DNA from: Cyanidioschyzon merolae
Taxonomy: Eukaryota
Direction: 5' to 3' (one strand)
Length of the DNA stretch: 64,000 nucleotides
NCBI GenBank assembly: GCA_000091205.1
Contig: AP006498.2
The position numbers were made by a program, and so were the translations under genes. The notes below the pieces were generated by a model. The model saw only the letters and a list, made by a program, of their open reading frames with translations, was not told the origin of the DNA and did no database searches. Positions 1-64,000 of this stretch are shown one piece after another (within the stretch, counting starts at the first letter, position 1; each line of letters opens with the position of its first letter).

Positions 1-651
1 AGCGCGCCGCTCGATGGGTACCAATGCCTACGAGCGGGGAGCCGCATCAGCGACTGCGTCTGCCGTGATGCGGGTGGATAATTCAACCCTGTGGACGAGC
101 AGCTCGGGTGCGAGTTAGTAGCGAAGGTCGACCAAAGACGTCGCCGAGGGATACGGAGTCCAGTTCATTGGTATTATGCGCACCACAGAGACAGGTCGTG
201 GAATCTCGGGCTCCAACTGATAAAAAACGAGTCGTGTTCAACGGTTTCTCGTTCCGGAGATCTCAACGTGTCATGCACAGGCGTGCACGATTCGCTCGGC
301 ATGCGTTATCGTGCGGGTCACCTTTCCGTACGCTCTATGCAGCATCTTGGGCTGAGGTCGCCATAGCGTCTCGCGGCATTGACGCCTATCACTTCGTCGC
401 ATGGAAGATCGAAGGGAATTGGCTCGAGATCATCACACAGTGTCTCCAATCATCTTGCAGCCGGCGGTCTCACGTGCGCACGGAATTTGTCCTTTCGGGG
501 AGTTTCGCGCTCGATACCAATGATCATGGATAAACCACGGAGATGTGACGTAAGACCAAGATCTTTGTGGGGACGCGTCCAGTCGACGCTAGCCGCCAAC
601 GGGCAGCGCACGCTGCGCTACGCGATCCACGGGTAACGATCCTCTCCCCTT

Positions 652-1689
652 TTACTGAAACTTGCTAGCGATCTCTAAAAACTCTTCGATATCTTCAGCG
701 CTGCCCATGAACACGGGTACTCGCTGGTGAATATGTCGCGGTCTGACGTCCAAAATATCCTCCCTGCCGGTCGTGGCCTTGCCACCGGCGACCTCCATCA
801 AGAACGCCATCGGCGCCGCTTCATACAGGTACCGCAACTTGCCATCCTTGCTCTTGCTGTCCGCGGGGTACATGAAAACTCCCCCGTACAGCAGCGTCCG
901 ATGAACATCAGCCACCATGGATCCGATGTAGCGCAGAGAGCGCGGTTTCCCTTTCTCAGGATACTTCATGCGCTGCACGAACTCGCGAACAGCTGGATCC
1001 CAGTCGCGGCTATTGCCCTCATTGATCGAGTAGATGGTCCCGCGGGGTGGACAACGCATGTTCGGGTGCGTTAGAACGAATTCCCCCAGCGACGGATCCA
1101 GCGTGAACCCGTTGACAGTCTCACCTGTTGAGAAAACGAGGTTCGTCGCGGATCCGTACATGGCGTAGCCAGCAGCAACCATCGAGCGACCGCTCTGCAG
1201 CATATAGCGATTGACGTCCTCCGACGAGTTGAGTTCCTGCGGGTTATCGATGTGATAGATGCCAAAGATCGTGCCGATAGAAACGTTCGCGTCGATATTC
1301 GAAGAACCGTCCAGCGGGTCGAACGCGACGGCATAGTGGCCGCGCAAGGATGGGTCCACGAGAATCGCCAGCTCCTCCTCCTCGCTGACCAAGCACGCGC
1401 ACTTCTCCGATGCAATCAAGTTCAGTTTAAAGGTGTCGTTTGCTATCACGTCCAACTTTTTCTGGTCTTCTCCCTGAATATTCTGGTCGCCTGCGAGACC
1501 GTAGAGTTTCGCGATACCGGCGCGCCGCACACACGACTCGATGACCTTACAGGCAAGCTGCACCGCGGACAGCAGCAGCGTCAAGTCGCCCTGTGCTTCG
1601 CGGTGGCGCCGCTGCTCCACCAGCACGTAGCGGGTGAGGGTCATTGCCTCCGTTCCCTCAAGAAAAGTAGGGGCCCCCTTTGTGGTCAT
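652..1689 (-). CDS. FBP: Fructose-1,6-bisphosphatase, cytosolic type
   Basis: The 345-aa ORF has an ATG start. Its translation carries FBPase hallmarks: DPLDGSSNID metal-binding motif, GTIFGIY, and the C-terminal GGVFMYP...GKLRYLYEAAPMAFLMEQAGG-like active-site region. Full length matches eukaryotic FBPase (about 340 aa). Confidence 0.9.
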   Translation of the reverse strand: MTTKGAPTFLEGTEAMTLTRYVLVEQRRHREAQGDLTLLLSAVQLACKVIESCVRRAGIAKLYGLAGDQNIQGEDQKKLDVIANDTFKLNLIASEKCACLVSEEEELAILVDPSLRGHYAVAFDPLDGSSNIDANVSIGTIFGIYHIDNPQELNSSEDVNRYMLQSGRSMVAAGYAMYGSATNLVFSTGETVNGFTLDPSLGEFVLTHPNMRCPPRGTIYSINEGNSRDWDPAVREFVQRMKYPEKGKPRSLRYIGSMVADVHRTLLYGGVFMYPADSKSKDGKLRYLYEAAPMAFLMEVAGGKATTGREDILDVRPRHIHQRVPVFMGSAEDIEEFLEIASKFQ

Positions 1690-1849
1690 AGTTGTTGTTT
1701 AGGGTACTCGCAACAAGTTTACGCGAACCCGTCTATGACTGGTGTCGCCGGAGAAGTAGTAGCAGCACAAATAGCAGCTGCACCTCACGGGAAAGAATGG
1801 TTCAAAAGGCGTTCGCAGCGCAGCGCAGCGCAGCGCTGATCGGAATCGA

Positions 1850-2050
1850 CGGCGGCTGCGGCGCGATCACACGATGCACATCGATGCGCTTTCCGATGCA
1901 CATCGATGCGCTTTCCGATGCACATCGTTGCGCTTTCCGATGCGCTTTCCGATGCGCTTTCCGATGCGCTTTCCGATGCGCTTTCCGATGCGCTTTCCGA
2001 TGCGCTTTCCGATGCACATCGTTGCGCTTTCCGATGCACATCGTTGCGCT
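1850..2050. repeat. Minisatellite: 14-bp unit gcgctttccgatgc (about 7 tandem copies) nested in 22-bp cacatcgatgcgctttccgatg units
   Basis: Direct tandem repetition is visible in the sequence. It generates several overlapping spurious ORFs (FRCAFRCAF / MRFPMRFP / SDALSDAL). It lies in the intergenic region between the FBPase 5' end and the MAP65-like 3' end. Confidence 0.9.
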
Positions 2051-2488
2051 TTCGCAGCAGCGCAAGTTGCGCATTCGAAGGATTCCAGGCGGAATTTGCG
2101 TGCGTGTCGAGCGTCGAGGTCAGATAACATGCATAACAGCAAACGGTATGCAAGTGGTGTTGCTTGACCCGCGACCAACGAGTGCTACGGAGGCCTTGAC
2201 CTGCTCCTGGGACGGTGATGTGGCGGTGGTGCTTTCTTTCGCATGCTGCATGCACGAGCGCTGGACTTGATACATGGGAACCAGCAGTCCTTAGTCAATG
2301 TTCGGGGGTAACGCAATCACATTCGTTCACGCAGCCGCTTGCATACCGTCCACCGGGAAGCGGACGACTAGGGGCGTTAGGCGCTCGCGGACAAACGCTT
2401 CAGCGAAAACGCGCATCTGGAGCCAAGACGAACGGACGCGACGCCAGAGGCAGGTTCAGCAACTAGATCACAACGCTTCCGATACGCG

Positions 2489-5400
2489 TTAGCGGATAGG
2501 CGACTCGGCACAAGGAAAGTCGGCTGAAAACTGAACAGGATAGGGCTCCCCAGACGCCGCAGGTGGCCTGGTGCTCGAATGTGTCGAGCCCGGCTGCTCC
2601 GAGAGCGAGTCTTCGGCGCAAGAATGCGCCCTCGTCGGGGCGTTCGAAGGCATCCCAGTCGTGCACTCCTGATTGTCGACGGCGGTACACTTCATTTTCG
2701 TGGTATTCGGTGTACAAGTTGACGCCGATGACGCCGATGACGCTGAGCGCACACGCTTTTTCGGCATGCAGTTCATCGTGAGATCGCTTTCTTGGAGCCG
2801 GGGCGAACCGCGGTCGCTAACACCCTTGATAGCTCGCGGGGTCTCGACCGGTCGGAACGACTGCTCGGCCGCGACATTCGCTTGCAAACTACTGTTTTCC
2901 TGGTCGGACTCAGGGTCTGAAGTTTGTACAGCTCGTTTTTTCTCTTGTGACAGACGCGAGGGTGTTTCGATATGCGACGCCCTACTCGTGGTATCAAGCG
3001 CGGGCGCGTTGTGCTCGTGCGTTTGCATTCCGGCTTCCATGAGCTGCTGCTGCTGCTGCTGCTGATGTTCCGTTCCTTGCGACTGCCTGCAAGGCGATAA
3101 CGTCGAGCCGGACACCGACGTGCCGGACGACAGACTCGGGTCCAAGAGCTTCGCCTCGGAGGCGCATCTTAACGACGGCGCGCTGCCTCCGCTGTGATGA
3201 CCATCGCTTTGGGACGAATGGAGTGACCCTATAAGCCGCGCTGAATTTCCAGTCGGGGTACTCCTGTATTCTACACCGACGAAGGACGGTGCTGCCGCAC
3301 TCGAACCGTACGAGTGCTCCGCGAGCTTTGCCCCTGCTCGCTCAGTGGGCGTGGTCTGTGCAGGGGAACGATCGAGCGTCCGTGTTGACCGCTCAGAGAC
3401 GCTTCCGCCCTGAACGCAACCGTGACTATTGGACGTACTCATTTCAGTGCCGCTGCTGGAAGACGCATTCTCGGTGAAGCAGCGGTCATTTTGGCCAGTG
3501 CTCTGGTTGGCGCACCCACCCGGAGGTCGGATTCCGGCGACTCCAGGACTCTGTGGCGAATCTGCTACCTTTGACGCAAACTGGGGCGTTCGCAAATCTC
3601 CAATCATAGGCGCTCTACAGGACATACTATAAGGTGCCGCTGAACCCTCACGAGCTATCGCATGGTGCTGGTTCGCAGGCCCCGCCGCTGAAAGCCAGGC
3701 ACACCATGCGCCCGGGACTTCGGCACTTGCAGCCGCCAGCGCAGTGGTGGTCTTCGCTTGTCCGATTACCGCGAAAGGAGTATTCGCATCGTGTTTCGAT
3801 TCCACGCGCTTGCGAACTTGGGCTGCGAGCACTTTCTTCGCACTCGTTCCATTCCATGTATTTGGTGCATTCGGCCTTGGGGTCGGGGTCGAACGAGCGC
3901 TCGTGGCGTTGCTCGGTGCAGCAAGCCGACCTGCGCTGCCGGCAGCAGAGGCCGCGTTCGCGGGGACCGTAGCAACCGGTACAAATGCTCCGCTGTTCGC
4001 GTTCGTGGGCGTTTCGCGTTGACCGCTGCGACTCACGCGCATGGCAGCCTCGGCTGCCTCTTCCTGTTGAAGGCGCTCCAAAATATCCACACCCTTATGT
4101 ATGAAACGTTTCTGGAATTCGTGCGCATAACTCTCCAGTAAACTGCGTAACACATTGTTCACTTTGGGTAGCTGACGCACCTGTTTTCGGAGCTGCTCCT
4201 CGCGGAGAAGGCCCCCTACGATGCGCTTACCGCCGCTGCGACCAAAGAGGCGCTCCGGATTCTGCATCTCTCGATCCAGCTCCATCTTCTTTTCGAGCAA
4301 TTCTTCGCGGCGCCTCAAAAGCTCGTGGATCGGACGAATACGCCTTGCAATGGACTCGAGACGCGATGTTTCCTGCTCTATGGCTTCGAGAACTTCCTCG
4401 CTCGCTTCATCGTTGCTGCAGAAAGCAAACGAGACCCGCTGCGCTGGTGCGATGTCAAGCTCATTCCACAGCGCGGTCAGGCGTTCTTTCTCCTTGGCAA
4501 TGAGAGCTCGAAGGCGCTTCTCGCGAGTCGCGCGCAATTCTTCCACATGGCTGTGCCATGCTTCCAAGCTGTGTTTGCTGAGAGTGCTGTGTTCCGCTTG
4601 GAATGCACTAAAGCGCTCCGCGGGATAACGTAGCGCCTTGTAGAGCTCAGCGGCGATATTGGATACTCGATCGAGCTCTTCGACCCGCAATTCAATTTCC
4701 CGCTCCAGATACGCTACCCGCGCGGTCAAAACATCAATGGAAACAAGAGAGGCACCCAGCGGCTCCTGCGTACCGTCAAAGGTCAGTGCAAGACGATCGA
4801 GTTCTGATTCAGTCTCTTCGGGTGACACTATGCAGAGTCTCCGAAGAAGACCTCTGATCGACACAAGTAGCGATGCAATCGTTTGCACTCGTTGCTGGCG
4901 CAGCTCTAACAGTTCCGAAATCTTCGACTCAAGCGCACGAATGCGCTGCCCATATTCGCGAATGGAAATCTTGCGAAGGGGATTGTTCAGGTCGGAGGCA
5001 ATCGTGGTAATCTGCGTAAAATTAGCCTCATGACTTGGGCTTACATTTGCCCCGAGTTCGACTGCGGACGGTACGTCGCGGGTGCGCCGACTCCCCGTGA
5101 TCACGAGTGCGTCCCGGTACTCCTCGGGCAAGTCATCAACGACTTCGCCGAGTTCATCAACCCAGAGCGTCAAAACACGTTTTTGCAGCTCACCGAGACG
5201 CTCGACAAAGAGTCGCTTCTGCGCTTCCAAAGCAGCGACTTGGCGTGAAACCTCGTCCAGACACTGTAGCAAAGTGCCCTGACGACCGGACGAGTCTCCA
5301 GAGCGACCGGATCGCTCATGCGGAGCGAGCCCAGGATTCGTGCTTGCACCAGGCAGTAGACGTTCCACAGTCGGCGCTTCACGCCGCAGAGAGGGCTCAT

Positions 5401-5830
5401 CCGGCAACGTACAACTCACGGACATGTCCGGTGCTGCAGTATGCCCCAAACCGCCGGCGCCAAAAGTCGTCGACAGCTCTATGGTATTATTGGCAGCAGA
5501 GGCGGCCCCCCATTGTCGCTCCGTCATGTCACCACCGACCGTACGCCGGCTACTGCTCAGCACATCAGCAGGCAACCATGCTGCAGGAGCGCTCTTTTGA
5601 GCAGCGGCGACCTCCGCCTGCAGCTCCAGCAGCAGTGCCTCAGCGGCGTCCAGTTCATTTTCGAGGGTATCCCGCTCATCCGCCGCACTTTCCAGCGTAT
5701 CCACGTATACACGAATCACCTGCTCGCGCAAAGCCTCCACCCGACGAACTCGTTCAGCTTCGTCGAGACCAATCTCCGCCCAAACTTCCTGTAAACGCGA
5801 TATAACATCTTGATTCAACCTGACCTCCAT
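2489..5830 (-). CDS. MAP65/Ase1/PRC1-family microtubule-associated protein with long low-complexity C-terminal tail
   Basis: ATG start. The N-terminus (VISRLQEVWAEIGLDEAERVRRVEALREQVIRVYVDTLESA) resembles the conserved MAP65/PRC1 N-terminal helix. A central block (EVLEAIEQETSRLESIARRIRPIHELLRRREELLEKKMELDREMQNPERLFGRSGG...LPKVNNVLRSLLESYAHEFQKRFIHKGVDILERLQ) resembles the PRC1/MAP65 spectrin-like microtubule-binding domain. The C-terminal roughly 500 aa is S/P/T/A-rich and disordered, with a poly-Q run. Assignment is by remembered family features, not by search. Confidence 0.6.
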   Translation of the reverse strand: MEVRLNQDVISRLQEVWAEIGLDEAERVRRVEALREQVIRVYVDTLESAADERDTLENELDAAEALLLELQAEVAAAQKSAPAAWLPADVLSSSRRTVGGDMTERQWGAASAANNTIELSTTFGAGGLGHTAAPDMSVSCTLPDEPSLRREAPTVERLLPGASTNPGLAPHERSGRSGDSSGRQGTLLQCLDEVSRQVAALEAQKRLFVERLGELQKRVLTLWVDELGEVVDDLPEEYRDALVITGSRRTRDVPSAVELGANVSPSHEANFTQITTIASDLNNPLRKISIREYGQRIRALESKISELLELRQQRVQTIASLLVSIRGLLRRLCIVSPEETESELDRLALTFDGTQEPLGASLVSIDVLTARVAYLEREIELRVEELDRVSNIAAELYKALRYPAERFSAFQAEHSTLSKHSLEAWHSHVEELRATREKRLRALIAKEKERLTALWNELDIAPAQRVSFAFCSNDEASEEVLEAIEQETSRLESIARRIRPIHELLRRREELLEKKMELDREMQNPERLFGRSGGKRIVGGLLREEQLRKQVRQLPKVNNVLRSLLESYAHEFQKRFIHKGVDILERLQQEEAAEAAMRVSRSGQRETPTNANSGAFVPVATVPANAASAAGSAGRLAAPSNATSARSTPTPRPNAPNTWNGTSAKKVLAAQVRKRVESKHDANTPFAVIGQAKTTTALAAASAEVPGAWCAWLSAAGPANQHHAIAREGSAAPYSMSCRAPMIGDLRTPQFASKVADSPQSPGVAGIRPPGGCANQSTGQNDRCFTENASSSSGTEMSTSNSHGCVQGGSVSERSTRTLDRSPAQTTPTERAGAKLAEHSYGSSAAAPSFVGVEYRSTPTGNSARLIGSLHSSQSDGHHSGGSAPSLRCASEAKLLDPSLSSGTSVSGSTLSPCRQSQGTEHQQQQQQQLMEAGMQTHEHNAPALDTTSRASHIETPSRLSQEKKRAVQTSDPESDQENSSLQANVAAEQSFRPVETPRAIKGVSDRGSPRLQESDLTMNCMPKKRVRSASSASSASTCTPNTTKMKCTAVDNQECTTGMPSNAPTRAHSCAEDSLSEQPGSTHSSTRPPAASGEPYPVQFSADFPCAESPIR
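3040..3062. repeat. (CTG/CAG)n trinucleotide microsatellite
   Basis: gctgctgctgctgctgctgctg is visible in the sequence. It encodes the QQQQQQQ run in the MAP65-like protein. Confidence 0.9.
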
Positions 5831-6119
5831 TCCTGGGGTTCCAGCCAGAGCGCTTGGTCACTTTTCACGACCGCGTGTGGGGACAGGTTCGACTCGAAGC
5901 AAACACCAGTTCCCTGTAGCGCCTTGCACGCTGTTGTCCGCTATTCGCAGAAAAGCGGCAACGCTCGCGAAGCGCAACGCAATACCGCACCGTGGCACAG
6001 CCAGACAGCAGCAGACACACCGGTAGGAGTGGCGGCACACCGGGCGTCGGGATCGCAACGGCTGGATGTGGCGAATCGGCGATTTGAATGAGGGCGGCTG
6101 TGTCGGGTACGGGCGCGCG

Positions 6120-6300
6120 CTGCTTGCGACGTGTCGCGCGATCGATTGATTCTCGATCGATGGACTGACGGATCGATGGACTGACTGACTGACTGACTGA
6201 CTGACTGACTGACTGACTGACTGATTCTCGATCGACGGACTGTCTGATCGATGGACTGTCTGATCGATGGACCGACTGACTGACTGACTGATTCTCGATC
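6120..6300. repeat. (CTGA)n microsatellite (about 12 units at 6181-6228) flanked by gatcgatggactg-type short repeats
   Basis: Visible tandem repeat. It generates three overlapping low-complexity minus-strand ORFs (SVSQSVSQ). Confidence 0.9.
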
Positions 6301-9300
6301 GATGGAGCGCACAACGAGTCGCGAGTTGGACGCTTCTCTGCAGAGAGATACTGGCATCTGTTCGTGTTCGTGGATGCGATGAAGTCGGTGCTGTGTGGCG
6401 GAGTTGGCGTTCGTCTGGGCGCGTTGGTGCGTTTCTTTCGTTTCCGCGCATAGCGTAATGTCGTGCGGAACGGCTGAATCTGGGTATCCAGAGTATGCGA
6501 CTCGATTTTTTGACTTTTTCCCAGAGTCGATTGAAGAAACAGAGCACGTCTCTAACGATGATAGCGTCTGCAAGGCTGGCACCAACGACAGCCAGTTGCC
6601 TGCGAGGATCAGATCCTGGATGATACGCTGAGGTAAAGTTTAGTGTGATGGATTGAGTTTCCTGTACTCATACAGGATACAGATACGCGCAGTGAGCTCG
6701 AAACGAAGCGACATGGTCAGCGGCGGTGTCTGCGCCTTGGACGAGTTTATCGGCGCTCATGCACGTGAACGGCTCGTTGCATGGTTCGCTCCGCCCTCGT
6801 GCATAGCGTTGCGACCAGGTTCCGTCGAGCGCACACCGTACCCGTGTCGAAGAGGTATTCGCTGGGTCTCTGTGCAGCGAACTGGCAGAGTGATTGTGCA
6901 AGCTGTTCCAATGAAGGCTGGTCGTCTGCAGAGCGCCGCAACGAGGGCTGAAACGTTTTTCCGGTGGATATCTGTGTGAAAAAGATGATCAAATACGCAG
7001 CTTATGGAGGCGCATATTACCGAGTGCCATTCGGGTGCAGTCACGCATGTTTGGGCATGTATTGTGCACTCCAGTATCGCACCTATCTTGGACCGTTTAA
7101 GCGAGGTATTGCGGGCGGCGTCGGCTATCTTCCCAGCATACACGCGTACTGTGCAGCGCTTGCGAGGCGTAGGTCACCTGCTGACAGCGATGCACCATTT
7201 TGTGGCCAAGTACGCGTTGCTAGCCTTGCGCACAGCATACGGCGCCCGCACCGATATCGCTCACCCTAAAAACACAAGCTCCATTTGCCCGATCGCAGAA
7301 GCAACTTGACATCTCTGGGAATGGCGGCAAAAGAATGGACGCTCCCGTTGGGTACTGAGTGCCATGAGCATAGAAGTCATCTGCGATGCCGGGCGCGGAG
7401 CAAGACTCACCGTGCGCTAGCGTCTCAGGTGGACGTAGGTACAACGTCCGTTATCAATCGTAGCGTCTTGGAAGAGCAGCGTTCAAAACACTGCGCAGAG
7501 AATGCCATACAAGTCTAGCGCGGCGAAGGCGAAATCGATAGATGCAGAGCAGTGAATCCGGACTGCCTTTGTATGCATGCCCTTTTGTTTTCGCAGGTTT
7601 TCCTCGAAGTTTTTTCCTGAAGAAACGTATCCAGTTCATTGCAGAAACGTCGCTGGACGACTTGGTGTTGACTCCGATAGCATAGGAGTACAAAGACCCG
7701 TCTCGCCAAAGTAAGCCGAGCCACGCTCAGCAGGTGGATGACGCACACGTCTCGTCATCCGCATCCAGTGCGCAGTGCATCCGAAACAAATGCCATCAAA
7801 CTCCATCCGCACACCTGCATCGTCATCAATCCATTCCCCCCATTTTCCCCATTTCCGGAACAGACGACTAGTTCAGAACAGAGCAGACGCCGTGCTCGAA
7901 TAAGAGCGATCCCGCCGCCACAAACATGTATTCCATGTGGTCTGCACGTATGGGGTCCGGTCCCATGACATCACTGTAGACACATGTGTATAGCACTATG
8001 CTGCGTCCGTCGTGCGCTACAATTGGCCTCTGCGAGCAGAGACCAGGCATTCGAACATCGTCGCGACGAGCATTTGCGGGGCTCATGCATGGCCTCTCGG
8101 CTCAGGACAGACAGCGGAGACACGTTTACCGCCATGATGGAGACAGTCAGAATATCTGTGTGCATGCACTTTGTGTAACCGACGCCTGAGTCGAGCAATG
8201 AAACTCCTCTCCAACCGTTCGAGGTGGATGACGAGCAAGTCTCGGTGGCGGGCGTGAATTCCGGTTTCATTGATATGGGCGCCGTCGCCGAGCTCATGAG
8301 GGGGTAGGGGACGGAGCCAGAGACCTCCAAGGCATGCAGCTGTAGCTGCTCAGTTCTGCCAGCGCACGGCAGTATCGGGAGTCGGGCATGATGGACACGA
8401 AGAGACATCCCGGGAGCTAGAATGACGGCATCAGGACCGAACTCGACGCTTTAAGCTCCGGATCGAGCAGCGAAGGCAGACGCTTTGCGCGCTTCATTCG
8501 TAGTGTTCGTGAGCGTCCAAATGCATGATCCAGACCATCCTTGGGAGGAGTACATCAAAACGCGATGCGGCCTACATCGGTCTCGTCTGTACGCACACAT
8601 GAGGCGTGCATTCTCCAACTTGTTCATTGAGTCGCAAAAGCAAATGACCCGCAGGCCACTTGGTTCGGAAGCGGCCTAGTGTACTGGACGTGCTTCTGCT
8701 CGCAAAAGCTGCACTTCTGCCTCTTCGGCGAGAGCGTGCCACACGGGATATGTCCGCAGATGATCCCGTCACTTCTGTTTGCATGGCAAAGGGCATTGGA
8801 CTCGATCTTAAGTCATTGCAAAAAATCGCCTCCATTGGAGCCTGCGTCACCGTTTTGCGCGGAGGCTTCGCACAGAAATCAAAATTTCTCGACTTGTTCT
8901 ATAGCCTGGACTCTATCTGCTAATCGTTTCATCACGGGCATCATCCCGTTCTGCAAATCCTCTATCGAAGGGGAAAGCGTGCACTCGCTCATGTTACGGA
9001 AACCGTACTCGCCGAGCGAATCGCCCACAAGTCACCCGTGATCGTTATGTACAGCACCAGACACGGAAACGGAGCAGGGTATTGAGCAGAACCTTCTCTA
9101 CCCGTCAAAGAAAAGTACCAAGCTATGAAGCAAGCGTTCGCGCGCAGCAGGGGGGGCCTCTATACGGGCGCAGTGCTAGCCCTATGCGAACACCTGACAA
9201 ATGCCAAGTGTCACCGATGCCAAAGGCGTACCAGCGCTATTCTGGAAGAACATGAACATGGCAAGAGACGCGTAGCTCGCAACTGCCACCTTTACATGAA

Positions 9301-9490
9301 ATGTAGCGACAACGTTCAGAGGCGGCGAGCTCGGGAGTTTAAACCTGCCATCAACATCCCTCAACAAACGACGACAGAACCTGAGTAGAAGTAGAGACTG
9401 GCGTATGTAAAACGGGAGATAAGAAAACAAAAAAATTAGCCGTCAGACTAAAAGCACGCAAAACTGGGGTTGATGATGGAGGAAGGAGAC

Positions 9491-10246
9491 CTAAGCTTCG
9501 GCGTGTGCACCTGTTTTGGAGGCCCAGCGACTTGCTCCATACGCTACTACGGGCCTTTGACGCTTGCACTCCTTCAAGGCGCTCAACTGACTGAAAAGAA
9601 TGTTGAATGTGCGCTGCTTCCCACAGTACAGGTTCATACGCTGGAAAGCCCACCGGGGCTTGGTATATTCTCTCCAGAGCGCCTCCCAATGAGCAACGCG
9701 AACTTTCATGAACTCCCGAAAAGCTCGATAGCCCGCTCCGCGGCACGTCATCTCGCTGGTCGCTTCCAGGTGATCCTTCACTCGTGCATTCCATGTCTGA
9801 ATTTTCTTCCTTGCACTCATGATGCCGGATTCTCGGTAGTATCTCGCCCTCGAGAGCTTGAAAAGACGAATGTCTTTATGAGGCAAATTACCGTCAGTAC
9901 CATCTTCCGCTCGCTTGGGTGCTGCGATGGCTATATGATTCGTGTTTCCAGGGTCTGTGCCAACGACAAAGCCGTTATCCTCCACCTCCTGCGTCACAGG
10001 ATCCTCCTCCTTCTCATCTTCATGGTTCGTCACGGGCGCAGCCGAGGGCGGAACTGGACGATCTGTCTTCAAGCGCCGATAGTGTACATACATGGTTACT
10101 CCATCGGTCTCAATCATCCCAGTGAATAACTTTTGCTTGCTCGTATTGAGACGTTTGAAATCGAAAATATTCTTCCAGTACGTCTCCCGGTTTTCGCCGG
10201 AGGATTCCTCCCTGCTAACATCGAACTCCGAACTGATCTCCTTCAT
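9491..10246 (-). pseudogene. Truncated TnpB/Fanzor-like nuclease ORF (RuvC-I only) of copy A
   Basis: The 251-aa ORF aligns to the N-terminal half of the copy B protein ([22 protein letters not shown]; [24 protein letters not shown] RuvC-I; [28 protein letters not shown]). It contains only one unit of the 25-aa repeat. It terminates after VVAYGASRW and lacks the zinc finger and RuvC-III. Confidence 0.7.
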
Positions 10247-12140
10247 GATGCACTAGAAGACCTTGGAGTCGATAGTCACAAAACGTGACTTGATGTTGCA
10301 CAACGGAACGACGTTGAAGCGCGTCCCCCATTAGGAAAGCCTTCCGTTTCTCCGAATCTTCGTTTTTTGTCCCACTAAGCTTCATCTCTGCCTTGCCTTC
10401 GAGTTCTCGATCCAAAAACACGAAATACCTCAATATGAGGAGGTAGTATCTTTCCTTATCTTTTTCAACTCTGATACCTTTTCTGCTGGATTCGCCAGCT
10501 CCAGTACCGTACGATGCTCTTGCATGACCGCACGGATTACAGAAGCTTCATTCGTGCTCTCGTTTGACGCCTTCTTGTCTACAAATTGGATCTCATCTTC
10601 ACGCTTGTGATCTTTCGTGATGCCATTGATTATCGCCCATATTCCTTTGCGAGAGGCACCCGGGTAGAGCGCAAACACGGCGCCTATCATGAAACGTTCG
10701 AGGTTCACGATCATATGTTTCTTCAGGTTCGTGAGGTACTTCATGGCCCCGTAGGTAAACATACCCCAGTATCCCATGTATCGAGTGCCGTTGAAGTGGT
10801 ATTCGGAGTGATTTTCGTGGAAGGCATGCACTAGCTCATTTTCCCTCCGCGCTTCCCCTTTACTAAGCATCAGGTGCCGAAGAATGGTCTTGTCGAAAAA
10901 ATCGCCCGGAACCTCGACTGTTTCCATGTCCGTCACGTCGAGATACATCTCCCTCGACATATGCATTAGCCCTGACGAAGCCTTTATAATACTCATGGAG
11001 TACGACTTAACACGGTTTCTAGTTGCCTCCCGTAACTTCTCCACCCACGCATTCTTGATATGTTTAAGAAGACAGGCTTTCACCACCGTCACGTAGGACT
11101 CTTGTTTTTCGTGCAGCTTCTGACGTGGGCTCTCCCTCTTCTGCGTCTTTGTCTTTTCCTGTTACTCTCCGCCGGGCACTGTTTTTCGTTTTTTTTCTGG
11201 CAGCCGGCGACACCTGCCTTCCAGGATCCTCCACTTGCTTTTCCAGAAATTTCCTTTTTTCGGAAAAGAACGCGCTTTGAACGCTTCTGTTATTAACTGC
11301 GAAAAATCAACCGAATACACTCATTAGAGCGTTGAAACACGACTGAGATGAAGTAATATATTTCGCTACGATTCCAATGCAAATACACGTTTTACGTTAA
11401 AACAACAAGTCAACGAATGGTCAGGATTGCGTTTCCCTTCAACGGCGAGATGCGCGTCGTACCTCATGCCTGCCGGTAATGGAGGTGCGCATCTCGACCG
11501 CACTATATGCAGCAAAGAACAGAGACTAGCTACTGACTAGCAATGAGATGACAATTTCATTCCCACTCTACAGTAAACGTTAAAAGGGCAAATGTTGCCA
11601 GATCGTCGAAAGCTTACCTTCCAGGCGAAAGGTCCAGCGAGCCGGACGAGTCTCCGGGGGTTCGTGCTTCATGGCTTCCCCTTCGCCACCCCAGTGCCAG
11701 GTGCTTTAGTGATATCTGACCAACTCATCCCCGAAGCGGTTTATTCCGGCATTAAGGGTGCTCAGGCAGCGTCTGGGCGTCGCCCGGCTTGCAGTTATCT
11801 CCTAGTATATCGCTTCGCGCTGCCGCAAACCGTATGTCTATCTGTACAAATTGCAGGCTCCCAGAAAGACAATTAGCCCCGATTCCGTATCACGTGTAGT
11901 ATTCCCCGAGCCGACGCCCCCGGTAGTGTGGTAAATATGTTCTGTTTCCGTGATACATCTGAACCATCGGTAGAGGGGCTATTCCGGGTGCTCACGGCCG
12001 GCAAGCGGCGCATGAGAGAACGAATGAAACGACCAGAACGTTCGAAAGCATGTATAAGTAATGGAACTTGGAGGTAGGGTGCAGCATGGCGGACGCTTCC
12101 CCGATTGCCAATTCCCATCTCGCAATCCGGGATCCATAGT
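9500..12140 (-). mobile_element. Fanzor/TnpB-like element, copy A: older, 3'-truncated and degenerate
   Basis: Nucleotide and protein homology to copies B and C. The TnpB-like ORF stops after RuvC-I and lacks the RuvC-II-to-RuvC-III part. Homology to copy B begins near 9510 (aligning to B at about 49230). It then continues to about 11783, with a roughly 220-bp insertion in A, and from 12008 to 12140. The 5' module (about 10960-11783) is about 97-99% identical to copy B, whereas the coding body is about 75-80% identical. Confidence 0.75.
10430..11092 (-). pseudogene. ORF-A homolog of copy A (upstream module of the Fanzor-like gene)
   Basis: The 220-aa ORF has a nearly identical N-terminal 45 aa and about 65-70% identity thereafter to ORF-A of copy B. 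The junction with the downstream nuclease frame carries an A5 run instead of A7. Confidence 0.6.
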
Positions 12141-12242
12141 CCGTGGAAACTTTTTGGCATCGAAATAGGAATCCGGCACGGGTCCAGAGGAGGCGCTTCC
12201 GCGGCACCAGCGCAGCGCAGCTGTCCCTTGGCAGGTACAAGA

Positions 12243-13190
12243 ATGACCGCGTTGTCCTTCTTCATGGAGACGCTGCGGTTAACCACGAAGGCTTTCAAGG
12301 TAGGAGCGCTGCTTGTACCGTCACGGAAGCATATTGCACACAGGAGTGACCTTTTTCGCCCGATTGGAGCGAAAGCTCGGTTTGCGACTCAGACGCACAG
12401 CGAAGCCGCCGGGGACTCTCCCGTCACCAAGGCTGCGTTCCTGGAGCGCTGCACTCTAGACCACGTGCCAACTCGAGGTTTCTCCCTGGAGGCACTGCAA
12501 GCAGCGGCCGAGGATGTCGGACTGTCGCCTGCATGGGTTGCTCGTTTCGATCGAGGCCCTGTGGAGCTCGTCGAATGGTGGCGTGAACACGAACTGCGAA
12601 CCGCGCGGGTCCTGCTCCTTGAAAAGGGTGACTGGCGGCTCGTCGATTCCACAGTAGCGGCGCTTGCTCGTGCTCCGTCAACACAGGTTCCGGAATATGC
12701 ATGGACGCGAGCCCGCCTGCTGTCCTTCCTTCAGACGATCTTTCGTCTCCGTGCGCCGTACAGGCGTTTCTGGCCACAGGCTCTCGCCTTGCAACTGCAA
12801 CCGAACAGCTGGAGTCAAGGGCTCGGGGTTCTCACGAAAGCCGTCGATGAGCTCGCCTGGTTCGCGGGCGATCGCTCTGCGGATATGCAATGGTACTGGC
12901 GGCGTGCTGCTGTTGCGTCGCTACTCCAGACAACGGAGCTTTACTGGATCGCTACCCTGCCAGACACAACGATGCTCGAACAAAATGCAACCTCAGACTC
13001 GTTTCAGGATTCGGAAACCTGGAATTTCGCGCAACGGCAGCTTGCTGATGACTCAGCTTTCATGACTGTCTGGTGGAGGCCAAACCAGAACCTTTCCAGT
13101 CGATCGCAGTCGGAGATTGTGGCGTTGCTTCGGATTTTAGGTCAAGGTGCGTCCGCTTGGGCTCGCGCCTGGTCAAAGGGATTCTCCTAG
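12243..13190 (+). CDS. COQ9: Ubiquinone biosynthesis protein COQ9 (mitochondrial)
   Basis: The ORF track begins at 12105 with a TTG; the first ATG is at about 12243 (MTALSFF...), followed by a presequence-like basic N-terminus. The COQ9-family core is present: GFSLEALQAAAEDVGLSPAWVARFDRGPVELVEWW followed by RLRAPYRRFWPQALALQ, matching the conserved COQ9 WPQAL region. Confidence 0.7.
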   Translation: MTALSFFMETLRLTTKAFKVGALLVPSRKHIAHRSDLFRPIGAKARFATQTHSEAAGDSPVTKAAFLERCTLDHVPTRGFSLEALQAAAEDVGLSPAWVARFDRGPVELVEWWREHELRTARVLLLEKGDWRLVDSTVAALARAPSTQVPEYAWTRARLLSFLQTIFRLRAPYRRFWPQALALQLQPNSWSQGLGVLTKAVDELAWFAGDRSADMQWYWRRAAVASLLQTTELYWIATLPDTTMLEQNATSDSFQDSETWNFAQRQLADDSAFMTVWWRPNQNLSSRSQSEIVALLRILGQGASAWARAWSKGFS

Positions 13191-13217
13191 GCGTCCACGC
13201 ACTTGGAATACGCACCG

Positions 13218-15656
13218 TCATTGGCCGCTCGCTTTGCGGCGGTGATGACGTTCACGCTCATGCCTCGTGTATGGCCGAGGAGTACGCGATTCGCGGCCGC
13301 TGATGTGCATATCCGCCGGCTGCGACGAGCCCGACGATGCTTGTTCGTTTGAACGCATCCGCTCGGTGGCAACGGGCTGCATTTCCGCCAGCGTTTCACT
13401 ACGACCGGATGATGGCGTCCCTGGTGCATGGTGCTGCTGGTGCTGCTGGTGCTGCTGGTGCTGCGTTGCAGCACCCGTTCGCGGTCGCAAATCAAGCGCA
13501 AGTCGCATAGCAGGCAGCGGATCTTGAGCTCCGCCCGCATGCGCGCTGCCGACGCTCTGTTCGGACATCTCCTTCCAATGCTTTGCGATCACCGTGCGAA
13601 TTTCGAGAAAACGATCCGGTACCAGACGCAGAATAGCACAGAGCTCCTTTTCGAGGGGGCTCAAACGTTTTGCGCTCGGCCAGTTATCGACGAACAGGAG
13701 ATTGGGTGTGGGCGACGAATCGCTGCTACCCGACAAGGGCGCTGCACCCCGAGGCTGGGGCGTTTGCTGTCGATGCACGATACTCGACCAGCTCGTAACC
13801 TCGGCAGCGGATTCACTCTGCAATACCCGCATCGCCAAAGCCTGGGTACCGGTTGTTAAAGTTGTCACAGTGGGCGTTCTGCGATCACTGGTCGAGAGGC
13901 CTGATCGATGCTCGGCGTTCGACAGCACAACTGCAGCTCCAGGCGCGGCCTCCTCGGTGCGAATCCGTACCGGTCGACCGCGACGTCTGCGGGGCGCCGC
14001 GCTCTCTGGCACGATCTGGAATGTGTTGCTCACCAGCGCACCTGTTGATTCAGCAGGACGAACCGGCGGCTCTGCCACGTCGACAGGGAATGGCGTTGTG
14101 TGCAACCGCTCCCGCAAAAGACGTTCGCGTTTCCAGTGCTCAAACTCGCTCAAGTCCCGGACGCCAGAGCGCAGCGCCTCCCAGATTTCTGTAACTTCGC
14201 GAGCAAGACACACCTCCGTGACCAAGCGTTGTGCGAACTCGTCGAACTGTAATCCTTGGCCAATGGTAAGGCGTACGAACGGCAAAAGAAGCCTGCCCAC
14301 CCGTCGTTCGAGAGGGGACTTTGCCCGCTCACGAGCACGTGCGGCTGGAAGATCCGTGAAACCGCGCTGCTCAACGACGGTCTTGCGTTTCGACCGCTCG
14401 TCCAACCAGAAAGAATAGATTTCTAAAATGCGCAGCTTAAGTTCTCTCTCCTCCGCCGTATCCTCATCAGTGATATACATGTCAGCAATGAGTAGCTCCG
14501 CGTCGTTCTGGAACGGCTCCACATCGTAATCCTGGCGTTTCGGCATATAGCCCGCTATATCACCTTTTCTCGGGCGACCCGGCGGAGAAATCCGTACCTC
14601 TGGTGTATCGTCCGACAAGCCCTGCGGCCAACTGGCATCGCACGTCACTGTTTCCGGAGAGTCACCCGAAGTTGGCCCTTTCACCATGCCCTGACTGCCG
14701 TCTTGTGACCTGGCATCGTTCGACGCTTTCGGTGTCTGAATTCCATCGCTTTGTGAAGTAGCAGGTGACGACAGCGACGCCGCCGCATGGTCCAATTCGC
14801 CAGTGGCAACGCTGGCTTCTGGAAAACGCGACGCTTTCGAGGTTCTCGAGTTGTCCGCAGCAGTTGTTTTCGCATCACCAGTGACCGGATACGCGTGTAT
14901 TAGGCGAGCCAGCGCTGGGTTCAGGCTGGCTGCCGCAGCAGCAGTGAGCGCAAGCTCCCGCGCGACCGCAGCAGACCGTGCAGTGCCAGGCGGCAGTGAT
15001 GGATGCGGTGCTCGCGTCTCCGAGAGAATCCGCTCTGGATTCGGCAGCGGGGCGGTATCGACCGCGTCCAAGTATACTTCCAAATAATGTTGCTCGCACT
15101 TGATTTTCGACTTGGTTCCAACGTATTCTGCCGCGAGCTGGAAGTTACCGGGGCCATACATCTCGAGACCCTCCAGCAACCGCAGCTCCTCTTCCGCGCT
15201 CCACTCCGTTGAGAACACCGGTCTACTCACGTACTCAACGACACGATACGGATGAGACGCCTCGTGGGGATATACGCTCGCTCCTACCGAGAAGCAGCTG
15301 ATACAGAGATCAAAGTCCGGACACACTGCACATGTGATGCGCGTGCAGTTTGAGATGTCACGTGAACAGTAGTTACAACGGTAACGTGCGCCAAACACTC
15401 GAGGCGCTAGGGAAGGATGCCGCGTGGACACCGCCTCTTGCAGTGGCGAGGACGCCAGAGCTACCACATCGCCAGCCAAGTTTGCGCTTTCTGCCGACCG
15501 CTTCTGTTTCTGAGTCGGAGAGCTCGGACCCCGCAGGTGTTGATTTACAGCTCGCCGCTCAGGCGCTGCGCAGTCATCGCCATTGTTAGCAATATTTTCA
15601 GGCTCGGCTGTGCCAACTCTACTCCGCCGTCGCTTTAGCGGTCGTTCTGAAGGCAT
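13218..15656 (-). CDS. ADA2: Transcriptional adaptor ADA2 (ZZ zinc finger + SANT + SWIRM)
   Basis: ATG start. ZZ finger: YRCNYCSRDISNCTRITCAVCPDFDLCISCFSVGASVYPHEASHPYRVVE. SANT: WSAEEELRLLEGLEMYGPGNFQLAAEYVGTKSKIKCEQHYLEVYL. C-terminal SWIRM-like region: LSPLEKELCAILRLVPDRFLEIRTVIAKHW. A Q/H repeat near the C-terminus comes from the (ggtgctgct)n tract at 13434-13470. Confidence 0.85.
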   Translation of the reverse strand: MPSERPLKRRRSRVGTAEPENIANNGDDCAAPERRAVNQHLRGPSSPTQKQKRSAESANLAGDVVALASSPLQEAVSTRHPSLAPRVFGARYRCNYCSRDISNCTRITCAVCPDFDLCISCFSVGASVYPHEASHPYRVVEYVSRPVFSTEWSAEEELRLLEGLEMYGPGNFQLAAEYVGTKSKIKCEQHYLEVYLDAVDTAPLPNPERILSETRAPHPSLPPGTARSAAVARELALTAAAAASLNPALARLIHAYPVTGDAKTTAADNSRTSKASRFPEASVATGELDHAAASLSSPATSQSDGIQTPKASNDARSQDGSQGMVKGPTSGDSPETVTCDASWPQGLSDDTPEVRISPPGRPRKGDIAGYMPKRQDYDVEPFQNDAELLIADMYITDEDTAEERELKLRILEIYSFWLDERSKRKTVVEQRGFTDLPAARARERAKSPLERRVGRLLLPFVRLTIGQGLQFDEFAQRLVTEVCLAREVTEIWEALRSGVRDLSEFEHWKRERLLRERLHTTPFPVDVAEPPVRPAESTGALVSNTFQIVPESAAPRRRRGRPVRIRTEEAAPGAAVVLSNAEHRSGLSTSDRRTPTVTTLTTGTQALAMRVLQSESAAEVTSWSSIVHRQQTPQPRGAAPLSGSSDSSPTPNLLFVDNWPSAKRLSPLEKELCAILRLVPDRFLEIRTVIAKHWKEMSEQSVGSAHAGGAQDPLPAMRLALDLRPRTGAATQHQQHQQHQQHHAPGTPSSGRSETLAEMQPVATERMRSNEQASSGSSQPADMHISGRESRTPRPYTRHERERHHRRKASGQ

Positions 15657-15662
15657 ATGCTA

Positions 15663-15702
15663 CCATACAACACAACGAACGAACGAACGAACGAAGGAAG
15701 GA
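15663..15702. repeat. Compound microsatellite (ACGA)5(AGGA)4
   Basis: acgaacgaacgaacgaacgaaggaaggaaggaagga, immediately upstream of the ADA2 start. Confidence 0.9.
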
Positions 15703-18401
15703 AGGAAGGATTGCTTAGCAACTGCGGCACGACGTGCGCCCTTGGCGCGTGCTCGGAACAGCGCGTCTGGAAGAGAACTGCACAAATGTGGACGTTGAAT
15801 GGATCGCGCGCTGCAGCGACGAAATCTTTGGCGATGCTGGCGAGTCGCTTTCCGTGCCTGGCGAAGGATCGATGCATAGAAACGGGTATACCTGATGTGC
15901 GAAATGTTCCGGGGGATCGGTGCACAGAAACGAATGCACATGGAAGCCGTTTCCTGTTGCTGGTGCGGGATCCAGGGATATAAACCGATATACCTGGATG
16001 TGCGGGATGCTATCGCTCTGCATCAGTGAGAATCCAGCACCACACGGACGCCCTTGCGTTCGATACGTGCCAGTTCGGGATCTCCCCGGCGAATCGAGGT
16101 TGCATCATTCTTGTGCCTTGAGCGGTGCTGATGCTGCCGCTCTCCTTCTTTGGAGCACCAAACCCGCTATCACTTGCGCTGTGTGAATACGGGGCAGTTT
16201 CACCGCAAGCGCACCCTCGGGGGGTGTCCGTGCGAGGCCCCGCGTGCAGCGTGCGTACGCTGCGAAGTGGATCACGGGGGCACAGCCACGGCAAGAGCAC
16301 TCAAGCGTGAGCGGTTGGTTACTGTCGATGGTGCTAGCACCAGAACGAAACGAGAATTTTTGTCATGCACGACTGTCGAGTCCATGGAAATCACAATCGG
16401 CAAGAGATGAGGTCACTGGTATAGCGTGATGTATTCGCAGCCTGGCAAGAAACGCAAGCAAACTAAAGGAACTGCTTCACGCCTTCGTATCATTAATAAC
16501 TGGAAGACCAGCTTCGAACCCTGGATACTGTGGCTAACATCATAGCAGCTTTCGGCTTGAGACGCATGCGCGGAAGCAAGCTTTTCAACGATCAAGAGTG
16601 TGTTCGCGGAGTTTTCCCTGGAAGAACACTGGATGCACCGCAAATGTCCAGCGTGGACTGCGCTGTCACTCGATCCGCTGTCGTCTGATCCACCCGGTTG
16701 TCGGTGTCAGAGCGGCATCGCTTTCGTGATAACGCTGTGCAGCACATACAATGCCTCCAGTGCGCATATTGTCCAACGACACCGGTATAGCGCATTCGTG
16801 ATGCTGTGTGGCATCCTTGGAACCCGGTTCTGGTAGGGGCCTGGACCTTGGCACCAAGATAGCTACCCGCCCACCTTGCTCTCTCGATACCACGCTGAGC
16901 TACACAAGAGCGTCGTTCAAGGTTTGCACTCGCAAAGAGCGCCAGTGACTCGAGCAGGCCAGACCCACAGACTGCCGGTTTCCAAGCTCGCGTCGCATAT
17001 ATCGCTGAAGATGCGTCAAGGCTCGGTTGCACTGGTGAATACTCGGCCGCCGAGAGCCGCATACACCCAGGCGGCCGGATGCCGGATGACGGATGCCTCG
17101 AACTCGCCGGTCGCGGCTCCGTCAGGGCACATCTGTGAAGCGGAAACCCGTCTGCCGCATTCCAACCCTGTGCGCTGTACGCTCAGTTTAACCCCTGCGC
17201 TTGCAATATGAACCCGCCAAATAGCGGATTCGAGTTCAGGCACGTCGCTTCATATCGTGATGTATCGACGCCCGAGAATCAGCTGTTTGTAGCGCGCTCT
17301 CCATGGAGCATCGCACCGACGCGGTGCATGAACCACTGGAACCAGTTGTTCTCGTAGAGACGCACTCCAGGGTTGGCCCTGCTCAGACGCCAGGTATGGG
17401 CGCTGCATCCGAGGCCGAACATTGGCGTGCGAGTATCGCGTTTGGCCGCTAGCAACCCGTCCGGCATTCCGGGCAGTCCGAGCAAAAAAAAGTTCGAATT
17501 GTCGCGGATCACGAAAGCACTGACACGAGCTACTCGTTAGGACGCAAGCACCAGCAGTCACTGCGTATCAGTTGAGACACGCAACCGGTCATTAGGTGAG
17601 AAGGCAACCGGGTCCAACCTCCATCGGAGCGTGCATCCTCGTTCGCATGTCGAAAGCGTCGCGTTCGAGATGCCACAGCCTCATCGGTCAGAGCATTCAC
17701 GAAGCGTGCATGCACCCGCGAACTTGCGCTGCCGCCTGCGAATGCGCTGTCCAACGCTGCGAAACTGGGGCAGCAGCGACGCCGCGCGCCTTGCGTCAGC
17801 GGCAGCGCTGGGGTCGCTCGGATCCGAGATTCTGCCACTTGGCGGGATGTCACAAACTCGGCGTGACATTCCAAGGGGACAGCACCACCCCGTTTCAACG
17901 GCGTTGCATGCGACCCGTTGATGTCGCGTCCACTGCCGTCGGAATCCCTGTTTGGATGTCTCTTGTGGTCGCAGCGAGTGCATAGTCAGCTCGGGCGCAC
18001 CCCGTAAACCCCAGGTCGAAACGCGTTACATCTGCACACCAGGATGTGCGTCGTATCCTTCGCTGGGCGCGCACACACGGGCCGCACGGGGATGGATGCA
18101 ATGTACGTCTCACGTGCGCTGCACGCATGTGCCGGCGCGAACTGTGCCCCGGTGCTTGGCGCCAAATGGGGTCATGTTTTCCATCCGACGCGATCCATGC
18201 GTTCGAGGGCGCGCAGCAACTGGAGCACGCGTCTCCTGCGCAATTGATCCGTTTCGGCGCGCTCAATGTCCCTGTGGAGAACTAAACACAGCTTGTTTGT
18301 AGAGTTGATTCCAACTTCGTGTGGATATAGCTAGAAAGAAGTAGTTTAACGGTTTTTATTCGATAGTAGTTTGTGGAACCTACGGTCGAACGGCCTCCGG
18401 G

Positions 18402-19367
18402 ATGTCTTGGCACGTTCCCTGTGAACCGTACCGACGGGAACCCAGCTCACGCTCTGTTCGGGTATACCCCATTCAAAAAAACTGCCCTGCAGTGCAGAAC
18501 GTGCAGCGCTGGACGTGTTGGGGTGGCTGGTGGCTACCGACGTCGTTCGCGGGTCCGACGAGTCTGCAACCGCTCTGGGAGCCGTGCCTTGCATATCCGC
18601 TGTCGTGGCGGGGGAGTTTCGCAGTTGCTTGTGGAGCACCGAGCCAGCTCCAGAGCCGAGTTCGTTTGCCGCCGCTGTCCGCATACTTTCCCCCGCACCC
18701 TGATAGGTATATCCCTGATAATACGATTGCGCTCGATCACCAGGAATGCACGACGGACGAGCCGGATGTGCAGTCCGCAACCAGCACCGACACTGTGGTT
18801 CCGCTGGAAACCCTCGAATGGCCACAGACAACCGCTTCGACAGCGGCAACGACGACGGTTACAAAGTCGCCGTTGTGCATCCCAGGGCGGGATGCTACCG
18901 CGGACGACAGCCGCAGCGATGCACATTGCGTTCGTGGACACGACGCGCGCTCTGACGGCCGTCAGTGCTACCACTGTGGTGTTTCCAAGTCACCGAACTG
19001 GTATTTAATGGAGAACGATCGTACGCGAAGGTTGTGCAATGCCTGCGGCAAGTACTGGAAACGCACCGGGGCTCAGAGGCCAGCGCATCTGGTTCAGTGC
19101 AGTCAGCGGATCCCGCGGCGACGTGGGCGTGCACCGACCAGCGTTCGCGAGCGTCAAATTCGGGGCGCTCTGGGAAGTGCCCCGCGAAAACTGCAGGCGA
19201 TGCCGTTCGTGGGATCGCCCCTGACACCGCCATCGACGAGTGAAGGCGATGCCCCGAACGCGCTATCGAAGGTATCCCAGAACACGCACGCAGCACGGCC
19301 TTTGCTTCCGAGTTTTGAGCGCGCTGCAGACCCGTCTAGCCGCGGTGCGAATGATGGTGAAATGTAG
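18402..19367 (+). CDS. GATA-type zinc-finger protein (single C4 GATA finger)
   Basis: CYHCGVSKSPNWYLMENDRTRRLCNACGKYWKRTG matches the C-x2-C-x17-C-x2-C GATA finger with the flanking basic tail. ATG at 18402. The rest of the protein is low-complexity, so the true N-terminus is uncertain. Confidence 0.55.
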   Translation: MSWHVPCEPYRREPSSRSVRVYPIQKNCPAVQNVQRWTCWGGWWLPTSFAGPTSLQPLWEPCLAYPLSWRGSFAVACGAPSQLQSRVRLPPLSAYFPPHPDRYIPDNTIALDHQECTTDEPDVQSATSTDTVVPLETLEWPQTTASTAATTTVTKSPLCIPGRDATADDSRSDAHCVRGHDARSDGRQCYHCGVSKSPNWYLMENDRTRRLCNACGKYWKRTGAQRPAHLVQCSQRIPRRRGRAPTSVRERQIRGALGSAPRKLQAMPFVGSPLTPPSTSEGDAPNALSKVSQNTHAARPLLPSFERAADPSSRGANDGEM

Positions 19368-20847
19368 CAACCGGGGCCTCGCATCGAACGTATCCGGGAG
19401 CGGGGCGGGGGGCCCATCCTCGACATTACCGATGGCAGCGGCCGTCGCCGCGTTTTTTTCGGGGGCGTCACGGATCGCGGGGCGCGATCGTCTTTCCCGC
19501 GGATGCGCCCGGCTGCTCGGCTGCGTCGACAGAGCGCATGCCAGCGTCTCTGTCCTACAAGGAACTGTCCACGGATTTTCAAGGGGAAATGCCAGAAAGG
19601 ATCAGCCCAGCGTGGCAGCGTCCAACAAGATGTCTGCTACTCGCCATCGACTGCTCACTGAAATCTAGCGCGCGTCGTGTGATCAGCAAGTGCGTCATGC
19701 TGCTTGACCACGGGTCAACTTGGATTGCGAATGCGCACTGCTAGCATTGGCGTATGTTTCTTTCAAACGAGCACTGGTCTGGCTGGATGCACCAGCACAG
19801 TCACAATGGGTAATGCGGGGCTCAGCCCTAGCATCCGAAATCTGTATCTGGTCCTTGTCAACGCTTCGGGCTCTTGCGGTGCGTCGCTTGTCCGTAACGC
19901 GTTTATCGTGGATCTGAGCCACCTCGCACGCGATTCGCCCCCGGCACGCAGCGCTCATCGGATGTGTAGCGGCAGCACGCATGCGTCGTGTTCCCGCGAA
20001 TCGCCATTCGAGCGGTGCCCAACAGCGCCGCTATTGAGCCTCGACGCGTGTGTGAGCCTGCGCGCTGCATCCATCACCGCACAGCGGTAAGTCATGCTGC
20101 CTATTCCCGTCGATGGAAAATTTGACAGAGAGTGATCTAGAGTTTGCGTCGGAGAAACTGCCTGCGCCAAGCGCTGGTTCTGAGTGCATCCCTAAATGAC
20201 TGAAGGTATTCTCTGGAGCACGCAATGGATATTTGGCGGCACCGAAGGACGCTGGGATCGATTTTTCAGTGCACCATTGTCGTCGCCATCTTTCAGTCAC
20301 GTGGATTCATCGCAGCCGGCTGGCGCTTACCATACTTTATTTCATAGCATGCGAGCGATGCATCGAACCAGATTCCTCCGGATGCACGGTTGCGATTCGT
20401 AACCGGGGAAGCATCGCCAGCTCCTTCACAGACGCTGCTGCTTTCTATCAATCCCGAGACCAGTTTTCCTCTCAGAAACCGAAGCATAATGCATCCGGTG
20501 ACCTCGATGATACCACGCCTCCAGCGAACGACTGTCGACGACAGCACGGCTGCGGTGCATGCCTGCGAGGATCGCGGCCCCGGGTCGCGGATGTGCACAC
20601 ACGACCTCGACGTGCGCAGCGCCACGGCCGGGAATCGATCCGCGCGCCCGCTGTGCTCGCTGCCTGCGGGCGCCTGTGCAGCCGCGTGCGCCGGTAGAGG
20701 CACCGGCGCGGGTGCCTCTCCAGGCACAGCTCGTCATTGTATCGGCCTTATTGCGGGCATTGGTAGCACCGGGAACGCTCTCCTGCTTCAGCGGCTGCCT
20801 TTGAAGCACTGGGACTCGGCTGCTGGCGCTGACGACGGCCGCGGCTT

Positions 20848-22008
20848 GTGGCGACACCTGTTTCCGCAGAAGCTACAGAAACGGTGTTCGGAGAGCAGCA
20901 CACTCGTATCGACCAGAAGCCTGCGACGTATAGTGCGAAACGCTTCTCGGAACCGTTGCTCATGTTCTCGTCCGGCCGGGCTGCACGCTTTGGCGAAGCT
21001 CCGGCAGGTGCCACCTCGGTGTACGCTTTGGACTTTGATGGAGTCCTCTGCGACTCCGTAGAAGAGCTCAGTCGGTGCGCTTACTACGCTGCGCTGGTGG
21101 CGTTCCCCGCTCAGCTCGAGGCGCCGCGCTGGACCGGACACGATAGCTCTCGGAGCGCGAGCTTCACGGAACGAGGCGAATCCCCGGGAAAGATCGCTAC
21201 AAACCCCGGGCTCGGAGCAGAGGACCCTTCGCCGGCAGCGGCAGCAGCTGAAACAGCGCGGATACCAACAATTTCAGAAAACATCTGGCAGGCCGTCCCG
21301 CCTGCTTGGTTGTTAGATAAAATGCGGAAACTCCGTCCATACATAGAGACTGGCTACGAGAGCATTCTTCTGGTACGGATGCTGATTGAGGAGCGGCTCG
21401 TATCTGAGCGAGCAGAGCGACGCCCTCGTCCGCTGACAGTCGGTGAGATCGCCGCCAACTGGAAGTCTGTACTGCACGACCGGCTCTTACGGGACTGGAA
21501 CATTCAACCCAGTTTCTTAATTGAACTTTTTGGCACTATCCGGGATGCGTGGATCGCTCGAGACAAGTCAACGTGGCTCTCGATGAACCCTATTTACCCA
21601 GGTGTGGCGGACGCGCTGAACATGAGCCAGCAGCCGGTCTATATCGTTACCACCAAACAAGAGCGCTTTGTCAAGCTGATTCTCGAGCATGCCGGTATTC
21701 GTCCAGGCCGTATCCCGCCGGCAAACGTGTATGGCATGGACCGAAAGATGACCAAAATCGCAACAATTAAAGAGATCCTGCGAAAAGAGGAAGAACGGAG
21801 CCAAGATAGCCAACGAAAGGTAGTTGTACACCTCGTAGAGGACCGTCTCGAGACGCTGGAGGCAGCGACGATATCCCTGTTAGGCGCACCCGTCACCTAT
21901 CATCTGGCAACCTGGGGCTACAACGATCCAGCACAACGCGCTCGGGCTGAGAAACACCCGTTCATCGACTTGCTCGATTTACCATCCTTCACCATGAAGA
22001 TGCACTAG
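20848..22008 (+). CDS. HAD-superfamily hydrolase (haloacid dehalogenase-like)
   Basis: HAD motif I: DFDGVLCDS. The downstream IVTTKQERF...VHLVEDRLETL region is consistent with HAD motifs II-IV. The ORF track start is GTG; the first ATG is at about 20962 (MFSSGRAARF...). Confidence 0.65.
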   Translation: MATPVSAEATETVFGEQHTRIDQKPATYSAKRFSEPLLMFSSGRAARFGEAPAGATSVYALDFDGVLCDSVEELSRCAYYAALVAFPAQLEAPRWTGHDSSRSASFTERGESPGKIATNPGLGAEDPSPAAAAAETARIPTISENIWQAVPPAWLLDKMRKLRPYIETGYESILLVRMLIEERLVSERAERRPRPLTVGEIAANWKSVLHDRLLRDWNIQPSFLIELFGTIRDAWIARDKSTWLSMNPIYPGVADALNMSQQPVYIVTTKQERFVKLILEHAGIRPGRIPPANVYGMDRKMTKIATIKEILRKEEERSQDSQRKVVVHLVEDRLETLEAATISLLGAPVTYHLATWGYNDPAQRARAEKHPFIDLLDLPSFTMKMH

Positions 22009-24573
22009 GCACCACATTCGACTGCTTAGGTAAACAGGTTGAATGCCGCGAGCAGCGTGGCTTGTGGGCGCCTTTCGACGTACTTGAGCGAGCGTCGCAG
22101 GGGATCTCGATGCGACGCCTTGTTCAGTCTGCTGGACATCTGCGAGATACCGTGTCCGAGCAGTGCACCGGGCAGCATTGTCAACGGCGATGATGCTAAT
22201 CATCGTGACGCTGGTATACTGATTCATGTTGAATGATGGAATTACAATTTTGCGCACCAATCCCCAAGGGAAGCCGTTCCCGATGTACATGTAGGACACG
22301 CCAGCCGTTCCGGCATTGCTGGACCGTACCGTGCCAGTGCGCGGTCACGGGCGGGAATATGCGGTCGCGGCCTCGCTGCTGTCCACTGATTTCCTTGCTT
22401 CGGAAGTGGGCAGCGTTCCGGCACCATGCTCACAACGAGTGCTGAAGGATTTGCTCGAGACTTCGCTTGATATAAAGGCACCCGATGCCACAGGAGCACG
22501 ACTTAGATATGGATGCTTCTCGGGAGGTTCAAGTCGCAGTGCAGCATGTGCTTGCGCGCATTCTATCTGGTGAATGCACACCACAGCAAGCCTCTGATCT
22601 TCAATTGCATTGAAAGCTGACGTTCGATCCGCCTACGGTTCTCTACCTGGTGCATCCAGCTCTGCATCAAGCTCAACTTTTGTACCTGATTCAGCGCACA
22701 ACCGTGCTCGTGAAGCGTGCATGTCGTTCTCAACTCGTCGATGGGAATCGTACAGCGTCGACTCGTGCACTCGTTATACGCTCTCGTCGAAGGATGACGA
22801 GTGTAGCCTTTGCGCGCTGCAGCCTGTCCAGCACCATAGCTAACACCAAATGACGAAACGCATCGGCCGTTTCATTTTCCATCTCATTGAACAGGTACGG
22901 GAATGCACGCCTCGAGCCTGCATAGCACCGTAAGCATTAGTGGCCTCAGCGTGGTCTCATGTGCTCCCGACAAAGCTTTTCCGCATAAGCGCTTTGGATG
23001 CTCATACACGCACCGAATGAAACGTACGAATCATTGTCCTCTGCTCCATACATGACTGAGAGCGTCGAGATCGGGGTTCTGGTAACGTCGTCATTCCAGT
23101 TGATGATATACCTCGTCGTGATCATTGTGCTCGACTCACGAACATACCGAGCCAGGGAAAAGCTCATCAGATTCATCTGCTTTCCGTTCAGGCCTTTGGC
23201 CGCGTGCTCTTGACTTGGAGGTACGGCGACGTCTATGACGCCCTGGTACCACGAATTCATGCCCGGAATCAAGTCTTTCATTTCAGTTGCTTTTGGACAG
23301 TTGAAAATGCATCTCGTGGTTCGACTCGCTTCTTGGCTATACAATGTGCATTCAGATTGACATTTAGTCGTTCTCCATGGTCTCTGTATACCTCTTGTCA
23401 TGTCCTCCCCGTAAACGCGAATCCTTGACCGAGCTGCACCTGTGCCCTCCGCAAACTTTGATCAAATGCTTCATTGCTGTTGGAGGACATCGGCTCCTTT
23501 TCCCCATCTCCAATACCTGGTGGAGTCGCATAGATTTGGTCGCTATGCTGTATATTCGTTTTTGTCCTAGAGGTTCAGATGCACTGGGTAGACGGAAAGT
23601 GTGATCCACTGAGACGAATACTCATCTCGAATGTTCCCTGCGTTCGCAGTACACGACGACATCGACACTGTGCTGTTCATCGCGGAACAGGATCCGAATA
23701 AAGACTCGCAGTTTTCAGAGTCCCTTCATGCCTCCTGATCACCATTCGTACCAACGTTACGAAGACTTCACAAATCCTATCAATCTTTCGGCAGGATCGC
23801 ATGGTGAATGCAACGGGTGGAATCGATTGACCAGGGCCGAGTCATACCGAAAGAGCTTGATCAGTGCTTGTTTTCGGCGCATGACGTTCAGCGAAAGGAC
23901 CAGGAGGAGTGCGATTCGTCTACCACCTGCTGACCGAACTATGACTGACTTGTCGAAACAATGCCGTTTTTAGCGAACGAAAATTCACCGCATAAAGTCC
24001 TTCTGCGACCTTTCTCCCATTTACAGGATTTGTACCTCTAGTTGACTACTTTCGAGGAAAAAGAACGGAAACAATGAGGACGTGCTGCTACTGGTCCTCC
24101 GGGTTTCACCGATGATCATCGCGATGACTATGGTCAGTGAACCCCAGAGCTAGGCGCGGCATCGCTCCGTGATCATGCTCCGCCCTTCTATGAAACGCAG
24201 ATGCCAGTAGGTTTCGCGTCAACAGCATCAGAGTGCACAAGTCGCAAAGTGCTCCCGTTTCACTGCTTCACGCGACACGAAGCGGGTCCAGTGCGTGCTA
24301 CCCTAGCAAGTACTCGTGTTCTGCGAAACTCGAAACGCGTATCGGCGCTTTATCACCGAGACAAATCTTGAAAACAAGTACAGTGCTGTTATGTCGATCT
24401 CGTGCTCCCAGCGATAGCATCTTTGGAGCGATTTCGCGAAACAGTCACGTCGAGGAACTCGTATCCCCGACACTAGCGAAATACCCAGCGGAGCTTGCAT
24501 CTCGTTGGAAGCAGTGCACGGCAACTCCCCGCATGAGATGTCGAGATGAATGCATTGCGCACCATGAGATCGC

Positions 24574-27039
24574 TCAGAGAAGATGGTTCGTTTGAATTAG
24601 CGACAGATAGCCGGCTCCGTGCTCCACCGCCATCTCCATGACGGTAGACAAATGCTGCAGCATTCGAGCCAGGAGAGAAGGCGCCTCCAGAGAAGATCCA
24701 GCCGGTCGGGCGCGGCAGGGGCGCTCCAGTACCAGCGCCCGGTTCACGGCTGCGGCCACCAGGAGACGCCACCGCTGGAGTGACGCAGGAGCAAGCACTG
24801 CAGCATCTGCGTGCGTCACCAGAATGAGATGGTGGAGAAGGAGGAGCTGGACCAGCTGCCGGTGCTCTTCCGTACGGTTGCTCGTTTGCGCAGGGGCCTT
24901 ATTTCCAGGTGCTGACTTTCGACCATGTTTTCCGAGCGGGGGCTGAGAGGCATCCCGTTGCGCTTCGGCTGGACCGCTGCAGAGTGCAGACTTGCCGGCA
25001 GCAGTGCCTGCACACTCAAGAAGAAGCGGCCAGAGATGCCCACATGCGTACTGGAAAACAGAGTAAGATTCGCTGCTGCGCTCGCTTTGGTGTGCGAGCA
25101 CCTCGCGAAACTCTTGACACCGAAGTAGTATCGCGGCGAGTTGTTGATCTAGTGCCGTTTCTGAGGCGGGCCCACTGCAGTCGCCCAACGATGCCGGCGA
25201 TTGGAAGAATCGCGGATAGTGCTCGGCGCCCAGTGACCGTGCTTGCTCGATCTCACCTCGTAGAATATAGTCCATAATGGATGCACGAATGCTGGCATCC
25301 GAAAGCGCCTGTGGAAGTTTTTGCTGTCGCAGCTGATGACGCGGCGAAGAACGCGGCGGATCCATTTCGGGCGCTGCGTGTACATCCCCTTGTGACACCA
25401 AGCGCTCAAGGGGAAACACAGTTTTGGCAAATGCGCGTGCTGTTTCCACATATCCCTCCGTAAGCAGATAGTCTAGCACCACATTCTGCAGAGCGCATTG
25501 CTCATGAAGGACGCTCGAATGCTCGTCCTCATCGTCATTGTCCGCTGTAGCGGCCACGATCGAGTCAAGGAACATTTCAACCTCCTCGCGCACATAGGGT
25601 TCGATATCGAAACGAAACGGCTTCTGTCCAAAGTTTGCCTCAACGATTTCGCCAACGGTACGCATCCCCACGACCGGATACCAGCCCTCGTAGCTTGAGA
25701 GCCACTGTGGGGATCGCGTTGCTCCCGCAGCCCACGGAAGGTGTGACGCACCGCTCGTGCCAGCGCCGCCATCGCCACCGCTACTGCTGCTGCTACTATT
25801 GCTACTACCACTACGGGCGCCGCCGTTGCCTGCTCGCCGTTCACCGGGTATGGAGGCAACACCACGCCGGAGACGGGTCGGTCGCACGTTCCGAAAGGCA
25901 CGCTTCAGTCGGACACCTTCCTTGGTGAAAAACACGTCACCCGTGATGCAGTTCCAGCAACACCCTACGGTATCGCCAGTCGAGTAAGTGGGTCCATACG
26001 GAGACCCTACTCCCGAGTCGCGAAAAATATGCCCGTCGTCGCCATGATAGCCGATGCTGTTCTTTTCCCATCCGGGGAGACGTTCCAGGGCAACATCGCC
26101 CGCACACAGTCCTAGGCCGATAAAGCCCTCAGCACCCGCCGATACCACCGTCATTTCATAGTAGTAGATGCAAGCCTCGGTGGGGACAGGCACATTCGCG
26201 CGCACAGCAGCAGCGTCCGTATCCAGCTTACCAGGTCCAACGTAGTACGCTCGTCTCGGCCGATCGGTATGCTTCTCCAGATCGACGCCGACGGCCTTGT
26301 CGGTACTGGACCAGTGAGATGGAAAGCTGATCTCCGGCACAGACGCGGTTGCCTCCACTCCGGGGCGCTTATGGCCTACGCTGGCTGCTCGTGCACGACC
26401 TATCTCGATGACGCGACAGCTTGGACGCTGTCGACGATGACGACGGTGTCGAGCACTCGTTGGCGCTTCCTCGCTGGAGTCCGCCATGACCTCATCATCA
26501 TTCCCGGGATAAGTTTGCTCAGATGCAAACTCTGCCGCGGTTGAAGCGTCACCAATAGCGTTCCTTTCAAAAGGACCCACGTGGCCGTATGCCGCCAGAT
26601 AGGGCAATTCCTGGTCTTTCCAGCGCCGGTACCAGTCACCGAACTGGCGGACGCGCCAGTGCCGGCCATCCAGTCCAATCTGCAGCCACTCGCGTGCCAG
26701 ACCTTCGCTCCAATTAATTTTCAGTGGATCTTCGCTCGGTTGCTGCTCGTCGCTCACAACATCTGTCCCTGCCGCCGCGGTCTCCGCTGCGAAAGGCTGG
26801 AAACGGAAACGCTGTGCCCGCTCCCGCTTCGTGGTAGGCTGCAAGGGGTTCTCCAGCCATCCCTGCAGTCCCATGAGGGTGTAAAGTTCGAAAACGGTTG
26901 ATGCTGAAGTAGCGGGTGTCCTCGCTGCTGAAAACATTTCAGACGTGGCGTCTCCTCTGCTGGTGTCATACTGCGAAGCCTTTGAGTCCAGGCCCGAGTC
27001 CGGCGTTTCTGCTTCAGGGCACGGCCCGCTGCCGTGCAT
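24574..27039 (-). CDS. RanBPM/RanBP9-like scaffold protein (SPRY-LisH-CTLH-CRA; GID/CTLH complex type)
   Basis: SPRY region: VPTEACIYYYEMTVVSAGAEGFIGLGLCAGDVALERLPGWEKNSIGYHGDDGHIFRDSGVGSPYGPTYSTGDTVGCCWN. LisH: NVVLDYLLTEGYVETARAFAKTV. CTLH: IRASIMDYILRGEIEQARSL. The ORF track start is TTG; the first ATG is at about 27039 (MHGSGP). Confidence 0.8.
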   Translation of the reverse strand: MHGSGPCPEAETPDSGLDSKASQYDTSRGDATSEMFSAARTPATSASTVFELYTLMGLQGWLENPLQPTTKRERAQRFRFQPFAAETAAAGTDVVSDEQQPSEDPLKINWSEGLAREWLQIGLDGRHWRVRQFGDWYRRWKDQELPYLAAYGHVGPFERNAIGDASTAAEFASEQTYPGNDDEVMADSSEEAPTSARHRRHRRQRPSCRVIEIGRARAASVGHKRPGVEATASVPEISFPSHWSSTDKAVGVDLEKHTDRPRRAYYVGPGKLDTDAAAVRANVPVPTEACIYYYEMTVVSAGAEGFIGLGLCAGDVALERLPGWEKNSIGYHGDDGHIFRDSGVGSPYGPTYSTGDTVGCCWNCITGDVFFTKEGVRLKRAFRNVRPTRLRRGVASIPGERRAGNGGARSGSSNSSSSSSGGDGGAGTSGASHLPWAAGATRSPQWLSSYEGWYPVVGMRTVGEIVEANFGQKPFRFDIEPYVREEVEMFLDSIVAATADNDDEDEHSSVLHEQCALQNVVLDYLLTEGYVETARAFAKTVFPLERLVSQGDVHAAPEMDPPRSSPRHQLRQQKLPQALSDASIRASIMDYILRGEIEQARSLGAEHYPRFFQSPASLGDCSGPASETALDQQLAAILLRCQEFREVLAHQSERSSESYSVFQYACGHLWPLLLECAGTAAGKSALCSGPAEAQRDASQPPLGKHGRKSAPGNKAPAQTSNRTEEHRQLVQLLLLHHLILVTHADAAVLAPASLQRWRLLVAAAVNRALVLERPCRARPAGSSLEAPSLLARMLQHLSTVMEMAVEHGAGYLSLIQTNHLL

Positions 27040-27224
27040 GGCGATTTTCGAGGGGTTAGTCTCAACAGTGTATAGAGATAAAACAGGTATCAACGTCCGG
27101 TAACGTGCAACAGAATACTTTCGAGAACAACCTCGTACGAAACGTTAAGAAGAGTGCCTGACGGTACCGCTGGTGGCTTGCTGCACTGCGGGATGTCGGG
27201 CGCCCCCGGCAACGCACATCCACT

Positions 27225-27830
27225 TCGGCCCGTGAGGCGCTTGTTCCACTCTTTCATCTCAATTGGGTTCCACAACCAGGTACATGGAACCAAATGATTT
27301 TTTCGCAGTTTATAGCAGACTTGTCGGAAGTGTTCTCATTGGAAGGAATAAAAAATCCAAGGGAAATGAATGGATGTGAAAGTCGACGGACGCACAGGGC
27401 CGTCATTGCCGGATTCACCAAGGGAAACGAAAAAAGACCTCTTCTTGCCGACCGTCGAGTGAAGAAGAGCAAGTGACAAAGAAGAAGGAGATATCCGAGA
27501 GCGCTTGTTTGCCCAACGAAATGGTGGCGAGATGTTAGTGACACAGAGGGTACGAGTTCTAGAAAGCCTTGCATTCATGAGTTCCACCAGAGGCAATGAA
27601 CGTAAAGAGTTCGTATACCTGGACTTTACGCCGCCATCAATACCAGACAGTGTACGGTGCTGAAGACGAGACCCGAGGAGCTGACGCGAGCAAACTTCAT
27701 GGGGCAGCCTCTGATGCTCGGAGTTTGTCCGATGAAACAGTAACCGATAGCAGGCGGCGGGCAGAACAAGGCAGGGAGGCGTCTTCGAATGGGCATAAAT
27801 GTAACCTCCATGGTTGTGAAAAAGCTTTTG
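27225..27830. repeat. Dispersed repeat family X (copy 1)
   Basis: About 600 bp is homologous to 51990-52600, for example acccgaggagctgacgcga...ggcagggaggcgtct and gtgaaagtcgacgg...ccgtcattgccg. Confidence 0.6.
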
Positions 27831-28168
27831 TTTCGTCGACCACACTTGCTGCAAGCCAGAAGCGTTCCTTGTTTGAGAAAGCCTCGTGAGGTTTACCAAC
27901 GCATCCCACAAATAGCTTAGGAGACGGTGTGACTGCCCTGTTGCCCCCGCTCTGCAGACGTTTCTCTACTTGTGTAGGCACCGCGTGGAGAGTTACCTAG
28001 GACCGGCCAGTTTCAGCGGCGAATCCGCCTGGGATAAAGTCTCTGAAAACTGGTTGAACCGCTTGTGGACGCCACAAGGACACGAGGAAATTGTTTTCTG
28101 GAGGAAATCACCGGGACCCAGAACAGCGCATCCCTAAAGGAAAGCTCCCTGCTGGCTCACTGCCGCAG

Positions 28169-28468
28169 ATGCTCAGCGGTGAGCAGTCAAGTGCCTCTGG
28201 CCCCGGGTCCACTGCAGGGGAGTATGAGGGACAGGCGCCAGCAACGCGAACGCCAACGCACTTTCTGCGAAAAGTTCTTGGACGTCCAGTTGTGGTGAAA
28301 CTCAATAACGGTACGGAATACCGTGGAACGCTGGTTTGTTTAGATGGTTATCTGAACATAGTTTTGGAAAATTCTGCGGAATTTTTGAACGGAGAGCTCA
28401 AGCGACGCTATGGAGACACCCTCTTGCGTGGTAGTAATGTACTTTACGTAGGGACGATTCCCGATTGA
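28169..28468 (+). CDS. LSM6: Sm-like protein LSm6
   Basis: PTHFLRKVLGRPVVVKLNNGTEYRGTLVCLDGYLNIVLENSAEFLNGELKRRYGDTLLRGSNVLYV is a close match to the LSm6 Sm fold (PSDFLKQIIGRPVVVKLNSGVDYRGVLACLDGYMNIALEQTEEYVNGQLKNKYGDAFIRGNNVLYI). ATG at about 28169. Confidence 0.85.
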   Translation: MLSGEQSSASGPGSTAGEYEGQAPATRTPTHFLRKVLGRPVVVKLNNGTEYRGTLVCLDGYLNIVLENSAEFLNGELKRRYGDTLLRGSNVLYVGTIPD

Positions 28469-30539
28469 TGCGTTCGGGTAAAGCTGGTCTCTACACCCGC
28501 GTCAGACTAGAATGGAGCTCTGAAACTTCTCGCTGTTTTCCTGGCTTTGGATTCGTTCCAAACTTTGCTCAGTTGCACACTCTCGACATTCGAATGACGG
28601 CAAGAAGGGCTTACGGATTCACGCGTAGTAATTGACTGATCGGTCGTGTTCTAGGTGTGGCTCCTGCTCGACACGAACTTGTGTTCGGGGCTTATGGCGC
28701 CGCGACTGAGCACAACGGACCAGTTGGAACCTGTTTTGCGAAATTGGTTGGAGGTTGCGAATGGTGGATCTCCGAAGAGACACGTAGACAAGGGATGAAC
28801 GAGGCATTTATCAGAAACGTGTCGTGCTTGATTATCAAAAGAGGCACGCAACCCGAGCACACCAGGTATGCTGCGGAAACAAATGTGTACTGGTAAAAAA
28901 AGAAATACTGGAGCGTTTTGAACAGCCTAATGTATCGGTCTCAGAGAACGTCGCAACTCTCAGACGAAACGCATTCCTTCGTGAGGATCACCGCTGTTCT
29001 ACGACACTGTGGTCGTAAAGATATGCCTCAGTACTTTTTATTTCCCCTTACCGGAAAACGGAGTCCGCGCAGCAGGATATGCACTTGTCTCCTCGGAGCT
29101 CCAGCATCGAGCTTACCTCAAGCTCAAGACCGTGTGCTTCGCAAGCGTGTTTGAGCTTTTAAAAGTAAGGAACTTCACAGAGGCGCTGATGTGACGGATA
29201 CCCTTTTTGTTCTCACGCCAACCGGGCAGCTACTTGATACATGTTGTCCGGTCCGTGCAGTCATTCGTGGCGCAAGCGTTTCGGCTCCCTGGCTGAGCGA
29301 CCTTGCGGATGCCGAAGCCTTGACTCGTTTAATGACTCAAAGCGGACTGGATAACACAAAGGAGCACTCAGGAAAACATACGAACGGCGAATTTGGACAA
29401 CGTCAGCTTTCATCCCCGTACACGCGTACAGAATTCGATGTCCTAAAAGCGACAGGGCGACGACTCGGTCGCCAGCTGCACGGTATGAAGGCACTCTACA
29501 TGCCGGGCACTTCGTCGCAGCCCATTGGCTCGACCGATACAGAGAGCGTGATAAACCTCATTCGTGATTCCTCGACGACGAAGATGCCGAGAATAAGTTA
29601 GACATGATGGCTGCGAGGAGCATGCCCACGAAAGTGATGGCATTTCCGAATCTGGAAAGCTGCTCCAGAGTGCTTCAAAGGAAGAAATTCCTCGTTAACG
29701 AACGTATCCCTGCGCCGCCCGCACCAGCCGCTCGATTCGAGGTTTTTCTTTCGCTGGGCTGTGAAGGAAGTCGTCCTCGCAAAGGCGCTCTGATGACGCC
29801 CAGTAGAGAACAGGAGCGTCGAACAAGAAGCGCTGATCGACGGCATGGAATGCACGAAGCAAGCCATGCATTCTTCACCCGGAGATTCAGTGGAAATCAT
29901 GAACGGCTTTAGGATCGAAATGCAATGCAGTGCAATGAAAGGTGCGAATGGTGCGGAAAAACGAAGCAACGGGAGGTTCACATCACGGTGCGTGGATGCG
30001 TTCCCCTCCAGCGAGTCCGATAGGGTGGCGGTTTCCATCTCATCAAACGCAACATTCCTACGCGCTTCATGACCGCCTCGGAGCTTAAACGCATTCCCAC
30101 TCACCAGAGGCAACACATGTATGAACAACCAGCAACACGAGGACGCCGTCTCGGCAGCTCGATCTCCAATGCGATCTACATAGGTCTGGACGCAGACATA
30201 GCGAGCATCTACACCTGCGTTTCCGTGAGACCCGAAGAGCACCACAGTTCCCATGTGGTAACCGATAATGCGCCCAAACCAAGAGTTTTGGAACCCGCTG
30301 ACTTCCACCCACAGTCGCAAGTTCTACCCGCGCACCATTCATGTTCGTCTCCGTGGAAGCGGAGAAATCAGTGCATAATCCAATGAGCGACCAAAAGAGA
30401 ATTGAGTAGCACAAGCCGCAGGAGCATTGTCCCAGGCGGGCGGAACATGTGCACACGATGCCCATGAGTGATCCAGGAACCTCGATTACCGTAATGCTAA
30501 TCCGCACGTTTCGCGAGTCGCTCACACAGACGAAGAACA

Positions 30540-31010
30540 ACTTGCATGGGGACAGATGTCGAATGATCGAATGGAACAACGAGCGCTTGTGTATGCAGCG
30601 GACAGCGTGCTCGCCGAAAGGATGACCAAGAAGAGCCGCATGATCGAGGTTTACGGTACTGAGCACAGAAACGGAGATGGAAATTGGGTTGAACCATCTC
30701 CACAGGTCACGGGCATGTACCGAACGATATAACAAGCGTTCACGTACCATAGGGCGAAGCTCGGAGAAGCCTGTGTGTTTGACCCATGCACACACACACA
30801 CACACACCCGTCCACATCCTGGTTTCATCGCTATGACGGGCGCATCGAGCCTGCATGCAAAGAACATGAAAATGGCGAGCGAAGCGTGGATCGCAGCTTT
30901 CACTTGTGCATGAATTGCGTTGCCAATGGCCAGAAGCTGCGAAATCGGGACTTGAACGCTGTCATCAACATCCTTCGACGGATAAAAACAAAACCAGAAC
31001 GATAGCAGAG
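30540..31010 (+). pseudogene. Degenerate TnpB/Fanzor-like C-terminal fragment (family 2, copy 1)
   Basis: The translation ...ACKEHENGERSVDRSFHLCMNCVANGQKLRNRDLNAVINILRR shows a CxxC zinc finger followed by an RDxNAAxNI RuvC-III motif. The fragment is frameshifted upstream and contains a (CA)7 microsatellite. Confidence 0.5.
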
Positions 31011-31587
31011 ACCGCCAAACATGATGCCTGAGCTCAGGCCGAGGAAAAGGAAGCATTCTTGAAAAATCACGCAAAAGGTTTTGTCCATGAAAACCGGAAG
31101 AGGCCCAAGCATTAGCGTGTATGCCCAAGTTAGCAAGACGTGCATGTTCCATTTTATTCTGATATGGATGCCGTGAGCATTCCGCGCAGATGAAACGCTG
31201 CCGTGATGGGGTCTGCGACAGTCCCGTTTGCCGGGACATGCGGTGCAGAATACGTGGGAATTCAGATACGTCCCACTATAACTCCCGGAATCAGCGTTTC
31301 GAGGGCGGTTTCTCAGCTGCATGGAGGCTCATTGCTCCGAAGCTGGTTCGATGCTCATGCGCGATTCAATATTGCGAGCCGCGCATTTGTATGAAATGAC
31401 GAGTGCATCAGGTTAGGGTCGGCGGGCGGCGACCCGAGTTTGCGTGTCGAAGGCACTCGCCACCGACTCGCTAAATAAACCGCAGTCGCAGTGGCGCTAT
31501 CGCCTGTTCCATAGACGTAGTCACGACAAATTTGCTACATGCAAAGCATTCGAAATAGCGCTCACATGTGTTCCAGCATCGCGCTCC

Positions 31588-32379
31588 CTAATGACTCGCT
31601 GCGTGACCACCACTCGAAACAGCGCTCTCACCTGTTTCAGAGTCCGCTGGTGGCTCTTTCCGGTGACCCGACGTGCCTGCGTTCGAAGCGGTACTCGAGT
31701 CATCAGGGGCGGCGGTTACCGTCCATGTGGTATCGGCATTATCCGCGGCGATACTACCCGCACCGGTATACGGTTCGATCTTACCACGGATAAGTTGAGC
31801 TCGCTCATCAGCCACATTCGTTGGAATGGAGTACGTAATATCGTGAAGCACAGCCTCGACACGCTGGCTTGTTGGGTCAACTGCAAGCGCCGAGCCACAG
31901 AGCGAGAACGTACGTGTCTCGTAGACGACTCCCTTCAAGTCCAGGCAGAGACGAACCGCCCCCGAATCCGCGTTGTGGCTCCATTGCACGCAACCAATGG
32001 TGCCAGTATCGCCAGCCAGATCAAACTCGTCATTTTCGAAAACCAAAAGAGCAGTTTTCTCGCTCTCTTTCTTGATGCGGTCAATCCGGAGCTGGAGCCA
32101 CAGGACGTCGCCAGAGGGCTCGCTCGACTCGTCCGCTCTCGCCGCGTTTCGCAAGGGCGGGGTCTCGGCACTCATACCAGAGGGCACGTCCAATTCCGTT
32201 GCCGCATCAGGTACCCCTGCAGGAACCGTGTCGACCTGGGCGTGCTCCTCGGAAGAGGAGGGCGCAGGCTCGTCTGGAGCTTCTCGTTTTCGGCGGTTGC
32301 GCTCTTGGCGCGCCTTCTTGGGTCCCTTTGACTCATCCTTGGATGCCTGGCTTAAATAGCTTTCGATTGCAGTCTGCAT
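31588..32379 (-). CDS. Hypothetical protein (basic N-terminus, possible OB-fold-like C-terminal half)
   Basis: 263-aa ORF with an ATG start and a KR-rich NLS-like N-terminus (KGPKKARQERNRRKRE). It is preferred over the overlapping antisense 295-aa ORF (31444-32331), which is R/C-rich and junk-like. No family was recognised. Confidence 0.4.
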   Translation of the reverse strand: MQTAIESYLSQASKDESKGPKKARQERNRRKREAPDEPAPSSSEEHAQVDTVPAGVPDAATELDVPSGMSAETPPLRNAARADESSEPSGDVLWLQLRIDRIKKESEKTALLVFENDEFDLAGDTGTIGCVQWSHNADSGAVRLCLDLKGVVYETRTFSLCGSALAVDPTSQRVEAVLHDITYSIPTNVADERAQLIRGKIEPYTGAGSIAADNADTTWTVTAAPDDSSTASNAGTSGHRKEPPADSETGESAVSSGGHAASH

Positions 32380-34689
32380 ATGTGAAACAGAGGAAGCAAG
32401 TTGCCCATCAGTTGGCGGTTAACTGAGTAGGCGTGCTCAGAAGCAACACAACGCTTGCATATCCGCTCGAACGCACGCAGGTCGATCGGCACGCTCTGGG
32501 TTTTGGCATGGCGCACTTCCCGCCAAAGTGCGATAACAAGTTCCTCATTTTTGTTTGTTTGATGAAACGTTTACATTGTCCTCGGATCCCAGGTTGCACG
32601 ATGAATTGTGGCTATCGTGAAAGGGTTCATCATGTTGCACCCAAATTTTAAGTACCATGACGCATGCGTCCTCTCGGATGTCCAGGTCGTTCTGTGCGTT
32701 CGATCGTGCATCGAATGCCTGCGCTGAGCACCTGCAATAGCGCCTATGCTGCTGGTGCGGATGCAACACGGAGACAGAGCGGCATTGCCGTACCAATGAG
32801 GTCGTCGGCTCGAGGCGTGGTTCAACGCATTCGGTACTGGGACTCATCATACTTCTAGGAGCCTGAAAGGCTGTGCAGACAGACGTCCCCCCAGCGACCA
32901 CGCGAAGTGACATACTAGGAATCAACAGCGACCGGTGCGTCGCCGAGAAGCAGCCTATCCGCTGCGATTCCCAGACTAGACTGCGTTATGGACAAACTGC
33001 TCAGGTCTCGGCACTGCACCCGTCGCTGCAGAGGCACATGCAGCGGATGCCCGGTTGACTCGAGCGGCCGCAGGACCTTCCGCCTAGATGGTAAACTTTC
33101 GGACATAGGGAAAACTTTCCCCCTGCCAACGCTTACCGTAGAGGAAGAACGAAATCGTTATCGAGTTGCTAGTACGTTTTCCGTTTCTGATCTGTTGTCA
33201 ATGTTTACTCGATCGGATGCACGCTGAGGCTAGCAGCGCACCGCCGCGCCGTCCTAAAGCGATCAAAAAAGGCACAGTGTCGGAGGCGTTGCCGGACCGA
33301 TCAATTCGCTTTATGCAGCGGGAATACTGGAATGGAGGTCGTACAACGTGGAAACGTATGCACGGTACGAGCTGTCGCTTGGATGGGCATCGCCAGCATG
33401 AACGCAAGCAGGCAAGCTCGTCCCGTGTCACTGTTGGTGATTCCGCTCCCGAGTTGTTCACCTAGACTTGTCTTTTCAAATTTGCACAGGATACATGGGT
33501 ACCCGGCTAGAACCATTGCTTCTACATCAAAAGAAGCGCTGCGGCGTTGAAGCACGATCGGGCTGATGCCACAGACACTCCAACAGACATTGAGCGAAAA
33601 CCATGGTACACAAAATTAGGCAATGATTTGTGCGATCTTTCCATAACCTGCGAGCCATTGGAGACGAAAGAAGCAATTGAACCTCCGCAGGCAAAGGTTG
33701 AAGGGCCCTCATTTCACGCGCTCTACAGAATTCGAGCGGTTTCTGCGAACAACAGCTAAGAAATCGTTTCAATGATGCGACGCATATCAAAGTCTGGGTA
33801 TAGCATGGACCCTTTTTGCCCAAGTTTCCTCGCGACATGGAAAAAGCACAATGGGCGCAATAGACTGCACCTGAACACTCCAGACACATGAGCGCGAAAA
33901 ATAGCATCCTCGCGCTCGGCTACGTTTCTCCTGGACCTCTTGTAGATTAGAGTGGAACGCTGAACTGTGCGCGTTGTTCCAGTATTTCGATTTTTTTCGA
34001 ACCTTCTTTTGTCTACAGCTGCGACATTTGAACTTTGTCAATAAGAGCTCACGGATGAATACGTAGTTTTGGGATTCTCTGTCGTTGATTCGGTGTGACC
34101 TCGTCGCTGCTTCGTCGCTGGATTTCGTTGAATCAACGGGGTTACGATATATCTCGATGCCCTCGAACATGCTTTCGTAAACGAATCGATATCATTTTGC
34201 CATTTCATGCATAGAAGCCTCCGATCCTCTCCTTCCCTTCCATGACGCATGCTCAATTCAGACATTTTTCAAGTTCTCGATCTTTCTCTTCCGAGGCAAC
34301 TCCTGGGTGCAGCGGTTCGCGTCACCGGATTGGCAAGGGAAAATTCTCGAAGTCGCCCCTTGAAGCCTTGTTCAAAAGCGTATATGGAAAGCTCGCTGAA
34401 CTCTATGCGCAAAAGAATAGATACCGTTTGATAGACAAATCAGCAGCCGTTCATGGGCATCGACGAAACGGCAGGCAACAGCAGCTGGTACCACCCGCGG
34501 GATACGCTCCCAGGCGCTTCGGCCTCTTCGGTTTCCATGAAAGAGCGCCCCGGACTCAGCACTGATTTATCGCAGCAAACCGCATCCACTTTCGAATGCG
34601 TTACAGCTTTGCACAAAGAGAGCATTGACGAATCGGAATTTCTGGATCTCTTCTGCAAGCTGCATATTCCTTCTTGTACTTGTTCCAGC

Positions 34690-35160
34690 ATGGCCGAATC
34701 TGAGTTCCACATATTTTTGTCTATCGAATGGAACTGCGTGCACTTGCGTCTGTAGCAGACAGAGTATTCACCGAATGGATCATCCAAAAGTGCCCCACGA
34801 CCGTAGAGTACAGCACTGAACACGGGAACAGTGAAGGGCACCCAGCGGAGTCTTCGATACTCGCCAGGGCATGTATCGAACGTTAAAGCAAGCGTTCACG
34901 TGCCACTGGATAGCCCACAGAGGAATACGCATGGAGGACGTATAGGAACACTTGATCATCGTCAAGTGTCACTTTTGCAACGGGCGATCCGAGGCTGTGT
35001 ACAACGAAGATGAAAATGGCACGCAAAGCGCAGATCGCGACTCTTTCCATGTGCGTACCATGCGCAGACAGCAGCCGGAAGCAATGGAATCGGGGCTTGA
35101 ATGCTGCCATCAGCATCCTTCCGCTGCCGCCAATGATGCTTGACGGAAAAGAGAGACTCT
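34690..35160 (+). pseudogene. Degenerate TnpB/Fanzor-like C-terminal fragment (family 2, copy 2)
   Basis: Nucleotide homology to 30540-31040 (about 70-75%). A decayed RuvC-III region reads ...CVPCADSSRKQWNRGLNAAISIL, with multiple frame disruptions. Confidence 0.45.
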
Positions 35161-35879
35161 TGTATTCAAAGCCGGTGTAAATAGAGTGGAAATGCAGTAG
35201 TTCTAAAGAAAACGAAAGTCCGCCAAATCTGGTATTGTTGACTCTAGGAGGAAACAAGAACTTTAGCGTGTACTCCCGAGTGAGATAAGAGGACTCATGT
35301 CACTTTCTCCTGGAATGGATGCATTCTTACGTTGCATATCAGCCGTTATTCGAAACGGTCTTTCTAACCGAGCGCTTGCGGCTTGCGTTTACGCGCCCTG
35401 GTTGGAACGGCCGGACGCAAGCATCATGCCTGAGAGCCAGCTATCGGTGTGCTCACACGGCAAAGAAAGAGCCCTGAAACCCACAGCCTGAACACGAGTA
35501 AGGTGCGACTGCTTGTACAGAAAGCAGCTGCGCCTGGATGGATGCTTCGCCTTGGTGGCACGTCAAATACGGAAGCCGCTTCCCGCGGATTTTCTGGCGG
35601 TTATTATTACAACGCGACCTCATCCCGTGAAGCAGAAACCGCGCCGCGATAAAACGTTGCAACTTGCATCCAGAGCTGAACTTCGCACCCAATGTGCCTC
35701 GGTTCGGCACACCGACACCACACGCTCTTTACTCCAAGACGCTGCACAACAGAGCATCTCAGTTGTCTGGGGTGAAGCACTCTCGTAGCTAAGCAGACTG
35801 CCCTGGGTACGAGAACGCTGCCGGTTCGCGGAGCTTCAGCGGCACCGCAAACGCGGCAAACTTGCAGTAACTATAATCC

Positions 35880-36480
35880 TGTCCTATTTCCGTATAGAAA
35901 GAACCGAGTGAGTCCTATAAGCCTTGCGTTCCAGTGGCAAACCTGCTATCTCCAGTCACGAACGCTCTCTATCGACCAGAGCATGACTCCAACTTGCCTC
36001 GCGCTACAGTTGCAAAACTGCTTTCTCCAATTTTAAACGCTTTCTACACTGAAAGGACCGAGTGAGTCCTATAAGCCTTGCGTTCCAGTGGCAAACCTGC
36101 TATCTCCAGTCACGAACGCTCTCTATCGACCAGAGCATGACTCTAACTTGCCTCGCGTTTCAGTGGCAAACCTGCTATCTCCAGTCACGAACGCTCTCTA
36201 TCGACCAGAGCATGACTCCAACTTGCCTCGCGCTACAGTTGCAAAACTGCTTTCTCCAATTTTAAACGCTTTCTACACTGAAAGGACCGAGTGAGTCCTA
36301 TAAGCCTTGCGTTCCAGTGGCAAACCTGCTATCTCCAGTCACGAACGCTCTCTATCGACCACAGCATGTCTCCAACTTGCCTCGCGTTTCAGTGGCAAAC
36401 CTGCTATCTCCAGTCACGAACGCTCTCTATCGACCAGAGCATGACTCCAACTTGCCTCGCGTTTCAGTTGCAACAAGGCT
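35880..36480. repeat. Satellite array: about 229-bp higher-order unit (two 75-bp subunits plus a 79-bp variant), about 2.5 copies
   Basis: ttccagtggcaaacctgctatctccagtcacgaacgctctctatcgaccagagcatgactccaacttgcctcgcg recurs at about 35929, 36082, 36157, 36312 and 36387. The array sits directly upstream of SUV3. Confidence 0.85.
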
Positions 36481-36633
36481 GGTGGCGCGCTTTCCCCGGT
36501 AGCAACGGTGCATCCCGTTCGATCAAAACAACTGTGCTAGTCGGCGCTTTCGCGCTCGTGCAGTGGGCTCGTCTACGCACTGGACACTTCTCTGGTGCCA
36601 AATTTAGAATGCTCGACTAGTACCGGTCGGCTC

Positions 36634-39165
36634 ATGTCCGTGATCACGAGGCGCCCTTGCTTCATGCCTGCGGCTGCGTTGCGCAGTCAGCAACAGACGT
36701 TCGCGCTCGTCCAGAGTGGCTTCACCTGCCGACTTCAACTCCGGTACAGCTCGCAGGGGGCGTTTTTGCCGAGTGAGCGACCTTGGCGTCGAAGGCAGGT
36801 TCTAGAACTTATTCGTCAAGTGCAGCAGGGCGAGCGCTACCGGGAGCGCCTTCGTCGAGAGTGCCAACTGCCGCTCGGACTCTGGGACCTGGTGGCACAG
36901 CGCATCAGCGGCTGGAAGCTCAAACGCTTGCGTCGTTGGCTTCGTGGCGCCGAAAACCTTCTTTTGACGCACAAGCAGCTGCCTCTAAAGGGACAGGAAA
37001 CTCTCTCCGAAGGTGCCGAGCTCAGCTGTGCTGCCCATGCACCCCAAGAGCTAGTATTTCGTGCAATGCTAGCCTATTGTCGGCAGCGCTATGGTGAAGA
37101 ACTGGGTTCGCTCGCTCGGCTTGCAGTGTGTGCAGACTTAAGCTTGCCAGCGACTTGGTTTCCCCTCGCCCGCGCCCGCAAGAGAAAGGTGATTTATCAT
37201 GCAGGGAAAACCAACAGCGGGAAGACTCATCAGGCATTGCAGCGCTTTCTGAACGCCGAGTCGGGTGTGTACTGCGGACCTCTTCGGCTGCTCGCCTGGG
37301 AAGTCTACGATCGACTGAACAAGCAGGGCATTGCCTGCATCCTGCGAACTGGTCAGGAGTTCGCCATGCCGCCAGGCTCGCCTTCAACAGCAAATGTGAA
37401 AGATGCAGCGATGATGCCTGGGTCAGTGTCGGGCGCCCTGAATCATGCCTTGAGCCCGAAAACCGATGATCACGAAGAGGAAGACGAGGATGAAGACGAA
37501 GAGGAATCGAACGCGTCTGCCGCTTTCGATGATGAGCGCATTCATCTAGGACGCCATGCGCACAGCGGCCTAGCCAGAGGCGTTGCGCTCGATCAGTCAG
37601 TGACTGATCCACTTGACTTTCCAAAACAGGTACGTTTCGTGTCCTGTACTGTAGAGATGGCTGATCTCTATCGTCCCGTGCAAGTCGCCATAGTTGATGA
37701 AGTGCAGATGATTGCTGAGCGGGAGCGTGGTGGTGCATGGACGCGAGCGATCCTCGGTTTGCCGGCGGATGAGCTCCACCTCTGCGGATGTCCCAGTGCA
37801 GTTGACGTCGTACGCGCTATGATCGAGGAAGACTGCCACGAGCAACTAGAGGTGCGCACCTACGAGCGTCTAGGTCCGTTACGTGTCTCAGAGAAGGCAC
37901 TGGGCGAGACCCAGCGCCAGTGGAGCCGTGGCGTGCGTGCCGGGGACTGTTTCGTTACGTTTTCCAGACGCGAACTCTTCCGCATCAAACACCAGTTGGA
38001 ACGAAATGCTATCAAACCTCTACAGTGCGCTGTCATCTACGGCTCACTGCCACCGGAAACACGTCGTGAACAGGCGCAGCTCTTTAATGAGGCGGATACC
38101 CACTCGATTCTGGTGGCGACGGACGCAGTCGGCATGGGCCTGAACCTCAATATTCGGCGCATGATCTTCTCCGCTTTGGACAAGTTCGACGGGACTCAGC
38201 GTCGACCGCTAACGACCGCAGAAATTCTTCAAATTGCGGGCCGAGCCGGCCGCTATGCCGGGCCTGACCGGCGGCCCCAGTGCGGTGAGGTCACCGCGTT
38301 TCGCCAGGACGACCTCAGACGTCTTCGAAGCATTCTGCATGGTGCCGGTATCGATACGCACGGCTGGCCTGCCTCGATTGTACCGGAAAAAGTCACAAAA
38401 GCGGGCCTCAGTCCGACTCGAGAGATGATGGAGGCGTTTGCCGCTCGCTGTACTGCAGAGCTTGCTTCGCGCTCGGCGTCTGGCGATGACCTGATGCGGC
38501 GAGCTGCCACGAAGCGACCGCCACTCAGTGAGCTCTACGAAAAATTTGAAAACCTGGCCCAAGTGGACGCTTCCGGGCGATACTTCGTGTGCGACCTCAC
38601 CGACGTCAAGCGAATCTGCCGTCTCCTGGAGCGTGCCCGGGTTGACGAATGGATGACCTTTGATCTACTGTACAGTGCGTCTATGGCTCCGCTCAAGCTC
38701 GACGATGCTGCGGCCTGCGAGGCCATGGTCCAGTTTATGCGAGCATTCACCACAAGCGGCGTGGTGCGTCTCACTCTCCAGCAGTGCGGCTCCAGGATGG
38801 CGTTGCGTTGGTTGAGTGGGGCGCCCCAGTGGAGCTCCGGGCCTCGCACGGTTTCTGAACTCAGGGAGCTCGAGTCGCTCTACCACGTCCTCGATCTATA
38901 TAATTGGTTTGCGAATCGATACACTGACGCATTCGTGGACCGAGATCGTGCCTCTGAATTGCGCCAGCGATGTGCAGAGGCAGTTGCTCGTGGTCTCGCG
39001 AACCTCTCCCAAAGTGCCATCGAAGACGAGCATGACGACATGCAGGCCGACACCCTCTCACAGAGACGTCCGCGGCGAACTCGCTACCGTCTTCGTCTGG
39101 ATGAAAATGAACGTCTGCAGTATGTATCCTATCTGCGGAAGCACCAACCGCTATATCTGCGATGA
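36634..39165 (+). CDS. SUV3: ATP-dependent RNA helicase SUV3 (mitochondrial degradosome helicase)
   Basis: Walker A: VIYHAGKTNSGKTHQALQRF. GPLRLLAWEVYDRLNKQGIACILRTGQE. The DEVQ box, helicase C-terminal motifs (VATDAVGMGLNLNIRRMIF; QIAGRAGR) and a SUV3 C-terminal domain are present, plus an acidic insertion. The ORF track starts at 36595; the first ATG is at about 36634. Confidence 0.85.
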   Translation: MSVITRRPCFMPAAALRSQQQTFALVQSGFTCRLQLRYSSQGAFLPSERPWRRRQVLELIRQVQQGERYRERLRRECQLPLGLWDLVAQRISGWKLKRLRRWLRGAENLLLTHKQLPLKGQETLSEGAELSCAAHAPQELVFRAMLAYCRQRYGEELGSLARLAVCADLSLPATWFPLARARKRKVIYHAGKTNSGKTHQALQRFLNAESGVYCGPLRLLAWEVYDRLNKQGIACILRTGQEFAMPPGSPSTANVKDAAMMPGSVSGALNHALSPKTDDHEEEDEDEDEEESNASAAFDDERIHLGRHAHSGLARGVALDQSVTDPLDFPKQVRFVSCTVEMADLYRPVQVAIVDEVQMIAERERGGAWTRAILGLPADELHLCGCPSAVDVVRAMIEEDCHEQLEVRTYERLGPLRVSEKALGETQRQWSRGVRAGDCFVTFSRRELFRIKHQLERNAIKPLQCAVIYGSLPPETRREQAQLFNEADTHSILVATDAVGMGLNLNIRRMIFSALDKFDGTQRRPLTTAEILQIAGRAGRYAGPDRRPQCGEVTAFRQDDLRRLRSILHGAGIDTHGWPASIVPEKVTKAGLSPTREMMEAFAARCTAELASRSASGDDLMRRAATKRPPLSELYEKFENLAQVDASGRYFVCDLTDVKRICRLLERARVDEWMTFDLLYSASMAPLKLDDAAACEAMVQFMRAFTTSGVVRLTLQQCGSRMALRWLSGAPQWSSGPRTVSELRELESLYHVLDLYNWFANRYTDAFVDRDRASELRQRCAEAVARGLANLSQSAIEDEHDDMQADTLSQRRPRRTRYRLRLDENERLQYVSYLRKHQPLYLR

Positions 39166-40361
39166 ACGATACGCAGCACGTGCGTTGTAAAGTGGACACG
39201 CCAAGCGCAAACTTATCTTTATAGCCGCTCTCCATGGATCAGAGACAAGAACACCGCCACTTGTGCAGTTATCGCAGTGCATACGACGCTACCGTTCAGT
39301 TTGTTGTACGAGCGCGCTGCGAGGTTGCCAGCGAATGCCGTGAAAGAACTCCTGTCTTCTTTCACTGGCGTCAAGGGTCGAGATCCCCCTGACGCATGAA
39401 CGCGACTCGCTCCGCTTCAGCAGATTTTCGCGTCATCTCTGCGACGAATACGCTGTCGGAGGTATCGGAGACGTCGACAGCATGCCACCCATGGACACCA
39501 CCAGCATCTACGTAAACAAAAGGAGTGCATCTCTGTCATGCAGATGCTCGCCTCGATGCCAGACAAAGTGCACACGCTAGCAGCGCGTACGCAACAATTC
39601 CTCGGGAGAGTCTCTCAGACTCGAACCAAGTTTGACCTGGACGTGTTTACTCGACCCAGTCAAAGCATCTGGAACGACAGAAAGACACAAGATCGACGGG
39701 TTTGTTGCCTCCGATACAACAGCGTCCACTGCTGCATCGTGCGACTCTGCTACCTGCGCTTCTACGAAACGATGTTCATTGAAATTGACGAATAAGCACG
39801 CTTCATGAATCCTAAGCGTAACGTGCATGCTTGCATGTCATGATGACACGATGAAGATCAAGATCATGAGCATCGTGATCCTTGTGATCATCATTGTTAG
39901 CAATTCTTTGGTCGTGTAGGGTGATGCTCTAGCCGCGCTCGGTTCGCTGGCGTGTCTTGACTACACATCCGAGGCACGTCTCAAGAGAATCTTCCTGCAA
40001 GCAGGGCCAGGGAGCCATTGAAAGTAGACAACGACCAGTGTAGAGGCCAACGCAAGCAGAACCTGAAGCACTCGTCTTGCCATGTGCAACGCAAGTGGAT
40101 ACATCACAATCTCCGACTGCATCCAGCCACGCTTTCTAATTTTGGACGCCTTGGTGCGACACGTGTACGCCCCGTTTCGTTACGGTGACCTGGTGTGGCA
40201 GCGAAACTATGCGATCACATCCAAGCAGAAGCAGCAGAAGCAGTAGCAAAAGCGCTGCTGGCGACACCCAAGCTCGTGAAAGCAGTACCACGACAGACGC
40301 TTCGCCTGGTCCATCGATGCGAGTCGCCGTGGTAACGACAGCTACGCTCGCCCGAAGGGTC

Positions 40362-40364
<3 letters not shown>

Positions 40365-40393
<29 letters not shown>

Positions 40394-40395
40394 CG
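40365..40395. repeat. (CA)7(GA)8 compound dinucleotide microsatellite
   Basis: cacacacacacacacagagagagagagaga. Confidence 0.9.
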
Positions 40396-40807
40396 CGTTC
40401 CAGACGTTTCAGACTCCCCTTCCAGATTTGTACCAACTTGAGCTACTGCAGAACGACTGCAGAAGCCTTTTCCATTCGATATGACAGCATCAGTTGCCAA
40501 CCAAAGGCATAGCCTCTGTCAGTGTGTGGATTTCGACTCCCCCCGGACGCGGTAGCGCCACCGATACCGTCGGTATAACCGAACAACAGCAACAACAGCA
40601 CAAGAAGTGCGAGTTGTTATAGAAGCAGCGGTATCGTTTTGGTGCGCATCCCTCGCAGCAGCATTCGCCGCTGGTGATACCTTGCGTTCCGGCGACTCGG
40701 GTCCTCTGTAGACGACGAGAAGGGTCACTCTAGTCAAGTGTGTGTAATTTGCACCATATTGTCGACGACCTTTCGATCTGTCTGGGATATCGAAAGGCAA
40801 CGAGCAA

Positions 40808-42220
40808 TTGAGTCCTTTGTTGCAAGCATCGGCATGTGTTGGCCTGAACAGACAGGAGATCCTGTCGAGTCTCTGCACTATGATTCATGGTAACGAGTCG
40901 CAGCAGCGTCGTTGTGCGAGTCCGCTCTGGAGCTGGATGCGAGGGTCTTTGCGGAGCCATTTGCAAGCCGGTCGCCAGCACCTGTGCTCAGCACCGGGTG
41001 ACGCACAGGCCGCAGGATCTGAGGTCACAAGCGACAACCACGGAGCAGTCCAAACGAGCGCACGAGTACAACGCGGTGCCCGGGATACCCCGAGGAACCT
41101 GTGGAGCGTGCTTCTAGGACGTGATCGAACGCATACAAGCGCGTTGGCAGCTGCAGAGCCACCAGCCGTTATCGCGTTACTGCCTTCTCCTGTTGGGGTT
41201 GTAGCAGTTGCGCCCAAAGAGCCTGAGCTCTTGACCTGGAACCGTGATCGTTTCGACGGCAGCCGTACTGACGCGGAGATTACCGCTGAATCCGCGTCCC
41301 GAGAGCCGCTTGAAAGACAATGTGCGGTAGCGAGCCGCCAGGCAGCCCCAGTGCCGGACAGTTACCAGATGCTGGACGTAGGCTCCGGTCGTTCGTTTCT
41401 CAACGCTCTAACCATTGCGGGCGTTGGTATCCCGAGCAAACTTCTCATGGGCAGTCTCGAGCGCATTCATGCGTATCACCTGGATCGCTTGCACGAAGCG
41501 GTGATGTCGCGCCCGCGAAATACACCGCTTTTGACGGTCAGCAACCACAAGTCTGTCATGGACGATCCGTTCCTGTTGGCGTGGATGCTTCCGACTCGTA
41601 CGCTGCTCCATCCAGAGACTATGCGTTACGGCTTATGCGCTGTAGACATTTGCTTCCGAAGCAAGTGGTTGAATCATTTCTTCACGGCAGGCAAGGTGCT
41701 CCCCATTCGCCGTGGCGGCGGACTCAATCAACCCGAACTCTACCGAGCCGCGGAGAAGCTCGCTGCCGGCGCCTGGCTCCACGTCTATCCCGAGGGTCGC
41801 GTCAGTCAGCGCTGCCTGGGTCTTATTCGACGCGGCGTCGGAAAACTTCTCGCCCTTGCCCACGAAAAGCGCAATGCAAACGACCCCGAAATTCTTATTC
41901 TTCCCATTTACCACGAGGGCATGCAGACGGTCATGCCTCAAGACGAAGAAACAAATGAGTTGGTATCTATGGTACCGAGGATCGGACGCGAAATCTTTGT
42001 ATGGGTCGGGGAGCCCTTCACGGTGTCGGACATACTCCACAAATGGCAAGATTTAGGTACGATATCGCTTGCCGAAGATGGACCTCAGCAACTCTCCATG
42101 TATGAGGAGATTTGTGATCGCATTGCTGGCGTTCTCGTCGAGCTCCGAGCCGAGCTCCGTCGACGTGTACTCGAAGACCACGGTATCGATCTGCGCGAGA
42201 GGCTCCAGAGCTACGACTGA
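40808..42220 (+). CDS. TAZ: Tafazzin-like phospholipid transacylase (HX4D acyltransferase) with long N-terminal extension
   Basis: HX4D motif and flanks: LTVSNHKSVMDDPFLLAWMLP. ...AVDICFRSKWLNHFFTAGKVLPIRRGGGLNQP...GAWLHVYPEGRVSQ matches the tafazzin/LPLAT domain layout. The roughly 230-aa N-terminal extension is low-complexity. Confidence 0.65.
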   Translation: MSPLLQASACVGLNRQEILSSLCTMIHGNESQQRRCASPLWSWMRGSLRSHLQAGRQHLCSAPGDAQAAGSEVTSDNHGAVQTSARVQRGARDTPRNLWSVLLGRDRTHTSALAAAEPPAVIALLPSPVGVVAVAPKEPELLTWNRDRFDGSRTDAEITAESASREPLERQCAVASRQAAPVPDSYQMLDVGSGRSFLNALTIAGVGIPSKLLMGSLERIHAYHLDRLHEAVMSRPRNTPLLTVSNHKSVMDDPFLLAWMLPTRTLLHPETMRYGLCAVDICFRSKWLNHFFTAGKVLPIRRGGGLNQPELYRAAEKLAAGAWLHVYPEGRVSQRCLGLIRRGVGKLLALAHEKRNANDPEILILPIYHEGMQTVMPQDEETNELVSMVPRIGREIFVWVGEPFTVSDILHKWQDLGTISLAEDGPQQLSMYEEICDRIAGVLVELRAELRRRVLEDHGIDLRERLQSYD

Positions 42221-42597
42221 ACCCTCGGATGAAACGAACGCTCTGGCCGGAACGGGGTCCCATAGTTCGCTCTACCAGGAGCGGATGCCCGGGCGATCAG
42301 GCAGGGAGCAGGCACTGCGCTGCTGGTGTTGGACGCGCCTCACACGTACGCTGTGCAGCGAGACACTAGCGTGCTGGACGTCGCTTCCAAGGAGCCTTTG
42401 CGTTCACCAGGTTGGTAACGAAGTTTTCTGGGGTGTTTACGACCAGACTTGGGGCGGACAAGTGCCTGTAGGTGTACGCAAATGTGCGTGTGTTTGTGAT
42501 TATGCTCTCCGCCCGCGAGGCAATGAAGTGATGCTGCTTTCCGACTCTGGAATGCGAATGAGCAGGCGCTACGACCGGTTGGCGTCAAAAGCAGCGT

Positions 42598-44097
42598 TCA
42601 ATCACCATCGAATGTGGTCACATGACTCGCGGTCGGTGCTCGACGCGCTGTACTGGAAAATATGCCACCAAATGTTCTCTTTTCCTGCTTACGATGAACT
42701 TCGATCAGTCGCTGTAATTGCTCGAGCTCTTTCTTTGCGATTGTATGTTTCGGTTCAAGACGCAATACCTGTAGTAGGTCACGTTTGGCGTCCTCGTAAT
42801 TCCCTAGCTCGCGCTGAGCCTGGCCACGTGTAAACAGCGCTTTGCCCACGAGCGAACAGTGCGCGCTCTCGCCGGCTGCAGCTGCCCCTTCAGCTGCTGG
42901 GGCAACTCTGTCTTCTTCTCGTTTGTCGGACTTGCCGTGTTGCGCGGACTCGAGCACCAGGTCTGCTAGGCGTATCGCATCGTGGTACGCGCCCAGCCGA
43001 TAATGCGTCCGAGCCAAGTTACTCAACAGCGTGCGCGTCAGTTGTTCCCGTTGCGTCTGAATGGACAGGTCTCCAGTATCATCAGCCTCATTCGTCTTTG
43101 AGGAACCGCTCTGATTCGATGGCGCTTTCCCCCAGAGCTGCAAAGTCTGAAGCGCTACCTCATACTCTTGTACGGCTGCCTCCAGCTGGCCTCCTTTGAA
43201 ATAGTAGTTCCCGAGCTCCTTTGCCTCCAGGGCGTACGCCAGCCGATCCGCATCCGTCTCAAGGTCTGCAAAAGCACGCGTCTTCCGGAATCGTAACAGT
43301 GGAGGTGCGGTGACGCTCTGTGTGCCTGCTGTGCTGCCTGTCGGAGGGCTTGTCGTGCCGTCTCCGCAGCTTGCACTGCTTCCATTGGCCTCGGTCTCTA
43401 GTGCGCCCGATGACAATGATTGGGGTGCATTGGGGGCATCGCCGCCTTGGCATGCGCCGTCGAGGGCTTTCGCCTCAGGTCGCCAGGGCAAAGACGTAAC
43501 CCCGTTGAGCGCAAGGAGCTGCGGCCGGCCGTCAACGATTCGCACCGTGCCCAAGAAGTGAATCTCTAACTCAATGCTCGCACAGTTCGGTTTCACCACC
43601 CAGCGTCCACCACGGCCTTTGCGACCGCGATCGCCGTAGGCATATTTTGGCGCACGGCAGCATACAAGAGCTTTTTCTCCGACCCGCATCGTAAATAACG
43701 CCAGCTCTACCACCGGGATCACCTGGTGTCGGCCGAGCACGAACGTGAACGGTGCAACTGCGTCAGCTACGTCGCTGTCGCAAACGTCGAAAAGTATACG
43801 ACCCTGCGAGTCGGGCTCTCCTTTCAGGTCGGTATCACTTGCTGCAACATAGGCGCGGTAGTGAATAGCGACACGTTCGCCAATGGCTGGCGGCGGAAGC
43901 AGTGCAACAGGTGCTGCAGGTTCCTCGGGGGCCGCGTCGCAGCCGCTGCCTGTTTGGCTCGGTGCCGTCGTCGCGGGCTCGAGAACAACTTTATAGACTT
44001 GTCCGTATACTGCATGACCAGGAGGCAGCAACTCAACTTTCGTGCCTTTCGAGGCCACGGAACTCATATCGAGCACGCCGTCAAACTGATCGCTCAC
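42598..44097 (-). CDS. FKBP-type peptidyl-prolyl isomerase domain + TPR-repeat protein (FKBP8/FKBP42-like)
   Basis: FKBP-like segment: ILFDVCDSDVADAVAPFTFVLGRHQVIPVVELALFTMRVGEKALVCCRAPKYAYGDRG. C-terminal TPR-like repeats: AYALEAKELGNYYFKGGQLEAAVQEYEVAL, ARTHYRLGAYHDAIRLADLVL, GKALFTRGQAQRELGNYEDAKRDL. The ORF track start is GTG; the first ATG is about 10 codons in. Confidence 0.55.
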   Translation of the reverse strand: MSDQFDGVLDMSSVASKGTKVELLPPGHAVYGQVYKVVLEPATTAPSQTGSGCDAAPEEPAAPVALLPPPAIGERVAIHYRAYVAASDTDLKGEPDSQGRILFDVCDSDVADAVAPFTFVLGRHQVIPVVELALFTMRVGEKALVCCRAPKYAYGDRGRKGRGGRWVVKPNCASIELEIHFLGTVRIVDGRPQLLALNGVTSLPWRPEAKALDGACQGGDAPNAPQSLSSGALETEANGSSASCGDGTTSPPTGSTAGTQSVTAPPLLRFRKTRAFADLETDADRLAYALEAKELGNYYFKGGQLEAAVQEYEVALQTLQLWGKAPSNQSGSSKTNEADDTGDLSIQTQREQLTRTLLSNLARTHYRLGAYHDAIRLADLVLESAQHGKSDKREEDRVAPAAEGAAAAGESAHCSLVGKALFTRGQAQRELGNYEDAKRDLLQVLRLEPKHTIAKKELEQLQRLIEVHRKQEKRTFGGIFSSTARRAPTASHVTTFDGD

Positions 44098-44368
44098 GCA
44101 ACGTCACCTAGAGGCTTGTGGTCGTTACCGAAGTGGCCGTGTGTCCGTCGGAGTCCACTGCGTACAGTCTCGAACGCGCGGAGATCTCTGAACGCACTGG
44201 CCTACTGCACCGAGAGACACGACACCAACACGAACACGAACACCAAAACCAACACCTCCCTCTGGCCGCTTCCACAGTCCTTTGTGCAAGTCCGCAGAAG
44301 CACGCGAACGCGGTCTGCGGGTCTGCCACGCCAAAGAGCGCAGGCGCTGCAATCTGTAGTATTCTGAG

Positions 44369-44795
44369 CCGCCGCGCAGAGGTGCACCTATGCCCTGGCA
44401 AGGCGTGGGAATGTCTGTACTAGCATGTCGCTAAATTTTGTGCCGCGCAGAGGTGCTCCTATGCCCTGGCAAGGCGTGGGAATGTATGTACAAGCATGTC
44501 GCTAAATTTTGTGCCGCGCAGAGGTGCTCCTATGCCCTGGCAAAGCGTGGGAATGTCTGTACAAGCATGTCGCTAAATTTTGTGCCGCGCAGAGGTGCTC
44601 CTATGCCCTGGCAAGGCGTGGGAATGTCTGTACAAGCATGTCGCTAAATTTTGTGCCGCGCAGAGGTGCTCCTATGCCCTGGCAAGGCGTGGGAAGTCTG
44701 TACAAGCATGTCGCTAAATTTTGTGCCGCGCAGAGGTGCTCCTATGCCCTGGCAAGGCGTGGGAATGTCTGTACAAGCATGTCGCTAAATTTTGT
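44369..44795. repeat. 71-bp tandem repeat, about 6 copies
   Basis: The unit gccgcgcagaggtgctcctatgccctggcaaggcgtgggaatgtctgtacaagcatgtcgctaaattttgt recurs with a 71-bp period (starts near 44369, 44440, 44511, 44582, 44653, 44723). It is preceded by an (ACACGA/CCAACA)-like microsatellite at 44220-44260. Confidence 0.9.
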
Positions 44796-46426
44796 TGTTG
44801 CTCGTTAGACAACTTGTACGCTTCAGTCGTGCGTCTGTTGTCGTTTCGTGGCGCTACACCGGTGTCAGACGATAAGGCAACACCGTACTAGTCGCTCTTT
44901 TCCTGCTTTCCGACTTTTGTCTGAAGTTTTCTTAGATCCATAGCCTTGATCTTCTAAGTGCGGCAATAAGGGGATAACGGAAACATACGTAGTTCTAGGA
45001 TTCTCGGTCGCATTTTCAGATAGATCCTACGACGCTTTGTCGGTACAGTTCGTCACGTTTCCGAAATCACGATGATTGCCGACACTCTCAGTCAAGATTT
45101 TAGAAAATAACCTATAAGATTATCCATTTCTTATGAACAAGCTTCCACGCTTCTGATTCCCGTGCTTGGAGCAAGCTCAAATCATATCTTTCCAGGGTTT
45201 GCCATCTTTGGTTTCACCTGGCAAGTCGCATGCGCCGCCATTCGCAACGCTCCGTTGACGAGGACAGTAACGCAACCAAGTGCCTTGTGGACTTGATCTC
45301 CAGCCGGGTTTTCCCTTTCCAGGCATGTTCCATTATGGACAGTGTCGCGTTCCGCGATCCCGCTATCGAATGGGACAGCGCACGCCTGCTTGTACAGCGA
45401 ACAGCGTACTTGTCGAGTAGCTCGACCAGCAGAAACCGCACGTTGTAGCGTACAGCAACTGGATTAACAACGGAGGAGGGCATCGTGCGGAGCCTTGTGT
45501 ACTTTTCAAGGGATGCACGCGGCGATGAAGCAAGCGTTTCTCGCGACTCAGACAGGTCCGCGATCCGAAGTGGAAGCATCCGTGAACACGCGAGGATACC
45601 TGGCCTCAGTCCATAATCACCGGTGCGAAGCGCGTACCGAATGCATTCTGCAAAGAAGATAGCAATCGCGCTTCACGCGTAGATCGTCACTACCGCGCAT
45701 GCATGAGATGCTTCGACGAGAGCAGCACGTCACAAACTCGGGACGCGAACGTCGCCGTGAACATTTTTACAGCTGGCAGCGGAGCTGAAAAGAACCGTTT
45801 AACCGGATGTTTGAAAGCCCATGATAAGAGAGCGAGAGAACGGAAGCAGACGCGGAAACATCCGCAAACCCCGGTGTTGATGATACTGGGAAACCCTCAA
45901 ACCTCACATTGTACGCCCACTTGATAGGACCTGGTCCATTGAACCCTGGCACGGGTGTAGACAGGGAGCGCAGAGCGACCTTGCGTCGCGAGTATAAAAC
46001 AAAACAATACTGGGGGTGGTATGATCAACAGCAGGCAACCGAGCATTCAGCGCCTCGTTGACGCTACGTCAGGGCATAGACTAGCAAGCACGCTTACCGC
46101 TGCTGCTGCTGCCCTCAAGACGTCATACAGCGCGCTACACCATTGATTGATCACTAGACAAGAAGGCTGGCGTTCTCAGGCAATGGGACTTGAATCATGT
46201 ACACACTTTACTTGGCCGTCCATGATGCTGCCCCTCGAGAGGCTTCCATGTATTGCTTTCCTGAGAGAAGACAGCACAGCAGAAACACGCCTCATTCAAA
46301 GTCGCATCCAGTCAAGGAGCGGACGCTACTCCTGACGATGACGCTTCATTGGCTGAGCGCCGTGGTTTGAGTGCGTGCGTTCAACAGAATGCTCGAACAG
46401 CAGACGTTTTTCCGCACTGCTCGCTC

Positions 46427-48412
46427 CTAGTCGACTTCTTCGACAGTTGGGCCGCTGCCAGTGCCAGCGCCGCCAGCACCAGGCATGCCGCCAGCTCCAG
46501 GCATGCCGCCAGCTCCAGGCATACCACCGGCACCTGGCATGCCATCTGCAGCGCCGCCAGCTTGCTGGTACATGCGAGTGAAGATGGGCATGGTAACGCT
46601 TTCCAGCTCTTTCTGCATGTTCTTGATCTGATCGAGCGAAGCAGTGGCGCCGTTTTCTTCGAGCCATTCCAGCACTTCTTTGGTCTTGTCAAGAATCTTC
46701 TGCTTGTCGCCGGCGCTGAGGCTCTGAGCTACCTGTTCCTCTTCCACGGTGCGCTTCGCCGAATAGGCCAGCTGCTCGAGCGAGTTGCGCGCCTCGACCG
46801 TGCGTCGGACTTCTTCATCCTTCGCCTTCATGGCCTCTGCCTCCTTCACCATGCGCTCAACCTCCGCCTCGCTCAGCCGACCCTTTTCATTCTTAATCGC
46901 AATCCGTTCACTCTTACCGGTAGTCTTGTCAACTGCTGTAACATTCAGGATGCCGTTCGCATCGAGGTCAAATGTGACCTCAATCTGAGGCACACCCCGT
47001 GGTGCCGGCGGAATACCTGTCAAGGTGAACTGTCCCAACAGGTGGTTGTCCTTGGTCATAGCGCGCTCGCCTTCATAAACTTGAATCGTGACAGCAGGCT
47101 GATTGTCGGCATAGGTTGTGAAGATCTGGCTCTTCTTTGTCGGGATTGTGCTGTTCCGCGGAATCAAAACAGTCATGACACCTCCGGCGGTCTCAATACC
47201 GAGCGAGAGAGGCGTCACGTCGAGCAACAGAATGTCCTTGGTCGTTTCAGACTCATGGCCCGACAAGATTGCAGCCTGGACGGCTGCTCCGTACGCCACC
47301 GCCTCATCCGGATTGATTGACTTGCAGAGCTCCTTGCCATTGAAGAACTGGCTAAGAAGTTGCTGAATCTTTGGAATGCGTGTCGAGCCGCCGACGAGAA
47401 CGACGTCGTCAACTTGGCTCTTCGACAAATTCGCGTCCTTCAGGACCCTCTCAACAGGATCGAGGGTGCTGCGGAACAAATCTCCGCAGAGCTCCTCGAA
47501 CTTGGCTCGAGTGATTGAGCTGTAAAAGTCAATGCCGTTGTAAAGGGAATCTATCTCAATCGTCGCTTGCGTCGCCGACGACAGCGTCCGTTTCGCCCGT
47601 TCGCACGCCGTCCGCAATCGCCGCATGGCTCGATTGTTCCCAGTAATGTCTTCCTTGTACTTGCGCTTGAACTCCTTCACGAAATAATCCACCATTCGCG
47701 AATCAAAGTCCTCGCCACCCAGATGAGAATTGCCAGAGACTGCGCGCACCTCGAAGATGCCCGAATCGACGCTCAGCAAGCTCACATCGAATGTTCCACC
47801 ACCAAGGTCGTAAATCAGCACATTGCGCTCCTTGTTATCACTCGTCTTCTTATCAATACCATACGCGATTGCGGCTGCCGTCGGCTCGTTGATGATGCGA
47901 AGGACGTTCAGACCGGCGATCGTACCAGCATCCTTTGTCGCCTGGCGCTGGGAATCATTGAAATATGCCGGCACTGTGATAACAGCATCAGTAACCTTCG
48001 TTCCCAGGTATGACTCCGCAATATCCTTCATTTTCGTCAACACCATGGCACTGATCTCCTCCGGGGAGAACCGTTTCACGTCGCCATGTGCGACAACCTG
48101 GATGAGCGGCTTGTCACCCGGGCCTTGAACGACCTTGAATGGCCAGTGCTTCATATCCTCCTGCACGGTAGGATCAGAGAACTTACGTCCAATGAGACGT
48201 TTCGCGTCAAAGACAGTATTCTCGGGGTTCAGCGCTACCTGGTTCTTCGCGGCGTCTCCGATGAGGCGCTCCGTCTCCGTGAAGGCAACATATGACGGGG
48301 TCGTCCGGTTGCCCTGCTCGTTCGCAATAATCTCAACCTTGTTGCCTTCCATAACGGCAACGCACGAGTAGGTCGTGCCAAGGTCAATTCCGATCGCCTT
48401 TGCCTTTGACAT
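46427..48412 (-). CDS. HSP70: Cytosolic heat-shock protein 70 (HSP70/HSPA family)
   Basis: [26 protein letters not shown] and [14 protein letters not shown] signatures are present. A C-terminal (GMPGAG)n repeat is followed by the EEVD cytosolic tail. The 661-aa ORF is uninterrupted with an ATG start. Confidence 0.95.
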
Positions 48413-48667
48413 TGTTCAAAGCTCGTTAACAGGAACTATTCCACGAACACGAGTTAAACGTCCAGTCTGAACACTCTGTCTCACTTGCTCCGCAACAAGA
48501 ACAATATGCTCCCGTACCGGAACTCGCTCCTCTGACACACGTGTTCTAGCGAACGGCGCGTGTTTGACTATGAACACCAATGACTCTTAAGTAGACGCCC
48601 ATTGTATGAATGGGGCCGCGACACGATCGCTAGCGACGCGTCGATCGGCGCGCCGCAGCGATCGTGC

Positions 48668-48690
48668 GCCGACGGTTCGCGAAGGATTCG
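48668..48690. promoter_or_regulatory. Candidate heat-shock-element-like dyad in HSP70 upstream region
   Basis: gTTCgcGAAggaTTCggaAGc contains an inverted TTC/GAA dyad about 260 bp upstream of the HSP70 ATG and about 25 bp from the Fanzor-like element end. The spacing is imperfect (one 3-nt spacer), so this is weak. Confidence 0.25.
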
Positions 48691-48873
48691 GAAGCTTTGC
48701 CGCGAAAAACGCCAGCGGCGTACAGTAGTGGCAGCGACCGCGCCTTAGACAAATCGTTCTCAGCTGACGTGCAGACGCCTCCCAGCCTTTCTCGACCGGC
48801 CACCTACTACTGCTTCCAACTTCTTCTCATATAGTTCGACTTTGAGGGGTTGTCCAACAAAGTTCTCTCTTGT

Positions 48874-50274
48874 CTATTCTGGAGATCTGTTCTCCAGCAC
48901 CGCACATCTCCGTATATTGCTAGGGGCATGAAAGTCACGATTCACACACTCCATACGGTTCTTGCCATCATTGGTTGTACTTACTAACGCAGGCAATCCT
49001 CGAACGTTCGCCCTCCTTTCCATTTGCTCCTCTGTTAGCGGTCCGTACTTTGCGATTTCCTCAGGGCACCGCTGGCACTTGTCTATCTCGACCGTCTGAA
49101 GTGTACAACCCAGCTCGTGGTGTGTATAGGACGTTCGGAACTCATCTACAGGTATCGTGACGAGACGCCTTCCACACTCCTTGTACGTTCTTGTTGTTGG
49201 AGCTGGTATGCACCCCTTTTGGGTCTTCCATCGCCCTGCTCCATACGCTACGACGAGCCTTTGACTCTGGTCCCCGTTGAGCGCACGCAACTGATTGAAA
49301 AAGTTGGCAAACGCCCGCTGCCTCCCACAGTGTAGATTCATACGCAGACGGGCCCACCGAGGCTTTGTATATTCCTTCCACAGCGCATCCCAATGGGCAA
49401 CACGAACTTCCATGAATTTCCGAAAAGCTCGAAAGTCCGCTCCTCGGCTCGTCACCTCGCTCATAGCTTCCAGGTGCTCTTTCATTCCTGAATTCCACGT
49501 TTCGATTTTCTTCGTCGCATTTATGACACCGGATTCTCGATAGAATCTCGCTCTCGAGAACGTCAACAGACGGATGTCTTTCTGACGTAAGTTGCCGTAA
49601 GTACCATCTTCCGCCCGCTTCGGTGCTGCGATGGTTATGGTATTTGTGCTTCCGGGGTCCGTGCCAACGACAAAGTCGATATCCTGCACTTTCTGCTTCT
49701 CAGAACCCGCCTTCTTGTTCTCTTCATTCTTTACCGCGCCAACGACAAGGTCGTTATGCTCCACCTCCTGCATCGCAGGATCCGCCGTCTTCTTATCTTC
49801 ATCCTTCGTCACGTCAACGACAAGGTCGTTATCCTCCACCTCCTGAATCGCACGTTCCTCCTCTTTGTTTTCTTCATCCCTCGTCACGGGCGAAGTCAAA
49901 GGCGGAACTGGCCGATCTGTCTTCAACCGCCGATCGTGTACACAAAAGGCTACCCCATCGGTTTCGATCTTCCCAGTGAATACATTTTGCTTGCTCACTT
50001 TGGGACGCTTGGAATCGGAGATACGCTTCCAGTGGGTCTCCCGGTTTTCGCCGGTGAAATCCTTCCTGCTAACACTGAACTTCGGTCCGATCTCCCTCAT
50101 GATGCCGTAAAGGACGCCGGAGTCGATACTCACGAAGTATGACTTGATATTGGACAATGGAACCACGCCGGAGCGCTTCCCCACTAGGACAGCCTTCCGT
50201 CTCTCCCACTCTTCATTTGTCTCTTCACTCAGCTTCATCTCCGCCTTGCGTTCGAGCTCTCGGTCCAGAAACAC
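48874..50274 (-). CDS. TnpB/Fanzor-like RuvC-fold nuclease homolog (OMEGA-type RNA-guided endonuclease family)
   Basis: RuvC-I: [20 protein letters not shown] (D at about residue 206). Zinc-finger region: [13 protein letters not shown]...EIDKCQRC...MEC. RuvC-III: [15 protein letters not shown] (compare TnpB DRDxNAAxNIxxxG). The canonical RuvC-II glutamate is replaced ([11 protein letters not shown]). A 2-unit 25-aa acidic repeat sits just N-terminal to RuvC-I. The ORF track start is GTG; the first in-frame ATG is at codon 13. Confidence 0.75.
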
Positions 50275-50308
50275 AAAGTACCGTAGGACGAGGCGATAGT
50301 ATCGTTCC

Positions 50309-50947
50309 TTATCTTTTTTTCAACTCTGATATCTTTTCTGTTTGATTCGCCAACCCCAGTACCGCACGGTGCTCTTGTACAGTCGCCCGGATCACAGAAG
50401 CTTCATTCGCGCTCTCGTTTGACGCCTTCTTCTCGACAAATTCGACCTCATCTTCATGCTGTCGATCTTTCGTGATGCCATTGATAGTCGCCCATTTTCC
50501 TTTGCGAGAGATGCCCGGGCGGAGTGCAACCGCGGCGCGGATCACGAAACGTTCGAGGTTCGTTGTCAAACGGCTCGTCAGGTTCGTGAGGTACTTCATC
50601 GCCCCGTGGTCGTAAATATCCGCGCCACCCCTGTATCGGGTACGCTCGAAGCGGAATGCCGCGAAGTTTTCGTGGAGGGCATGCACTAGCACATTTTCCC
50701 TCCACGTTCCTGCTGTACAAAGCATCAGGTAGAGAAAAATCGTCTTGTCGAAAACCTCGTCCGGAATCTCGACCGATTCCATGTGCGTCACGTCGAGATA
50801 CATCTCCCTCGCCAGATGCATCAGTCCTGACGAAGCCTTTATAATACTCATGGAGTACGACTCAACACGGTTTCTAGTTGCCTCCCGTAACTTCTCCACC
50901 CACGCATTCTTGATATGTTTAAGAAGACAGGCTTTCACCACCGTCAC
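50309..50947 (-). CDS. ORF-A: probable N-terminal extension/exon of the Fanzor-like protein, separated by a +1 frame break at an A7 run
   Basis: The 212-codon ORF ends ...ISELKKR-stop at an AAAAAAA run. With A6 the frame would read ...[28 protein letters not shown]... directly into the nuclease ORF. The frame is also open upstream of its GTG start-type codon. A 77-codon KR-rich ORF (50944-51177) lies in another frame across the poly-T runs. Confidence 0.55.
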   Translation of the reverse strand: MTVVKACLLKHIKNAWVEKLREATRNRVESYSMSIIKASSGLMHLAREMYLDVTHMESVEIPDEVFDKTIFLYLMLCTAGTWRENVLVHALHENFAAFRFERTRYRGGADIYDHGAMKYLTNLTSRLTTNLERFVIRAAVALRPGISRKGKWATINGITKDRQHEDEVEFVEKKASNESANEASVIRATVQEHRAVLGLANQTEKISELKKR

Positions 50948-51919
50948 GTAGGACTCTTGTTTTTCGTGCAGCTTCTGACGTGGGCTCTCCCTCTTCTGCG
51001 TCTTTGTCTTTTCCTGTTACTCTCCGCCGGGCACTGTTTTTTGTTTTTTTTTCTGGCAGCCGGCGACACCTGCCTTCCAGGATCCTCCACTTGCTTTTCC
51101 AGAAATTTCCTTTTTTTCGAAAAAGAACGCGCTTTGAACGCTTCTGTTATAAACTGCGAAGAATCAACCGAATACACTCATTTGAGCGTTGAAACACGAC
51201 TGAGATGAAGTAATATATTTCGCTACGATTCCAATGCAAATACATGTTTTACGTTAAAACAACAAGTCAACGAATGGTCAGGATCGCGTTTCCCTTCAAC
51301 GGCGAGATGCGCGTCGTACCTCATGCCTGCCGGTTATGGAGGTGCGCATCTCGACCGCACTATATGCAGCAAAGAACAGGACTAGCTACTGACTAGCAAT
51401 GAGATGACCATTTCTTTCCCACTCTACAGTAAACGTTAAAAGGGCAAATGTTGCCATATCGTCGGAAGCTTACCTTCCAGGCGAAAGGTCCAGCGAGCCG
51501 GACGAGTCTCCGGGGGTTCGTGCTTCATGGCTTCCCCTTCGCCACCCCAGTGCCAGGTGCTTTAGTGATATCTGACCAACTCATCCCCGAAGCGGTTTAT
51601 TCCGGCATTAAGGGTGCTCAGGCAGCGTCTGGGCGTCGCCCTGGTCGCAGCGCATTCGGTGGTACGCCTACGCTGTTCTGTCCCTGTGCAGCATCCGCTC
51701 CAGCGGTACAAGCGCTGCGGCGGGTGCTCACCGCAGGCTCGGCGCACGAAAGAACGCACAAATCGACCAATCTAGCGGAAAGGGAGTCTAAGTAATGGAA
51801 CCTGGAGGCAGGGTGCACCATGATGGGCGCTTTCCCGAAAGCCGATATCCATCCCGCAATCCGTGATCCACGGTCAACGAATAGGTTTTCTCAGACCAGA
51901 AAAAGAACAAGACACGACG

Positions 51920-52600
51920 CACATCTCGCCGTTGAAGGGAAACGCGATCCTGATCATGAACGTGTCGCTCTAACGGACAAGACGTGTTAGGGTTGAAGGG
52001 GCAGCAAGGTCTAGTCTTTCAATGCATTCGTGTTCCACTAGCCTCGTAGAGTATTCAAGTGGTTTTTCGCGGTTAACAGCAGATGCGTTCCAAGTGCGTT
52101 CGTTCTCAAAAAAAATAGAATGCAATGGTATGGACGTGAAAGTCGAGGATACCGGAGGACCGTCATTGCCGAGTTCGACAAGCAAAATGAGGAAATCCTC
52201 TTCCCGCCGACCACCTATCCAAGAAGAACAACGGGTGACGACAACGAAGACGATGACGATGACGACGATGCGATATAGGCGAGAAAAGGTGTTTGCTCAC
52301 CGGTACGTTTACGAAACTGTGGTGGCACAGAGAGCACGAGTTCGAGGCGTCTTCGCAAAGCGAGGTTCCACCATCGGCCATAAATGCAAGGAGTTCGTCG
52401 ACCGAGACCCCAACGTCGCCATCATGATCAGATAATATGCAGAGCGAAAGACTTTACCCGAGGAACTGACGCGATCTGACTTGCGGGGCAGTCTCTCAGG
52501 GTCTCCGTACACAACCAGAAGCTGAAGCCGACAGCAGGGCCCGGTCCAGCACGGCAGGGAGGCGTCTGCGGGTAGATATCCATGTATACGACATGGTCGT
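51920..52600. repeat. Dispersed repeat family X (copy 2), beginning with an inverted copy of a roughly 230-bp module of the Fanzor-like element 5' region
   Basis: 51920-52145 is the reverse complement of 51095-51320. The match is near-perfect over the 40-bp core tcaggatcgcgtttcccttcaacggcgagatgcgcgtcgt and about 70% elsewhere. 51990-52600 is homologous to 27225-27830. Confidence 0.6.
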
Positions 52601-54577
52601 GGGACGTTTTTGTTCCACTGACAGGTGCGTTCGAGTTACATAGAACTGAACAGATCCACGGACAAAGACGTATGCACTAATATTTCGGCTTCTTTAAACG
52701 ACGCTGGTCTCTCCTTTCTCTCCGGCGCTGTTCATAGCAGTCGCACGATATTGGCGGTGGTGGTGTTCAGGCCCCGATTCCATAGCTGCCGACTCTTGTC
52801 TAGGCATTCCATGCACTGCCAAAAGTTGCCATCTTCGCTTCGCTTGCCATGTGCACCTTCTCTCCACTCTGTTGCGGTGCGCCCGTCGCAGCGTTGCCGC
52901 TTGGCTGTGGTCTGGCGGTCACATGCCACCAGCATACTTCGTCATCTGACGGCTAGTCGCTGACACGTGAACGCTCGCGTCGACGCTCCGTAACTGTGTG
53001 TGGCGGGTCCAGAAGCCTCACCTCAGTGCCCTGCTCCGTTCTCGCACCAGCTGCCGTAACCTACGCTCACGGGCTTCTGCTGGGCGATCGCCTCGGCGAG
53101 AGCGCTCCCCGCAGCACACGCCTGCGCATGCTGCTCCCTTCTCTAGACGACTCGTCGAAGGCGATGCTCTCCAGACAGGAACAGGTACCGCAACGAACCT
53201 CCCAGGCCGGCGTGCACGTCGTGAACTCTCGATCTGTCTTCGCTCGCTTCGCGCAAAGCAGTGACGCACACTCTACTCAAAGTCATCGCAGCGATGAGTA
53301 AAGCCCGGGTCCAAGACCCCTTTCCATGCGCAGAAAAGAGACGGGCGCCTCTGAGCGCATGTTCCGGGAACTGCACCATACTGCCAATGAGTGCCGCTCC
53401 GTCGATAGCCCCACATAGAGGTGGCATTGCCTCTCAAGCGAAACTGCCTGTTTGCAGTGATAAGCTGCGTGACGTTTCAGCGAGAGTCTGTGAACGAGTC
53501 GTCACGGCCTCAACCCAGGTATTTTTCGTCGTTCATCCAGCGACGTGAAGTGCTGCACCCGAGTGTCGCCTTGAAACAGAGGCATCGAACCTTGGCGCAT
53601 GCGAGTGATTCGTGCACGCTACACTTAGGAATATGAGAAGCGCAGAGGCTTGTACACATGTCGTGGAAGAAGATGCCTTTTATGTGATGAATCCTTGCTC
53701 GTGGGTGCCGCGCATCATTCAAATGACGGTGACGTGACGAATGCGAGCGGCAGAGGGTCTACAAAGCAACTCCGGATGTGCGACCCTGATTCCTACAGCT
53801 ACTTCCCAGTCCATGAGCCCGCACTGTTGCACTTTGCATCTACAGGCTGGAGATCTAAAACAATTGCGGAAAAATCTCAAGCCAGGAACTGCGCGAGCAG
53901 CTCAGTTCTCCACTTTAATCTGACTTAAGAATAGGATGCCATGGGTGCCTACAACTGGGACTCCGCGCGAACACGCTGCAGAAGCGTTGTTGCAGCCTCT
54001 GGACTGCAGGGAGCGCCACGCGGCGAACCAGGCCCTTTCCGCATACGACAACCCGACTCGCCAGGCTGTGACCTGGCCATACCTCAGATGGTGCTTCAGC
54101 GAACCTTGGTTCCGGACGGCCGACTTCATACGCTGGACATAGGAGCATTGCGTACTCTTTTGATCCTTCGAGAAAACATGTAATCGTTATGTGGGAACGA
54201 GCAACGCCCCTCACGGAGCATGCCACATTCGTTCTCCTGTTGCTCAACTGCCCCCCAGCCGCGGTGTCTGACGAGACGTTTGCTCTCGGGGACACCCGAC
54301 AAGTTAAATACGAACGGATTCGGGCATCCCAGGCCCGCTGATGCTATTCGAGAAGGCATACGCCTGTCGTAAATGAAACGCAATGTGTACCTCTATGGCG
54401 CACCCTCTGACGAGCAGATGCCAACACACGCGCGCTCGAAGACTGCTCCCGAAAGAAGGCCTTCCAGGACACGTAAGAGCTCTTCAATAGCATAGTGCTT
54501 GCAGCTGGTTCTGCTCAGTCCGCTCAGAGCGACGCTAGACCTCACACTGATTCCGTAGGAGCTTGCAACACAGTGCA

Positions 54578-56170
54578 CTACAGGCTTCCGAGTATGATTG
54601 AGCCCACAAGACAAAGAGCAAGCACACCGCCAATGTCTGTAAGCGTGCTGAGCAGTGGGCTCGCGCAGTGGCATGGATCCAATCCCATCTGAGCCAGGAT
54701 GAGCGGAGCAATTGTTCCGATTAGAACTGCAGTGAAAACGGTTATCCAAAGAGAGGTTGAGACAGTTACACAGGCCAAAAAGTCACCGCCCCCGATATAT
54801 ACACGCGTAAAGCCAACTGCTGAAAGGATCGTGGCTATAGCGCACCCGACGAGGAGTTCCCTCCGGATGACACGACCCGCATTTGCAGGGCTGATCTCTC
54901 CGGTGGCGAGCCCTCGTATCACCAGGGCACTGGATTGGTTACCGGCGTTACCACCGGCACCAACCATCATCGTTAGAAAGAGTGCGAGCACGACGTGACG
55001 TTCAATGAGGGCCGAATACTGGCCCAATACAATCGAGCTCAATGACTGGAGAAGCAGAAGAGCAACCAACCATGCAGATCGACCAATTACGAAGGATCGT
55101 GTGCTCGTCTGAAAGTACGACTCTATGTCATCTCTCTGTAAAGGTGATTCGACACCACCAAAGCGAAGGATGTCGTCAGTTGCTTCAAGTTCCATCTCCC
55201 GAATGATATCCGCTGCGGTAACGAGCCCTACGAGACGCATCTCACGATCCACAACAGGGGCAGTCAGTGCTCCAACGTTCCGCAGGCGCCGAACTGCTGC
55301 CTCAAACTCCTCGTCAACCGAAAGCACAACAGAGCATTGTCGCACAAACTGATCAATTTTCTGTTCATCATCCGCGGCAAGCAAGAGATCCTCCAAAGAG
55401 AGAAATCCCACAAGCCCCGACGTGCACGGGTCCAGTACGTAGAGTGCATCCAAAACAGGGGCACTCTGATTCCTTACCTGCATTGCGGCAGTTATCGGGA
55501 GCTGTAGGGAGCCTGGTGCTTGCGAGTTGCTGTCCCGGACGGTGCCATTCACTGTCGCAGGATCGGGTACTGGGGCGGTATCATGGACACGATGGAGCTG
55601 CCAGAGGAGGCCCTTGCACTCACGCACCGTGTAGCCCAGGGGAACCGTTACAGCCTCGCGTCGCGAGGTTGTATCGGTCCAGACCCCACCGGCCGGGACG
55701 CAACCGGGGCCCATGATAGTAGCGACACAGGCCTCGCGGTCTGCAACCCGGGCTTTGAGAAGCGAATCACCAGTTTCAGCGGTCGGAGACCTCGAGTCCT
55801 GCCAAAGTCCATCAGGAAGCGGCCTCAGAGTATCGTTCGAGTGCTCCGCGCGTGGCCCGGTGCTGGCTGTTGCACTCAGAACGCGGCGCCGGAGACGTAC
55901 CCTCGACCTCCCCATAGAGGCCGGTCGCGTGCCGGCTACACCACGAGCAGCGGTCGCGCCGTAGCTAAGGCCACCAGCCACGCGTGTCCGCCACGCGCAT
56001 GCGTTTCGGTGTGCAGTTCCCGAGTGAACCGCGACCTGGCCGGTCCACCGAACTGAGCTCGTCACAAAACTCAGAAAGGAGGCCCCGAAGCGCTCAGAGC
56101 TCGTCATAGCCGCATTCGACGTACTTCGGAGCCTCTTTGGCGTCCCTTGGGTACCTAAGACAACACTCAT
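54578..56170 (-). CDS. MgtE-type magnesium transporter (SLC41/MgtE family) with N-terminal low-complexity region and CBS pair
   Basis: CBS-like region: VRQCSVVLSVDEEFEAAVRRLRNVGALTAPVVDREMRLVGLVTAADIIREMELE. MgtE transmembrane signatures: MVGAGGNAGNQSSALVIRGLATGEI and LTDIGGVLALCLVGSIIL. ATG start. Confidence 0.75.
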   Translation of the reverse strand: MSVVLGTQGTPKRLRSTSNAAMTSSERFGASFLSFVTSSVRWTGQVAVHSGTAHRNACAWRTRVAGGLSYGATAARGVAGTRPASMGRSRVRLRRRVLSATASTGPRAEHSNDTLRPLPDGLWQDSRSPTAETGDSLLKARVADREACVATIMGPGCVPAGGVWTDTTSRREAVTVPLGYTVRECKGLLWQLHRVHDTAPVPDPATVNGTVRDSNSQAPGSLQLPITAAMQVRNQSAPVLDALYVLDPCTSGLVGFLSLEDLLLAADDEQKIDQFVRQCSVVLSVDEEFEAAVRRLRNVGALTAPVVDREMRLVGLVTAADIIREMELEATDDILRFGGVESPLQRDDIESYFQTSTRSFVIGRSAWLVALLLLQSLSSIVLGQYSALIERHVVLALFLTMMVGAGGNAGNQSSALVIRGLATGEISPANAGRVIRRELLVGCAIATILSAVGFTRVYIGGGDFLACVTVSTSLWITVFTAVLIGTIAPLILAQMGLDPCHCASPLLSTLTDIGGVLALCLVGSIILGSL

Positions 56171-56379
56171 TCAATAGGCTCCCGAGAGAAGCCTGGGGAG
56201 CTGCAAAAGATATCTGCAGTGGACCGTCGTGCGCTTCCAGGTTGCCCGACTTGGGCGAGTGCTCCACTGGAACGAACAGCAGCGAGAGCGCTCGATGACG
56301 CCCGGCGGCAGCGCAGCTGCAGATCGCACACTCGTCCATTTGCGGGTGTAGCTGCAATCGCTAAATTGTCAAGTGCAAG

Positions 56380-56990
56380 CGGCACCAGCAACTCGAGAAC
56401 GATGGGTTTCTCTCTCTACGGTAAGTGCTGAAAGGGGGAAGAGGTTTTCCGTATTTTCGAAACTTTATCCTATAGATGGAAAAGCAGCAACTCGAGAACG
56501 ATGGGTTTCCATCTCCACGGTAAGCGCTGAAAGGGGAAGAGGTATTCCGTATTTTCGAAACTCTACCCCATAGATGGAAAAGCAGCAACTCGAGAGCGTT
56601 TGCTTTCCCTCTCTACGGTAAGTGCTGAAAGGGGGAAGAGGTTTTCCGTATTTTCGAAACTTTATCCTATAGATGGAAAAGCAGCAACTCGAGAACGATG
56701 GGTTTCCATCTCCACGGTAAGCGCTGAAAGGGGGAAGAGGTATTCCGTATTTTCGAAACTCTACCCCATAGATGGAAAAGCAGCAACTCGAGAGCGTTTG
56801 CTTTCCCTCTCTACGGTAAGCGCTGAAAGGGGGAAGAGGTATTCCGTATTTTCGAAACTCTACCCCATAGATGGAAAACCAGCAACTCGAGAACGATGGG
56901 TTTCCATCTCCACGGTAAGCGCTGAAAGGGGGAAGAGGTTTTCCGTATTTTCGAAACTTTACCCTATAGATGGCAGATCTCGCGTGCTCG
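56380..56990. repeat. About 100-bp tandem repeat, about 6 copies
   Basis: The unit aactcgagaacgatgggtttccatctccacggtaagcgctgaaagggggaagaggtattccgtattttcgaaactctaccccatagatggaaaagcagc recurs near 56388, 56489, 56586, 56686, 56787 and 56885. It lies in the MgtE upstream region and generates long spurious ORFs on both strands. Confidence 0.9.
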
Positions 56991-58391
56991 ACGTGTCTAC
57001 CGGGCTTGTGCTCCGTGCGACTCTGCAGTGGCGGGTGCTCTTGCGCGACCTGAGTAGCATACCCGCTCCTAGGCCCAGAATAAAGTGCGTTGGGGACGAG
57101 TGGCTGTGCTGTTGCCACTGCACTCGCCAGGGCAGAGACGCGCGGACCTACAACACCGGAGCATTGTCGGCCTTGCGGGACCTTTCGTACAGAAGCTAGG
57201 TTTGCGACTGTAAGGAAACCTTCACCACTTTTCAGCTCTTACGGTGGAGTGGGAACGAAGTCATGCAAAGTAGTTTGTTCGTGTTTCATTTCTGTTCTAT
57301 TACCCTAATAGTTGATGTCCAGTGAAACGGAACGCATGCCCGGGTTGCGCTGCCGGCGCGGCAATTGTTGATACAATAACATCGATGAATCGAACCAGAA
57401 CGCTTGGGATGCGTACGTTCGTGCTGTACGCAATCAGGAAAGTGACCAGCATTCCCTAGAGACGTCCATGCGCCCCGGAAGCTGCAGCCCGTTTCCCAGC
57501 CTGCACCGGGAGTTTGACTGAGCGAACGACCCTGCAATTGCCGAGCCTACCGCAAGCGCTTGCTGTGGCGTTGCAGGCGCCCAACTAGTCGCCTTGTGGA
57601 GACAAAAAGCGTCTGCGTCGTATCCCAGCGGGAATCTCATCGAGGCTCAGGGCCATGCCCGCCTGGCACACGCCCCTTCGTTGTCCGTGCGAATTTCGGG
57701 CCGCATGGAGGTCGTGCTGCGGCGCGAACTCGCGGCATCGTCGTATCTGCTCGCTGAAGAGCGACCGCCTGCGGTCGCTGCTTCCTCCGCATACCGTGCA
57801 ACTGCATTCTTTCTGCCAACGGGGGTGACGTGCGCCAGTTCGGCATCGCCCGCGTGCTGCAAATTTGAAACCGTCACCGGCAAAGGATTTCTGTCCGCCT
57901 AAGTAGCTTCTCTAGGCACAGGCGTCTCCATCGGGAGCTGGGTACACGTGCTGGGTTCCGGATGAGGGTGCATACCCAGTCTCGCCACAATGCCCGCTCG
58001 CTGGACGTATCCGCGTGACGCTGTGTGCCTCGTTTGCCTCCAGGCCGGGTTTCTGGTAGTTGAGGACACCGCGCAGCCTGCTCATATGCAAGCCAGCCGA
58101 TCCTGCGTGCATTTTCGTGATCGAGTGCTCGCGTGCGTGCTATCAGTAGCCCGTCTGCGTGCCATCCGATTCCACGAGGAATCTTCAGAACAAATGCGCG
58201 CACCTACAGCATCAGTGGCAACGAGTAAGCACGAGTACCGCAGACCTCGAGTGCAGACTGCTGTATGCCTTGCATGCAGCGCGTCGCGCTGTCGACGCTG
58301 CGGCAGGGCGCCTTGTGCGCAAATCGGCTGCGACGTCTGTACTCGCGTCGAGACGCCTTTCCAGTAGGCAGCGTTCGGGAAAACTGCAGCC

Positions 58392-60353
58392 TTGCCAATA
58401 GAACTGAACGTTGTTGCACGGAATAGGAGCTGTGGAACATGCATGTCCAGGGAAAACGGGAACAACGGCCAGAATGGGAATACGACGGACGAAGAGGCTT
58501 TCCTTGTCGACGAGAGAACAATGACGGTAGATGGGCTTCCCCTGCACATCTGGTGTCGCACGCCCGGGAACCTAGCAAAAGTACGGGCCCTGGTGGAGCG
58601 AGGCGCAGACGTCAACGCGGTTGACGAACACGATGCGACACCGGTCTACTACTGCGCCTTGACGGGGAACGCTCCAGTGCTCCGTTTCCTGCTAGAAGCG
58701 GGAGCCGTGCTCGACCCGAAAACGTTTGTTGGCGAGCGTGTTCTATACGCCGCTCTAACTCCAGAAATTAAACGCTTGCTGCTTCAGTATCGGGAGCAAA
58801 CGCTCCCTAGCTATACGGATGCACTGACGGAGCACCTGCGCGCTGTCCTGGAGGGTAACGAGAACGTCGGCGGACACGTCGATGATGATGCCGACGTCGG
58901 CTTCAGACTTGAGGGGAATCGCTGCATCTGGGCCCATCGGGTGGTGCTCGCTGCCCGCAGCCCGGTTTTCGAGAAAATCCTCGAGAAACGAACATCACCG
59001 GGCAAAGTCCTGCGGCTGAAACACGTCTCCACGGATGCATTCGAGGCGTTTCTGCGCTACCTGTACACCTCAACCGTTTCCGTGCGGGTACGGCATGCGG
59101 AAGAATTCATGACCATAGCGCAGCGGTTCCATCTCGATGAGCTCGCCCAGGAAGTCGATAGGCAAAGGCAATGGCTCTTGCGAAAGCGCGAGCACAAATA
59201 CGAAGTTGTAACGCATCAGCGCCTCGAAGATCTACACATCAATCTTTTCGGCGCGTCGCGAGTCCACCGTCTGGAACAGGACTTGGAGCACCTTCTGTCG
59301 CGTACCGATAACATGCCGTTCGTGGACGTGTACGTACAGGTAACGTGCCCAGGCCCCACATACGAGGAATGTTCGTTGTTGGTGTACCCCGCGCACTGGC
59401 TTTTTCTTCGTCGTGCGGAGTACTTTCGGGCCTTGCGCGACTTTTATCGCGATCGTTCCAGTGCCTGTGCAATCGTGCGCATCCCGTCGAATATCTCTCC
59501 TTTTGCTTTCGAATGCGTGTTGCATCACATGTACCATTCGAGCCTTCCCCGGAACTGGCGCGAAAAGGCACTTGATTGTGCGCGCCTCCGACGCGAGCCG
59601 TGCAATCATCACGCAGTGGACGTCGACATGAACGAGTTTCTGGTGGAGATCATTGCCGCCGCCGACCTTCTGGGCTATCCGCATGTGAAGCAGTCAGCCG
59701 CCTCAGCGATGGAAATCAATCGCATCAATGTCTTCGGTCTCATCTACGCGGCGGCATGTTATCAGTCGCGGGCGTTGCGAGCAGCTTGTGTGCGAATCCT
59801 TGCGGAGATGCTGTTGGATGCGGTGCAGCCTCTGCTTGTGCCGAGCGTCACGGCGATTTCTTGTTCGGCAACCCGAGTTCCAGAGCCCGGCAGTATTGCA
59901 GAGGCCTTGGTGCCGCACGTGGATTCGCAGTTGAGGCTTCCGCCCGCCGATTCTCGCACACGAGACTCGTCGATTGCCACCTCACAGGAATCGAACCACG
60001 CTAGCCAATGCTCGTCGATTGCTGCAGTGTCCGCAACGGACACTTGCACAATGCCGTCGTGGCAGGTTCTGAACCAGTGTCCGACGCATGTCGTTCAGGT
60101 CGACCGGCACGCAACCGTTTTCCAGCGTGCGCGCGATTTCATCGCCCTCAGACAAGTGCTCAGTGCGGTTGAATTCTCGGAAATCATGGAGGATGTTCGC
60201 GAGGAAGCCCTGCGTCTGGGCCTCGTGCATAAATTTAGTTCGGCAGTCAGGGACGCACTCGGCGAGACGCTGGATTGTATCGTTTTCGAAATCACGGACG
60301 GGCTGGTGTTGGCCGAGGGCAGCGCAGAGCGCACCACGAGACACCATGCGTAG
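58392..60353 (+). CDS. Ankyrin-repeat and tandem BTB/POZ domain protein (ABTB1/BPOZ-like)
   Basis: Ankyrin repeats: LPLHIWCRTPGNLAKVRALVERGADVNAVDEHDATPVYYCALTGNAPVLRFLLEAGA. First BTB domain: DVGFRLEGNRCIWAHRVVLAARSPVFEKILEK...AFEAFLRYLYT. A second BTB-like block: VVQVDRHATVFQRARDFIALRQVLSAV. The ORF track start is TTG; the first ATG is at about 58443. Confidence 0.7.
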   Translation: MPIELNVVARNRSCGTCMSRENGNNGQNGNTTDEEAFLVDERTMTVDGLPLHIWCRTPGNLAKVRALVERGADVNAVDEHDATPVYYCALTGNAPVLRFLLEAGAVLDPKTFVGERVLYAALTPEIKRLLLQYREQTLPSYTDALTEHLRAVLEGNENVGGHVDDDADVGFRLEGNRCIWAHRVVLAARSPVFEKILEKRTSPGKVLRLKHVSTDAFEAFLRYLYTSTVSVRVRHAEEFMTIAQRFHLDELAQEVDRQRQWLLRKREHKYEVVTHQRLEDLHINLFGASRVHRLEQDLEHLLSRTDNMPFVDVYVQVTCPGPTYEECSLLVYPAHWLFLRRAEYFRALRDFYRDRSSACAIVRIPSNISPFAFECVLHHMYHSSLPRNWREKALDCARLRREPCNHHAVDVDMNEFLVEIIAAADLLGYPHVKQSAASAMEINRINVFGLIYAAACYQSRALRAACVRILAEMLLDAVQPLLVPSVTAISCSATRVPEPGSIAEALVPHVDSQLRLPPADSRTRDSSIATSQESNHASQCSSIAAVSATDTCTMPSWQVLNQCPTHVVQVDRHATVFQRARDFIALRQVLSAVEFSEIMEDVREEALRLGLVHKFSSAVRDALGETLDCIVFEITDGLVLAEGSAERTTRHHA

Positions 60354-60393
60354 CACATGCACTGGACTAGCGTGCAGAACGCCGTTTCCAACT

Positions 60394-61212
60394 TTACATA
60401 TCGCGAAACTCTATTCGACGCGATTTTAGAAGCGCCCACTTGAATCGTTTCATGTAAAGCATCAGACCTGCCAGAATGCCCAGAGAAACCATGGTTTCAA
60501 CACCCATGAGCTTGCGCTGATCGTGCTCCGGCTCTGCTGCCCAGCTCAGAAACGTAGCCACATCTTTCGCCATCTGACTTGTTGTGGCCGGAGTTCCGTC
60601 GTCGTACTCGACACCGTCATCGTAGAGCGCTCGGGCCATTGCAATCTGCTGGCCAGGGAAGTATGGATTGTAGTAGAGGCCTTCGCGAACGTGCACACCG
60701 GCCGGTGGATCACGGTAACCAGTCAGGAGTGCGAAGATGTAGTCGGCACCACCATGACGTGCCTTGGTGATCAAAGATAGGTCCGGCGGAAGCGCTCCGT
60801 TGTTGGCGTAGCGCGCGGCCTCTGCATTTGGATATGGCGCTGGGAAATAGTCCGAGAGTCGGCCAGGACGAGTAAACATCTCGCCTTCGTCGTTAGGCCC
60901 ATCCTCAACCTCAACCTCCTCCGCTAGCTGTTTCGCCTCCTCCTCAGTGAAGGCAACACCCACCAGGTTGCGAAAAGCGACTCGGTTCATCGAGTGGCAC
61001 GAAGAGCAAACATTCTTGTAAACTTGGTAGCCACGACGTATGGAAGCTGCGTCAAACGCTGACAAGGGACCGCGGTGAGACCAGGGGTATTTTGGTGGTG
61101 GCAAGTGGTCCTCTTCGGCGAGCGCGGGCTGTGCGCTCATCAGAAGATACCCGGCACCCGAGACGCCCGCCGCGAAAGCCGCGCCGTTCAGCAGTCGCGT
61201 TAGGACCTGCAT
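60394..61212 (-). CDS. CYC1: Cytochrome c1, heme protein (mitochondrial complex III subunit)
   Basis: Heme-binding CSSCH motif, [53 protein letters not shown] and a C-terminal transmembrane anchor are present. The ORF track extends to 61314; the likely ATG is at about 61212 (MQVLTRLL...). Confidence 0.9.
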
Positions 61213-61793
61213 TCCTTTGACGCGATTCTTCTCGATATAATTGAAGCGTTGTCCAGTAACCTGAAAGATCGGGCGCTGCCAGAAAACTCGTCCGCAACAA
61301 GGCACGAAATGCACGCCCTGTCGAAGCGCAACAGCACACCGGTACAGTGTTAGCGGCCTTTCACCGCAGAAACTCGCACTGATGGTGCTTTACGGAAGCT
61401 TCTCTTCGTCGCGCCTTGAGCTCTGTTCCCGGTCGAAGCGAGGCTCCCCGGGTCTGCAAAGCTCTAATAAAGCCACGTGGGCAAAGAGTCGTGCACTGCA
61501 GCAGCTGCAGCACGAACCAGATATGCTGCACCCGTTCAGAGCAAGTGCAGTGCCTCGTCTCTACTGCCGATAACGGATCCGGAGACCGACGACGGTAGAG
61601 AAACCAAACGCCTTCACAGAGTCGAACGATGCCGACTGTGTACAGTAGTGGCGGTGAACGCGCCCTAGACTTAAAGTCGCCAATTGACGTGCAGACGCCT
61701 CCCAGCCTTTCTCGACCGGCCACCTACTACTGCTTCCAACTTCTTCTCATATAGTTCGACTTTGAGAGGTTGTCCAACAAAGTTCTCTCTTGT

Positions 61794-63419
61794 CTATTCT
61801 GGAGATCTGTTCTCCAGCACCGCACATCTCCGTATATTGCTAGGGGCATGAAAGTCACGATTCACAAACTCCATACGGTTCTTGCCATCATTGGTTGTAC
61901 TTACTAACGCAGGCAATCCTCGAACGTTCGCCCTCCTTTCCATTTGCTCCTCTGTTAGCGGTCCGTACTTTGCGATTTCCTCAGGGCACCGCTGGCACTT
62001 TTCCATCTCGACCGTCTGAAGTGTACAACCCAGCTCGTGGTGTGTATAGGACGTTCGGAACTCATCTACAGATATCGTGACGAGACGCCTTCCACACTCC
62101 TTGTACGTTCGTGTTGTTGGAGCTGGTATGCACCCCTTTTGGGTCTTCCATCGCCCTGCTCCATACGCTACGACGAGCCTTTGAGTCTGGTCCCCGTTGA
62201 GCGCACGCAACTGATTGAAAAAGTTGGCAAACGCCCGCTGCCTCCCACAGTGTAGATTCATACGCAGACGGGCCCACCGAGGCTTTGTATATTCCTTCCA
62301 CAGCGCATCCCAATGGGCAACACGAACTTCCATGAATTTCCGAAAAGCTCGAAAGTCCGCTCCTCGGCTCGTCACCTCGCTCATAGCTTCCAGGTGCTCT
62401 TTCATTCCTGAATTCCACGTTTCGATTTTCTTCGTCGCATTTATGACACCGGATTCTCGATAGAATCTCGCTCTCGAGAACGTCAACAGACGGATGTCTT
62501 TCTGACGTAAGTTGCCGTAAGTACCATCTTCCGCCCGCTTCGGTGCTGCGATGGTTATGGTATTTGTGCTTCCGGGGTCCGTGCCAACGACAAAGTCGAT
62601 ATCCTGCACTTTCTGCTTCTCAGAACCCGCCTTCTTGTTCTCTTCATTCTTTACCGCGCCAACGACAAGGTCGTTATGCTCCACCTCCTGCATCGCAGGA
62701 TCCGCCGCCTTCTTATCTTCATCCTTCGTCACGTCAACGACAAGGTCGTTATGCTCCACCTCCTGCATCGCAGGATCCGCCTTCTTCTCATTTTCATCCT
62801 TCGTTACGCCAACGACAAGGTCGTTATGCTCCACCTCCTGCATCGCAGGATCCGCCGCCTTCTTATCTTCATCCTTCGTTACGCCAACGACAAGGTCGTT
62901 ATGCTCCACCTCCTGCATCGCAGGATCCGCCGTCTTCTTATCTTCATCCTTCGTCACGTCAACGACAAGGTCGTTATCCTCCACCTCCTGAATCGCACGT
63001 TCCTCCTCTTTGTTTTCTTCATCCCTCGTCACGGGCGAAGTCAAAGGCGGAACTGGCCGATCTGTCTTCAACCGCCGATCGTGTACACAAAAGGCTACCC
63101 CATCGGTTTCGATCTTCCCAGTGAATACATTTTGCTTGCTCACTTTGGGACGCTTGGAATCGGAGATACGCTTCCAGTGGGTCTCCCGGTTTTCGCCGGT
63201 GAAATCCTTCCTGCTAACACTGAACTTCGGTCCGATCTCCCTCATGATGCCGTAAAGGACGCCGGAGTCGATACTCACGAAGTATGACTTGATATTGGAC
63301 AATGGAACCACGCCGGAGCGCTTCCCCACTAGGACAGCCTTCCGTCTCTCCCACTCTTCATTTGTCTCTTCACTCAGCTTCATCTCCGCCTTGCGTTCGA
63401 GCTCTCGGTCCAGAAACAC
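61794..63419 (-). CDS. TnpB/Fanzor-like RuvC-fold nuclease homolog, copy C (541 aa; repeat-expanded)
   Basis: Same motifs as copy B ([13 protein letters not shown]; [13 protein letters not shown]). It differs by five 25-aa [25 protein letters not shown] repeats and a few substitutions, including Cys-to-Phe in the zinc-finger region (MEC to MEF). Confidence 0.75.
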
Positions 63420-63453
63420 AAAGTACCGTAGGACGAGGCGATAGTATCGTTCC

Positions 63454-63996
63454 TTATCTTTTTTTCAACTCTGATATCTTTTCTGTTTGATTCGCCAACC
63501 CCAGTACCGCACGGTACTCTTGTACAGCCGCACGGATCACAGAAGCTTCATTCGCGCTCTCGTTTGACGCCTTCTTCTCGACAAATTCGGCCTCATCTTC
63601 ATGCTGTCGATCTTTCGTGATGCCATTGATAGTCGCCCATTTTCCTTTGCGAGAGATGCCCGGGCGGAGTGCAACCGCGGCGCGGATCACGAAACGTTCG
63701 AGGTTCGTTGTCAAACGGCTCGTCAGGTTCGTGAGGTACTTCATCGCCCCATAGTCGTAAATATCCGCGCCACCCCTGTATCGGGTACCCTCGAAGCGGA
63801 ATGCCGCGAAGTTTTCGTGGAGGGCATGCACTAGCACATTTTCCCTCCACGTTCCTGCTGTACAAAGCATCAGGTAGAGAAAAATCGTCTTGTCGAAAAC
63901 CTCGTCCGGAATCTCGACCGATTCCATGTGCGTCACGTCGAGATACATCTCCCTCGCCAGATGCATCAGTCCTGACGATGCCTTTATAATACTCAT
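63454..63996 (-). CDS. ORF-A of copy C (partial; truncated by window end)
   Basis: 180 aa, about 97% identical to copy B ORF-A. The same A7 run lies at the junction with the nuclease frame. Confidence 0.55.
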   Translation of the reverse strand: MSIIKASSGLMHLAREMYLDVTHMESVEIPDEVFDKTIFLYLMLCTAGTWRENVLVHALHENFAAFRFEGTRYRGGADIYDYGAMKYLTNLTSRLTTNLERFVIRAAVALRPGISRKGKWATINGITKDRQHEDEAEFVEKKASNESANEASVIRAAVQEYRAVLGLANQTEKISELKKR

Positions 63997-64000
63997 GGAG

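Follow-up and report, generated by a model that had tools for sequence, protein, structure and literature searches.

Within one truncated copy of a Fanzor-type element of the red alga Cyanidioschyzon merolae, a stretch of 815 bp is nearly identical to another copy located 39 kb apart, while the two copies are otherwise about 20% diverged. This raises the question of how such a mosaic came about. The window, i.e., the whole stretch of DNA that was analysed, comprises 64,000 nt (contig AP006498.2, GCA_000091205.1), and all positions count from its first letter. A preliminary description had proposed an old, 3'-truncated relic (copy A) carrying the 5' module of a young copy (copy B), with recent gene conversion, strong selection on the 5' end in a cis-acting or RNA-coding role, or an independently mobile 5' module as possible reasons. 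Our analysis argues for repeated ectopic (interlocus) gene conversion between the copies, to which we assign a probability of roughly 0.8.

Assignment to CMe-1A and Fanzor1

Three copies were identified on the minus strand of the window, namely A (12162-9503), B (51898-48673), and C (about 61600-64000, its 5' part lying beyond the window). Based on sequence comparison, we assign all of them to CMe-1A, a Fanzor1 transposable-element family of C. merolae described as lacking both terminal inverted repeats and a clear target-site duplication (Bao & Jurka 2013, Mob DNA 4:12; PMC3627910). Comparison with the published consensus (3169 bp) resulted in identities of 83% for A, 81-88% for B, and 85-88% for C, and a copy-to-consensus identity of about 80%, as found here, is also the published value for CMe-1A. 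The 5' terminus is that of CMe-1A (CGATGACAAA...), and the encoded protein corresponds to its CMe-1, both having the motif VNRDFNAAINIR in common. Unlike the published family, many of the copies studied here lack the 5' part known as TE-N2 and start at a hairpin. In total, more than 350 matches to the family were detected, 86 loci of which were sampled for further analysis.

The Fanzor-like nature given in the preliminary description proved correct, as a profile built from 47 homologs matched, among the PDB sequences, Fanzor1 chains alone, namely those of Parasitella parasitica Fz1 (9cf0, E = 2.3e-20), Spizellomyces punctatus Fz1 (8gkh, 1.1e-12), and Guillardia theta Fz1 (9cer, 8.9e-7). The RuvC catalytic residues D484, E656, and D725 (numbering of homolog P0001) were invariant across the 47 homologs, and the RuvC motifs of copy B read DPG, DEFRTS, and NRDF. 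This split arrangement of D...E...D is present in the family as well as in B and C; copy A has RuvC-I alone. Against the PDB sequences, phmmer with B gave no hits, and neither did a profile built from close homologs; no direct pairwise similarity to the solved Fanzor1 structures was found. Scans of the ORFs in the window with Pfam and NCBIfam revealed no TnpB-type match and, within the Pfam library used, no model at E values up to 0.1. The precomputed protein annotation lists DUF8286 (PF26935), marked as weak, and scans of distant homologs yielded one weak Cas12f1-like TNB match (E = 0.002). RNAalifold applied to 51 copies over their final 240 nt, the predicted omegaRNA site and a region missing in A, detected only a trivial element of five pairs. 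The AlphaFold2 model of P0001, calculated from a shallow alignment of 34 sequences, reached a mean pLDDT of only 33 and was not usable.

In regard to their coding capacity, B and C are pseudogenes and A is truncated. The published consensus 1-2641 aligned with window positions 12162-9510 at 83.1%, and copy A ends at 9503, corresponding to consensus position 2649. It thus kept RuvC-I and is devoid of RuvC-II, the Zn-finger region, and RuvC-III, in agreement with the truncation after RuvC-I described before. The single 25-aa repeat unit reported for A was also found again (75 bp per unit; three units in B, six in C). A run of five A residues in place of the six of the consensus puts the disrupted N-terminal ORF of A (10430-11092, minus strand, 220 aa) into a different frame from the ORF that follows. 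The ORF harboring RuvC-I (9491-10246, minus strand), whose orthologous protein (P0059) is 98% identical, runs into non-homologous sequence past the truncation point. Copy B is full-length and inactivated: its start codon is changed from ATG to CTG, and it carries two frameshifts, one of them a run of seven A residues (six in the consensus), and a premature TAG. The distinction between an old relic and a young copy is misleading, given that all copies of the family are about 20% apart, that B is a pseudogene as well, and that A probably served as donor for about 200 bp of B (see below).

Comparison of Copies A and B

Changepoint analysis of the alignment of A and B revealed a maximum-likelihood segment at A 11785-10971 (minus strand, consensus 375-1180) in which only 13 of the 814 aligned bases differ (98.4% identity vs. 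78.1% outside). The 2dLnL was 234, the maximum in 200 permutations being 21. The breakpoints in A lie within 11785-11777 on the 5' side and within 10979-10931 on the 3' side, and the counterpart in B covers 50826-51641 (minus strand). Identity was 71.6% on the 5' side of this tract, 97.7-98.4% inside, and 79.7% on its 3' side; windows of 100 bp displayed 96-100% in the tract and 72-88% in the coding body, so that the divergence is clearly not uniform along the alignment. The mosaic as such was therefore seen correctly in the preliminary description, though not its extent, which had been drawn out to 12140. The segment 12008-12140, taken to be 97-99% identical to B, reached only about 72-74% (A 11938-12136 vs. 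B 51674-51870, 74%; A 12170-11938, 71.6%). Between this segment and the tract, an insertion of roughly 220 bp had been assumed in A. The segment concerned (11795-11937, minus strand, consensus 223-365) measures 143 bp and is present in the consensus, in the multiple alignment, and, at 73-81%, in about 27 other loci of the family. It is therefore ancestral sequence that was deleted from B and not an insertion in A.

At the protein level, A and B shared 162 of 247 residues (66%) in the RuvC-I ORF and 148 of 211 (70%) in ORF1; the 75-80% stated for the protein earlier is the figure for the DNA. The ORF of the consensus starts at the position of A 11246, so that A 11246-10971, about 275 bp long, represents N-terminal coding sequence, and the conserved stretch is not purely noncoding as had been believed.

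Comparison with Orthologous Loci

Orthologous loci of a sister strain were used for polarizing the exchanges; these sequences are metagenome contigs, in which a mixing of strains is possible. Two orthologs of the B locus (L010 and L014), with flanks 99.3-99.6% identical to the window, equal B nearly throughout except for B 51036-50834, where B has the sequence of A. Over B 50842-50834, the sequence fits A and not L010, while at B 50825-50812 it fits L010 and not A. The crossover in B is thus located within 9 bp (between 50834 and 50825), which is also where the tract common to A and B ends on its 3' side.

Based on these comparisons, the tract can be divided into two parts. Sub-tract R1 (A 11201-11785, minus strand) is common to A, B, L010, and L014, any two of which show 95-99% identity over the covered part (A 11549-11201), and the exchange therefore appears older than the split of the strains. 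None of the orthologous A loci sampled displayed the state before conversion, so that R1 is inferred from the pattern alone. In sub-tract R2 (A 10985-11200, minus strand), A and its own orthologs agree at 216/216 bases, and the identity of B to those orthologs is 99%, while L010 and L014 show 63-70% to both A and B in windows of 100 bp. As judged from these sequences, R2 appears native to A and given to B after the strain split. B would thus be a chimera of A and the B orthologs, in which A acted as donor and B as recipient for about 200 bp. The idea that A was purely a recipient of B-type sequence was overturned for R2 by this comparison. For the version of the patch found in L010 and L014, the closest match in the 86-locus sample reached 88%, and a third-party donor may be involved.

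Copy C revealed the same kind of replacement on a larger scale. Its flank is 99.06% identical to the orthologous locus L018 over 4985 bp, and its last 85 bp or so are L018-like. Across the body of the element, C shows 97-100% identity to B vs. 65-92% to L018. Copy C therefore appears to have been overwritten almost entirely, and recently, by B-type sequence.

Alternative Explanations

The 5' 635 bp of CMe-1A are known as a separate, non-autonomous element of about 70 copies, TE-N2_CMe (Bao & Jurka 2013, PMC3627910), and a young-type mobile module inserted beside an old relic would at first hand account for a well-conserved 5' part. The existence of such a module was borne out by our data. The window contains a solo copy (32565-33198, plus strand, consensus 9-638 at 77%) with no Fanzor homology adjacent to it, further solo copies occur in loci L011, L012, L030, and L044, and in other loci TE-N2 stands alone or is fused at varying points. 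In copy A, however, the TE-N2 part (12162-11515, minus strand, about 80% identical to consensus 1-635) does not have the limits of the tract, and therefore the mobile module fails to explain the mosaic. Its 5' 370 bp are only about 70% identical to B (5' half 69-72%, consensus 1-240 69%), while the tract extends about 545 bp past the end of TE-N2 at A 11515, through the hairpin and the 5'UTR and 275 bp into the coding sequence. The tract straddles the boundary of TE-N2, which is neither coextensive with it nor the cause of the mosaic, and we consider an insertion of this kind very unlikely. Strong purifying selection could keep the 5' module nearly identical beside a diverging coding body if it served as a promoter, as a cis-acting terminus, or as a noncoding RNA, which could be suspected from the putative promoter/5'UTR inside the tract and from the hairpin. 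The latter, an imperfect palindrome just 3' of the TE-N2 part (11445-11502, minus strand, consensus 648-705), does exist as described (DNA fold of -19.6 kcal/mol, z = -2.3). Family-wide, however, mean pairwise identity amounts to 68-77% in the region of the tract, below the 79-83% of the coding body. This region is the least conserved part of the element, and therefore selection is ruled out as the reason for the patch, which is not due to sequence constraint. Inside the tract, A and B are each merely 80-83% identical to the consensus, another family member (L001) shows 64-81% to A or B, and the identity of A and B collapses 5' of 11785, within the same module. As a conserved structure, the hairpin was rejected, with 69% of cells pairing across 12 members and covariation not above that of shuffles; RNAalifold on the 5' parts of family copies found no meaningful consensus structure, and no Rfam match was detected in the tract. 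In sum of probability, selection thus ranks as extremely unlikely.

In regard to the origin of A itself, it could have been chimeric before insertion, i.e., recombination between subfamilies or template switching would have produced a hybrid that then transposed, with no conversion in situ. Mosaic members seem to be common in the family, as suggested by a homolog (P0005, 81% identical overall) whose alignment, judged by eye, is near-identical to B at the N-terminus and more diverged thereafter, and the missing pre-conversion state of locus A among the orthologs sampled would fit as well. On the other hand, the internal position of the patch requires two switches, and the A-type body occurs at no other sampled locus, the best non-orthologous match being 83.7%. 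For R2, the orthologous B locus displays a change in situ whose breakpoint is the end of the tract, and copy C shows overwriting in situ, too, so that we regard a chimeric origin before insertion as unlikely. Repeats are prone to assembly errors and differences in homopolymer length do occur, for which reason an artefact, B-type reads having built or corrected part of A during assembly or polishing, was also considered. The mosaic, however, is reproduced by five independent metagenome assemblies of the orthologous A locus from different samples (L082-L086), which are 99.2% identical to A over 4 kb with no gaps and include both junctions, and therefore no assembly artefact is involved. In addition, one contig with the ortholog of A (42.7 kb) also carries the ortholog of B, and the frameshift caused by the run of seven A residues in B recurs in L010 and L014. 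The probability of an artefact is thus practically negligible.

Probable Gene Conversion between Element Copies

Gene conversion, one of the reasons proposed at the outset, was demonstrated directly by means of the orthologous loci. Under this reading, one copy suffered a break or gap that homologous recombination would have mended on the template of the other, with neither copy moving. The stretch A 11785-10971 would go back to no fewer than two events of this kind, namely, as ordered by divergence, an older one before the split from the sister strain (R1) and a younger one in which A sequence of about 200 bp was copied into B (R2, B 51036-50834). The same process probably overwrote nearly all of C with B-type sequence. 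Such a repair is in line with the biology of the host, since proficiency in homologous recombination was described for C. merolae, as was the gene conversion of a chromosomal allele by introduced DNA (PMC3764038).

Both the internal patch of high identity with diverged homologous flanks on either side (A and B) and the locus that is kept while its interior is replaced in comparison with the orthologs (B vs. L010 and L014, C vs. L018) are characteristic of ectopic conversion tracts. Gene conversion of this type is known from dispersed repeats such as the Ty elements of yeast and the L1 and Alu elements of mammals. With these, our copies have in common patches of about 0.2-2.3 kb or longer, divergent flanks, a preserved position, and the repeated exchange between nearby copies of the same chromosome. 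Unlike them, the copies studied here belong to a transposon with a predicted RNA-guided nuclease, the host being a red alga proficient in recombination, and orthologs of a sister strain allow the events to be polarized.

Both the element family and its 5' module had been described before, and the conversion of repeats by one another is textbook knowledge, so that no new system is described here. In the CMe-1A paper (Bao & Jurka 2013, PMC3627910), neither mosaicism nor gene conversion was reported. What is useful is a clean set of polarized conversion events in a Fanzor1 family, with a breakpoint narrowed to 9 bp, a whole copy that appears overwritten, and a supposedly old pseudogene as the probable donor. 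As a consequence, the identity between copies of CMe-1A is not usable as a measure of insertion age, and conversion will distort subfamily trees as well as consensus sequences derived from such copies. Recombination may also help to maintain the coding capacity of an ancient, transposase-less family over long periods in a recombination-proficient alga. Going further, the overwriting of copies by recombination could be a main mode of persistence or spread of this transposase-less Fanzor1 family, which we put forward as a speculation that is improbable. Resident copies would be broken, possibly by a Fanzor nuclease that intact copies supply in trans, and mended from their paralogs. If true, old relics would be rewritten, as C with sequence of the B type, and would regain coding capacity, which would explain the intact ORFs in spite of copies of only about 80% identity, a puzzle raised by Bao & Jurka (PMC3627910).

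Further Observations in the Window

Some additional candidates were rejected. The hairpin as the 5' end of the family, suggested by L001 alone, was overturned by loci of the long type and by the consensus, and an ORF on the opposite strand of the 5' module (11592-11876) was dismissed as a hidden gene because its frame is not conserved across loci. Likewise, a reading of the ORF at 9125-9388 as the C-terminal end of an adjacent Fanzor relic lacked support (E = 0.34). The HSP70 encoded in the window was 99-100% identical to JGI metagenome proteins, its closest named relatives being those of Galdieria at 75%, which points to a relative of Cyanidiophyceae; its exact sequence was absent from the protein collection, so that another strain or species may be the source. 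A fourth copy, D, was identified head-to-head with B (51907-52470, plus strand, consensus 683-938 at 80%) as an internally deleted derivative; the C-terminus of its ORF (52022-52435) matches residues 635-733 of P0001, including RuvC-III (E = 8e-6).

Identification of the element and state of its copies

The window is eukaryotic, intron-poor (G+C content of about 55%), and harbors long ORFs without interruption, e.g., for a cytosolic HSP70 (46427-48412, minus strand). Self-comparison revealed three related minus-strand copies, namely A (about 9503-12136), B (about 48708-51870), and C (61620-64000, truncated where the window ends); an ORF with a COQ9 domain (12105-13190) adjoins copy A. Numerous database homologs of the element were found, all from JGI metagenomes and annotated as DUF8286, among them an intact ORF of 752 aa (P0001), and a profile search against 1.84 billion representative proteins yielded 1450 relatives. 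Aligning 47 diverse relatives revealed no variation in the RuvC residues D484, E656, and D725 or in the motif RD..A.N. Since PDB matches of the profile of these 47 relatives were confined to Fanzor1 structures (Parasitella parasitica Fz1, E = 2e-20; Spizellomyces punctatus Fz1, E = 1e-12; Guillardia theta Fz1, E = 9e-7), the term "Fanzor-like" used in the preliminary description is correct.

The family corresponds to CMe-1A, described in Cyanidioschyzon merolae by Bao and Jurka in 2013. It comprises about 150 copies that each share c. 80% identity with a consensus of about 3 kb, without terminal inverted repeats or established target-site duplications (PMC3627910). Its 5' 635 bp share 95% identity with TE-N2_CMe (TE-N2, about 70 copies), an element in its own right, and the supplement of that study provides the consensus (3169 bp) and the CMe-1 protein (734 aa) (PMC3627910). 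Earlier literature hence already covers this family, its assignment to Fanzor1, and the separability of its 5' module. Against this consensus, A aligned over positions 1-2641 with 83.1% identity, while B and C reached 81-88% and 85-88%, respectively. The element begins (consensus 1) at A 12162 and B 51898, with the TE-N2 part (1-635) at A 12162-11515, a hairpin (648-705) at A 11502-11445, and the ORF start (906) at A 11246; its 3' end (3169) is located at B 48673.

As described beforehand, the nuclease of A is truncated after RuvC-I: homology ends at 9503 (consensus 2649), RuvC-I is kept, and the other catalytic motifs are missing. Copy B is not intact either, displaying CTG as start codon, an additional frame change close to the N-terminus, a premature TAG, and a run of A7 compared to A6 in the consensus and A5 in A; the A7 run was found again in independent assemblies and is therefore real. 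This run lies at the ORF1/ORF2 junction (about 10446 in A, 50322 in B, and 63467 in C), and A7 also occurs in C and in L010 and L014, two orthologs of locus B, so that A on one side and the A7 copies on the other carry opposite frameshifts at one homopolymer, both seen again in independent assemblies. Right before RuvC-I, a 75-bp (25-aa) acidic repeat is present as a single unit in A (9959-10034), as already noted, but as three in B (49659-49888) and six in C (62579-63033). Other loci possess about 1-5 units, i.e., it is an unstable in-frame minisatellite within the nuclease gene. By inspection of 3' termini, including window 48673-48720 and 61600-61640, the last c. 35 nt of the element apparently exist family-wide in two alternative versions, ...CGTTTTTCTTTTGAAAGGCG and ...CGTTCGACTTTCGAAAGGCG, preceded by an apparent small GGCG...CGCC hairpin whose loop varies.

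Mosaic divergence of copies A and B

In a global alignment scored per 100-bp window, A and B were 96-100% identical between A 11794 and about 10950, compared to 72-88% in the other shared body. A two-rate changepoint fit placed the high-identity tract at A 11785-10971, corresponding to B 51641-50826 (consensus 375-1180), in which 13 of 814 aligned bases differ (98.4% identity versus 78.1% outside; 2dLnL of 234; maximum of 200 permutations at most 21), with support intervals of 11785-11777 for the 5' and 10979-10931 for the 3' break. Thus, the mosaic pattern noticed from the sequence alone was confirmed, though several of its details have to be revised. The patch is internal: A 12170-11938, of which 12008-12140 had been given as 97-99% identical to B, shows only 71.6% identity. 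The presumed insertion in A is a deletion in B, since the published consensus and about 27 further loci of the family likewise contain the 143 bases in question (A 11795-11937). At the protein level, A and B share 66% identity in the RuvC-I ORF and 70% in ORF1 instead of 75-80%. Finally, the 5' module is noncoding in its upstream part but not throughout, as the ORF starts inside the tract and a lysine/arginine-rich N-terminal coding region is included.

Comparison with orthologous loci

Orthologous loci were available on metagenome contigs from a sister strain, namely L082-L086 for A, L010 and L014 for B (flanks 99.3-99.6% identical to the window), and L018 for C (flank 99.06% over 4985 bp, no gaps); L083 and L014 share a 42.7-kb contig. 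Over window 12800-8800, A was 99.2% identical to L083 with zero indels, which rules out an assembly artefact as the source of the mosaic and indicates that the present A sequence is older than the strain split. B was 96-100% identical to L010 and L014 in most windows, with two exceptions. At B 50257-49958, identity dropped to 84-96%, while B and C were 100% identical there, so that this segment is probably another conversion patch. At B 51036-50834, differences were dense (63-70% identity in 100-bp windows) and B equaled A. Since B agrees with A but not with L010 at 50842-50834, and with L010 but not with A at 50825-50812, the switch occurs within 9 bp, at the point where the A/B tract ends on its 3' side. 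The A version of this block was identical in all four A orthologs spanning it (216/216). Most economically, about 200 bp of A were copied into B after the strain split. Alternatively, a third party may have replaced the block in L010, whose version is 87-88% identical to mainstream family members, but then the edge of the replacement must coincide by chance with the older tract boundary. The remaining A 11785-11201, common to A, B, L010, and L014 at 95-99%, reflects an older exchange.

Over the element, copy C shared 97-100% identity with B but only 65-92% with its own ortholog (window 61600-64000 versus L018 6000-8420), whereas its last c. 85 bp and flank matched L018 and not B; within the loci sampled, the nearest paralog of L018 was 94% identical. 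With its B-like body and L018-like end and flank, C is the converted partner in a recent event: nearly all of it was overwritten by gene conversion, and its similarity to B does not reflect a fresh insertion.

Both the pattern and, as direct evidence, the orthologs therefore support gene conversion, one of three explanations offered beforehand, and the other two were rejected. Regarding an independently mobile 5' module inserted beside a relic, TE-N2 does occur without the nuclease gene, e.g., at window 32565-33198 and in L011, L012, L030, and L044; however, the tract starts 377 bp inside TE-N2 and extends about 545 bp past its end. Selection on a cis-acting or RNA-coding 5' end would be in line with the hairpin, which pairs in register in 69% of cells among 12 members, but these revealed no covariation above shuffles. 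RNAalifold and Rfam found nothing in the tract region, and no conserved ORF was detected across loci in the 5' kilobase. Moreover, conservation is lowest in the very part of the element that the tract spans: mean pairwise identity among non-orthologous copies was 68-72% for consensus 1-905, 77% for 906-1180, 79-83% for the coding body, and 76% for the 3' end. Inside the tract, A and B are each just 80-83% identical to the consensus, and L001, another family locus, is 64-81% identical to either.

Altogether, A, B, and C kept their positions while internal patches with sharp breakpoints were replaced, and A and B, 39 kb apart on one chromosome, exchanged repeatedly. The route would be templated repair by homologous recombination, which fits the recombination proficiency of C. 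merolae, where a chromosomal URA5.3 allele was converted by introduced DNA (PMC3764038). As only about 10 bp separate the deletion in B from the 5' break of the tract, one might speculate that this heterology stopped the tract. Gene conversion between repeats at different loci is a familiar process, but our literature search found no report for CMe-1A, so that the instance is new, whereas process and element are not. Its main value is caution: mutual identity of CMe-1A copies is no measure of insertion age, so that labels such as "old" and "young" copy are unreliable. Conversion might also be one factor behind the long persistence of coding capacity that Bao and Jurka pointed out. Nuclease-triggered overwriting as a mode of propagation seems improbable; the donor types observed here are pseudogenes themselves.

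Further family remnants and repeats in the window

The solo TE-N2-like copy at 32565-33198 (plus strand) matches consensus 9-638 at 77%, and two inverted TE-N2 fragments (56877-57259) overlap and reach past the 3' end of an approximately 99-bp tandem array (56384-56973). The 5' terminus of TE-N2-bearing copies repeatedly lies head-to-head, within about 8-170 bp, with a copy starting inside the hairpin (consensus about 676-683), at window 51898-51907 (B/D), L054 5571/5601, L060 630/660, and in L004, L024, L039, L042, and L066; other family copies begin at the hairpin without any TE-N2. The hairpin may thus be a hot spot for insertion or recombination. Copy D (51907-52470, plus strand) derives from a diverged family member by internal deletion, its 5'UTR and N-terminus being joined to a C-terminal RuvC-III region (EFVDRDPNVAIMIR); related sequence was found at 27350-27818. 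Using tblastn, more diverged Fanzor1-like relics were detected at 7928-8736 (plus), 22506-23368 (minus; nearest match P0061, a protein of another subfamily), and 27624-27716 (plus), with 22-43% amino-acid identity over long matches and at most 64% in short fragments of the C-terminus; Fanzor remnants are abundant across the window. Two other tandem-repeat arrays, at 35897-36473 (period about 75-77 bp) and 44371-44795 (71 bp), bear no relation to the Fanzor copies; the latter is not equally long in the window and in L010/L014.

Follow-up and report, generated by a model that had tools for sequence, protein, structure and literature searches.

The window, a stretch of 64,000 nucleotides of Cyanidioschyzon merolae DNA, contains three copies (A, B, and C) of an element of ~3 kb, all on the minus strand, as located by self-BLAST and by BLAST with a published consensus. 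Each carries remains of a gene for Fanzor1, a eukaryotic protein related to the RNA-guided nucleases TnpB and Cas12. A preliminary description made from the letters alone had already counted three copies in 64 kb, and the bounds it gave for copy B, 48712-51880, agree with ours within ~20 bases. BLAST bounds copy B at 48710-51893, and the family alignment moves the 3′ end to ~48690. The BLAST blocks pair consensus 4-240 with 51893-51656, 366-2193 with 51650-49812, and 2124-3145 with 49731-48710, with consensus positions 241-365 deleted. The features are as follows.

9510-12162, minus: copy A, consensus 1-2641, 3′-truncated
~48690-51896, minus: copy B, with TE-N2_CMe-like 5′ part, then Fanzor1 pseudogene, then 3′ tail
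51376-51896, minus: TE-N2_CMe-like 5′ module of copy B, consensus 1 to ~640
50944-51177, minus: copy B ORF of 77 aa, K/R-rich (NLS-like) extreme N-terminal region
50309-50947, minus: copy B ORF of 212 aa, N-terminal REC-like helical part of Fanzor1
48874-50274, minus: copy B ORF, 466 aa if begun at a GTG and 454 aa if begun at the first ATG, spanning the C-terminal two-thirds of the Fanzor1 frame
49659-49888, minus: in-frame 75-nt (25-aa) tandem repeats, directly upstream of RuvC-I
49665-49651, minus: RuvC-I GTDPG, catalytic Asp codon 49659-49657
49149-49129, minus: VDEFRTS, relocated RuvC-II glutamate, Glu codon 49143-49141
48942-48913, minus: RuvC-III, 10-residue motif, Asp codon 48936-48934
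48690-48873, minus: 3′ tail of copy B, candidate omega-RNA scaffold, terminal hairpin degenerate in B
61638 (~61610) to 64000, minus: copy C, which runs off the end of the window at consensus position 1151
61794-63419, minus: copy C ORF of 541 aa

The 466-aa ORF holds all three RuvC motifs (I, relocated II, and III), is 73.7% identical to residues 261-734 of the published CMe-1 protein, and scores E = 1e-105 by hmmsearch against a profile of distant relatives; the 212-aa ORF scores E = 7.5e-39 to positions 6-229 of the same profile. The published CMe-1 protein begins MEKEVEDPGGPVSPAAGKKRKT and was aligned with the extreme N-terminal region of copy B. The consensus N-terminus has basic clusters, GKKRKT...KKQKREARRQRLQERRQ, that look NLS-like by sequence. 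The KR-rich ORF that had been proposed as an NLS is partly an out-of-frame translation, and the true frame is basic as well. Copy B has three units of the 75-nt repeat ahead of RuvC-I, copy C has six, and the published consensus has one; the corresponding region of an intact 752-aa metagenomic relative (P0002, residues 384-469) is predicted to be disordered.

Family identity and the Fanzor1 assignment

The family is already known, having been published in 2013, so what we present is a re-discovery from raw sequence. CMe-1A was described as a Fanzor1 family of Cyanidioschyzon merolae with a 3169-bp consensus and ~150 copies; it encodes a protein of 734 aa, is without terminal inverted repeats, and matches a separate element, TE-N2_CMe, in its 5′ 635 bp (Bao & Jurka 2013, Mobile DNA 4:12, PMC3627910). 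The window copies are 82-88% identical to this consensus in nucleotide sequence over the whole 3.1 kb, by BLAST and alignment, and 68-74% identical to the CMe-1 protein. By BLAST with the published consensus, copy A has 83% identity over consensus 1-2641, copy B has 82-88% over 4-3145, and copy C has 85-88% over 1151-3137, and all three have the identity of at least ~80% over most of the length that we use to assign membership. The similarity is not due to chance, because 153 database homologues are found with E <= 1e-3, the majority of them below 1e-87. There are no differences at the family level between the published CMe-1A and the elements here, which share with it the 734-aa consensus protein reading across both ORF junctions, the TE-N2_CMe 5′ module, the copy length, the absence of terminal inverted repeats, and a ~80% divergence from the consensus that matches PMC3627910. 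Copy B differs from the consensus by the 125-bp 5′ deletion, the extra 75-nt repeats, the frameshifts, and the loss of the ATG. No terminal inverted repeats were found on the window elements, those elements that were examined showed neither a Rep/helicase nor any other transposase, no TnpA-like ORF was found in or beside them, and an exact-sequence cluster look-up of four window proteins gave no match. We consider it highly likely that the window copies are degenerate CMe-1A, a non-autonomous DNA element of ~3.2 kb whose single gene encodes a Fanzor1 protein.

The evidence supports a multi-copy eukaryotic Fanzor1 transposon family of the TnpB/Cas12 superfamily, whose ORFs join to a protein of ~730-750 aa. 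That assignment is drawn from the alignment with the published CMe-1A and CMe-1 sequences, a profile search of the PDB, and a fold comparison of a confident model, and it bears out the superfamily that had been recognized beforehand. In the profile search, hmmsearch with a profile of 87 relatives at ~30% identity was run against 177,635 PDB sequences, and the only matches were Fanzor1 proteins, namely PpFz1 9cf0 (E = 1e-21), SpuFz1 8gkh (1e-13), and GtFz1 9cer (7e-9), with DPG, DEFRTS, and NRD aligned. The structure model was made from the intact P0002, rather than from a broken window copy, and the AlphaFold result has a pLDDT of 82.5 and a pTM of 0.81. Foldseek of this model against the PDB, the kind of structure-based search that had been suggested beforehand, returns seven top matches that are all Fanzor1 (SpuFz, PpFz, and GtFz), with E from 1.4e-15 to 7e-13 and target-normalized TM-scores of 0.49-0.73, SpuFz1 scoring 0.71-0.73; Cas12f and others rank after these with E > 0.02. 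Across the RuvC half of the family, third codon positions vary 2-4.6x more than first and second positions, which shows that the protein was under selection as the family expanded.

Simpler searches do not detect the relationship. When the three window ORFs and five intact relatives were scanned with Pfam, none matched the TnpB models (OrfB_IS605 and OrfB_Zn_ribbon/Cas12f1-like_TNB); the only precomputed Pfam label is DUF8286 (PF26935), and one distant relative has a weak match to Cas12f1-like_TNB at E = 0.002. The OrfB check recommended in the preliminary description thus misses the protein entirely and, taken alone, would wrongly have turned us away from the Fanzor idea. Nothing relevant came from phmmer of the 466-aa ORF against the PDB, nor from hmmsearch of the PDB with a shallow 32-sequence family profile, so membership depends on the deeper profile and the predicted fold.

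The motifs align with catalytic positions, as had been anticipated. The RuvC-I Asp (D484 of P0002) and the relocated Glu (E656) are invariant in the 87 distant relatives, and the RuvC-III Asp (D725) is nearly so. GTDPG aligns to DPGR of PpFz1 and DPNK of SpuFz1, and VDEFRTS aligns to IDEFRTS and LDEYKTS of the same two proteins, in solved structures. It is a Fanzor trait that the canonical RuvC-II Glu is replaced by Gly or Pro, with an alternative Glu ~35-45 residues downstream in DE[FY][RK]TS (PMC10530073); here the canonical site is occupied by VVAYGAG, and VDEFRTS lies downstream of it. The family consensus of RuvC-III is NRDFNAAINI, of which B and C keep the Asp but change NAAINI to HAPSNI. 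The zinc ribbon is the exception among the motifs that had been listed, having the form HH...C...C and not C4: B and C have a degenerate region YTHHELGC...KCQRC after VDEFRTS, CMe-1 has YTHHELGC-x9-KC, and the C4 zinc finger motif that Bao & Jurka place between [TS][TS] and RD is absent, with no CxxC pairs in the consensus of the 87-member clade. By sequence, then, the zinc finger is degenerate or lost in the CMe-1 clade; CMe-1 was counted as a Fanzor1 in the original paper despite the C4 motif defined there (PMC3627910).

Decay of the copies and the near-identity of B and C

Copies A, B, and C are pseudogenes or relics, none being intact in the window, and their defects can be read directly from a four-way alignment. 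In copy B, the consensus ATG is CTG at 51102-51100, two extra A residues in an A9 run at 51052-51044 shift the frame, and one extra A in an A7 run at 50320-50314 separates the N-terminal part from the downstream frame. The A7 frameshift recurs in copy C, as do B's TAG codon and HAPS changes; the start of C lies outside the window. Copy A, rightly called an old relic before, is truncated at its 3′ end, has several frameshifts, and is without VDEFRTS, the zinc finger region, and RuvC-III. Intact relatives read straight through both ORF junctions, P0002 with 752 aa and the CMe-1 consensus with 734 aa, in keeping with the ~700-780 aa that had been predicted from joining the adjacent ORFs. An ORF of at least 650 aa is kept in only 1 of 35 full-span family copies. 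Sequencing error at homopolymers is rejected as the full cause of the frameshifts, because the copies are disabled by substitutions as well (ATG to CTG and NAAI to HAPS) and because independent metagenome contigs that cover this locus (L001-L003) carry the same changes.

It might be argued that B and/or C still function, slippage at the two poly-A runs restoring the frame so that a working RNA-guided nuclease and its omega-RNA are made. Both frame breaks do lie exactly in homopolymer runs, none of the catalytic codons (D, E, and D) has been lost, and the coding signature is weak after RPPE, with TAG at that codon in 17 of 54 copies, such that the TAG may be the natural C-terminus and not a defect. 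We find this reading hardly credible, since it requires two independent slippage events of different size in a copy whose ATG has become CTG, with NAAINI changed to HAPSNI in RuvC-III, with the 3′-terminal hairpin degraded in B (z = 0.1) and in C (z = 1.3), and with the other 34 of the 35 full-span copies likewise broken, as expected of a normal pattern of decay. The conditional statement made earlier, that if expressed this would be an RNA-guided endonuclease system, is therefore inapplicable to the window, where the copies are pseudogenes.

Over unique segments, B and C share 99.0-99.1% identity, as the earlier estimate of about 99% has it; the overall value is only 97% because C has three extra 75-nt tandem units. 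They were thought to owe this to recent transposition or duplication. Segmental duplication is rejected because the 3′ flanks differ, HSP70 adjoining B and a cytochrome c1-like gene adjoining C. That difference in flanks, together with the high identity and with the inactivating changes common to both, which would imply copying after inactivation, is also what recommends a recent transposition of one from the other, mobilized in trans. The comparison that bears on this is with a conspecific metagenome contig (L014). Its flank matches that of C at 99-100% identity, and an element is joined to it at the same point, with the same last ~30 bases; yet the interior of that element is only 77-87% identical and is without the changes specific to B and C. 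The insertion at C's site would then be older than the similarity of B to C, and over the ~30 bases at the 3′ end, before which the B-C similarity ends, C agrees with L014 and not with B. Finding another element interior at exactly the site of C favors ectopic gene conversion, which is most likely the source of the near-identity, and makes recent transposition unlikely, with the reservation that L014 could be a chimeric assembly.

The 3′ tail and how the family may spread

The cognate omega-RNA had been expected at about 48712-48880 in copy B, and there is indeed a conserved, partly non-coding tail there that ends in a hairpin; the part of the expectation that concerns RNA structure is not borne out by covariation. 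Across 42 copies the tail stays conserved as far as ...GGCG(TT), and beyond that point the similarity is lost. The 3′-terminal hairpin has z < -2 in 24 of the 42, its sequence forms differ between copies, and one copy (L032) carries an unrelated palindrome. RNAalifold on a 273-column 3′ alignment gives -0.1 kcal/mol, which is essentially no consensus structure, and an Rfam search of 48500-52300 gave no match. A hand-built model of six helices pairs in 82% of cells, and by five covariation measures it is no better than shuffled controls, so we do not claim it. A 5′ hairpin candidate near consensus 648-668 was dropped with a mean z-score of 0.05.

By analogy with the solved Fanzor1 enzymes, the protein of an intact member would act as they do, its N-terminal helical lobe and a WED-like part binding an omega-RNA transcribed from the element 3′ end. 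The 3′ end of that RNA would run into flanking DNA, which would act as the guide. The predicted RuvC site, made of the D of GxDPG, the relocated E of VDEFRTS, and the D of NRD, would cut matching double-stranded DNA beside a short target-adjacent motif, and by analogy with TnpB this may help the element to be kept or copied when the cut is repaired from another copy. CMe-1A itself encodes no transposase and lacks terminal inverted repeats, and a 3′-terminal hairpin closes most of its copies.

The tail and hairpin could instead be a cis element for mobilization by a transposase acting in trans, as at the subterminal hairpins of Helitron or IS200/IS605, or a signal for the transcript 3′ end, and would then not be an omega-RNA. 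The hairpin stands at the extreme end of the element, copies cease to resemble each other right beyond it, it persists in more than one sequence form, the unrelated palindrome among them, and the internal helices are without significant covariation. Fanzor1 genes of Chlamydomonas ride in Helitron2 elements with terminal hairpins (PMC3627910). We regard this alternative as possible, if somewhat doubtful, since a Rep/helicase or other transposase was not seen in the elements examined and the guide RNA scaffold of characterized Fanzor and TnpB systems maps to the same position. The two roles, cis element and omega-RNA, are not mutually exclusive.

Comparison with known systems helps to place the family. 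The solved Fanzor1 structures are SpuFz1 (8GKH, 9CEU-9CEZ), PpFz1 (9CF0-3), and GtFz1 (9CER-T), and the P0002 model suggests that the CMe-1 clade has the whole-protein fold in common with them. In common also are the RuvC-I DPG, the relocated RuvC-II Glu in DE[FY][RK]TS, NRD, and a C-terminal ...RP(P)E... ending. Sequence identity is only 12-14%, however, the CxxC...CxxC zinc finger is missing from the CMe-1 clade, and CMe-1 carries a disordered 25-aa repeat insert before RuvC-I. TnpB of IS200/IS605 and IS607, for example ISDra2 TnpB, belongs to the same superfamily of RuvC-based RNA-guided nucleases, a role that is predicted for CMe-1, and both are alike in that the guide RNA is expected at the element 3′ end and that the right end bears a hairpin, either subterminal or terminal. 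Unlike TnpB, CMe-1 has no TnpA partner and no Pfam OrfB match, is ~2x the size, and has a basic NLS-like N-terminus, a rearranged RuvC-II, and a eukaryotic nuclear host. The Fanzor1 genes in Chlamydomonas Helitron2 elements (CRe-1 to CRe-3) are likewise the sole gene of high-copy non-autonomous elements with hairpin-containing termini and no terminal inverted repeats, whereas no Helitron hallmarks are established for CMe-1A, its superfamily being unclassified and its 5′ hairpin unsupported.

Cyanidioschyzon merolae grows at ~40-55 °C. A further reading is that CMe-1 is not extinct, an intact hot-spring copy (the P0002 locus, 722-752 aa) with a tail and hairpin omega-RNA being an active, heat-tolerant, zinc-finger-less Fanzor1 that spreads by homing. 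We hold this to be improbable as a whole. If it were true, copies would be spread and homogenized by nuclease-triggered gene conversion with no transposase, and the B-to-C conversion would be a footprint of homing. If the intact metagenome copy is active, it would be a Fanzor1 of an alga of ~40-55 °C and might interest genome-editing work.

There is little new biology in the window itself, because the copies are dead, and the rediscovery confirms that a reading of raw sequence is able to recognize Fanzor motifs. What goes beyond the 2013 description is the 3′-terminal hairpin with a conserved tail where a guide RNA would be expected, the likely gene conversion between copies, and the finding that the 5′ 640 bp of the consensus are an optional module, with alternative 5′ heads. 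The TE-N2_CMe-like module is present in only ~10 of 63 non-redundant family copies, which is about one in six. A solo copy of TE-N2_CMe lies in the window at 32565-33198, in agreement with its published description.

Members of a published Fanzor1 family

Copy B lies at 48.7-51.9 kb on the minus strand and has three ORFs in adjacent frames.

50944-51177 (-), ORF rich in K and R
50309-50947 (-), ORF of 212 aa
48874-50274 (-), ORF of 466 aa with all three RuvC motifs
49665-49651 (-), GTDPG, within the 466-aa ORF
from 49149 (-), VDEFRTS, then YTHHELGC...KCQRC, within the 466-aa ORF
48942-48913 (-), RuvC-III motif, within the 466-aa ORF

Self-comparison finds a second copy, C, from ~61610 to the window end and a third, A, at 9510-12162, diverged further than B and C, and a repeat scan of the window finds no inverted repeats of at least 150 nt. 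ORFs, motifs and self-comparison reproduce, nearly to the base, the three-copy element of the preliminary description. Its figure of about 99% for B against C also holds, at 99.0-99.1% over the unique parts; overall identity is 97% because C has three additional 75-nt tandem units. This 75-nt (25-aa) in-frame minisatellite sits directly before the RuvC-I strand (B 49659-49888, C 62579-63033, both on the minus strand), and is predicted to be disordered; B carries 3 units, C 6, the intact metagenome relative P0002 4, and the published consensus a single one. A GC content of 55%, intron-less host genes such as HSP70 at 46427-48412, and the family match given below point to C. merolae or a very close relative as the host. 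Another 75-nt-period tandem repeat, at 35921-36453 (family D3 of the repeat scan), is unrelated to the Fanzor1 copies.

Homologues of the 466-aa ORF are 153 unnamed proteins, 53-89% identical, all from hot-spring-type metagenomes (JGI, ENA), with PF26935 (DUF8286) as the sole precomputed Pfam label. Among them P0002, at 752 aa, runs uninterrupted across both copy B ORF junctions, so the proposal that the adjacent ORFs can be joined is sustained. Bao and Jurka (2013, PMC3627910) described CMe-1A as ~150 copies with ~80% identity to a 3169-bp consensus encoding a 734-aa protein, without terminal inverted repeats, with target-site duplications undetermined, and with the 5' 635 bp being a distinct element, TE-N2_CMe. 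The published consensus, as DNA and as protein, was aligned to the window.

Copy A, consensus 1-2641, 83% identity
Copy B, consensus 4-240, 366-2193 and 2124-3145, 82-88% identity
Copy C, consensus 1151-3137, 85-88% identity

On this alignment the element is a member of CMe-1A, and the Fanzor1 family of the window is thus already known. What is added here is the terminal hairpin with a candidate omega-RNA tail, the modular 5' end, and a probable gene conversion.

The Fanzor1 assignment was also checked independently of the 2013 one. Pfam, whose OrfB models the preliminary description had proposed as a test, detects no TnpB domains in the window ORFs or in the intact relatives, and neither a single sequence nor a shallow family profile has a PDB match. 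Among 1.84 billion representative proteins, all searched by profile, there are 1553 relatives, and P0002 with 86 distant ones (~30% identity) makes up alignment A2. D484 (GxDPG) and E656 (VDEFRTT) are invariant in A2, and R724, D725, N727, A729, N731 and I732 (NRDxNAAxNI) nearly so. Against PDB the A2 profile matches exactly three sequence groups, all Fanzor1: Parasitella PpFz1 (E = 9.8e-22), Spizellomyces SpuFz1 (E = 1.2e-13) and Guillardia GtFz1 (E = 7e-9), with RuvC-I, the relocated RuvC-II and RuvC-III in register across them. The AlphaFold model of P0002 with A2 as input is confident (pLDDT 82.5, pTM 0.81), its disorder limited to the 25-aa repeat insert. The best seven Foldseek matches of the model in PDB are Fanzor1 structures (E = 1.4e-15 to 7e-13), with target-normalised TM-scores of 0.49-0.73, the four SpuFz1 entries being at 0.71-0.73; Cas12f, Cas12i and others rank below these seven, at E > 0.02.

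At the position of the TnpB RuvC-II glutamate the family has AYGAG, and a conserved glutamate follows ~35 residues downstream. A rearranged RuvC-II active site is a described Fanzor trait (PMC10530073), and the CMe-1 family has the same rearrangement, with the glutamate moved downstream. The original Fanzor motif has a C4 zinc finger, whereas the CMe-1 version is degenerate (HH...C...C) and the A2 clade consensus lacks the C4 form; the zinc-ribbon insert of the preliminary description is degenerate, not a C4 finger. The Fanzor reading within the TnpB/Cas12 superfamily is borne out by the A2 profile, the Foldseek matches and the conserved D/E/D: the original finding is real, its interpretation is correct, and the family is a known Fanzor1 family.

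Decay, the 5' end and the likeness of B and C

Scored against the published CMe-1A consensus, copy B has the following defects.

51102-51100, initiator ATG changed to CTG
51052-51044, +2 A in the run
50320-50314, +1 A in the run
48876-48874, TAG at the codon following ...RPPE
RuvC-III, NAAI changed to HAPS
5' module, 125-bp deletion

Of these, the A7 frameshift (50320-50314 in B), the TAG and the HAPS changes recur in copy C. Copy A has the CTG of B with different frameshifts and ends at consensus 2641, so that it has no relocated glutamate, zinc region or RuvC-III. The TAG after RPPE may not be a defect, since it is found in 17 of 54 family copies and the coding signature beyond it is weak. 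The window and 71 metagenome loci together give 35 non-redundant full-span copies, of which just one, the P0002 locus, keeps an ORF of at least 650 aa; the window copies are non-functional relics. In the RuvC half, third codon positions are 2-4.6 times more variable than first and second, so the protein was under selection during family spread, in agreement with the coding capacity reported as maintained in 2013 (PMC3627910).

Consensus 1-640 is present in only ~10 of 63 non-redundant copies; the majority of the 63 start near consensus 650-690, and there are several alternative upstream "heads". It follows that the 3169-bp consensus combines a ~2.5-kb core with TE-N2_CMe. A solo TE-N2_CMe-like element lies at 32565-33198 (+), 77% identical to consensus 9-638.

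The question of how B and C came to be so alike is informed by the metagenome loci. L001-L004 carry B with the HSP70 locus at 98.4-99.5% identity, with the defects of B. Locus L014 has the C flank at 99-100% identity and an element at the identical junction with the same terminal ~30 bases, and its interior is only 77-87% identical to C, with NAAINI and TGG in place of the HAPSNI and TAG of B and C. The B-C similarity itself stops ~30 bases short of the 3' end. Most simply, ectopic gene conversion probably replaced the interior of C recently, with B or a copy like it as the donor; a chimeric metagenome assembly is a possible alternative.

The host loci at 44655-50412 (L001-L004) and 58773-61600 (L014) recur at 98.4-100% identity in hot-spring contigs (JGI 3300005573, 3300005861 and 3300025503; ENA ERZ27247228), so the organism or a conspecific is abundant in those samples. 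Downstream of the HSP70 locus, ~71-nt tandem repeats at 44371-44795 give multiple offset matches when L001-L004 are compared by BLAST.

The 3' end and the omega-RNA question

Aligned, 42 non-redundant 3' ends are similar up to ...GGCG(TT) and then abruptly lose similarity, which defines the 3' terminus. The final ~25 bases of most copies form a hairpin, of which there are two or more register-shifted forms, CGUCGUUCGA-CUU-UCGAACGGCG and CGUUUUUC-UUUU-GAAAGGCG, with compensated variants, as in the metagenome locus L013. Its z is below -2 in 24 of the 42 copies (mean -2.3), and in the window it is degraded (B, z = 0.1; C, z = 1.3). At L032:2193-2433, the 3' end of the family member at another metagenome locus, its place is taken by a perfect palindrome (10-13 bp) of unrelated sequence, GAGCACGCGC-UCGU-GCGCGUGCUC, so hairpin formation itself may be under selection.

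The ~190-nt tail downstream of RPPE is conserved near coding level, yet has frequent stops and frameshifts, and it contains the complementary segments AGUAGU/ACUACU, CCGGUC/GACNGG, AGAC/GUCU and GGCG/CGCC. RNAalifold gives no consensus fold of the tail, a hand-built model has covariation above shuffled controls in 0 of 5 measures, and Rfam has no match to it. The omega-RNA location predicted in the preliminary description, this candidate 3' tail, is plausible, and by analogy with characterised Fanzors it is the place to expect one; a role of the terminal hairpin in mobilisation is just as possible.

Other Fanzor1 remnants and repeats

Another, divergent Fanzor1 family has left a remnant at 22566-22871 (-), reaching ~23275; the remnant is 30-38% identical to residues 425-679 of CMe-1, the published protein (A2 hmmsearch E = 1.6e-15). 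Bao and Jurka give a single Fanzor family for C. merolae (PMC3627910). Weak colinear matches to the Fanzor1 profile at 7969-8733 (+) and 30733-31002 (+) (E = 1e-5 to 1e-6 and 1e-3) point to additional copies that are decayed and very old.

At 51907 to ~52600 (+) and 27250-27820 (+) are two short relatives with internal deletions and 64% mutual identity, which retain a 5' part resembling consensus 683-938 and a 3' part resembling consensus 2850-3084 that includes the GGGAGGCGTCTGC motif; the former lies head-to-head with copy B, directly against its 5' end. A 99-nt tandem repeat array occupies 56333-57024; at its 3' side it overlaps sequences at 56877-57259 that resemble the TE-N2 module (consensus 392-615) and occur in both orientations.

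Follow-up and report, generated by a model that had tools for sequence, protein, structure and literature searches.

The three interrupted copies of a Fanzor-like gene in the analysed stretch of Cyanidioschyzon merolae 10D chromosome 16 (64,000 nucleotides, hereafter the window) are very probably decaying copies of an old and abundant Fanzor1 transposon, most likely CMe-1A, whose reading frames were very probably broken at poly-A runs by neutral mutations. All three are encoded on the minus strand: copy A at 9185-11794, copy B, a CMe-1A-type Fanzor1 element of about 3 kb, at 48720-51650, and copy C, which is cut by the window end, at 61640-64000. Copy B was delimited by self-comparison of the window and by a four-way alignment that included an intact metagenome copy (L001); its 3' end lies near 48722 (...CCACTACTGTA), and its 5' limit is approximate. 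The window contains these three copies and at least four diverged fragments, which shows that the gene is carried by a eukaryotic mobile element with several copies per genome, and 310 confirmed stretches related to the element were found in metagenomes. In an alignment of the 3' ends of 49 copies, about 150 nt after the stop codon are conserved up to CCACTACTGTA, after which similarity is lost; the self-comparison of the window showed no terminal inverted repeats where the element ends. Folding of the conserved 3' end with RNAalifold gave one conserved long-range helix of 9 bp with almost no covariation, and because compensatory changes are nearly lacking, no claim of an omega-RNA is made.

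The copies in the window fit two published descriptions with respect to the host, the length of the element, its number of copies and the type of protein. Nozaki et al. 2007 (PMC1955436) reported a "novel interspersed repetitive element" of 3.2 kb with 253 copies in C. merolae, which is transcribed and carries a WSV486-like ORF that is truncated in all copies. Bao and Jurka 2013 (PMC3627910) named a C. merolae Fanzor1 family of about 3 kb CMe-1A, the copies of which are about 80% identical to the consensus, with some of them intact. The two appear to be the same element, and the window copies most likely belong to it, an assignment that was made by matching the descriptions. CMe-1A and the window copies share the host, a length of about 3 kb, a multicopy state with a divergence of about 15-20% between copies, a Fanzor1-type RuvC protein, and ORFs that are mostly broken and in a few cases intact; nothing essential differs. 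The sites at which the ORF is broken are not given in the available parts of the two papers. The element family is most likely already known, and the window copies are ordinary transposon pseudogenes at a homopolymer hotspot; what is added here is that a single A6 run has repeatedly changed by plus or minus one base and that copies B and C have been homogenised.

The main junction in copy B is an A7 run (T7 on the plus strand) at 50314-50320, which is the only uncompensated gap, and thus the sole uncompensated frameshift, in the body of this copy in comparison with an intact reference. Direct reading of the minus strand gives GAG TTG AAA AAA AGA TAA GG, confirming the end of ORF-A that had been proposed in the first-pass annotation (UUG AAA AAA AGA UAA). 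The TAA (50309-50311, minus strand) is a product of the +1 shift, intact copies having GAT AAG at this site. Upstream of it lies ORF-A (50312-51016, minus strand, 235 codons), which encodes the N-terminal part of the Fanzor protein, aligns to residues ~30-330 of single-chain relatives and has its first ATG only at 50851; downstream lies the open frame of the nuclease (48877-50319, minus strand, 481 codons). Removal of one A from the run fuses the two into a single open frame of 713 codons, again as had been proposed. Copy C also has A7 (63459-63465), at the end of an ORF-A at 63457-63999 and before a nuclease frame at 61797-63464, while copy A has A5 (10461-10465), so that the run lengths given previously for all three copies hold.

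Intact relatives leave little doubt about the ancestral state. They are single proteins of ~600-780 amino acids that cross both junctions, in agreement with the earlier proposal that the three ORFs derive from one Fanzor-like gene. P0001 is an uninterrupted ORF of 752 amino acids, and the more distant P0042-P0045 (614-702 amino acids, 30-35% identity) are likewise unbroken, with P0042-P0044 covering 98-99% of the fused query. A segment of 216 amino acids across the main junction contains no indels in 24 proteins, and among the best 150 of 3,622 representatives most of the top-scoring proteins have ~600-700 amino acids and match the profile in one stretch. At the nucleotide level, A6 was verified as the in-frame state: the run has an in-frame length in 81 of 81 metagenome loci and is exactly A6 in 64, whereby the metagenome set (80 loci) was ranked by match quality and is therefore biased toward intact junctions, so that it shows the ancestral state and not the frequency of breaks. 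The run state of each locus was taken from a BLAST-anchored table.

The upstream junction lies in an A9-C-A6 block (51037-51052, minus strand; A9 at 51044-51052, A6 at 51037-51042) that is part of the purine-rich sequence for the K/R-rich N-terminal linker and varies in length, with 15 nt in copy A and 13 nt in L001. Here the first-pass annotation was correct only in part. The run lengths were right (A9 in copy B; A8 in copy A, 11189-11196), but a slip at the A9 run cannot join the NLS-like frame (50947-51177, minus strand) to ORF-A, because a TAA in the main frame (51017-51019, minus strand) intervenes; both the A10 and the A7 version of the run reach it eight codons later. This stop codon is common to copy A, whereas intact relatives encode Glu. 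An alternative genetic code in which TAA is a sense codon was considered for the shared TAA and rejected: thirteen long host ORFs in the window are intact in the standard code, and six host proteins are exact matches to annotated C. merolae proteins. For the transposon ORFs no exact match was found in the protein collection or the assemblies, nor did the look-up return one for the HSP70 gene adjoining copy B.

The A7 run is only one of several lesions in copy B. The NLS-like frame contains no ATG, the start codon of intact relatives being replaced by CTG at 51100-51102, and to this are added the TAA at 51017-51019, an offset between frames within the N-terminal linker, a TAG that stops the frame prematurely (48874-48876, minus strand), beyond which the frame is still coding-like (TRENFVGQPLKVELYEKK...), as in read-through relatives, and a degenerate RuvC-III motif. 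Copy A has, in addition to A5, further frameshifts, and past ~9500 its 3' end cannot be aligned to the other copies. Of the four explanations that the first-pass annotation had listed without a choice, recent pseudogenisation is supported by these multiple lesions together with the in-frame relatives. Copy B appears to be a young pseudogene, since its body is a clean frame of 713 codons apart from the A7 run, and some residual expression by rare spontaneous slippage may occur. Copies B and C differ by 14 substitutions, 4 synonymous and 10 non-synonymous (omega ~0.73), which are too few to demonstrate relaxed selection; omega is 0.53 between copy B and L001.

The coincidence of frame breaks with poly-A runs, noted before, is real. 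Runs of at least five bases make up 2.5% of the intact reference ORF but contain 23% of the 320 frameshifting alignment gaps in 80 copies, a ~9-fold enrichment. The A6 run at the main junction has undergone at least five separate length changes: A7 arose independently at least three times (in the clade of copies B and C, L082 and L088; in L084/L085; and in L086), and A5, carried by copy A and L083, at least twice. L008, which has A6, is an allele of L084/L085 (98.9% identity), and over 4,362 nt just two indels, both in A-runs, separate L084 from L008. The A7 lineage occurs at at least three loci, including L082, in which a B-like sequence lies at another locus, and L084, L086 and L088 carry further lesions besides A7. 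Such recurrent and independent changes of plus or minus one base at a single mononucleotide run resemble the indel hotspots of pseudogenes and contingency loci, and the likeness extends to polymorphism between alleles of one locus (L084/L008). Unlike in contingency loci, there is no sign of switching in use, and the changes sit in copies that are already dead, for example L084.

A recent exchange between copies is also indicated. Copy C is ~99-100% identical to copy B in the body, and the last ~100 nt and the flanks differ; at an orthologous locus (L014), the flanks are 99-100% identical to the window, but the body is only ~82% identical and has A6. The A7 run shared by copies B and C is thus probably the result of recent homogenisation by ectopic gene conversion, although the population side of this argument is weakened by the possibility that short-read metagenome contigs are chimeric inside repeats.

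Taken together, these results suggest the following course of events. The ancestral gene would have been a single ORF of ~700-780 codons for a protein with an N-terminus that is rich in K/R and resembles an NLS, helical domains in its N-terminal part, a linker of acidic repeats and a nuclease of the RuvC type. Two Lys codons (AAA AAA) within this ORF would have formed the A6 run, which is expected to gain or lose one base by replication slippage at a rate far above that of ordinary sequence. One A would have been gained in copy B and one lost in copy A, and copy C would have acquired A7 by recent homogenisation with copy B, most likely via ectopic gene conversion. The breaks would then be real, heritable and neutral mutations in dead or dying copies, and not a device of expression. 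Dead copies might persist and spread since the Fanzor protein, according to the literature, is not known to be the transposase of the element.

Motifs and fold agree with Fanzor1. The split RuvC catalytic motifs (the RuvC-I Asp and the RuvC-III Asp in D-x-N-A-A-x-N-I) are present: on the minus strand of copy B, RuvC-I lies at 49642-49671 and RuvC-III at 48913-48942, with a further motif at 49114-49149, and the family consensus is ..DPGNTN.. for RuvC-I and NRDFNAAINI for RuvC-III. Copies B and C retain both Asp, but the N-A-A of their RuvC-III has degenerated to H-A-P. The linker before RuvC-I contains acidic tandem repeats of 75 nt (25 amino acids; 49659-49888, minus strand), identified by the window self-comparison and the four-way alignment; copy C has more of these units (62579-63107). 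Scans against Pfam and NCBIfam gave no significant match for the window ORFs or the repaired protein, PDB sequence and profile searches gave no match, and the relatives had only sub-threshold matches to Cas12f1-like_TNB (E = 6e-4 to 0.23) in addition to a precomputed match to DUF8286 (PF26935) on record. Among the searches, only that by fold gave a link to Fanzor; it used an AlphaFold2 model of P0001, the closest intact relative, which is 68% identical to repaired copy B; the model has a pLDDT of 56 and a pTM of 0.41, with the acidic-repeat residues predicted at low confidence. The top seven Foldseek matches in the PDB were all Fanzor1 proteins (E = 1.7e-7 to 9e-3), with SpuFz the best (E = 1.7e-7), then GtFz and PpFz, followed by Cas12 proteins. 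The predicted fold resembles SpuFz (8GKH, 9CEU), GtFz (9CER) and PpFz (9CF0/9CF1) over the whole length, and the window family shares with the solved proteins the motifs of RuvC-I and RuvC-III as well as an N-terminus rich in K/R. However, sequence identity is only 11-14% and the TM-scores are 0.21-0.32, low values that are attributed to the poor quality of the model, which therefore shows the Fanzor1 fold class and not its detail. The window copies differ from the solved proteins in being broken and in having a degenerate RuvC-III.

The explanation that had been listed first, in which the A7 run would serve for programmed +1 frameshifting by the ribosome or for slippage during transcription and thereby join ORF-A to the nuclease and set its dosage, is very unlikely. 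The run is indeed the only place at which a +1 shift joins the two frames, since the nuclease frame has a TGA immediately upstream of it and ORF-A stops at its TAA two codons downstream, tRNA-Lys can re-pair on AAA-A in the +1 frame, and the A7 allele is found at several loci. The elements have, moreover, been reported as transcribed (PMC1955436). Nevertheless, an in-frame length is the norm in all 81 relatives examined, intact ORFs included, and distant relatives are also single ORFs; opposite shifts would be required, -1 in copy A and +1 in copies B and C; copies with A7 are interspersed with others that have A6, and L084, L086 and L088 are otherwise lesioned; and the change in L084 is recent, given the A6 allele at the same locus. 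Copy B would be devoid of a start codon and an N-terminus regardless of events at the run. Folding of the 123 nt after the run (50190-50312, minus strand) is not stronger than that of shuffled sequences, with a minimum free energy of -30 kcal/mol compared with -29.6 +/- 3.1 kcal/mol (z = -0.11), although a stimulatory structure is not an absolute requirement of a +1 mechanism. Bacterial transposases of the IS1 and IS3 families, in which A-runs serve for programmed -1 frameshifting or for slippage in transcription, share with the copies studied here two consecutive mobile-element ORFs whose frames differ by one base at an A-rich stretch. Among the IS elements, functional members retain the offset, and a stimulatory structure follows the slippery site, whereas in the Fanzor1 copies the functional state is in-frame, the sign of the offset varies and no structure was found. 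The titles listed by a full-text literature search for Fanzor together with frameshift were all unrelated, most of them genome-editing reviews.

It is likewise highly improbable that the split is tolerated, with ORF-A and the nuclease ORF being produced as two polypeptides that together form a working Fanzor. The two halves of copy B are still open and the A7 lineage is present at several loci, but this spread is explained by gene conversion, and the break does not fall between domains but interrupts an unbroken block of conserved residues (LGL.N...K..Y..LILRYFVFL). The ORF downstream of it would not be translated independently in a eukaryote, and a start at the first ATG of that ORF (50238) would cut off the conserved block, just as a start at the first ATG of ORF-A would cut off the NLS and the VVKACLL helix, which is conserved; furthermore, the RuvC-III motif is degenerate. 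Hardly more credence can be given to the idea that the A6 run serves as a reversible switch (A6 on, A5 or A7 off), or that A7 is partly rescued by slippage of the polymerase or the ribosome. The recurrent changes from A6 to A7 and from A6 to A5 and the clean 713-codon frame of copy B are compatible with a switch. If it were true, the cell would hold a reservoir of near-intact nuclease genes that can be reactivated, such as copy B.

Homopolymer errors in sequencing or assembly, with one long ORF in the true genome, are extremely unlikely. The breaks do coincide exactly with homopolymers, and with A6 the frame is open again. However, A7 is real, because it is also present where a JGI metagenome, assembled independently, covers the locus orthologous to that of copy C (the cyt c1 locus; L088); it also recurs in both copies B and C, in the B-like sequence of L082 and in L084 and L085, which come from two samples, and copy B has lesions outside homopolymers as well (TAA, CTG for ATG, TAG). 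The thirteen host ORFs, with 31 runs of at least five bases, are all intact, a weak argument given that there are only three runs of at least six bases in 23 kb of coding sequence of the host. The 10D genome was in addition described as finished, 100% complete and obtained with conventional techniques (PMC1955436). A short spliceosomal intron at each junction has a practically negligible probability, although Fanzor genes of other eukaryotes can hold introns: in alignment with intact ORFs that have no interruption, copies A, B and C prove colinear and deviate at the junction by exactly one base, so that, as the alignment with L001 shows, there is no inserted sequence to remove. This bears out the earlier opinion that introns are unlikely, as does the very low number of introns in C. 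merolae (PMC1955436).

The interrupted frames thus carry little weight for the biology of the organism, and their value is one of annotation: the ORFs at 48.9-51.2 kb, 9-11 kb and 62-64 kb should be annotated as Fanzor1 transposon pseudogenes, and not as separate genes or as a case of recoding. For the mining of Fanzor nucleases, the sequences of choice are copy B in its repaired form or the intact relatives from metagenomes, such as P0001. Beyond that, the copies provide a concrete case in which an AAA AAA run encoding Lys-Lys is the preferred break point of a transposon ORF, and in which gene conversion can carry such a break from copy to copy.

The nuclease frame of copy B (48877-50319, minus strand) contains RuvC-I and RuvC-III motifs, and ORF-A (50312-51016, minus strand), which ends ...GAG TTG AAA AAA AGA TAA, is the N-terminal part of the Fanzor protein. 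The ORFs of the window had no significant match in the sequence libraries. Their closest intact relative, the metagenome protein P0001 (a 752-aa unbroken ORF on a 49-kb contig), yielded a poor AlphaFold2 model (pLDDT 56); the top seven Foldseek matches of this model in the PDB were all Fanzor1 proteins (SpuFz, E = 1.7e-7, followed by GtFz and PpFz), the alignments covered the entire chain, and Cas12 proteins ranked next. The fold matches and the RuvC motifs therefore justify the label "Fanzor-like" used in the first-pass annotation. A family profile search yielded 3,622 cluster representatives; among the best 150 of these, most top scorers were about 600-700 aa long with one continuous profile match, and some of the relatives found had sub-threshold Cas12f1-like TNB matches.

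In copy B the gene comprises three successive open frames: NLS-like, ORF-A and nuclease. The removal of one A from the A7 run at the ORF-A/nuclease junction (50314-50320, minus strand; T7 on the plus strand) results in a single frame of 713 codons, confirming the claim that ORF-A ends at an A7 run and that A6 would fuse it to the nuclease frame. The run lengths reported for the other copies were also found: A7 in copy C (61640-64000, truncated where the window stops; run at 63459-63465) and A5 in copy A (about 9185-11794; run at 10461-10465), as well as, further upstream, an A9-C-A6 block in copy B (51037-51052, minus strand) and A8 in copy A (11189-11196).

The ancestral gene is one ORF with A6, as the first-pass annotation had assumed for the in-frame state. 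The distant relatives P0042-P0045 (30-35% identity) have an initial Met followed by a K/R-rich stretch and continue as one chain via ETVVKACLLKHI and LILRYFVFLNREIE up to the RuvC domain. The junction lies within a conserved block, not at a domain boundary, and a 216-aa segment across it has the identical length in 24 proteins. The DNA of metagenome locus L001 reads GTTG-AAAAAA-GAGAAGG at this site, that is, A6. All 81 metagenome loci, which were picked by match quality, are biased to intact junctions and inform on the ancestral state rather than on the frequency of breaks, have TTG plus 6 nt, with exactly A6 in 64 and substitutions in the others.

The A6 run is a mutational hotspot. Five distinct copies were examined in which the called ORF begins at VFLDRE and is broken at or near the junction: loci L082, L084/85 and L086 have A7, L083 has A5, and L087 has a CGA to TGA nonsense mutation. 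In P0007 a base appears to have been lost from the TTG before the run, as read from the protein sequence. The events are independent of one another. Copies B, C, L082 and L088 group in a single clade. L084/85 is closest to L008, which has A6, at 97.9% identity; L086 is closest to A6 copies only, at about 84%, which is also the level for the nearest relatives of copy A. L084 and L008 are alleles of one locus (98.9% identical over 4,362 nt including flanks), and only two indels separate L084/L085 from L008, both in A-runs: the junction run (A7 versus A6) and the N-terminal run block. Of 320 frameshifting gaps in the alignments of 80 copies, 23% were indels of a single base type in runs of at least 5 bases, a crude share that includes duplicate copies and compensating alignment pairs; such runs make up 2.5% of the reference ORF. 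In the body of copy B, A7 is the sole uncompensated frameshift.

The sharing of A7 by copies B and C is most simply explained by ectopic gene conversion, which would have carried the run from one copy to the other. Their bodies (48720-50856 versus 61640-64000) are about 99-100% identical, with only 14 substitutions in the coding body compared with a typical inter-copy difference of 15-20%, while the last 100 nt or so and the flanks are mutually unrelated. At the orthologous cytochrome c1 locus, the flanks in contig L014 match the window at 99-100% identity and enclose a body of only about 82% identity with A6, and the L014 and L088-L093 assemblies together carry B-like or other bodies, of at least three types, between flanks of 98-100% identity. 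The mosaic copy L082 combines a B-like 5' half (96%) with a 3' half at 83%. The variety at the cytochrome c1 locus points either to ectopic conversion between copies of Fanzor or to chimeras, which short-read metagenome contigs may contain within repeats; what the window itself shows (the same bodies with different ends) is independent of these contigs.

The upstream linker presents a less simple picture. It is purine-rich, and all three frames are open and K/R-rich (51037-51130 in copy B, and L001, L022, L039 and L068), and copies connect the M..DPGG segment to VVKACLL by differing frames. Even L001, otherwise intact, is out of frame here; P0047, a near-identical relative, stays in frame, presumably through one additional A. 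Frameshifts in this linker seem to be tolerated or compensated. The first-pass annotation had described the NLS-like frame (50947-51177, minus strand) as offset across the A9 run; the run lengths do vary, but a single offset is too simple for copy B.

It is very probable that the breaks represent ordinary decay, that is, that the copies are pseudogenes belonging to a known Fanzor1 transposon. On this reading, real +/-1 changes at the hypermutable A6 run broke individual copies, and recent homogenisation passed the A7 break between B and C. Recent pseudogenisation had been one of four options proposed, and the real A-run changes and the other lesions of copy B bear it out.

A second option, programmed slippage that fuses ORF-A to the nuclease, is not supported. 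The functional state is in-frame, and slippage would have to act in opposite directions, +1 in copies B and C and -1 in copy A. The A7 carriers L084, L086 and L088 have extra lesions: in L084, ORF-A is broken into four pieces; L086 has a frameshift near the C-terminus; and L088 has an in-frame stop. The fold of the 123 nt past the run is not better than that of shuffled sequence (z = -0.11). Even under slippage, copy B would lack a full protein: the NLS-like frame is devoid of ATG, with CTG (51100-51102) in place of the ATG of L001, P0039, L022 and L039; a shift at the A9 run toward the ORF-A frame reaches TAA (51017-51019, common to copy A) after eight codons; the first ATG of ORF-A (50851) lies past the conserved VVKACLL helix; RuvC-III reads DFHAPSNI instead of DFNAAINI; and a TAG (48874-48876) removes the C-terminal tail kept by relatives. 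The codon homologous to this TAG of copies B and C varies (TTG, TCG, TGG, CTG, TAG and other forms), with TAG in about 9 of 49 sequences and coding-like sequence running on beyond. A full-text literature search for "Fanzor" with "frameshift" returned only unrelated titles, mostly genome-editing reviews. Taken jointly, a slippage-based rescue or switch, a tolerated split protein and a sequencing error are improbable.

Homopolymer sequencing error, the third option, is excluded as the source of A7. Contig L088 (9.5 kb), assembled from an independent JGI metagenome, carries A7 and reads CAGAGTTGAAAAAAAGATAAGG; over a stretch that runs from MgtE past cytochrome c1 and on into copy C, it is colinear with the window and 98.6-99.7% identical to it. 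L082 has A7 within B-like sequence beside another host gene, and L084 and L085 show the same A7 state in two samples. The 10D genome is finished and was sequenced by conventional methods, and none of the 31 runs of at least 5 bases in the host ORFs of the window is broken, although this is a weak test. A spliceosomal intron, rightly considered unlikely from the outset, is not present, since the alignment of the copies to intact ORFs is colinear and shows a single-base difference at the junction, leaving nothing to splice out.

Several other features accompany the copies. Tandem 75-nt repeats encoding an acidic 25-aa unit directly precede RuvC-I in copies B (49659-49888) and C (62579-63107); the unit number varies among B, C and metagenome copies, and the region has low confidence in the structure model. 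About 150 nt past the stop (48722-48873, minus strand) are conserved in 49 copies up to CCACTACTGTA, where inter-copy similarity ends; a 9-bp long-range helix therein (UAGU.GGUGG / CCGCCACUA) is conserved, with hardly any compensatory changes. We consider the region a candidate for the omega-RNA scaffold and the end of the element. Copy B has a short head-to-head neighbour (51914-52570, plus strand), related to 27350-27787. The 5'-like segment of this element repeats 51111-51317 in inverted orientation (70% identity), and a piece of the Fanzor C-terminus comes next (52322-52489). The element may have arisen by internal deletion, possibly as a derivative like TE-N2_CMe. With tblastn, Fanzor-family fragments of much greater divergence were found at 7993-8736 (plus), 22506-23275 (minus) and 27630-27725 (plus), the two longer ones at 25-40% identity, which brings the remnants of the family in the window to at least seven.

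Six host proteins of the window match C. merolae 10D entries BAM81770-BAM81784 exactly (including CMP135C and CMP139C), and from the "CMP" locus-tag prefix we read the window as chromosome 16. It has a G+C content of about 55% and thirteen long unbroken host ORFs, including FBPase, MAP65, ADA2, SUV3, HSP70, MgtE and cytochrome c1. Unlike the six neighbouring proteins, the 661-aa HSP70 ORF adjoining copy B (46427-48412, minus strand) had no exact sequence in the protein collection, possibly because of a differing annotated start. Tandem arrays lie outside the Fanzor copies at 56333-57024, 44371-44795 and 35921-36453 (periods of about 99, 71 and 75 nt), and the 99-nt array seems to align differently in metagenome contigs L088-L095.

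On our reading, the element is already in the literature, taking the repeat of Nozaki et al. 2007 (PMC1955436) and that of Bao and Jurka 2013 as one. The former reported a transcribed 3.2-kb repeat in 253 copies, every one with a truncated ORF. The latter described a single C. merolae Fanzor1 family, CMe-1A, with about 150 copies that each share about 80% identity with a 3-kb consensus, lack terminal inverted repeats and in some cases still encode intact proteins (PMC3627910). The observation of frame breaks at poly-A runs is correct, yet it is of an ordinary phenomenon: transposon pseudogenes.

Follow-up and report, generated by a model that had tools for sequence, protein, structure and literature searches.

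The gene studied here very probably belongs to CMe-1A, a Fanzor1 element of the red alga Cyanidioschyzon merolae or a close relative, and alignments place its RuvC-II glutamate at a relocated position, E378, in a D-E-D triad, with the three copies found in the window (the whole 64,000-nucleotide stretch of DNA analysed) being decayed pseudogenes. Strand beta-4 of the predicted RuvC domain carries no glutamate, its place being taken by the conserved G345, and the third acidic residue would be E378, at the end of the following strand. By analogy, D206, E378 and D447 would make up the D-E-D triad responsible for Mg2+ binding and DNA cleavage, and analogy together with conservation suggests that an intact member would be a nuclease guided by RNA transcribed from the element's conserved 3' end. 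A +1 shift of the reading frame at an A-run disables copies B and C, the former having in addition lost its start region and acquired an early stop, and copy A is truncated before E378. Residues are numbered according to the 466-aa ORF of copy B (48874..50274, minus strand).

Three copies of CMe-1A in the window

The CMe-1A (CMe-1) element was described by Bao & Jurka (2013, Mobile DNA 4:12; PMC3627910), and its 3169-bp consensus, taken from Additional file 2 of that work, was compared with the window by blastn. Copies A, B and C, all on the minus strand, were 81-88% identical to the consensus over up to 3.1 kb, and on this match the window element is CMe-1A of C. merolae, a Fanzor1 element. 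Copy A (9524..12162) corresponds to consensus positions 1-2627 with 83% identity, the nearly full-length copy B (48710..51893) to positions 4-3145 of 3169 with 81-88% identity and a 125-bp deletion equivalent to consensus 241-365, and copy C (61638..64000), which ends at the window edge, to positions 1151-3137 with 85-88% identity. Copy C is 97% identical to copy B and shares its A7 frameshift and its D/E/D residues; its ORF lies at 61794-63419 and that of copy A at 9491-10246, both on the minus strand. The 734-aa consensus protein shares exact motifs with the window copies, including FVNRDFNAAINI. A similarity of about 80% to the consensus is typical of CMe-1A copies, and the window copies agree both with this value and with the many diverged copies (~80%) and few intact ORFs reported previously (PMC3627910). 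About 150 copies of CMe-1A exist, and hundreds of related stretches occur in metagenomes. The window has 55% GC and contains long intron-free ORFs, among them one for a cytosolic Hsp70 ending in EEVD, and this composition is compatible with the genome of C. merolae.

CMe-1A was described as a single-exon element without terminal inverted repeats, sharing its 5' ~635 bp with TE-N2_CMe (PMC3627910). In agreement with that published shared region, copies A and B have 98-99% identity over their 5' ~700 bp, compared with 78-88% in their coding sequences. A search for terminal inverted repeats around copy B returned a single strong pair (51274-51317 and 51914-51957), which was discarded as the element termini because it stems from a partial copy of the 5' region that lies next to the element in inverted orientation. 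Tandem Repeats Finder located in copy B three units of an acidic 75-bp (25-aa) tandem repeat (49663..49888, minus strand) coding for a disordered linker directly before RuvC-I (residues 124-191, pLDDT <50). Copy C has six such repeats against three in copy B, whose linker contains two 25-residue insertions more than the consensus protein. Compared with the consensus, the window copies are decayed single insertions with frameshifts, stops, the 125-bp deletion, truncation and added 25-aa repeats.

Assignment to Fanzor1

Searches with the single frame-corrected 690-aa protein returned no match in Pfam or in the PDB, so a profile was required. Conservation was counted over 81 sequences with 27-40% identity, and the search profile was built from 80 relatives. 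Against the PDB, this profile retrieved Fanzor1 chains only, from Parasitella (9cf0, E 2.5e-21), Spizellomyces (8gkh, E 2e-12) and Guillardia (9cer, E 6e-6). A search of phage DNA gave no match. The 466-aa ORF of copy B, as given by the ORF list, starts within the WED domain, of which it encodes the latter half, and continues through the disordered linker with its acidic repeats and the RuvC domain to a degenerate TNB region. Its AlphaFold model had a pLDDT of 80.6 and a pTM of 0.75, values that refer to this ORF alone; the N-terminal ~225 residues of the protein were poorly modelled in a first prediction, which was made from a shallow alignment of close relatives, had a pLDDT of 32 and was discarded. 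The top seven Foldseek matches of the model in the PDB were all Fanzor1 (E 1e-10 to 8e-8, TM 0.45-0.59), the best structures being 9cey, 9cf1, 8gkh and 9cer, whereas Cas12 phi, Cas12f, TnpB and Fanzor2 matched much more weakly (for the Fanzor2 structure 9B0L, E 6e-3 and TM 0.24). Canonical TnpB (ISDra2, 8H1J) and Cas12f have the same RuvC/WED core fold, with a Foldseek E of 7e-4. On profile and predicted fold, the protein is a Fanzor1, a eukaryotic homologue of TnpB.

The best matches in both profile and fold were the Fanzor1 of Spizellomyces punctatus (SpuFz1, 8GKH, 9CEU-9CEZ) and that of Parasitella parasitica (PpFz1, 9CF0-3), which are 12-16% identical to the window protein in structural alignment. 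Both share with it a D-P-x motif at RuvC-I, a glutamate in the context (D)E(F/Y)(R/K)TS and NRD at RuvC-III. Unlike these proteins, the window protein has the disordered acidic tandem-repeat linker, and CMe-1A lacks inverted repeats such as the 30-nt ones of the SpuFz1 element.

Decay of the copies

All three window copies are pseudogenes that still display active-site residues of the family, and they are classified as such because of frameshifts and stop codons and not because of active-site loss. The N-terminal part of the copy B gene, covering WED/REC, was found in the ORF list and by tblastn with the intact family member P0001 and the CMe-1 consensus protein at 50309..50947 (minus strand), in another frame than the 466-aa ORF, and its homology extends upstream to about 51067, across an in-frame stop and a frameshifted start region. 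Three-frame translation located the shift between the two ORFs in an A7 homopolymer (50314..50320, minus strand). The equivalent run is A6 in the consensus, where it reads TTGAAAAAAGATAAGG, and in intact relatives, and A5 in copy A. Among orthologous contigs from JGI metagenomes, L049 and L048 carry A7 and the intact L001 and L004 carry A6; an assembly error was rejected as the origin of A7 since two independent orthologous contigs have the same run. Both A7 contigs also have a Trp-to-stop change, and one of them E378D. Besides lacking its start (ATG) region and containing the early in-frame stop, copy B differs from the consensus by additional lesions. Copy A has several frameshifts and stops, is truncated at its 3' side just past RPVVAYGASRW and lacks both E378, with its VDEFRTS context, and the RuvC-III Asp. 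The dN/dS ratio between orthologous copies was 1.3-2.3, calculated from few substitutions, and was 0.37 when copy B was compared with an intact member of the family.

A slippery A-run followed immediately by AGA TAA, shared by copies B and C, both with all three catalytic residues intact, and by orthologous contigs, might indicate that these two copies are functional and that A7 is bypassed by +1 ribosomal frameshifting or transcriptional slippage. This is very unlikely, as the consensus and intact relatives are read in a single frame through A6, the A5 of copy A would need the opposite shift, copy B has neither an ATG region nor an N-terminus free of in-frame stops, the orthologues have acquired the Trp-to-stop change and in one case E378D, and orthologous copies show a dN/dS of 1 or more.

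A relocated glutamate in the RuvC active site

The RuvC beta-4 strand, RLVVAYGAG, is encoded at 49234..49260 (minus strand) and coincides with a strand of the model at residues 340-345; the 9-mer VVAYGAGRW, with which the first-pass annotation had described this site, occupies 49228-49254, reaching 6 nt beyond the start of the 49234-49260 span. The G345 codon (49240-49242, minus strand) sits, to within one residue, where TnpB and Cas12 have the canonical RuvC-II Glu. This position is Gly in 80 of the 81 relatives (27-40% identity), with Ala and Tyr/Phe before the Gly, and the missing glutamate is therefore not a chance loss. Copy C is identical to copy B at this strand, and copy A reads RPVVAYGASRW, its ORF stopping a few residues on. 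The translations of A, B and C thus bear out the initial observation that the canonical RuvC-II Glu is missing in all three copies. [quoted passage not shown] Absence of the canonical glutamate is a normal, published hallmark of Fanzors and not the mark of a dead or odd nuclease design. Replacement of this residue by Gly or Pro, together with an alternative Glu, has been described for all Fanzors (PMC10530073, PMC10711439, PMC13565253), which confirms, and widens to the whole group, the rearranged site that the first-pass annotation had named for Fanzor1.

The codons of the predicted triad are all on the minus strand, at 49657..49659 for D206 (RuvC-I, in GTDPG), 49141..49143 for E378 (in VDEFRTS) and 48934..48936 for D447 (RuvC-III, in NRDFHA). 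D206 is conserved in 81/81 relatives and E378 is likewise invariant among these 81 diverged sequences (27-40% identity in the alignment), and the D447 column contains Asp in 79/81 and a gap in the other two. GTDPG is present in copies A, B and C, its Asp and Gly being invariant and its Pro at least 90% conserved over the 81 aligned sequences; a DPG motif is typical of Fanzors (PMC10711439). The RuvC-III Asp is found in an RD..A..NI helix in copies B and C and is missing from the truncated copy A. In the HMM alignment, D206, E378 and D447 pair with residues 777, 935 and 1000 of the 8gkh chain, which are D383, E541 and D606 of native SpuFz1 (the offset of 394 holds for all three), the catalytic residues of that enzyme (PMC10432273, PMC11423790). 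In three Fanzor1 proteins of solved structure, the catalytic Glu is the residue that the profile alignment pairs with E378. E378 lies 33 residues after G345, just past the model strand at residues 372-376, and D447 is at the start of a model helix (residues 446-459). Judged by alignment and model, E378 is the relocated ('alternative') RuvC-II glutamate and the predicted third catalytic residue. Of the two explanations originally offered for the missing glutamate, relocation is thus the one favoured by the invariance of E378, and the comparison with Fanzor1 proposed as a check places this residue on the rearranged-site Glu of SpuFz1, E541.

The other explanation, a catalytically inactive, domesticated RNA-guided DNA binder of the TldR or Cas12c/m kind, is not supported and is highly improbable for the family. 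It would account for the absence of the canonical Glu, for the clade-wide loss of the zinc finger and for the failure of a single sequence to match Pfam or, directly, the PDB, but experimentally active Fanzors share the same 'missing' Glu, and dead derivatives typically lose catalytic residues, whereas here the alternative Glu, present in every one of the 81 relatives, pairs with a residue of demonstrated catalytic function, and the two Asp vary little or not at all among them. The gene moreover belongs to a transposable element present in about 150 copies and does not occupy one conserved host locus, and its window copies are disabled by frameshifts and stops. That E289, E301 or E387, the substitutes put forward in the first-pass annotation, should be the third catalytic residue in place of E378 is extremely improbable, since E289 is found in 17/81 relatives and E387, only 9 residues past E378, in 27/81, and E301, conserved in 75/81, pairs with a Phe in SpuFz1 (LWKEY versus RRKEFY) and lies off the RuvC sheet, in a helix (residues 295-302) of the helical segment inserted between strands 3 and 4, while E378 is present in 81/81 and aligned with the catalytic Glu of the three solved proteins.

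SpuFz1 likewise has Gly at the place of the canonical Glu (VVMGDW, versus VVAYGAG here), and its spacings are similar, with 158 residues from the first Asp to the Glu against 172 here, and 65 from the Glu to the second Asp against 69. Fanzor2 (ApmFz2, 9B0L) and prokaryotic TnpB2/pro-Fanzor proteins have the same rearranged RuvC site. In ApmFz2 the site is D324/E467/D501, with E467 located ~50 residues C-terminal of the canonical place, and the E467A substitution abolishes cleavage. The relocation distance is about 45-50 residues in Fanzor2/TnpB2 versus 33 in the window protein. In canonical TnpB and Cas12f, by contrast, the Glu is on beta-4, ~50 residues before the zinc finger, where the window protein has Gly and would draw its Glu from the next strand.

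The conserved 3' end as a candidate guide RNA

Judging from column conservation and fold, the 3' end of copy B (48710..48873, minus strand) is a candidate for the omega-RNA scaffold and the right end of the element. Approximately 165 nt past the copy B stop codon showed 80-99% column conservation among 45 aligned copies, which ceased sharply at the end of the published consensus, ...GAAAGGCG. Part of this stretch is coding in the consensus, whose ORF runs further. RNAalifold yielded an almost empty structure when unrelated flanks were included and, after trimming to the 266 conserved columns, a strong consensus structure (-61.8 kcal/mol), in which 88% of cells were paired, compared with 40-59% in slid controls. 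Covariation was weak, with few compensatory changes, and the RNA is for this reason not claimed as proven. Over the whole window, Rfam gave no match at the gathering threshold and a tRNA scan found none.

A clade without the zinc finger

In SpuFz1 and PpFz1 a C4 zinc finger (CPRC...CxNPNC) immediately follows the relocated Glu, and no such finger is found in the clade of the window protein. We used the regular expression of Yoon et al. 2023, in which the alternative Glu stands six residues before CxxC...CxxC, and the C4 motif of Bao & Jurka 2013; the window protein has His385 at the position of the first zinc-finger Cys and a CQRC further on, and does not contain the C4 arrangement. Because the expression was built for TnpB and pro-Fanzor searches, this does not exclude membership. 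In 78/81 relatives no CxxC occurs anywhere from the Glu to the RuvC-III Asp, with the E(F/Y)xTS context retained, and from these alignments we read the clade as a zinc-finger-less Fanzor1. Fanzor2 and TnpB2 differ from it in being smaller, IS607-linked proteins that retain the zinc finger.

Clustered at 50% identity, the CMe-1 clade comprises about 1,490 representatives, nearly all of them metagenome proteins. CMe-1A has neither a transposase nor target-site duplications, and the host alga is haploid and efficient in homologous recombination. It is conceivable, if rather unlikely, that the clade represents a zinc-finger-less Fanzor1 branch in which the invariant D-E(alt)-D triad still supports RNA-guided nuclease activity while the TNB/target-loading domain has been remodelled, and that CMe-1A spreads or persists by means of the nuclease alone, through RNA-guided homing.

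Discussion

The finding is an ordinary one, as a relocated Glu is a published hallmark of Fanzors and the window copies are broken insertions of an element described in 2013. That description predates the discovery of the nuclease activity and does not discuss the position of the Glu (PMC3627910). What has killed the window copies is commonplace damage (frameshifts, stop codons, truncation), and the case matters little past correct annotation. In scans of eukaryotic genomes, loss of the RuvC-II Glu should not be read as inactivation, and the Glu of (D)E(F/Y)xTS should be checked instead. An unannotated protein family that carries only a DUF label in Pfam is now linked to Fanzor1, and the absence of the zinc finger across this large, mostly metagenomic Fanzor1 clade is one thread that may be worth following up.

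The RuvC-II site in the three element copies

Translation of 49234-49260(-) gives RLVVAYGAG, and the 9-mer VVAYGAGRW, which the first-pass annotation had named as the strand devoid of the RuvC-II glutamate, lies 6 nt further on (49228-49254). RLVVAYGAG belongs to a 466-aa ORF (48874-50274, minus strand) in which D206 of the GTDPG motif is encoded at 49657-49659(-), G345 at 49240-49242(-) and D447 of NRDFHA at 48934-48936(-). Self-comparison of the window revealed three element copies, namely copy A (9.5-12.2 kb, minus strand), copy B, which carries this ORF, and copy C (61.6-64.0 kb, minus strand), which is 97% identical to copy B and cut by the window end. The residues of copy C at the site of the missing glutamate are identical to those of copy B, while copy A reads RPVVAYGASRW and ends a few residues later, thus lacking the RuvC-III motif. 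The translations of all three copies confirmed that no glutamate occupies the canonical position; the accompanying claim of two intact aspartates is true of copies B and C but not of copy A.

Protein family, fold and catalytic triad

The 466-aa ORF makes up the C-terminal two thirds of a longer gene: deletion of one A from an A7 run (50314-50320) joins it to the upstream ORF 50309-50947(-). The joined 690-aa protein had no Pfam match and no direct PDB sequence match. JGI data contained 43 close relatives, among them P0001, an uninterrupted 752-aa ORF whose sole label was a weak precomputed DUF8286. An exhaustive HMMER search with the family profile retrieved 1,490 cluster representatives with E <= 1e-3, and lengths of 600-700 aa were common among them. 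In an alignment of 79 full-length representatives with P0001, the invariant columns included D484, G486 and E656 of P0001, with D725 and G623 nearly invariant. The profile of this alignment matched only Fanzor1 chains in the PDB, those of Parasitella parasitica (9cf0, E 2.5e-21), Spizellomyces punctatus (8gkh, E 2e-12) and Guillardia theta (9cer, E 6e-6). The AlphaFold model of the window ORF was confident with a deep alignment (pLDDT 80.6, pTM 0.75) and its best Foldseek PDB matches were these same structures (E 1e-10, TM 0.54-0.59), with Cas12 phi, Cas12f, ISDra2 TnpB and Fanzor2 far weaker. Homology and conservation thus show that the window protein has a Fanzor1 fold.

HMM alignment to 8gkh placed three conserved family positions on chain residues 777, 935 and 1000, which correspond to native SpuFz1 D383, E541 and D606 after subtraction of the 394-residue MBP offset, checked independently on D-P-N (D383, N385), LLDEYKTS and WNRD. 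These SpuFz1 residues are catalytic and coordinate two Mg2+ ions (PMC10432273; PMC11423790), and their equivalents in the window are D206, E378 and D447. E378, in VDEFRTS (49141-49143, minus strand), pairs likewise with the glutamate of LIDEFRTS in the Parasitella enzyme and of VPEHYTS in that of Guillardia. Over 81 sequences sharing 27-40% identity, D206 and E378 were conserved in all, D447 in 79 (the other two being gaps), and the canonical RuvC-II position was glycine in 80. The AlphaFold model has LVVAYG as strand E340-345, VTIPV as strand E372-376 immediately ahead of D377-E378, and D447 at the start of helix H446-459; this predicted topology is as expected for a glutamate that has moved one RuvC strand on, from strand end to strand end. 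By homology and conservation, D206-E378-D447 is the counterpart of the SpuFz1 triad. A relocated glutamate had been proposed from the sequence, and E378 fits that role; the three residues suggested for it do not, since E289 and E387 are conserved in only 17 and 27 of the 81 sequences, respectively, and E301, although present in 75, pairs with a phenylalanine of SpuFz1 and falls within the helical insertion.

The rearranged site that the first-pass annotation had correctly named for Fanzor1 is the published general description of Fanzors. Fanzor nucleases have Pro or Gly in place of the RuvC-II glutamate and all have an alternative conserved glutamate downstream, and E467A abolished cleavage by ApmFz2 (Jiang et al. 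2023, PMC10530073). A Fanzor2 structure has the triad D324/E467/D501, the Fanzor signature was defined as a DPG motif plus an 'alternative E' (Yoon et al. 2023, PMC10711439), and a 2026 review restates the same rule for Fanzor1 and Fanzor2 (PMC13565253). The other suggestion of the first-pass annotation, that of a dead, domesticated binder, finds no support.

Identity and surroundings of the element

CMe-1A, an element of Cyanidioschyzon merolae, numbers about 150 copies with roughly 80% identity each to a ~3-kb consensus; it lacks terminal inverted repeats and has no determinable target-site duplications. Its 734-aa protein is encoded by one exon, a few copies remain intact, and its 5' 635 bp are 95% identical to another element, TE-N2_CMe (Bao & Jurka 2013, PMC3627910). 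Alignment of the 3169-bp consensus (Additional file 2 of PMC3627910) to the window assigned all three copies, on the minus strand, to this element: copy A at 12162-9524 (consensus 1-2627, 83% identity), copy B at 51893-48710 (consensus 4-3145 without 241-365, 81-88%) and copy C at 64000-61638 (consensus 1151-3137, 85-88%). The consensus protein includes the stretch FVNRDFNAAINI, and its SELKKDKERCY spans the site of the frameshift correction in the copy B gene. Over some 700 nt upstream of the ORF (50900-51650 versus 11040-11785), copies A and B share 98-99% identity, although their coding parts share only 78-88%; we attribute this to the TE-N2_CMe relationship, suggesting recent homogenisation or exchange of a TE-N2_CMe-like 5' module.

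At 55% GC, the window contains long ORFs without introns, one of them a cytosolic Hsp70 ending in EEVD, and these traits fit C. merolae. Copy B ends ~300 bp before the Hsp70 start codon (gene 46427-48412, gap 48412-48710) and copy C ~300 bp before that of cytochrome c1 (gene 60394-61314, gap 61314-61638), each upstream of its neighbour and on the same strand, and both therefore lie in promoter or 5' regions of housekeeping genes. A stand-alone match at 32565-33173(+) (consensus 9-614, 78%) probably represents a solitary TE-N2_CMe that lacks a Fanzor gene. Next to the 5' end of copy B, consensus 683-938 recurs as an inverted, partial copy (51907-52162, plus strand), which gives rise to a 44-nt, 95% inverted repeat (51274-51317/51914-51957); this repeat could pass for transposon termini but was rejected as such. 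Four older, strongly decayed fragments belonging to this or a sister Fanzor1 family, at 22494-23275(-), 8286-8736(+), 27630-27794(+) and 52313-52576(+), have 26-51% amino acid identity with stops and frameshifts; the first retains VSYGAGQ and IPIDELRTT, but its DPG and RuvC-III motifs are gone. A 99-bp tandem array at 56386-56973 (5.9 copies, 90% matches, 198-bp higher-order period) overlaps weak matches to the CMe-1A 5' module at 56877-57129.

Decay of the window copies

Copy B has a frameshifted start region (LEKQVEDPG, in a different frame, for consensus MEKEVEDPG), a stop codon in frame (GGE*QEK versus SPEEQEK in the consensus), the A7 frameshift and a stop 46 codons short of the consensus end. 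Copy A has several stop codons and the 3' truncation. The A run is A7 in copy B, in copy C (near 63459-63465) and in two orthologous metagenome contigs, A6 in the consensus and intact relatives, and A5 in copy A (near 10455), so that the same run slipped both ways independently. An assembly error was ruled out as the source of A7 by these contigs, L049 and L048, which are 96% and 95% identical in nucleotides to the copy B locus, unique flank included; both also share a Trp-to-stop change, with E378D in addition in L049. A7 could conceivably be read through by slippage or +1 frameshifting, but the remaining lesions of the copies count against this.

For copy B, dN/dS was 1.3 and 2.3 against L049 and L048, respectively, both from few substitutions, and 1.4 against copy C, from which it has very few differences; against intact P0001 it was 0.37 over the C-terminal 466 codons and 0.92 over the N-terminal part. 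Among the loci retrieved from JGI metagenome contigs, only about 3 of 81 had an intact family ORF of more than 650 codons. The window copies cannot encode the full protein and are decaying pseudogenes that still display the ancestral active-site residues. Copies B (49663-49888) and C (62583-63033) also hold a 75-bp tandem repeat, in three and six copies, respectively, encoding a 25-aa acidic unit in the disordered linker ahead of RuvC-I, and copy B has two extra 25-residue insertions in this linker relative to the consensus protein.

A candidate omega-RNA at the conserved 3' end

Across 45 aligned copies, conservation was 80-99% over the final part of the ORF and the ~165 nt past the copy B stop, and it broke off abruptly where the published consensus ends (...GAAAGGCG). 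Cut to conserved columns, the alignment gave a consensus fold of -61.8 kcal/mol in which 88% of cells were paired, versus 40-59% with the partners slid. Double changes were few (11 pairs), the covariation score was reached by 5 of 500 shuffles, and part of the stretch is coding in the CMe-1A consensus. This conserved end resembles, and may correspond to, an omega-RNA scaffold plus right end as in SpuFz1 and ApmFz2. Copy B carries a 5-nt deletion that damages the last hairpin, which in copy C is closer to the consensus. The first ~8 nt past the consensus end are semi-conserved among copies (TTTGTTGY-like; alignment columns 259-266; about 61630-61640 in copy C), suggesting either a slightly longer element than the consensus shows or a target-site preference.

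Comparison with described Fanzors

Published definitions place the relocated glutamate six residues ahead of a C4 zinc finger. SpuFz1, PpFz1, GtFz1 and TnpB have this finger (CxxC...CxxC) after the glutamate, whereas the CMe-1A clade does not: 78 of 81 sequences have no CxxC between the glutamate and the RuvC-III aspartate, and the clade consensus reads DEFRTTxxxxxDxxxLxxV...VRGLLWCxST...KFVNRD. In the window protein, His385 takes the place of the first cysteine, and the CQRC found in an insertion is unrelated. Most relatives have zero to two cysteines in the E378-D447 stretch (49120-49143 and 48934-49140). Because profile, fold and triad agree, we take the absence of the zinc finger as a variant within Fanzor1. 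The missing canonical glutamate and the element itself are already known, and this absence may be the only part of the locus undescribed so far. Fanzor family members cleave target DNA adjoining a TAM by a two-metal RuvC mechanism, guided by an RNA that the element's 3' end encodes, and by analogy intact CMe-1A copies would carry out the same RNA-guided RuvC cleavage.

What the first reader, a model, noticed from the sequence alone, without database searches (positions are those of the whole stretch)
49705..49854. Copy-number-variable 75-bp coding tandem repeat inside the nuclease gene (1, 2 and 5 units in copies A, B and C)
A 25-aa acidic/lysine unit ([25 protein letters not shown]) sits immediately N-terminal to RuvC-I. 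It is present once in old copy A, twice in copy B (49705-49854) and five times in copy C (about 62624-62999). Copies B and C are otherwise about 99% identical. This is a very recent in-frame minisatellite expansion within a nuclease-fold protein. It could be a disordered linker modulating WED/REC-RuvC geometry or a tolerated slippage hotspot. On the opposite strand it produces a long proline-rich pseudo-ORF ([16 protein letters not shown])n, which should not be annotated.
Basis: seen in the sequence. Interest (0 to 1): 0.5.

Follow-up and report, generated by a model that had tools for sequence, protein, structure and literature searches.

The report
Variable 75-bp repeat in dead Fanzor1 copies
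A 75-bp (25-amino-acid) repeat sits in a floppy acidic loop of a transposon-borne Fanzor1 nuclease gene of the red alga Cyanidioschyzon merolae and varies from 1 to 7 units between copies, but it evolves without protein-level constraint and the copies seen here are broken genes, so it is a real yet ordinary minisatellite.

Summary
TRF finds period-75 arrays at 49663-49888 (3.0 units) and 62583-63033 (6.0 units). Counted consistently, copies A, B and C have 1, 3 and 6 units, not 1, 2 and 5. Outside the array, B and C are 99.3% identical.

The gene, on the minus strand, is a Fanzor1 nuclease of the known CMe-1A transposon family of Cyanidioschyzon merolae. The family profile hits solved Fanzor1 structures (E down to 9e-21), and Foldseek puts Fanzor1 on top.

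The array lies in the WED-to-RuvC loop and ends one residue before the catalytic DPG aspartate. It is the only low-confidence stretch of the AF2 model. Its dN/dS is 1.11, against 0.25-0.43 in the flanks. Distant homologs lack it. Across 80 related loci the unit number runs from 1 to 7, and 3 of 22 orthologous loci differ in unit number between strains.

All three window copies are pseudogenes. Copy C looks like an older resident element overwritten by B-type sequence through ectopic gene conversion, and its extra units derive from B's middle unit.

Verdict: a tolerated slippage or recombination hotspot in a disordered linker, not a functional tuning device. The antisense proline-rich ORFs are artefacts.

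The parts
49663..49887 (-). Copy B array: 3 units of 75 bp. In gene order these are u0 at 49887-49813, u1 at 49812-49738 and u2 at 49737-49663. A 12-nt leader (LTSP) precedes the array at 49899-49888. One Thr codon and then the DPG motif (D codon 49659-49657) follow it.
   Evidence: TRF; ORF translation; anchor spacing of 240 bp; unit sequences.
62583..63032 (-). Copy C array: 6 units of 75 bp. Units u0, u1 and u5 are 75/75 identical to B's u0, u1 and u2. Units u2, u3 and u4 are derivatives of u1 at 73, 70 and 74 of 75.
   Evidence: TRF; ORF translation; anchor spacing of 465 bp; unit matrix.
9959..10033 (-). Copy A: a single unit (VTNHEDEKEEDPVTQEVEDNGFVVG) followed by T-DPG. Coordinates are approximate to within a few bases.
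   Evidence: Anchor spacing of 90 bp; translation.
48765..51870 (-). Copy B of the CMe-1A Fanzor1 element, about 3.1 kb. It is read as two ORFs, 50309..50947 and 48874..50274, because of a +1 frameshift in an A7 run at about 50311-50317. There is an in-frame stop at 48874-48876, and the ancestral stop lies at about 48760-48762. The 5' limit is approximate.
   Evidence: Self-BLAST; frameshift and stop; end of B/C similarity; orthologs L040 and L042.
61640..64000 (-). Copy C of the same element, cut off by the end of the window. It shares the A7 frameshift (about 63456-63462) and the in-frame stop (61794-61796) with B. The B-like sequence ends at about 61690-61700. The last 45-60 nt of the element are identical to the alternative allele L017 instead.
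9491..11794 (-). Copy A, an old decayed copy. It is 78-88% identical to B, has an A5 frameshift and 5 in-frame stops, and lacks RuvC-II and RuvC-III (truncated after about residue 632 of the P0002 reference).
62543..63287 (+). Antisense artefact ORFs across the array of copy C: 62543..63124 (193 aa), 62551..62991 (146 aa) and 62676..63287 (203 aa). Copy B has the equivalents at 49623..49979 and 49756..50142.
   Evidence: the ORF listing. The sense strand of the array is purine-rich (A 0.29, G 0.37), so antisense stop codons are rare.

Best explanation
The feature is a coding minisatellite: a 75-bp, 25-aa, strongly acidic unit. It lies in the loop that joins the WED domain to the first RuvC strand of a Fanzor1 nuclease. 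The nuclease is encoded by the CMe-1A transposon family of Cyanidioschyzon merolae.

The unit arose by tandem duplication of the linker together with the start of RuvC strand beta-1. Every unit ends in ...NDLVV(D/G), and only the last one continues into x-DPG.

Because 75 is a multiple of 3 and the loop is disordered and solvent-exposed, gains and losses of units by replication slippage or out-of-register recombination are tolerated. They accumulate essentially neutrally. Unit number ranges from 1 to 7 between family members and differs between strains at the same locus.

In this window all three copies are already pseudogenes, so the 3-versus-6 difference has no protein consequence. Copy C is most likely an older resident element at the cytochrome c1 locus that was overwritten by B-type sequence through ectopic gene conversion. 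Its three extra units are re-copies of B's middle unit, made during or soon after that event.

Shown here: the array, the unit counts, Fanzor1 identity, predicted disorder, the lack of codon-level constraint, family-wide and between-strain length variation, pseudogene status, and the conversion-type boundary.

Inferred: the slippage or SDSA mechanism, the direction of change (3 to 6), and the coupling of the expansion to the conversion event.
For: Array and counts.

Fanzor1 identity. A 62-sequence family profile hits PpFz1 9cf0 (E=9.1e-21), SpuFz1 8gkh (2.4e-11) and GtFz1 9cer (6.3e-7). An AF2 model of the intact homolog P0002 (pLDDT 82.4, pTM 0.80) has Fanzor1 structures as its top 7 Foldseek PDB hits (E from 6e-17 to 3e-14, target-normalised TM up to 0.72). 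The family's invariant D, E and D align with SpuFz1 D383, E541 and D606.

Host and family. Cytochrome c1 is 100% identical to C. merolae 10D. CMe-1A was described by Bao & Jurka 2013 (PMC3627910).

Disorder. The only long stretch of the model with pLDDT below 50 is residues 384-470, which is the array. The last ~10 residues of the final unit form strand E479-485.

No protein-level constraint. Pooled over 274 copy pairs, dN/dS is 1.11 for the array, 0.43 upstream and 0.25 in the RuvC core. Divergence by codon position is 0.18/0.17/0.18 in the array and 0.15/0.12/0.27 in the core.

Family variation. Anchor spacing is 15+75n or 3+75n bp with n=1-7 in 80 loci. Homologs at 33-42% identity have only a short non-repetitive linker.

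True length polymorphism. In 3 of 22 orthologous-locus groups the unit number differs (5 vs 3, 7 vs 3, 3 vs 2), while about 10 kb of the locus aligns at 97-99.4%.

Expansion after gene death. In L016 the unit that carries an in-frame stop is present three times.

Pseudogene status of the window copies.

Direction of change. The locus-B orthologs L040 and L042 have n=3.

Gene conversion. The flanks of winC and L017 are 99.3-99.5% identical, but the element is only 82-83% identical, ungapped, with transitions about equal to transversions. winC switches from B-like to L017-identical in the last 45-60 nt. winB versus L042 shows patches of 67-89% identity in a 97-100% background.
Against: The young 6-unit allele itself was not found in any independent assembly or protein collection.

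Both alleles at locus C have 6 units, although only about 5-7% of family loci do. Simple copying from a 3-unit donor does not predict this.

Unit u3 differs from u1 at 5 of 75 sites. That is more than the 0.7% B-C divergence predicts for a very recent duplicate.

Array divergence between copies (about 0.18) is lower than the third-position divergence of the core (0.27). Every one of the 156 distinct units is net acidic or neutral (mean net charge -5.1, range -11 to 0). Some constraint on composition, or homogenisation by conversion, therefore cannot be excluded.

Only one lineage with an intact ORF was sampled (n=4), so the functional range of unit number is not directly observed.
Confidence: 0.75

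Rival explanations
1. Functional tuning. The acidic repeat is a selected, length-tunable module in the WED-RuvC loop. It might act as a nucleic-acid mimic or autoinhibitory tail, or as a spacer that sets WED/REC-RuvC geometry. Unit number would then be adaptive.
For: The array sits in the loop that contacts the TAM/heteroduplex junction in solved Fz1 structures. SpuFz1 Y345 in that loop starts R-loop formation. All 156 distinct units are net acidic or neutral, with mean charge -5.1. Several unit positions (Q15, V17, V24) are 91-98% conserved even in internal units. Overall array divergence is lower than the core's third-position divergence. The paralogs L013 and L017 share an old 6-unit array, so elements that transposed carried long arrays.
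Against: The array has dN/dS 1.11 and flat divergence by codon position. Unit number runs from 1 to 7 with no preferred value. Homologs at 33-42% identity have no repeat. The AF2 model gives no confident structure for it. Length changes are seen in copies that were already dead. The residue equivalent to the R-loop wedge maps to the conserved KKDRPVPP segment upstream of the array, not inside it.
Confidence: 0.1
2. Assembly artefact. The 6-unit array of copy C is an over-expansion, or the 3-unit array of copy B is a collapse, produced by the assembler.
For: No independent assembly of the same allele was found, and the exact proteins are absent from the 15-billion-protein collection. The window's exact source and sequencing technology are unknown.
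Against: Units u2, u3 and u4 each carry their own substitutions, so they are not identical stutter copies. The array is only 450 bp long. The n=3 state of copy B is reproduced in two independent metagenome assemblies. Arrays of 5 to 7 units are assembled in other loci and samples, and orthologous contigs from different samples agree in 19 of 22 groups.
Confidence: 0.05
3. Contraction or inheritance rather than expansion. The B-type progenitor already had 6 near-identical units. Either copy B lost three, or copy C was copied from an unsampled 6-unit B-type donor.
For: The coincidence of n=6 in both locus-C alleles is not explained by simple expansion. Unit u3 is more diverged (5 of 75) than a very recent duplicate should be. 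C. merolae holds about 150 CMe-1A copies, and only three lie in this window.
Against: Locus B has 3 units in the window and in two other strains. winC shares with winB the u0 variant ([10 protein letters not shown]) that L040 and L042 lack. The copying from B to C is therefore later than the strain split, at which time B already had 3 units. No closer donor for u2-u4 exists among 80 loci.
Confidence: 0.1

Closest known systems
CMe-1A, the Fanzor1-encoding transposable element of Cyanidioschyzon merolae (Bao & Jurka 2013, Mob DNA 4:12; PMC3627910)
   Same: The host is the same, since cytochrome c1 is 100% identical to strain 10D. The element is about 3 kb long with a single long Fanzor1 ORF. 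There are many old copies at about 80% identity to the consensus, and no TIRs or TSDs are evident. The window copies and the more than 371 metagenome relatives fit this description.
   Different: The paper does not mention a tandem repeat in the ORF: the word 'tandem' occurs 0 times in its text. I did not align the window copies to the published consensus, so identity with CMe-1A rests on host, size, copy number and Fanzor1 class.
Fanzor1 RNA-guided nucleases with solved structures: SpuFz1 (8GKH, 9CEU-9CEZ), PpFz1 (9CF0-9CF3) and GtFz1 (9CER-9CET)
   Same: The domain order, the fold and the aligned D/E/D catalytic triad are shared. The WED beta-sheet (ETDG...C.H) is followed by a loop and then the DPG strand of RuvC-I.
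   Different: In the solved proteins the WED-RuvC loop is about 40-45 non-repetitive residues. Here it carries 1 to 7 copies of a 25-aa acidic unit, which is up to about 175 extra residues. Sequence identity to the solved proteins is only 13-16%.
Coding minisatellites (VNTRs) in disordered protein linkers in general, and expansion or contraction of tandem repeats during double-strand-break repair by gene conversion (Paques, Leung & Haber 1998, cited from my own knowledge, not checked here)
   Same: The unit length is a multiple of 3. Alleles at one locus differ in length. Internal units are more alike than the edge units. The setting shows ectopic conversion among copies.
   Different: The host gene is a transposon nuclease, and most copies are pseudogenes. 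The variation is therefore mostly between paralogous dead copies rather than between alleles of a functioning gene.

Membership tests
Fanzor1 (eukaryotic TnpB-like RNA-guided nuclease) | Significant sequence-profile similarity to experimentally characterised Fanzor1 proteins | tested here: met
   Profile A2 against PDB sequences gives 9cf0 PpFz1 E=9.1e-21, 8gkh SpuFz1 E=2.4e-11 and 9cer GtFz1 E=6.3e-7. A single-sequence phmmer search and Pfam gave nothing. The precomputed Pfam label for relatives is PF26935 (DUF8286).
Fanzor1 (eukaryotic TnpB-like RNA-guided nuclease) | Bilobed WED/REC + RuvC/TNB fold | tested here: met
   The AF2 model of the intact homolog P0002 has pLDDT 82.4 and pTM 0.80. 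Its top 7 Foldseek PDB hits are all Fanzor1 (E from 6e-17 to 3e-14, TMt 0.48-0.72). Cas12 and TnpB follow only at E of 3e-3 or weaker.
Fanzor1 (eukaryotic TnpB-like RNA-guided nuclease) | RuvC catalytic triad D...E...D at aligned positions | tested here: met
   P0002 D484 and E656 are invariant and D725 nearly invariant in the 62-sequence family alignment. They align with SpuFz1 D383, E541 and D606. Window copies B and C keep D, E and D, but the near-invariant N727 and A729 next to the third residue are changed ([10 protein letters not shown]).
Fanzor1 (eukaryotic TnpB-like RNA-guided nuclease) | Encoded inside a eukaryotic transposable element present in many copies | tested here: met
   There are 3 copies in the window and more than 371 relatives in metagenome contigs of closely related strains. 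The host is C. merolae, and the CMe-1A family has about 150 copies.
Fanzor1 (eukaryotic TnpB-like RNA-guided nuclease) | omega-RNA encoded at the 3' end of the element, with the guide reading into the flank | not tested
   The ancestral ORF runs to within a few bases of where B/C similarity ends (about 48760-48765). That layout is expected, but no RNA structure or covariation analysis was done. Rfam gave no hit in the window.
Fanzor1 (eukaryotic TnpB-like RNA-guided nuclease) | RNA-guided DNA cleavage activity | not testable with these tools
   This needs biochemistry. The window copies are frameshifted and prematurely terminated, so they are not expected to be active.
Minisatellite / VNTR (coding) | Head-to-tail tandem units of 10-100 bp, far beyond chance | tested here: met
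   TRF gives period 75, scores 247 and 636, and 80-88% matches.
Minisatellite / VNTR (coding) | Unit number differs between alleles of the same locus | tested here: met
   The pairs L038/L039 (5 vs 3), L016/L018 (7 vs 3) and L053/L063 (3 vs 2) align over about 10 kb at 97-99.4% and differ only in the array. For the window loci themselves, locus B has n=3 in all three strains. Locus C has 6 units in both alleles, but the arrays are unrelated in sequence.
Minisatellite / VNTR (coding) | The reading frame is kept through length changes | tested here: met
   All 80 or more anchor spacings are multiples of 3. This follows automatically from a 75-bp unit and is not in itself evidence of selection.

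The most novel reading that the evidence does not exclude
The acidic 25-aa repeat may be a functional, evolvable module of this Fanzor1 lineage. It would be a nucleic-acid-mimicking tail, variable in length, placed in the WED-RuvC loop that starts R-loop formation. It could throttle or gate DNA binding. Its instability, together with the pervasive ectopic conversion among copies, would then reflect nuclease-induced breaks repaired from other family members, a form of homing or copy correction in a eukaryote that recombines efficiently.
Probability: 0.07. Interest if true: 0.65.

Novelty: new member of a known kind. Interest (0 to 1): 0.3.

Why it matters
The practical value is modest. The data show that the WED-to-RuvC loop of a Fanzor1 has carried from about 25 to about 175 extra disordered residues in different family members. 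That marks a candidate insertion-tolerant site for engineering Fanzor editors, for example with tags or fused domains. I note that only the 4-unit form was seen with an intact ORF.

The data also warn annotators about two things. The CMe-1A copies here are split or pseudogenised ORFs, and the purine-rich array creates long spurious antisense ORFs in all three frames.

The population comparison gives a small, clean example of minisatellite length polymorphism and of ectopic gene conversion between dispersed transposon copies in C. merolae, an organism used for gene targeting by homologous recombination. None of this changes the current understanding of Fanzor biology.

Tried and rejected
1. Direct annotation failed. 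Pfam, and single-sequence phmmer against PDB sequences, found nothing for the window ORFs or close homologs. Only a profile built from distant relatives connected the family to Fanzor1.

2. RIP-like hypermutation was considered, because the element at locus C is 17% diverged while its flanks are 99.5% identical and many copies carry stops without indels. I rejected it: transitions about equal transversions (82 vs 83), the changes are symmetric, and there is no AT enrichment.

3. Programmed frameshifting or transcriptional slippage at the poly-A tract was considered, because copy A (A5) and copies B/C (A7) are shifted at the same tract. I rejected it. The intact lineage has no A-run there (KKEKERYY), most copies have A6 in frame, and A7 is confined to the B-type lineage plus L061.

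4. My first estimate of B/C identity, 97%, was wrong. It came from out-of-register alignment of the arrays and from including the degenerating 3' terminus. A global alignment gives 99.3%.

5. I looked for traces of the old recipient array inside copy C's new units. The result was inconclusive: 3 of 8 variant sites match, and all three are family-consensus states.

6. Exact-sequence look-ups of the copy B and copy C proteins (M-, V- and ATG-start versions) and of Hsp70 found nothing. The young 6-unit allele therefore has no independent confirmation.

7. The extra allele L082 shows only the last ~170 nt of the element next to cytochrome c1. It may be a deletion allele or a chimeric contig, and this is unresolved.

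8. I looked for young paralog pairs to show that active masters had different unit numbers. Apart from winB/winC, every pair at 90% or more identity is probably the same locus re-sampled on a short contig. L013/L017 (94% identical, different flanks, both n=6) is the only clear case of an array transposed at a given length.
Full report
OBSERVATION

Tandem Repeats Finder reports period-75 arrays at 49663-49888 (3.0 copies, 80% matches, score 247) and 62583-63033 (6.0 copies, 88% matches, score 636). Both lie in minus-strand ORFs: 48874..50274 (466 aa, copy B) and 61794..63419 (541 aa, copy C). The two ORFs differ by exactly 75 aa. I read the arrays in the phase that ends directly before the conserved x-DPG motif.

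- Copy C has six units: [25 protein letters not shown] / [25 protein letters not shown] / [25 protein letters not shown] / [25 protein letters not shown] / [25 protein letters not shown] / [25 protein letters not shown].
- Copy B has the first, second and last of these.
- The old copy A (ORF 9491..10246) has one unit.

The distance between the conserved anchors (...DRPVPP and DPG...) is 90, 240 and 465 bp, which fits 15+75n with n = 1, 3 and 6.

A global alignment of B and C outside the array shows 15 substitutions over about 2.1 kb, or 99.3% identity. My first BLAST figure of 97% was an artefact of out-of-register array alignment.

The plus-strand proline-rich ORF 62543..63124 exists. All three plus-strand frames are in fact open across the array. 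The sense strand is purine-rich, which makes antisense stop codons rare.

WHAT THE GENE IS

Pfam and single-sequence searches of PDB sequences were silent. The precomputed label for relatives is DUF8286. A full HMMER scan of 1.84 billion representatives with the intact homolog P0002 (752 aa) found 1232 relatives.

A profile of 62 of them matches the sequences of solved Fanzor1 structures: Parasitella PpFz1 (E=9.1e-21), Spizellomyces SpuFz1 (2.4e-11) and Guillardia GtFz1 (6.3e-7). An AlphaFold2 model of P0002 built on that alignment is confident (pLDDT 82.4, pTM 0.80). Its seven best Foldseek hits in the PDB are all Fanzor1 (E from 6e-17 to 3e-14, target-normalised TM up to 0.72), far ahead of Cas12 and TnpB.

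The family's invariant Asp of DPG, the Glu of VDEFRT and the Asp of NRD align with SpuFz1 D383, E541 and D606. The structure papers name these as the catalytic residues.

The host is Cyanidioschyzon merolae or a very close relative. The neighbouring cytochrome c1 is 100% identical to the strain 10D protein and 92% identical to Cyanidiococcus. Bao & Jurka (2013) already listed one Fanzor1 family in this alga, CMe-1A: about 150 copies, about 80% identical to the consensus, about 3 kb, without TIRs or recognisable TSDs. The window copies fit that description. Their paper does not mention a tandem repeat.

WHERE THE REPEAT SITS

The array lies between the last WED strands (FTG.IETDGVA.C.H.RRLK.DRPVPP) and RuvC strand beta-1. 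The final unit's ...DFVVG runs straight into x-DPG. In the model it forms strand 479-485. Each unit therefore contains a copy of the start of beta-1, which suggests that the original duplication spanned the linker/RuvC boundary.

The array (residues 384-470 of P0002) is the only long segment of the model with pLDDT below 50.

In the solved Fz1 structures the WED-RuvC loop touches the junction of the TAM duplex and the heteroduplex. One loop residue (Y345 in SpuFz1) stacks on the last TAM base. By the profile alignment that residue corresponds to the conserved KKDRPVPP segment just upstream of the array, not to the array itself. This last step is an inference from the alignment.

Relatives at 33-42% identity have a short, non-repetitive, often charged linker at this place and no 25-aa repeat. 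The repeat is therefore specific to this algal family.

IS IT CONSTRAINED?

I fetched 80 related loci from metagenome contigs and measured the anchor spacing. All values fall on 15+75n, or 3+75n in a 12-bp deletion variant, with n from 1 to 7. Values of 2 to 4 are the most common.

I compared copy pairs with equal n in register, pooled over 274 pairs. Nei-Gojobori dN/dS is 1.11 for the array, 0.43 for the 300 nt upstream and 0.25 for the 780 nt of RuvC core downstream. Divergence per codon position is flat in the array (0.18/0.17/0.18). The core shows the usual third-position excess (0.15/0.12/0.27). No purifying selection on the peptide sequence is detectable.

Two observations keep a weak form of constraint open.
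- Array divergence is lower than the core's third-position divergence.
- All 156 distinct units are net acidic or neutral (mean -5.1, range -11 to 0).
Homogenisation by gene conversion, constraint on composition, or low-complexity saturation could each explain this. I did not resolve which.

IS IT REALLY LENGTH-VARIABLE AT A LOCUS?

I grouped loci by flanking sequence and obtained 22 groups in which the same insertion was sampled in different metagenomes. In 19 groups n is the same. In 3 groups it differs: L038/L039 (5 vs 3), L016/L018 (7 vs 3) and L053/L063 (3 vs 2). Whole-locus alignments show that these pairs are collinear over about 10 kb at 97-99.4% identity and differ essentially only in the array.

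In L016 the unit that carries an in-frame stop codon occurs three times. That expansion therefore took place in an already dead copy. The intact lineage (the P0002 cluster) has the same four units in every member examined.

STATE OF THE WINDOW COPIES

Intact homologs read straight through from the upstream ORF into the nuclease ORF (...[21 protein letters not shown]...).
- Copies B and C have an A7 run where A6 is needed, giving a +1 frameshift. Copy A has A5.
- B and C share an in-frame stop where homologs have W, S or L (RSPE*TRENFVGQPLKVELYEKK...).
- B and C also have [10 protein letters not shown] in place of the near-invariant NRDFNAAINI.
- Copy A has five in-frame stops and lacks RuvC-II and RuvC-III.

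Of the 80 related loci, only the P0002 lineage (L002 and L081) is free of stops and frameshifts. The A7 state is also present in the Illumina-based orthologs L040 and L042, so it is not a sequencing error of the window.

HISTORY OF COPIES B AND C

L040 and L042 are orthologs of locus B. Their flanks, which include Hsp70, are 99.7% identical to the window, and both have n=3.

L017 is the ortholog of locus C. Its flanks, which include cytochrome c1, are 99.3-99.5% identical to the window. The element inside is only 82-83% identical, ungapped, with transitions about equal to transversions. This rules out RIP-like mutation. L017 also has six units, but they are old and mutually diverged (56-65 of 75 identical). 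They are shared with a paralog at another locus, L013, which is 94% identical.

In the five-way alignment of the element's 3' end, winC follows winB up to ...GGCGTCTGCACGTCA. It then becomes identical to L017, and different from winB, for the last 45-60 nt of the element. I read this as the boundary of a gene-conversion tract: a resident, older family member at locus C was overwritten by B-type sequence in the window lineage.

Two further observations agree with this.
- winB versus L042 shows short patches of 67-89% identity in a 97-100% background, and one patch covers array unit u0.
- winB and winC share the u0 variant that L040 and L042 lack. This dates the copying from B to C to after the strain split.

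Within the array, C's u0, u1 and u5 are 75/75 identical to B's three units. Units u2, u3 and u4 are closest to B's u1 (73, 70 and 74 of 75). No better donor exists among 80 loci.

The simplest reading is that B's middle unit was re-copied three times during or after the conversion. Out-of-register copying during break repair is a known source of tandem-repeat expansion; I cite that from my own knowledge and did not test it here.

Two points remain unexplained. Both locus-C alleles have six units. Unit u3 carries five substitutions.

VERDICT

The tandem repeat and its copy-number difference are real. The unit counts need correcting to 1, 3 and 6. The nuclease is a Fanzor1 of the already catalogued CMe-1A family.

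The repeat is a family-specific, disordered, acidic insertion in the WED-RuvC loop. It behaves as a neutral minisatellite.

The most useful by-products are three. The loop is marked as a candidate insertion-tolerant site in Fanzor1. There is evidence for ectopic gene conversion among dispersed copies. Annotators are warned about the split ORFs and the antisense ORFs.

I put interest at 0.3.

Noticed in passing
window 61640-64000 versus L017:4156-6566 and L013: Two strains whose flanks are 99.3-99.5% identical carry different CMe-1A subfamily members (82-83% identical, ungapped) at exactly the same site next to cytochrome c1. The window allele switches from copy-B-like to L017-identical in the last 45-60 nt of the element, which looks like the boundary of an ectopic gene-conversion tract.
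   Followed up: partly
window 48765-51405 versus L042 and L040: The orthologous copies at locus B are a mosaic. Patches of 67-89% identity lie at about 51106-50806, 50206-50106 and 49906-49806 in a 97-100% background. This suggests repeated short-tract conversion from other family members.
   Followed up: partly
window 50311-50317, 63456-63462 and about 10440-10450 (minus strand): The same poly-A tract is frameshifted in opposite directions in different copies. B and C have A7, A has A5, and most family members have A6 in frame. This is a homopolymer mutation hotspot. The intact lineage has no A-run at this place.
   Followed up: yes
L082 (ENA ERZ27249350 k141_59765), positions 3540-3870: A third version of locus C has only the last ~170 nt of a B-type-like element next to cytochrome c1, preceded by unrelated sequence and a UVB_sens_prot gene. 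It is either a deletion allele or a chimeric metagenome contig. At the position of the premature stop shared by B and C it has a Leu codon.
   Followed up: partly
window 48760-48900 and 61680-61820 (minus strand): The ancestral Fanzor ORF runs to within a few bases of the element's 3' end. That is the layout expected if the omega-RNA scaffold overlaps the end of the ORF. No RNA structure or covariation test was run, and Rfam has no hit in the window.
   Followed up: no
window 44371-44795: A tandem array of 6.0 copies of a 71-bp unit at 97% identity lies between ORF 42598..44097 and the Hsp70 gene. 71 is not a multiple of 3, so it is probably non-coding. Origin unknown.
   Followed up: no
window 56386-56973: A tandem array with period 99/198 bp (5.9 or 3.0 copies, 90-96% matches) is open in both strands, with ORFs 56465..57118 (minus) and 56600..57199 (plus) encoding periodic peptides. 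I did not test whether either is a real gene.
   Followed up: no
window 35921-36473: Another array has period 75 bp (nested 154/229 bp; 7.3 copies at 76%, or 2.4 copies at 97%). It lies just upstream of the 856-aa ORF 36595..39165. Its unit sequence differs from the Fanzor repeat, and the shared period is probably a coincidence.
   Followed up: no
window 46427-48412 (minus strand): An intronless cytosolic Hsp70 (661 aa, GGMPGAGG repeats, C-terminal EEVD) lies about 350 bp downstream of copy B. Its exact sequence is absent from the protein collection even though cytochrome c1 is 100% identical to C. merolae 10D. The window may therefore come from a strain or assembly other than the annotated 10D reference.
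   Followed up: partly
P0001 (JGI contig of 5081 nt): The best database hit to copy B is B-like through the N-terminal half and the first two units, but it resembles a different subfamily from the third unit onwards. This is another probable conversion mosaic.
   Followed up: no
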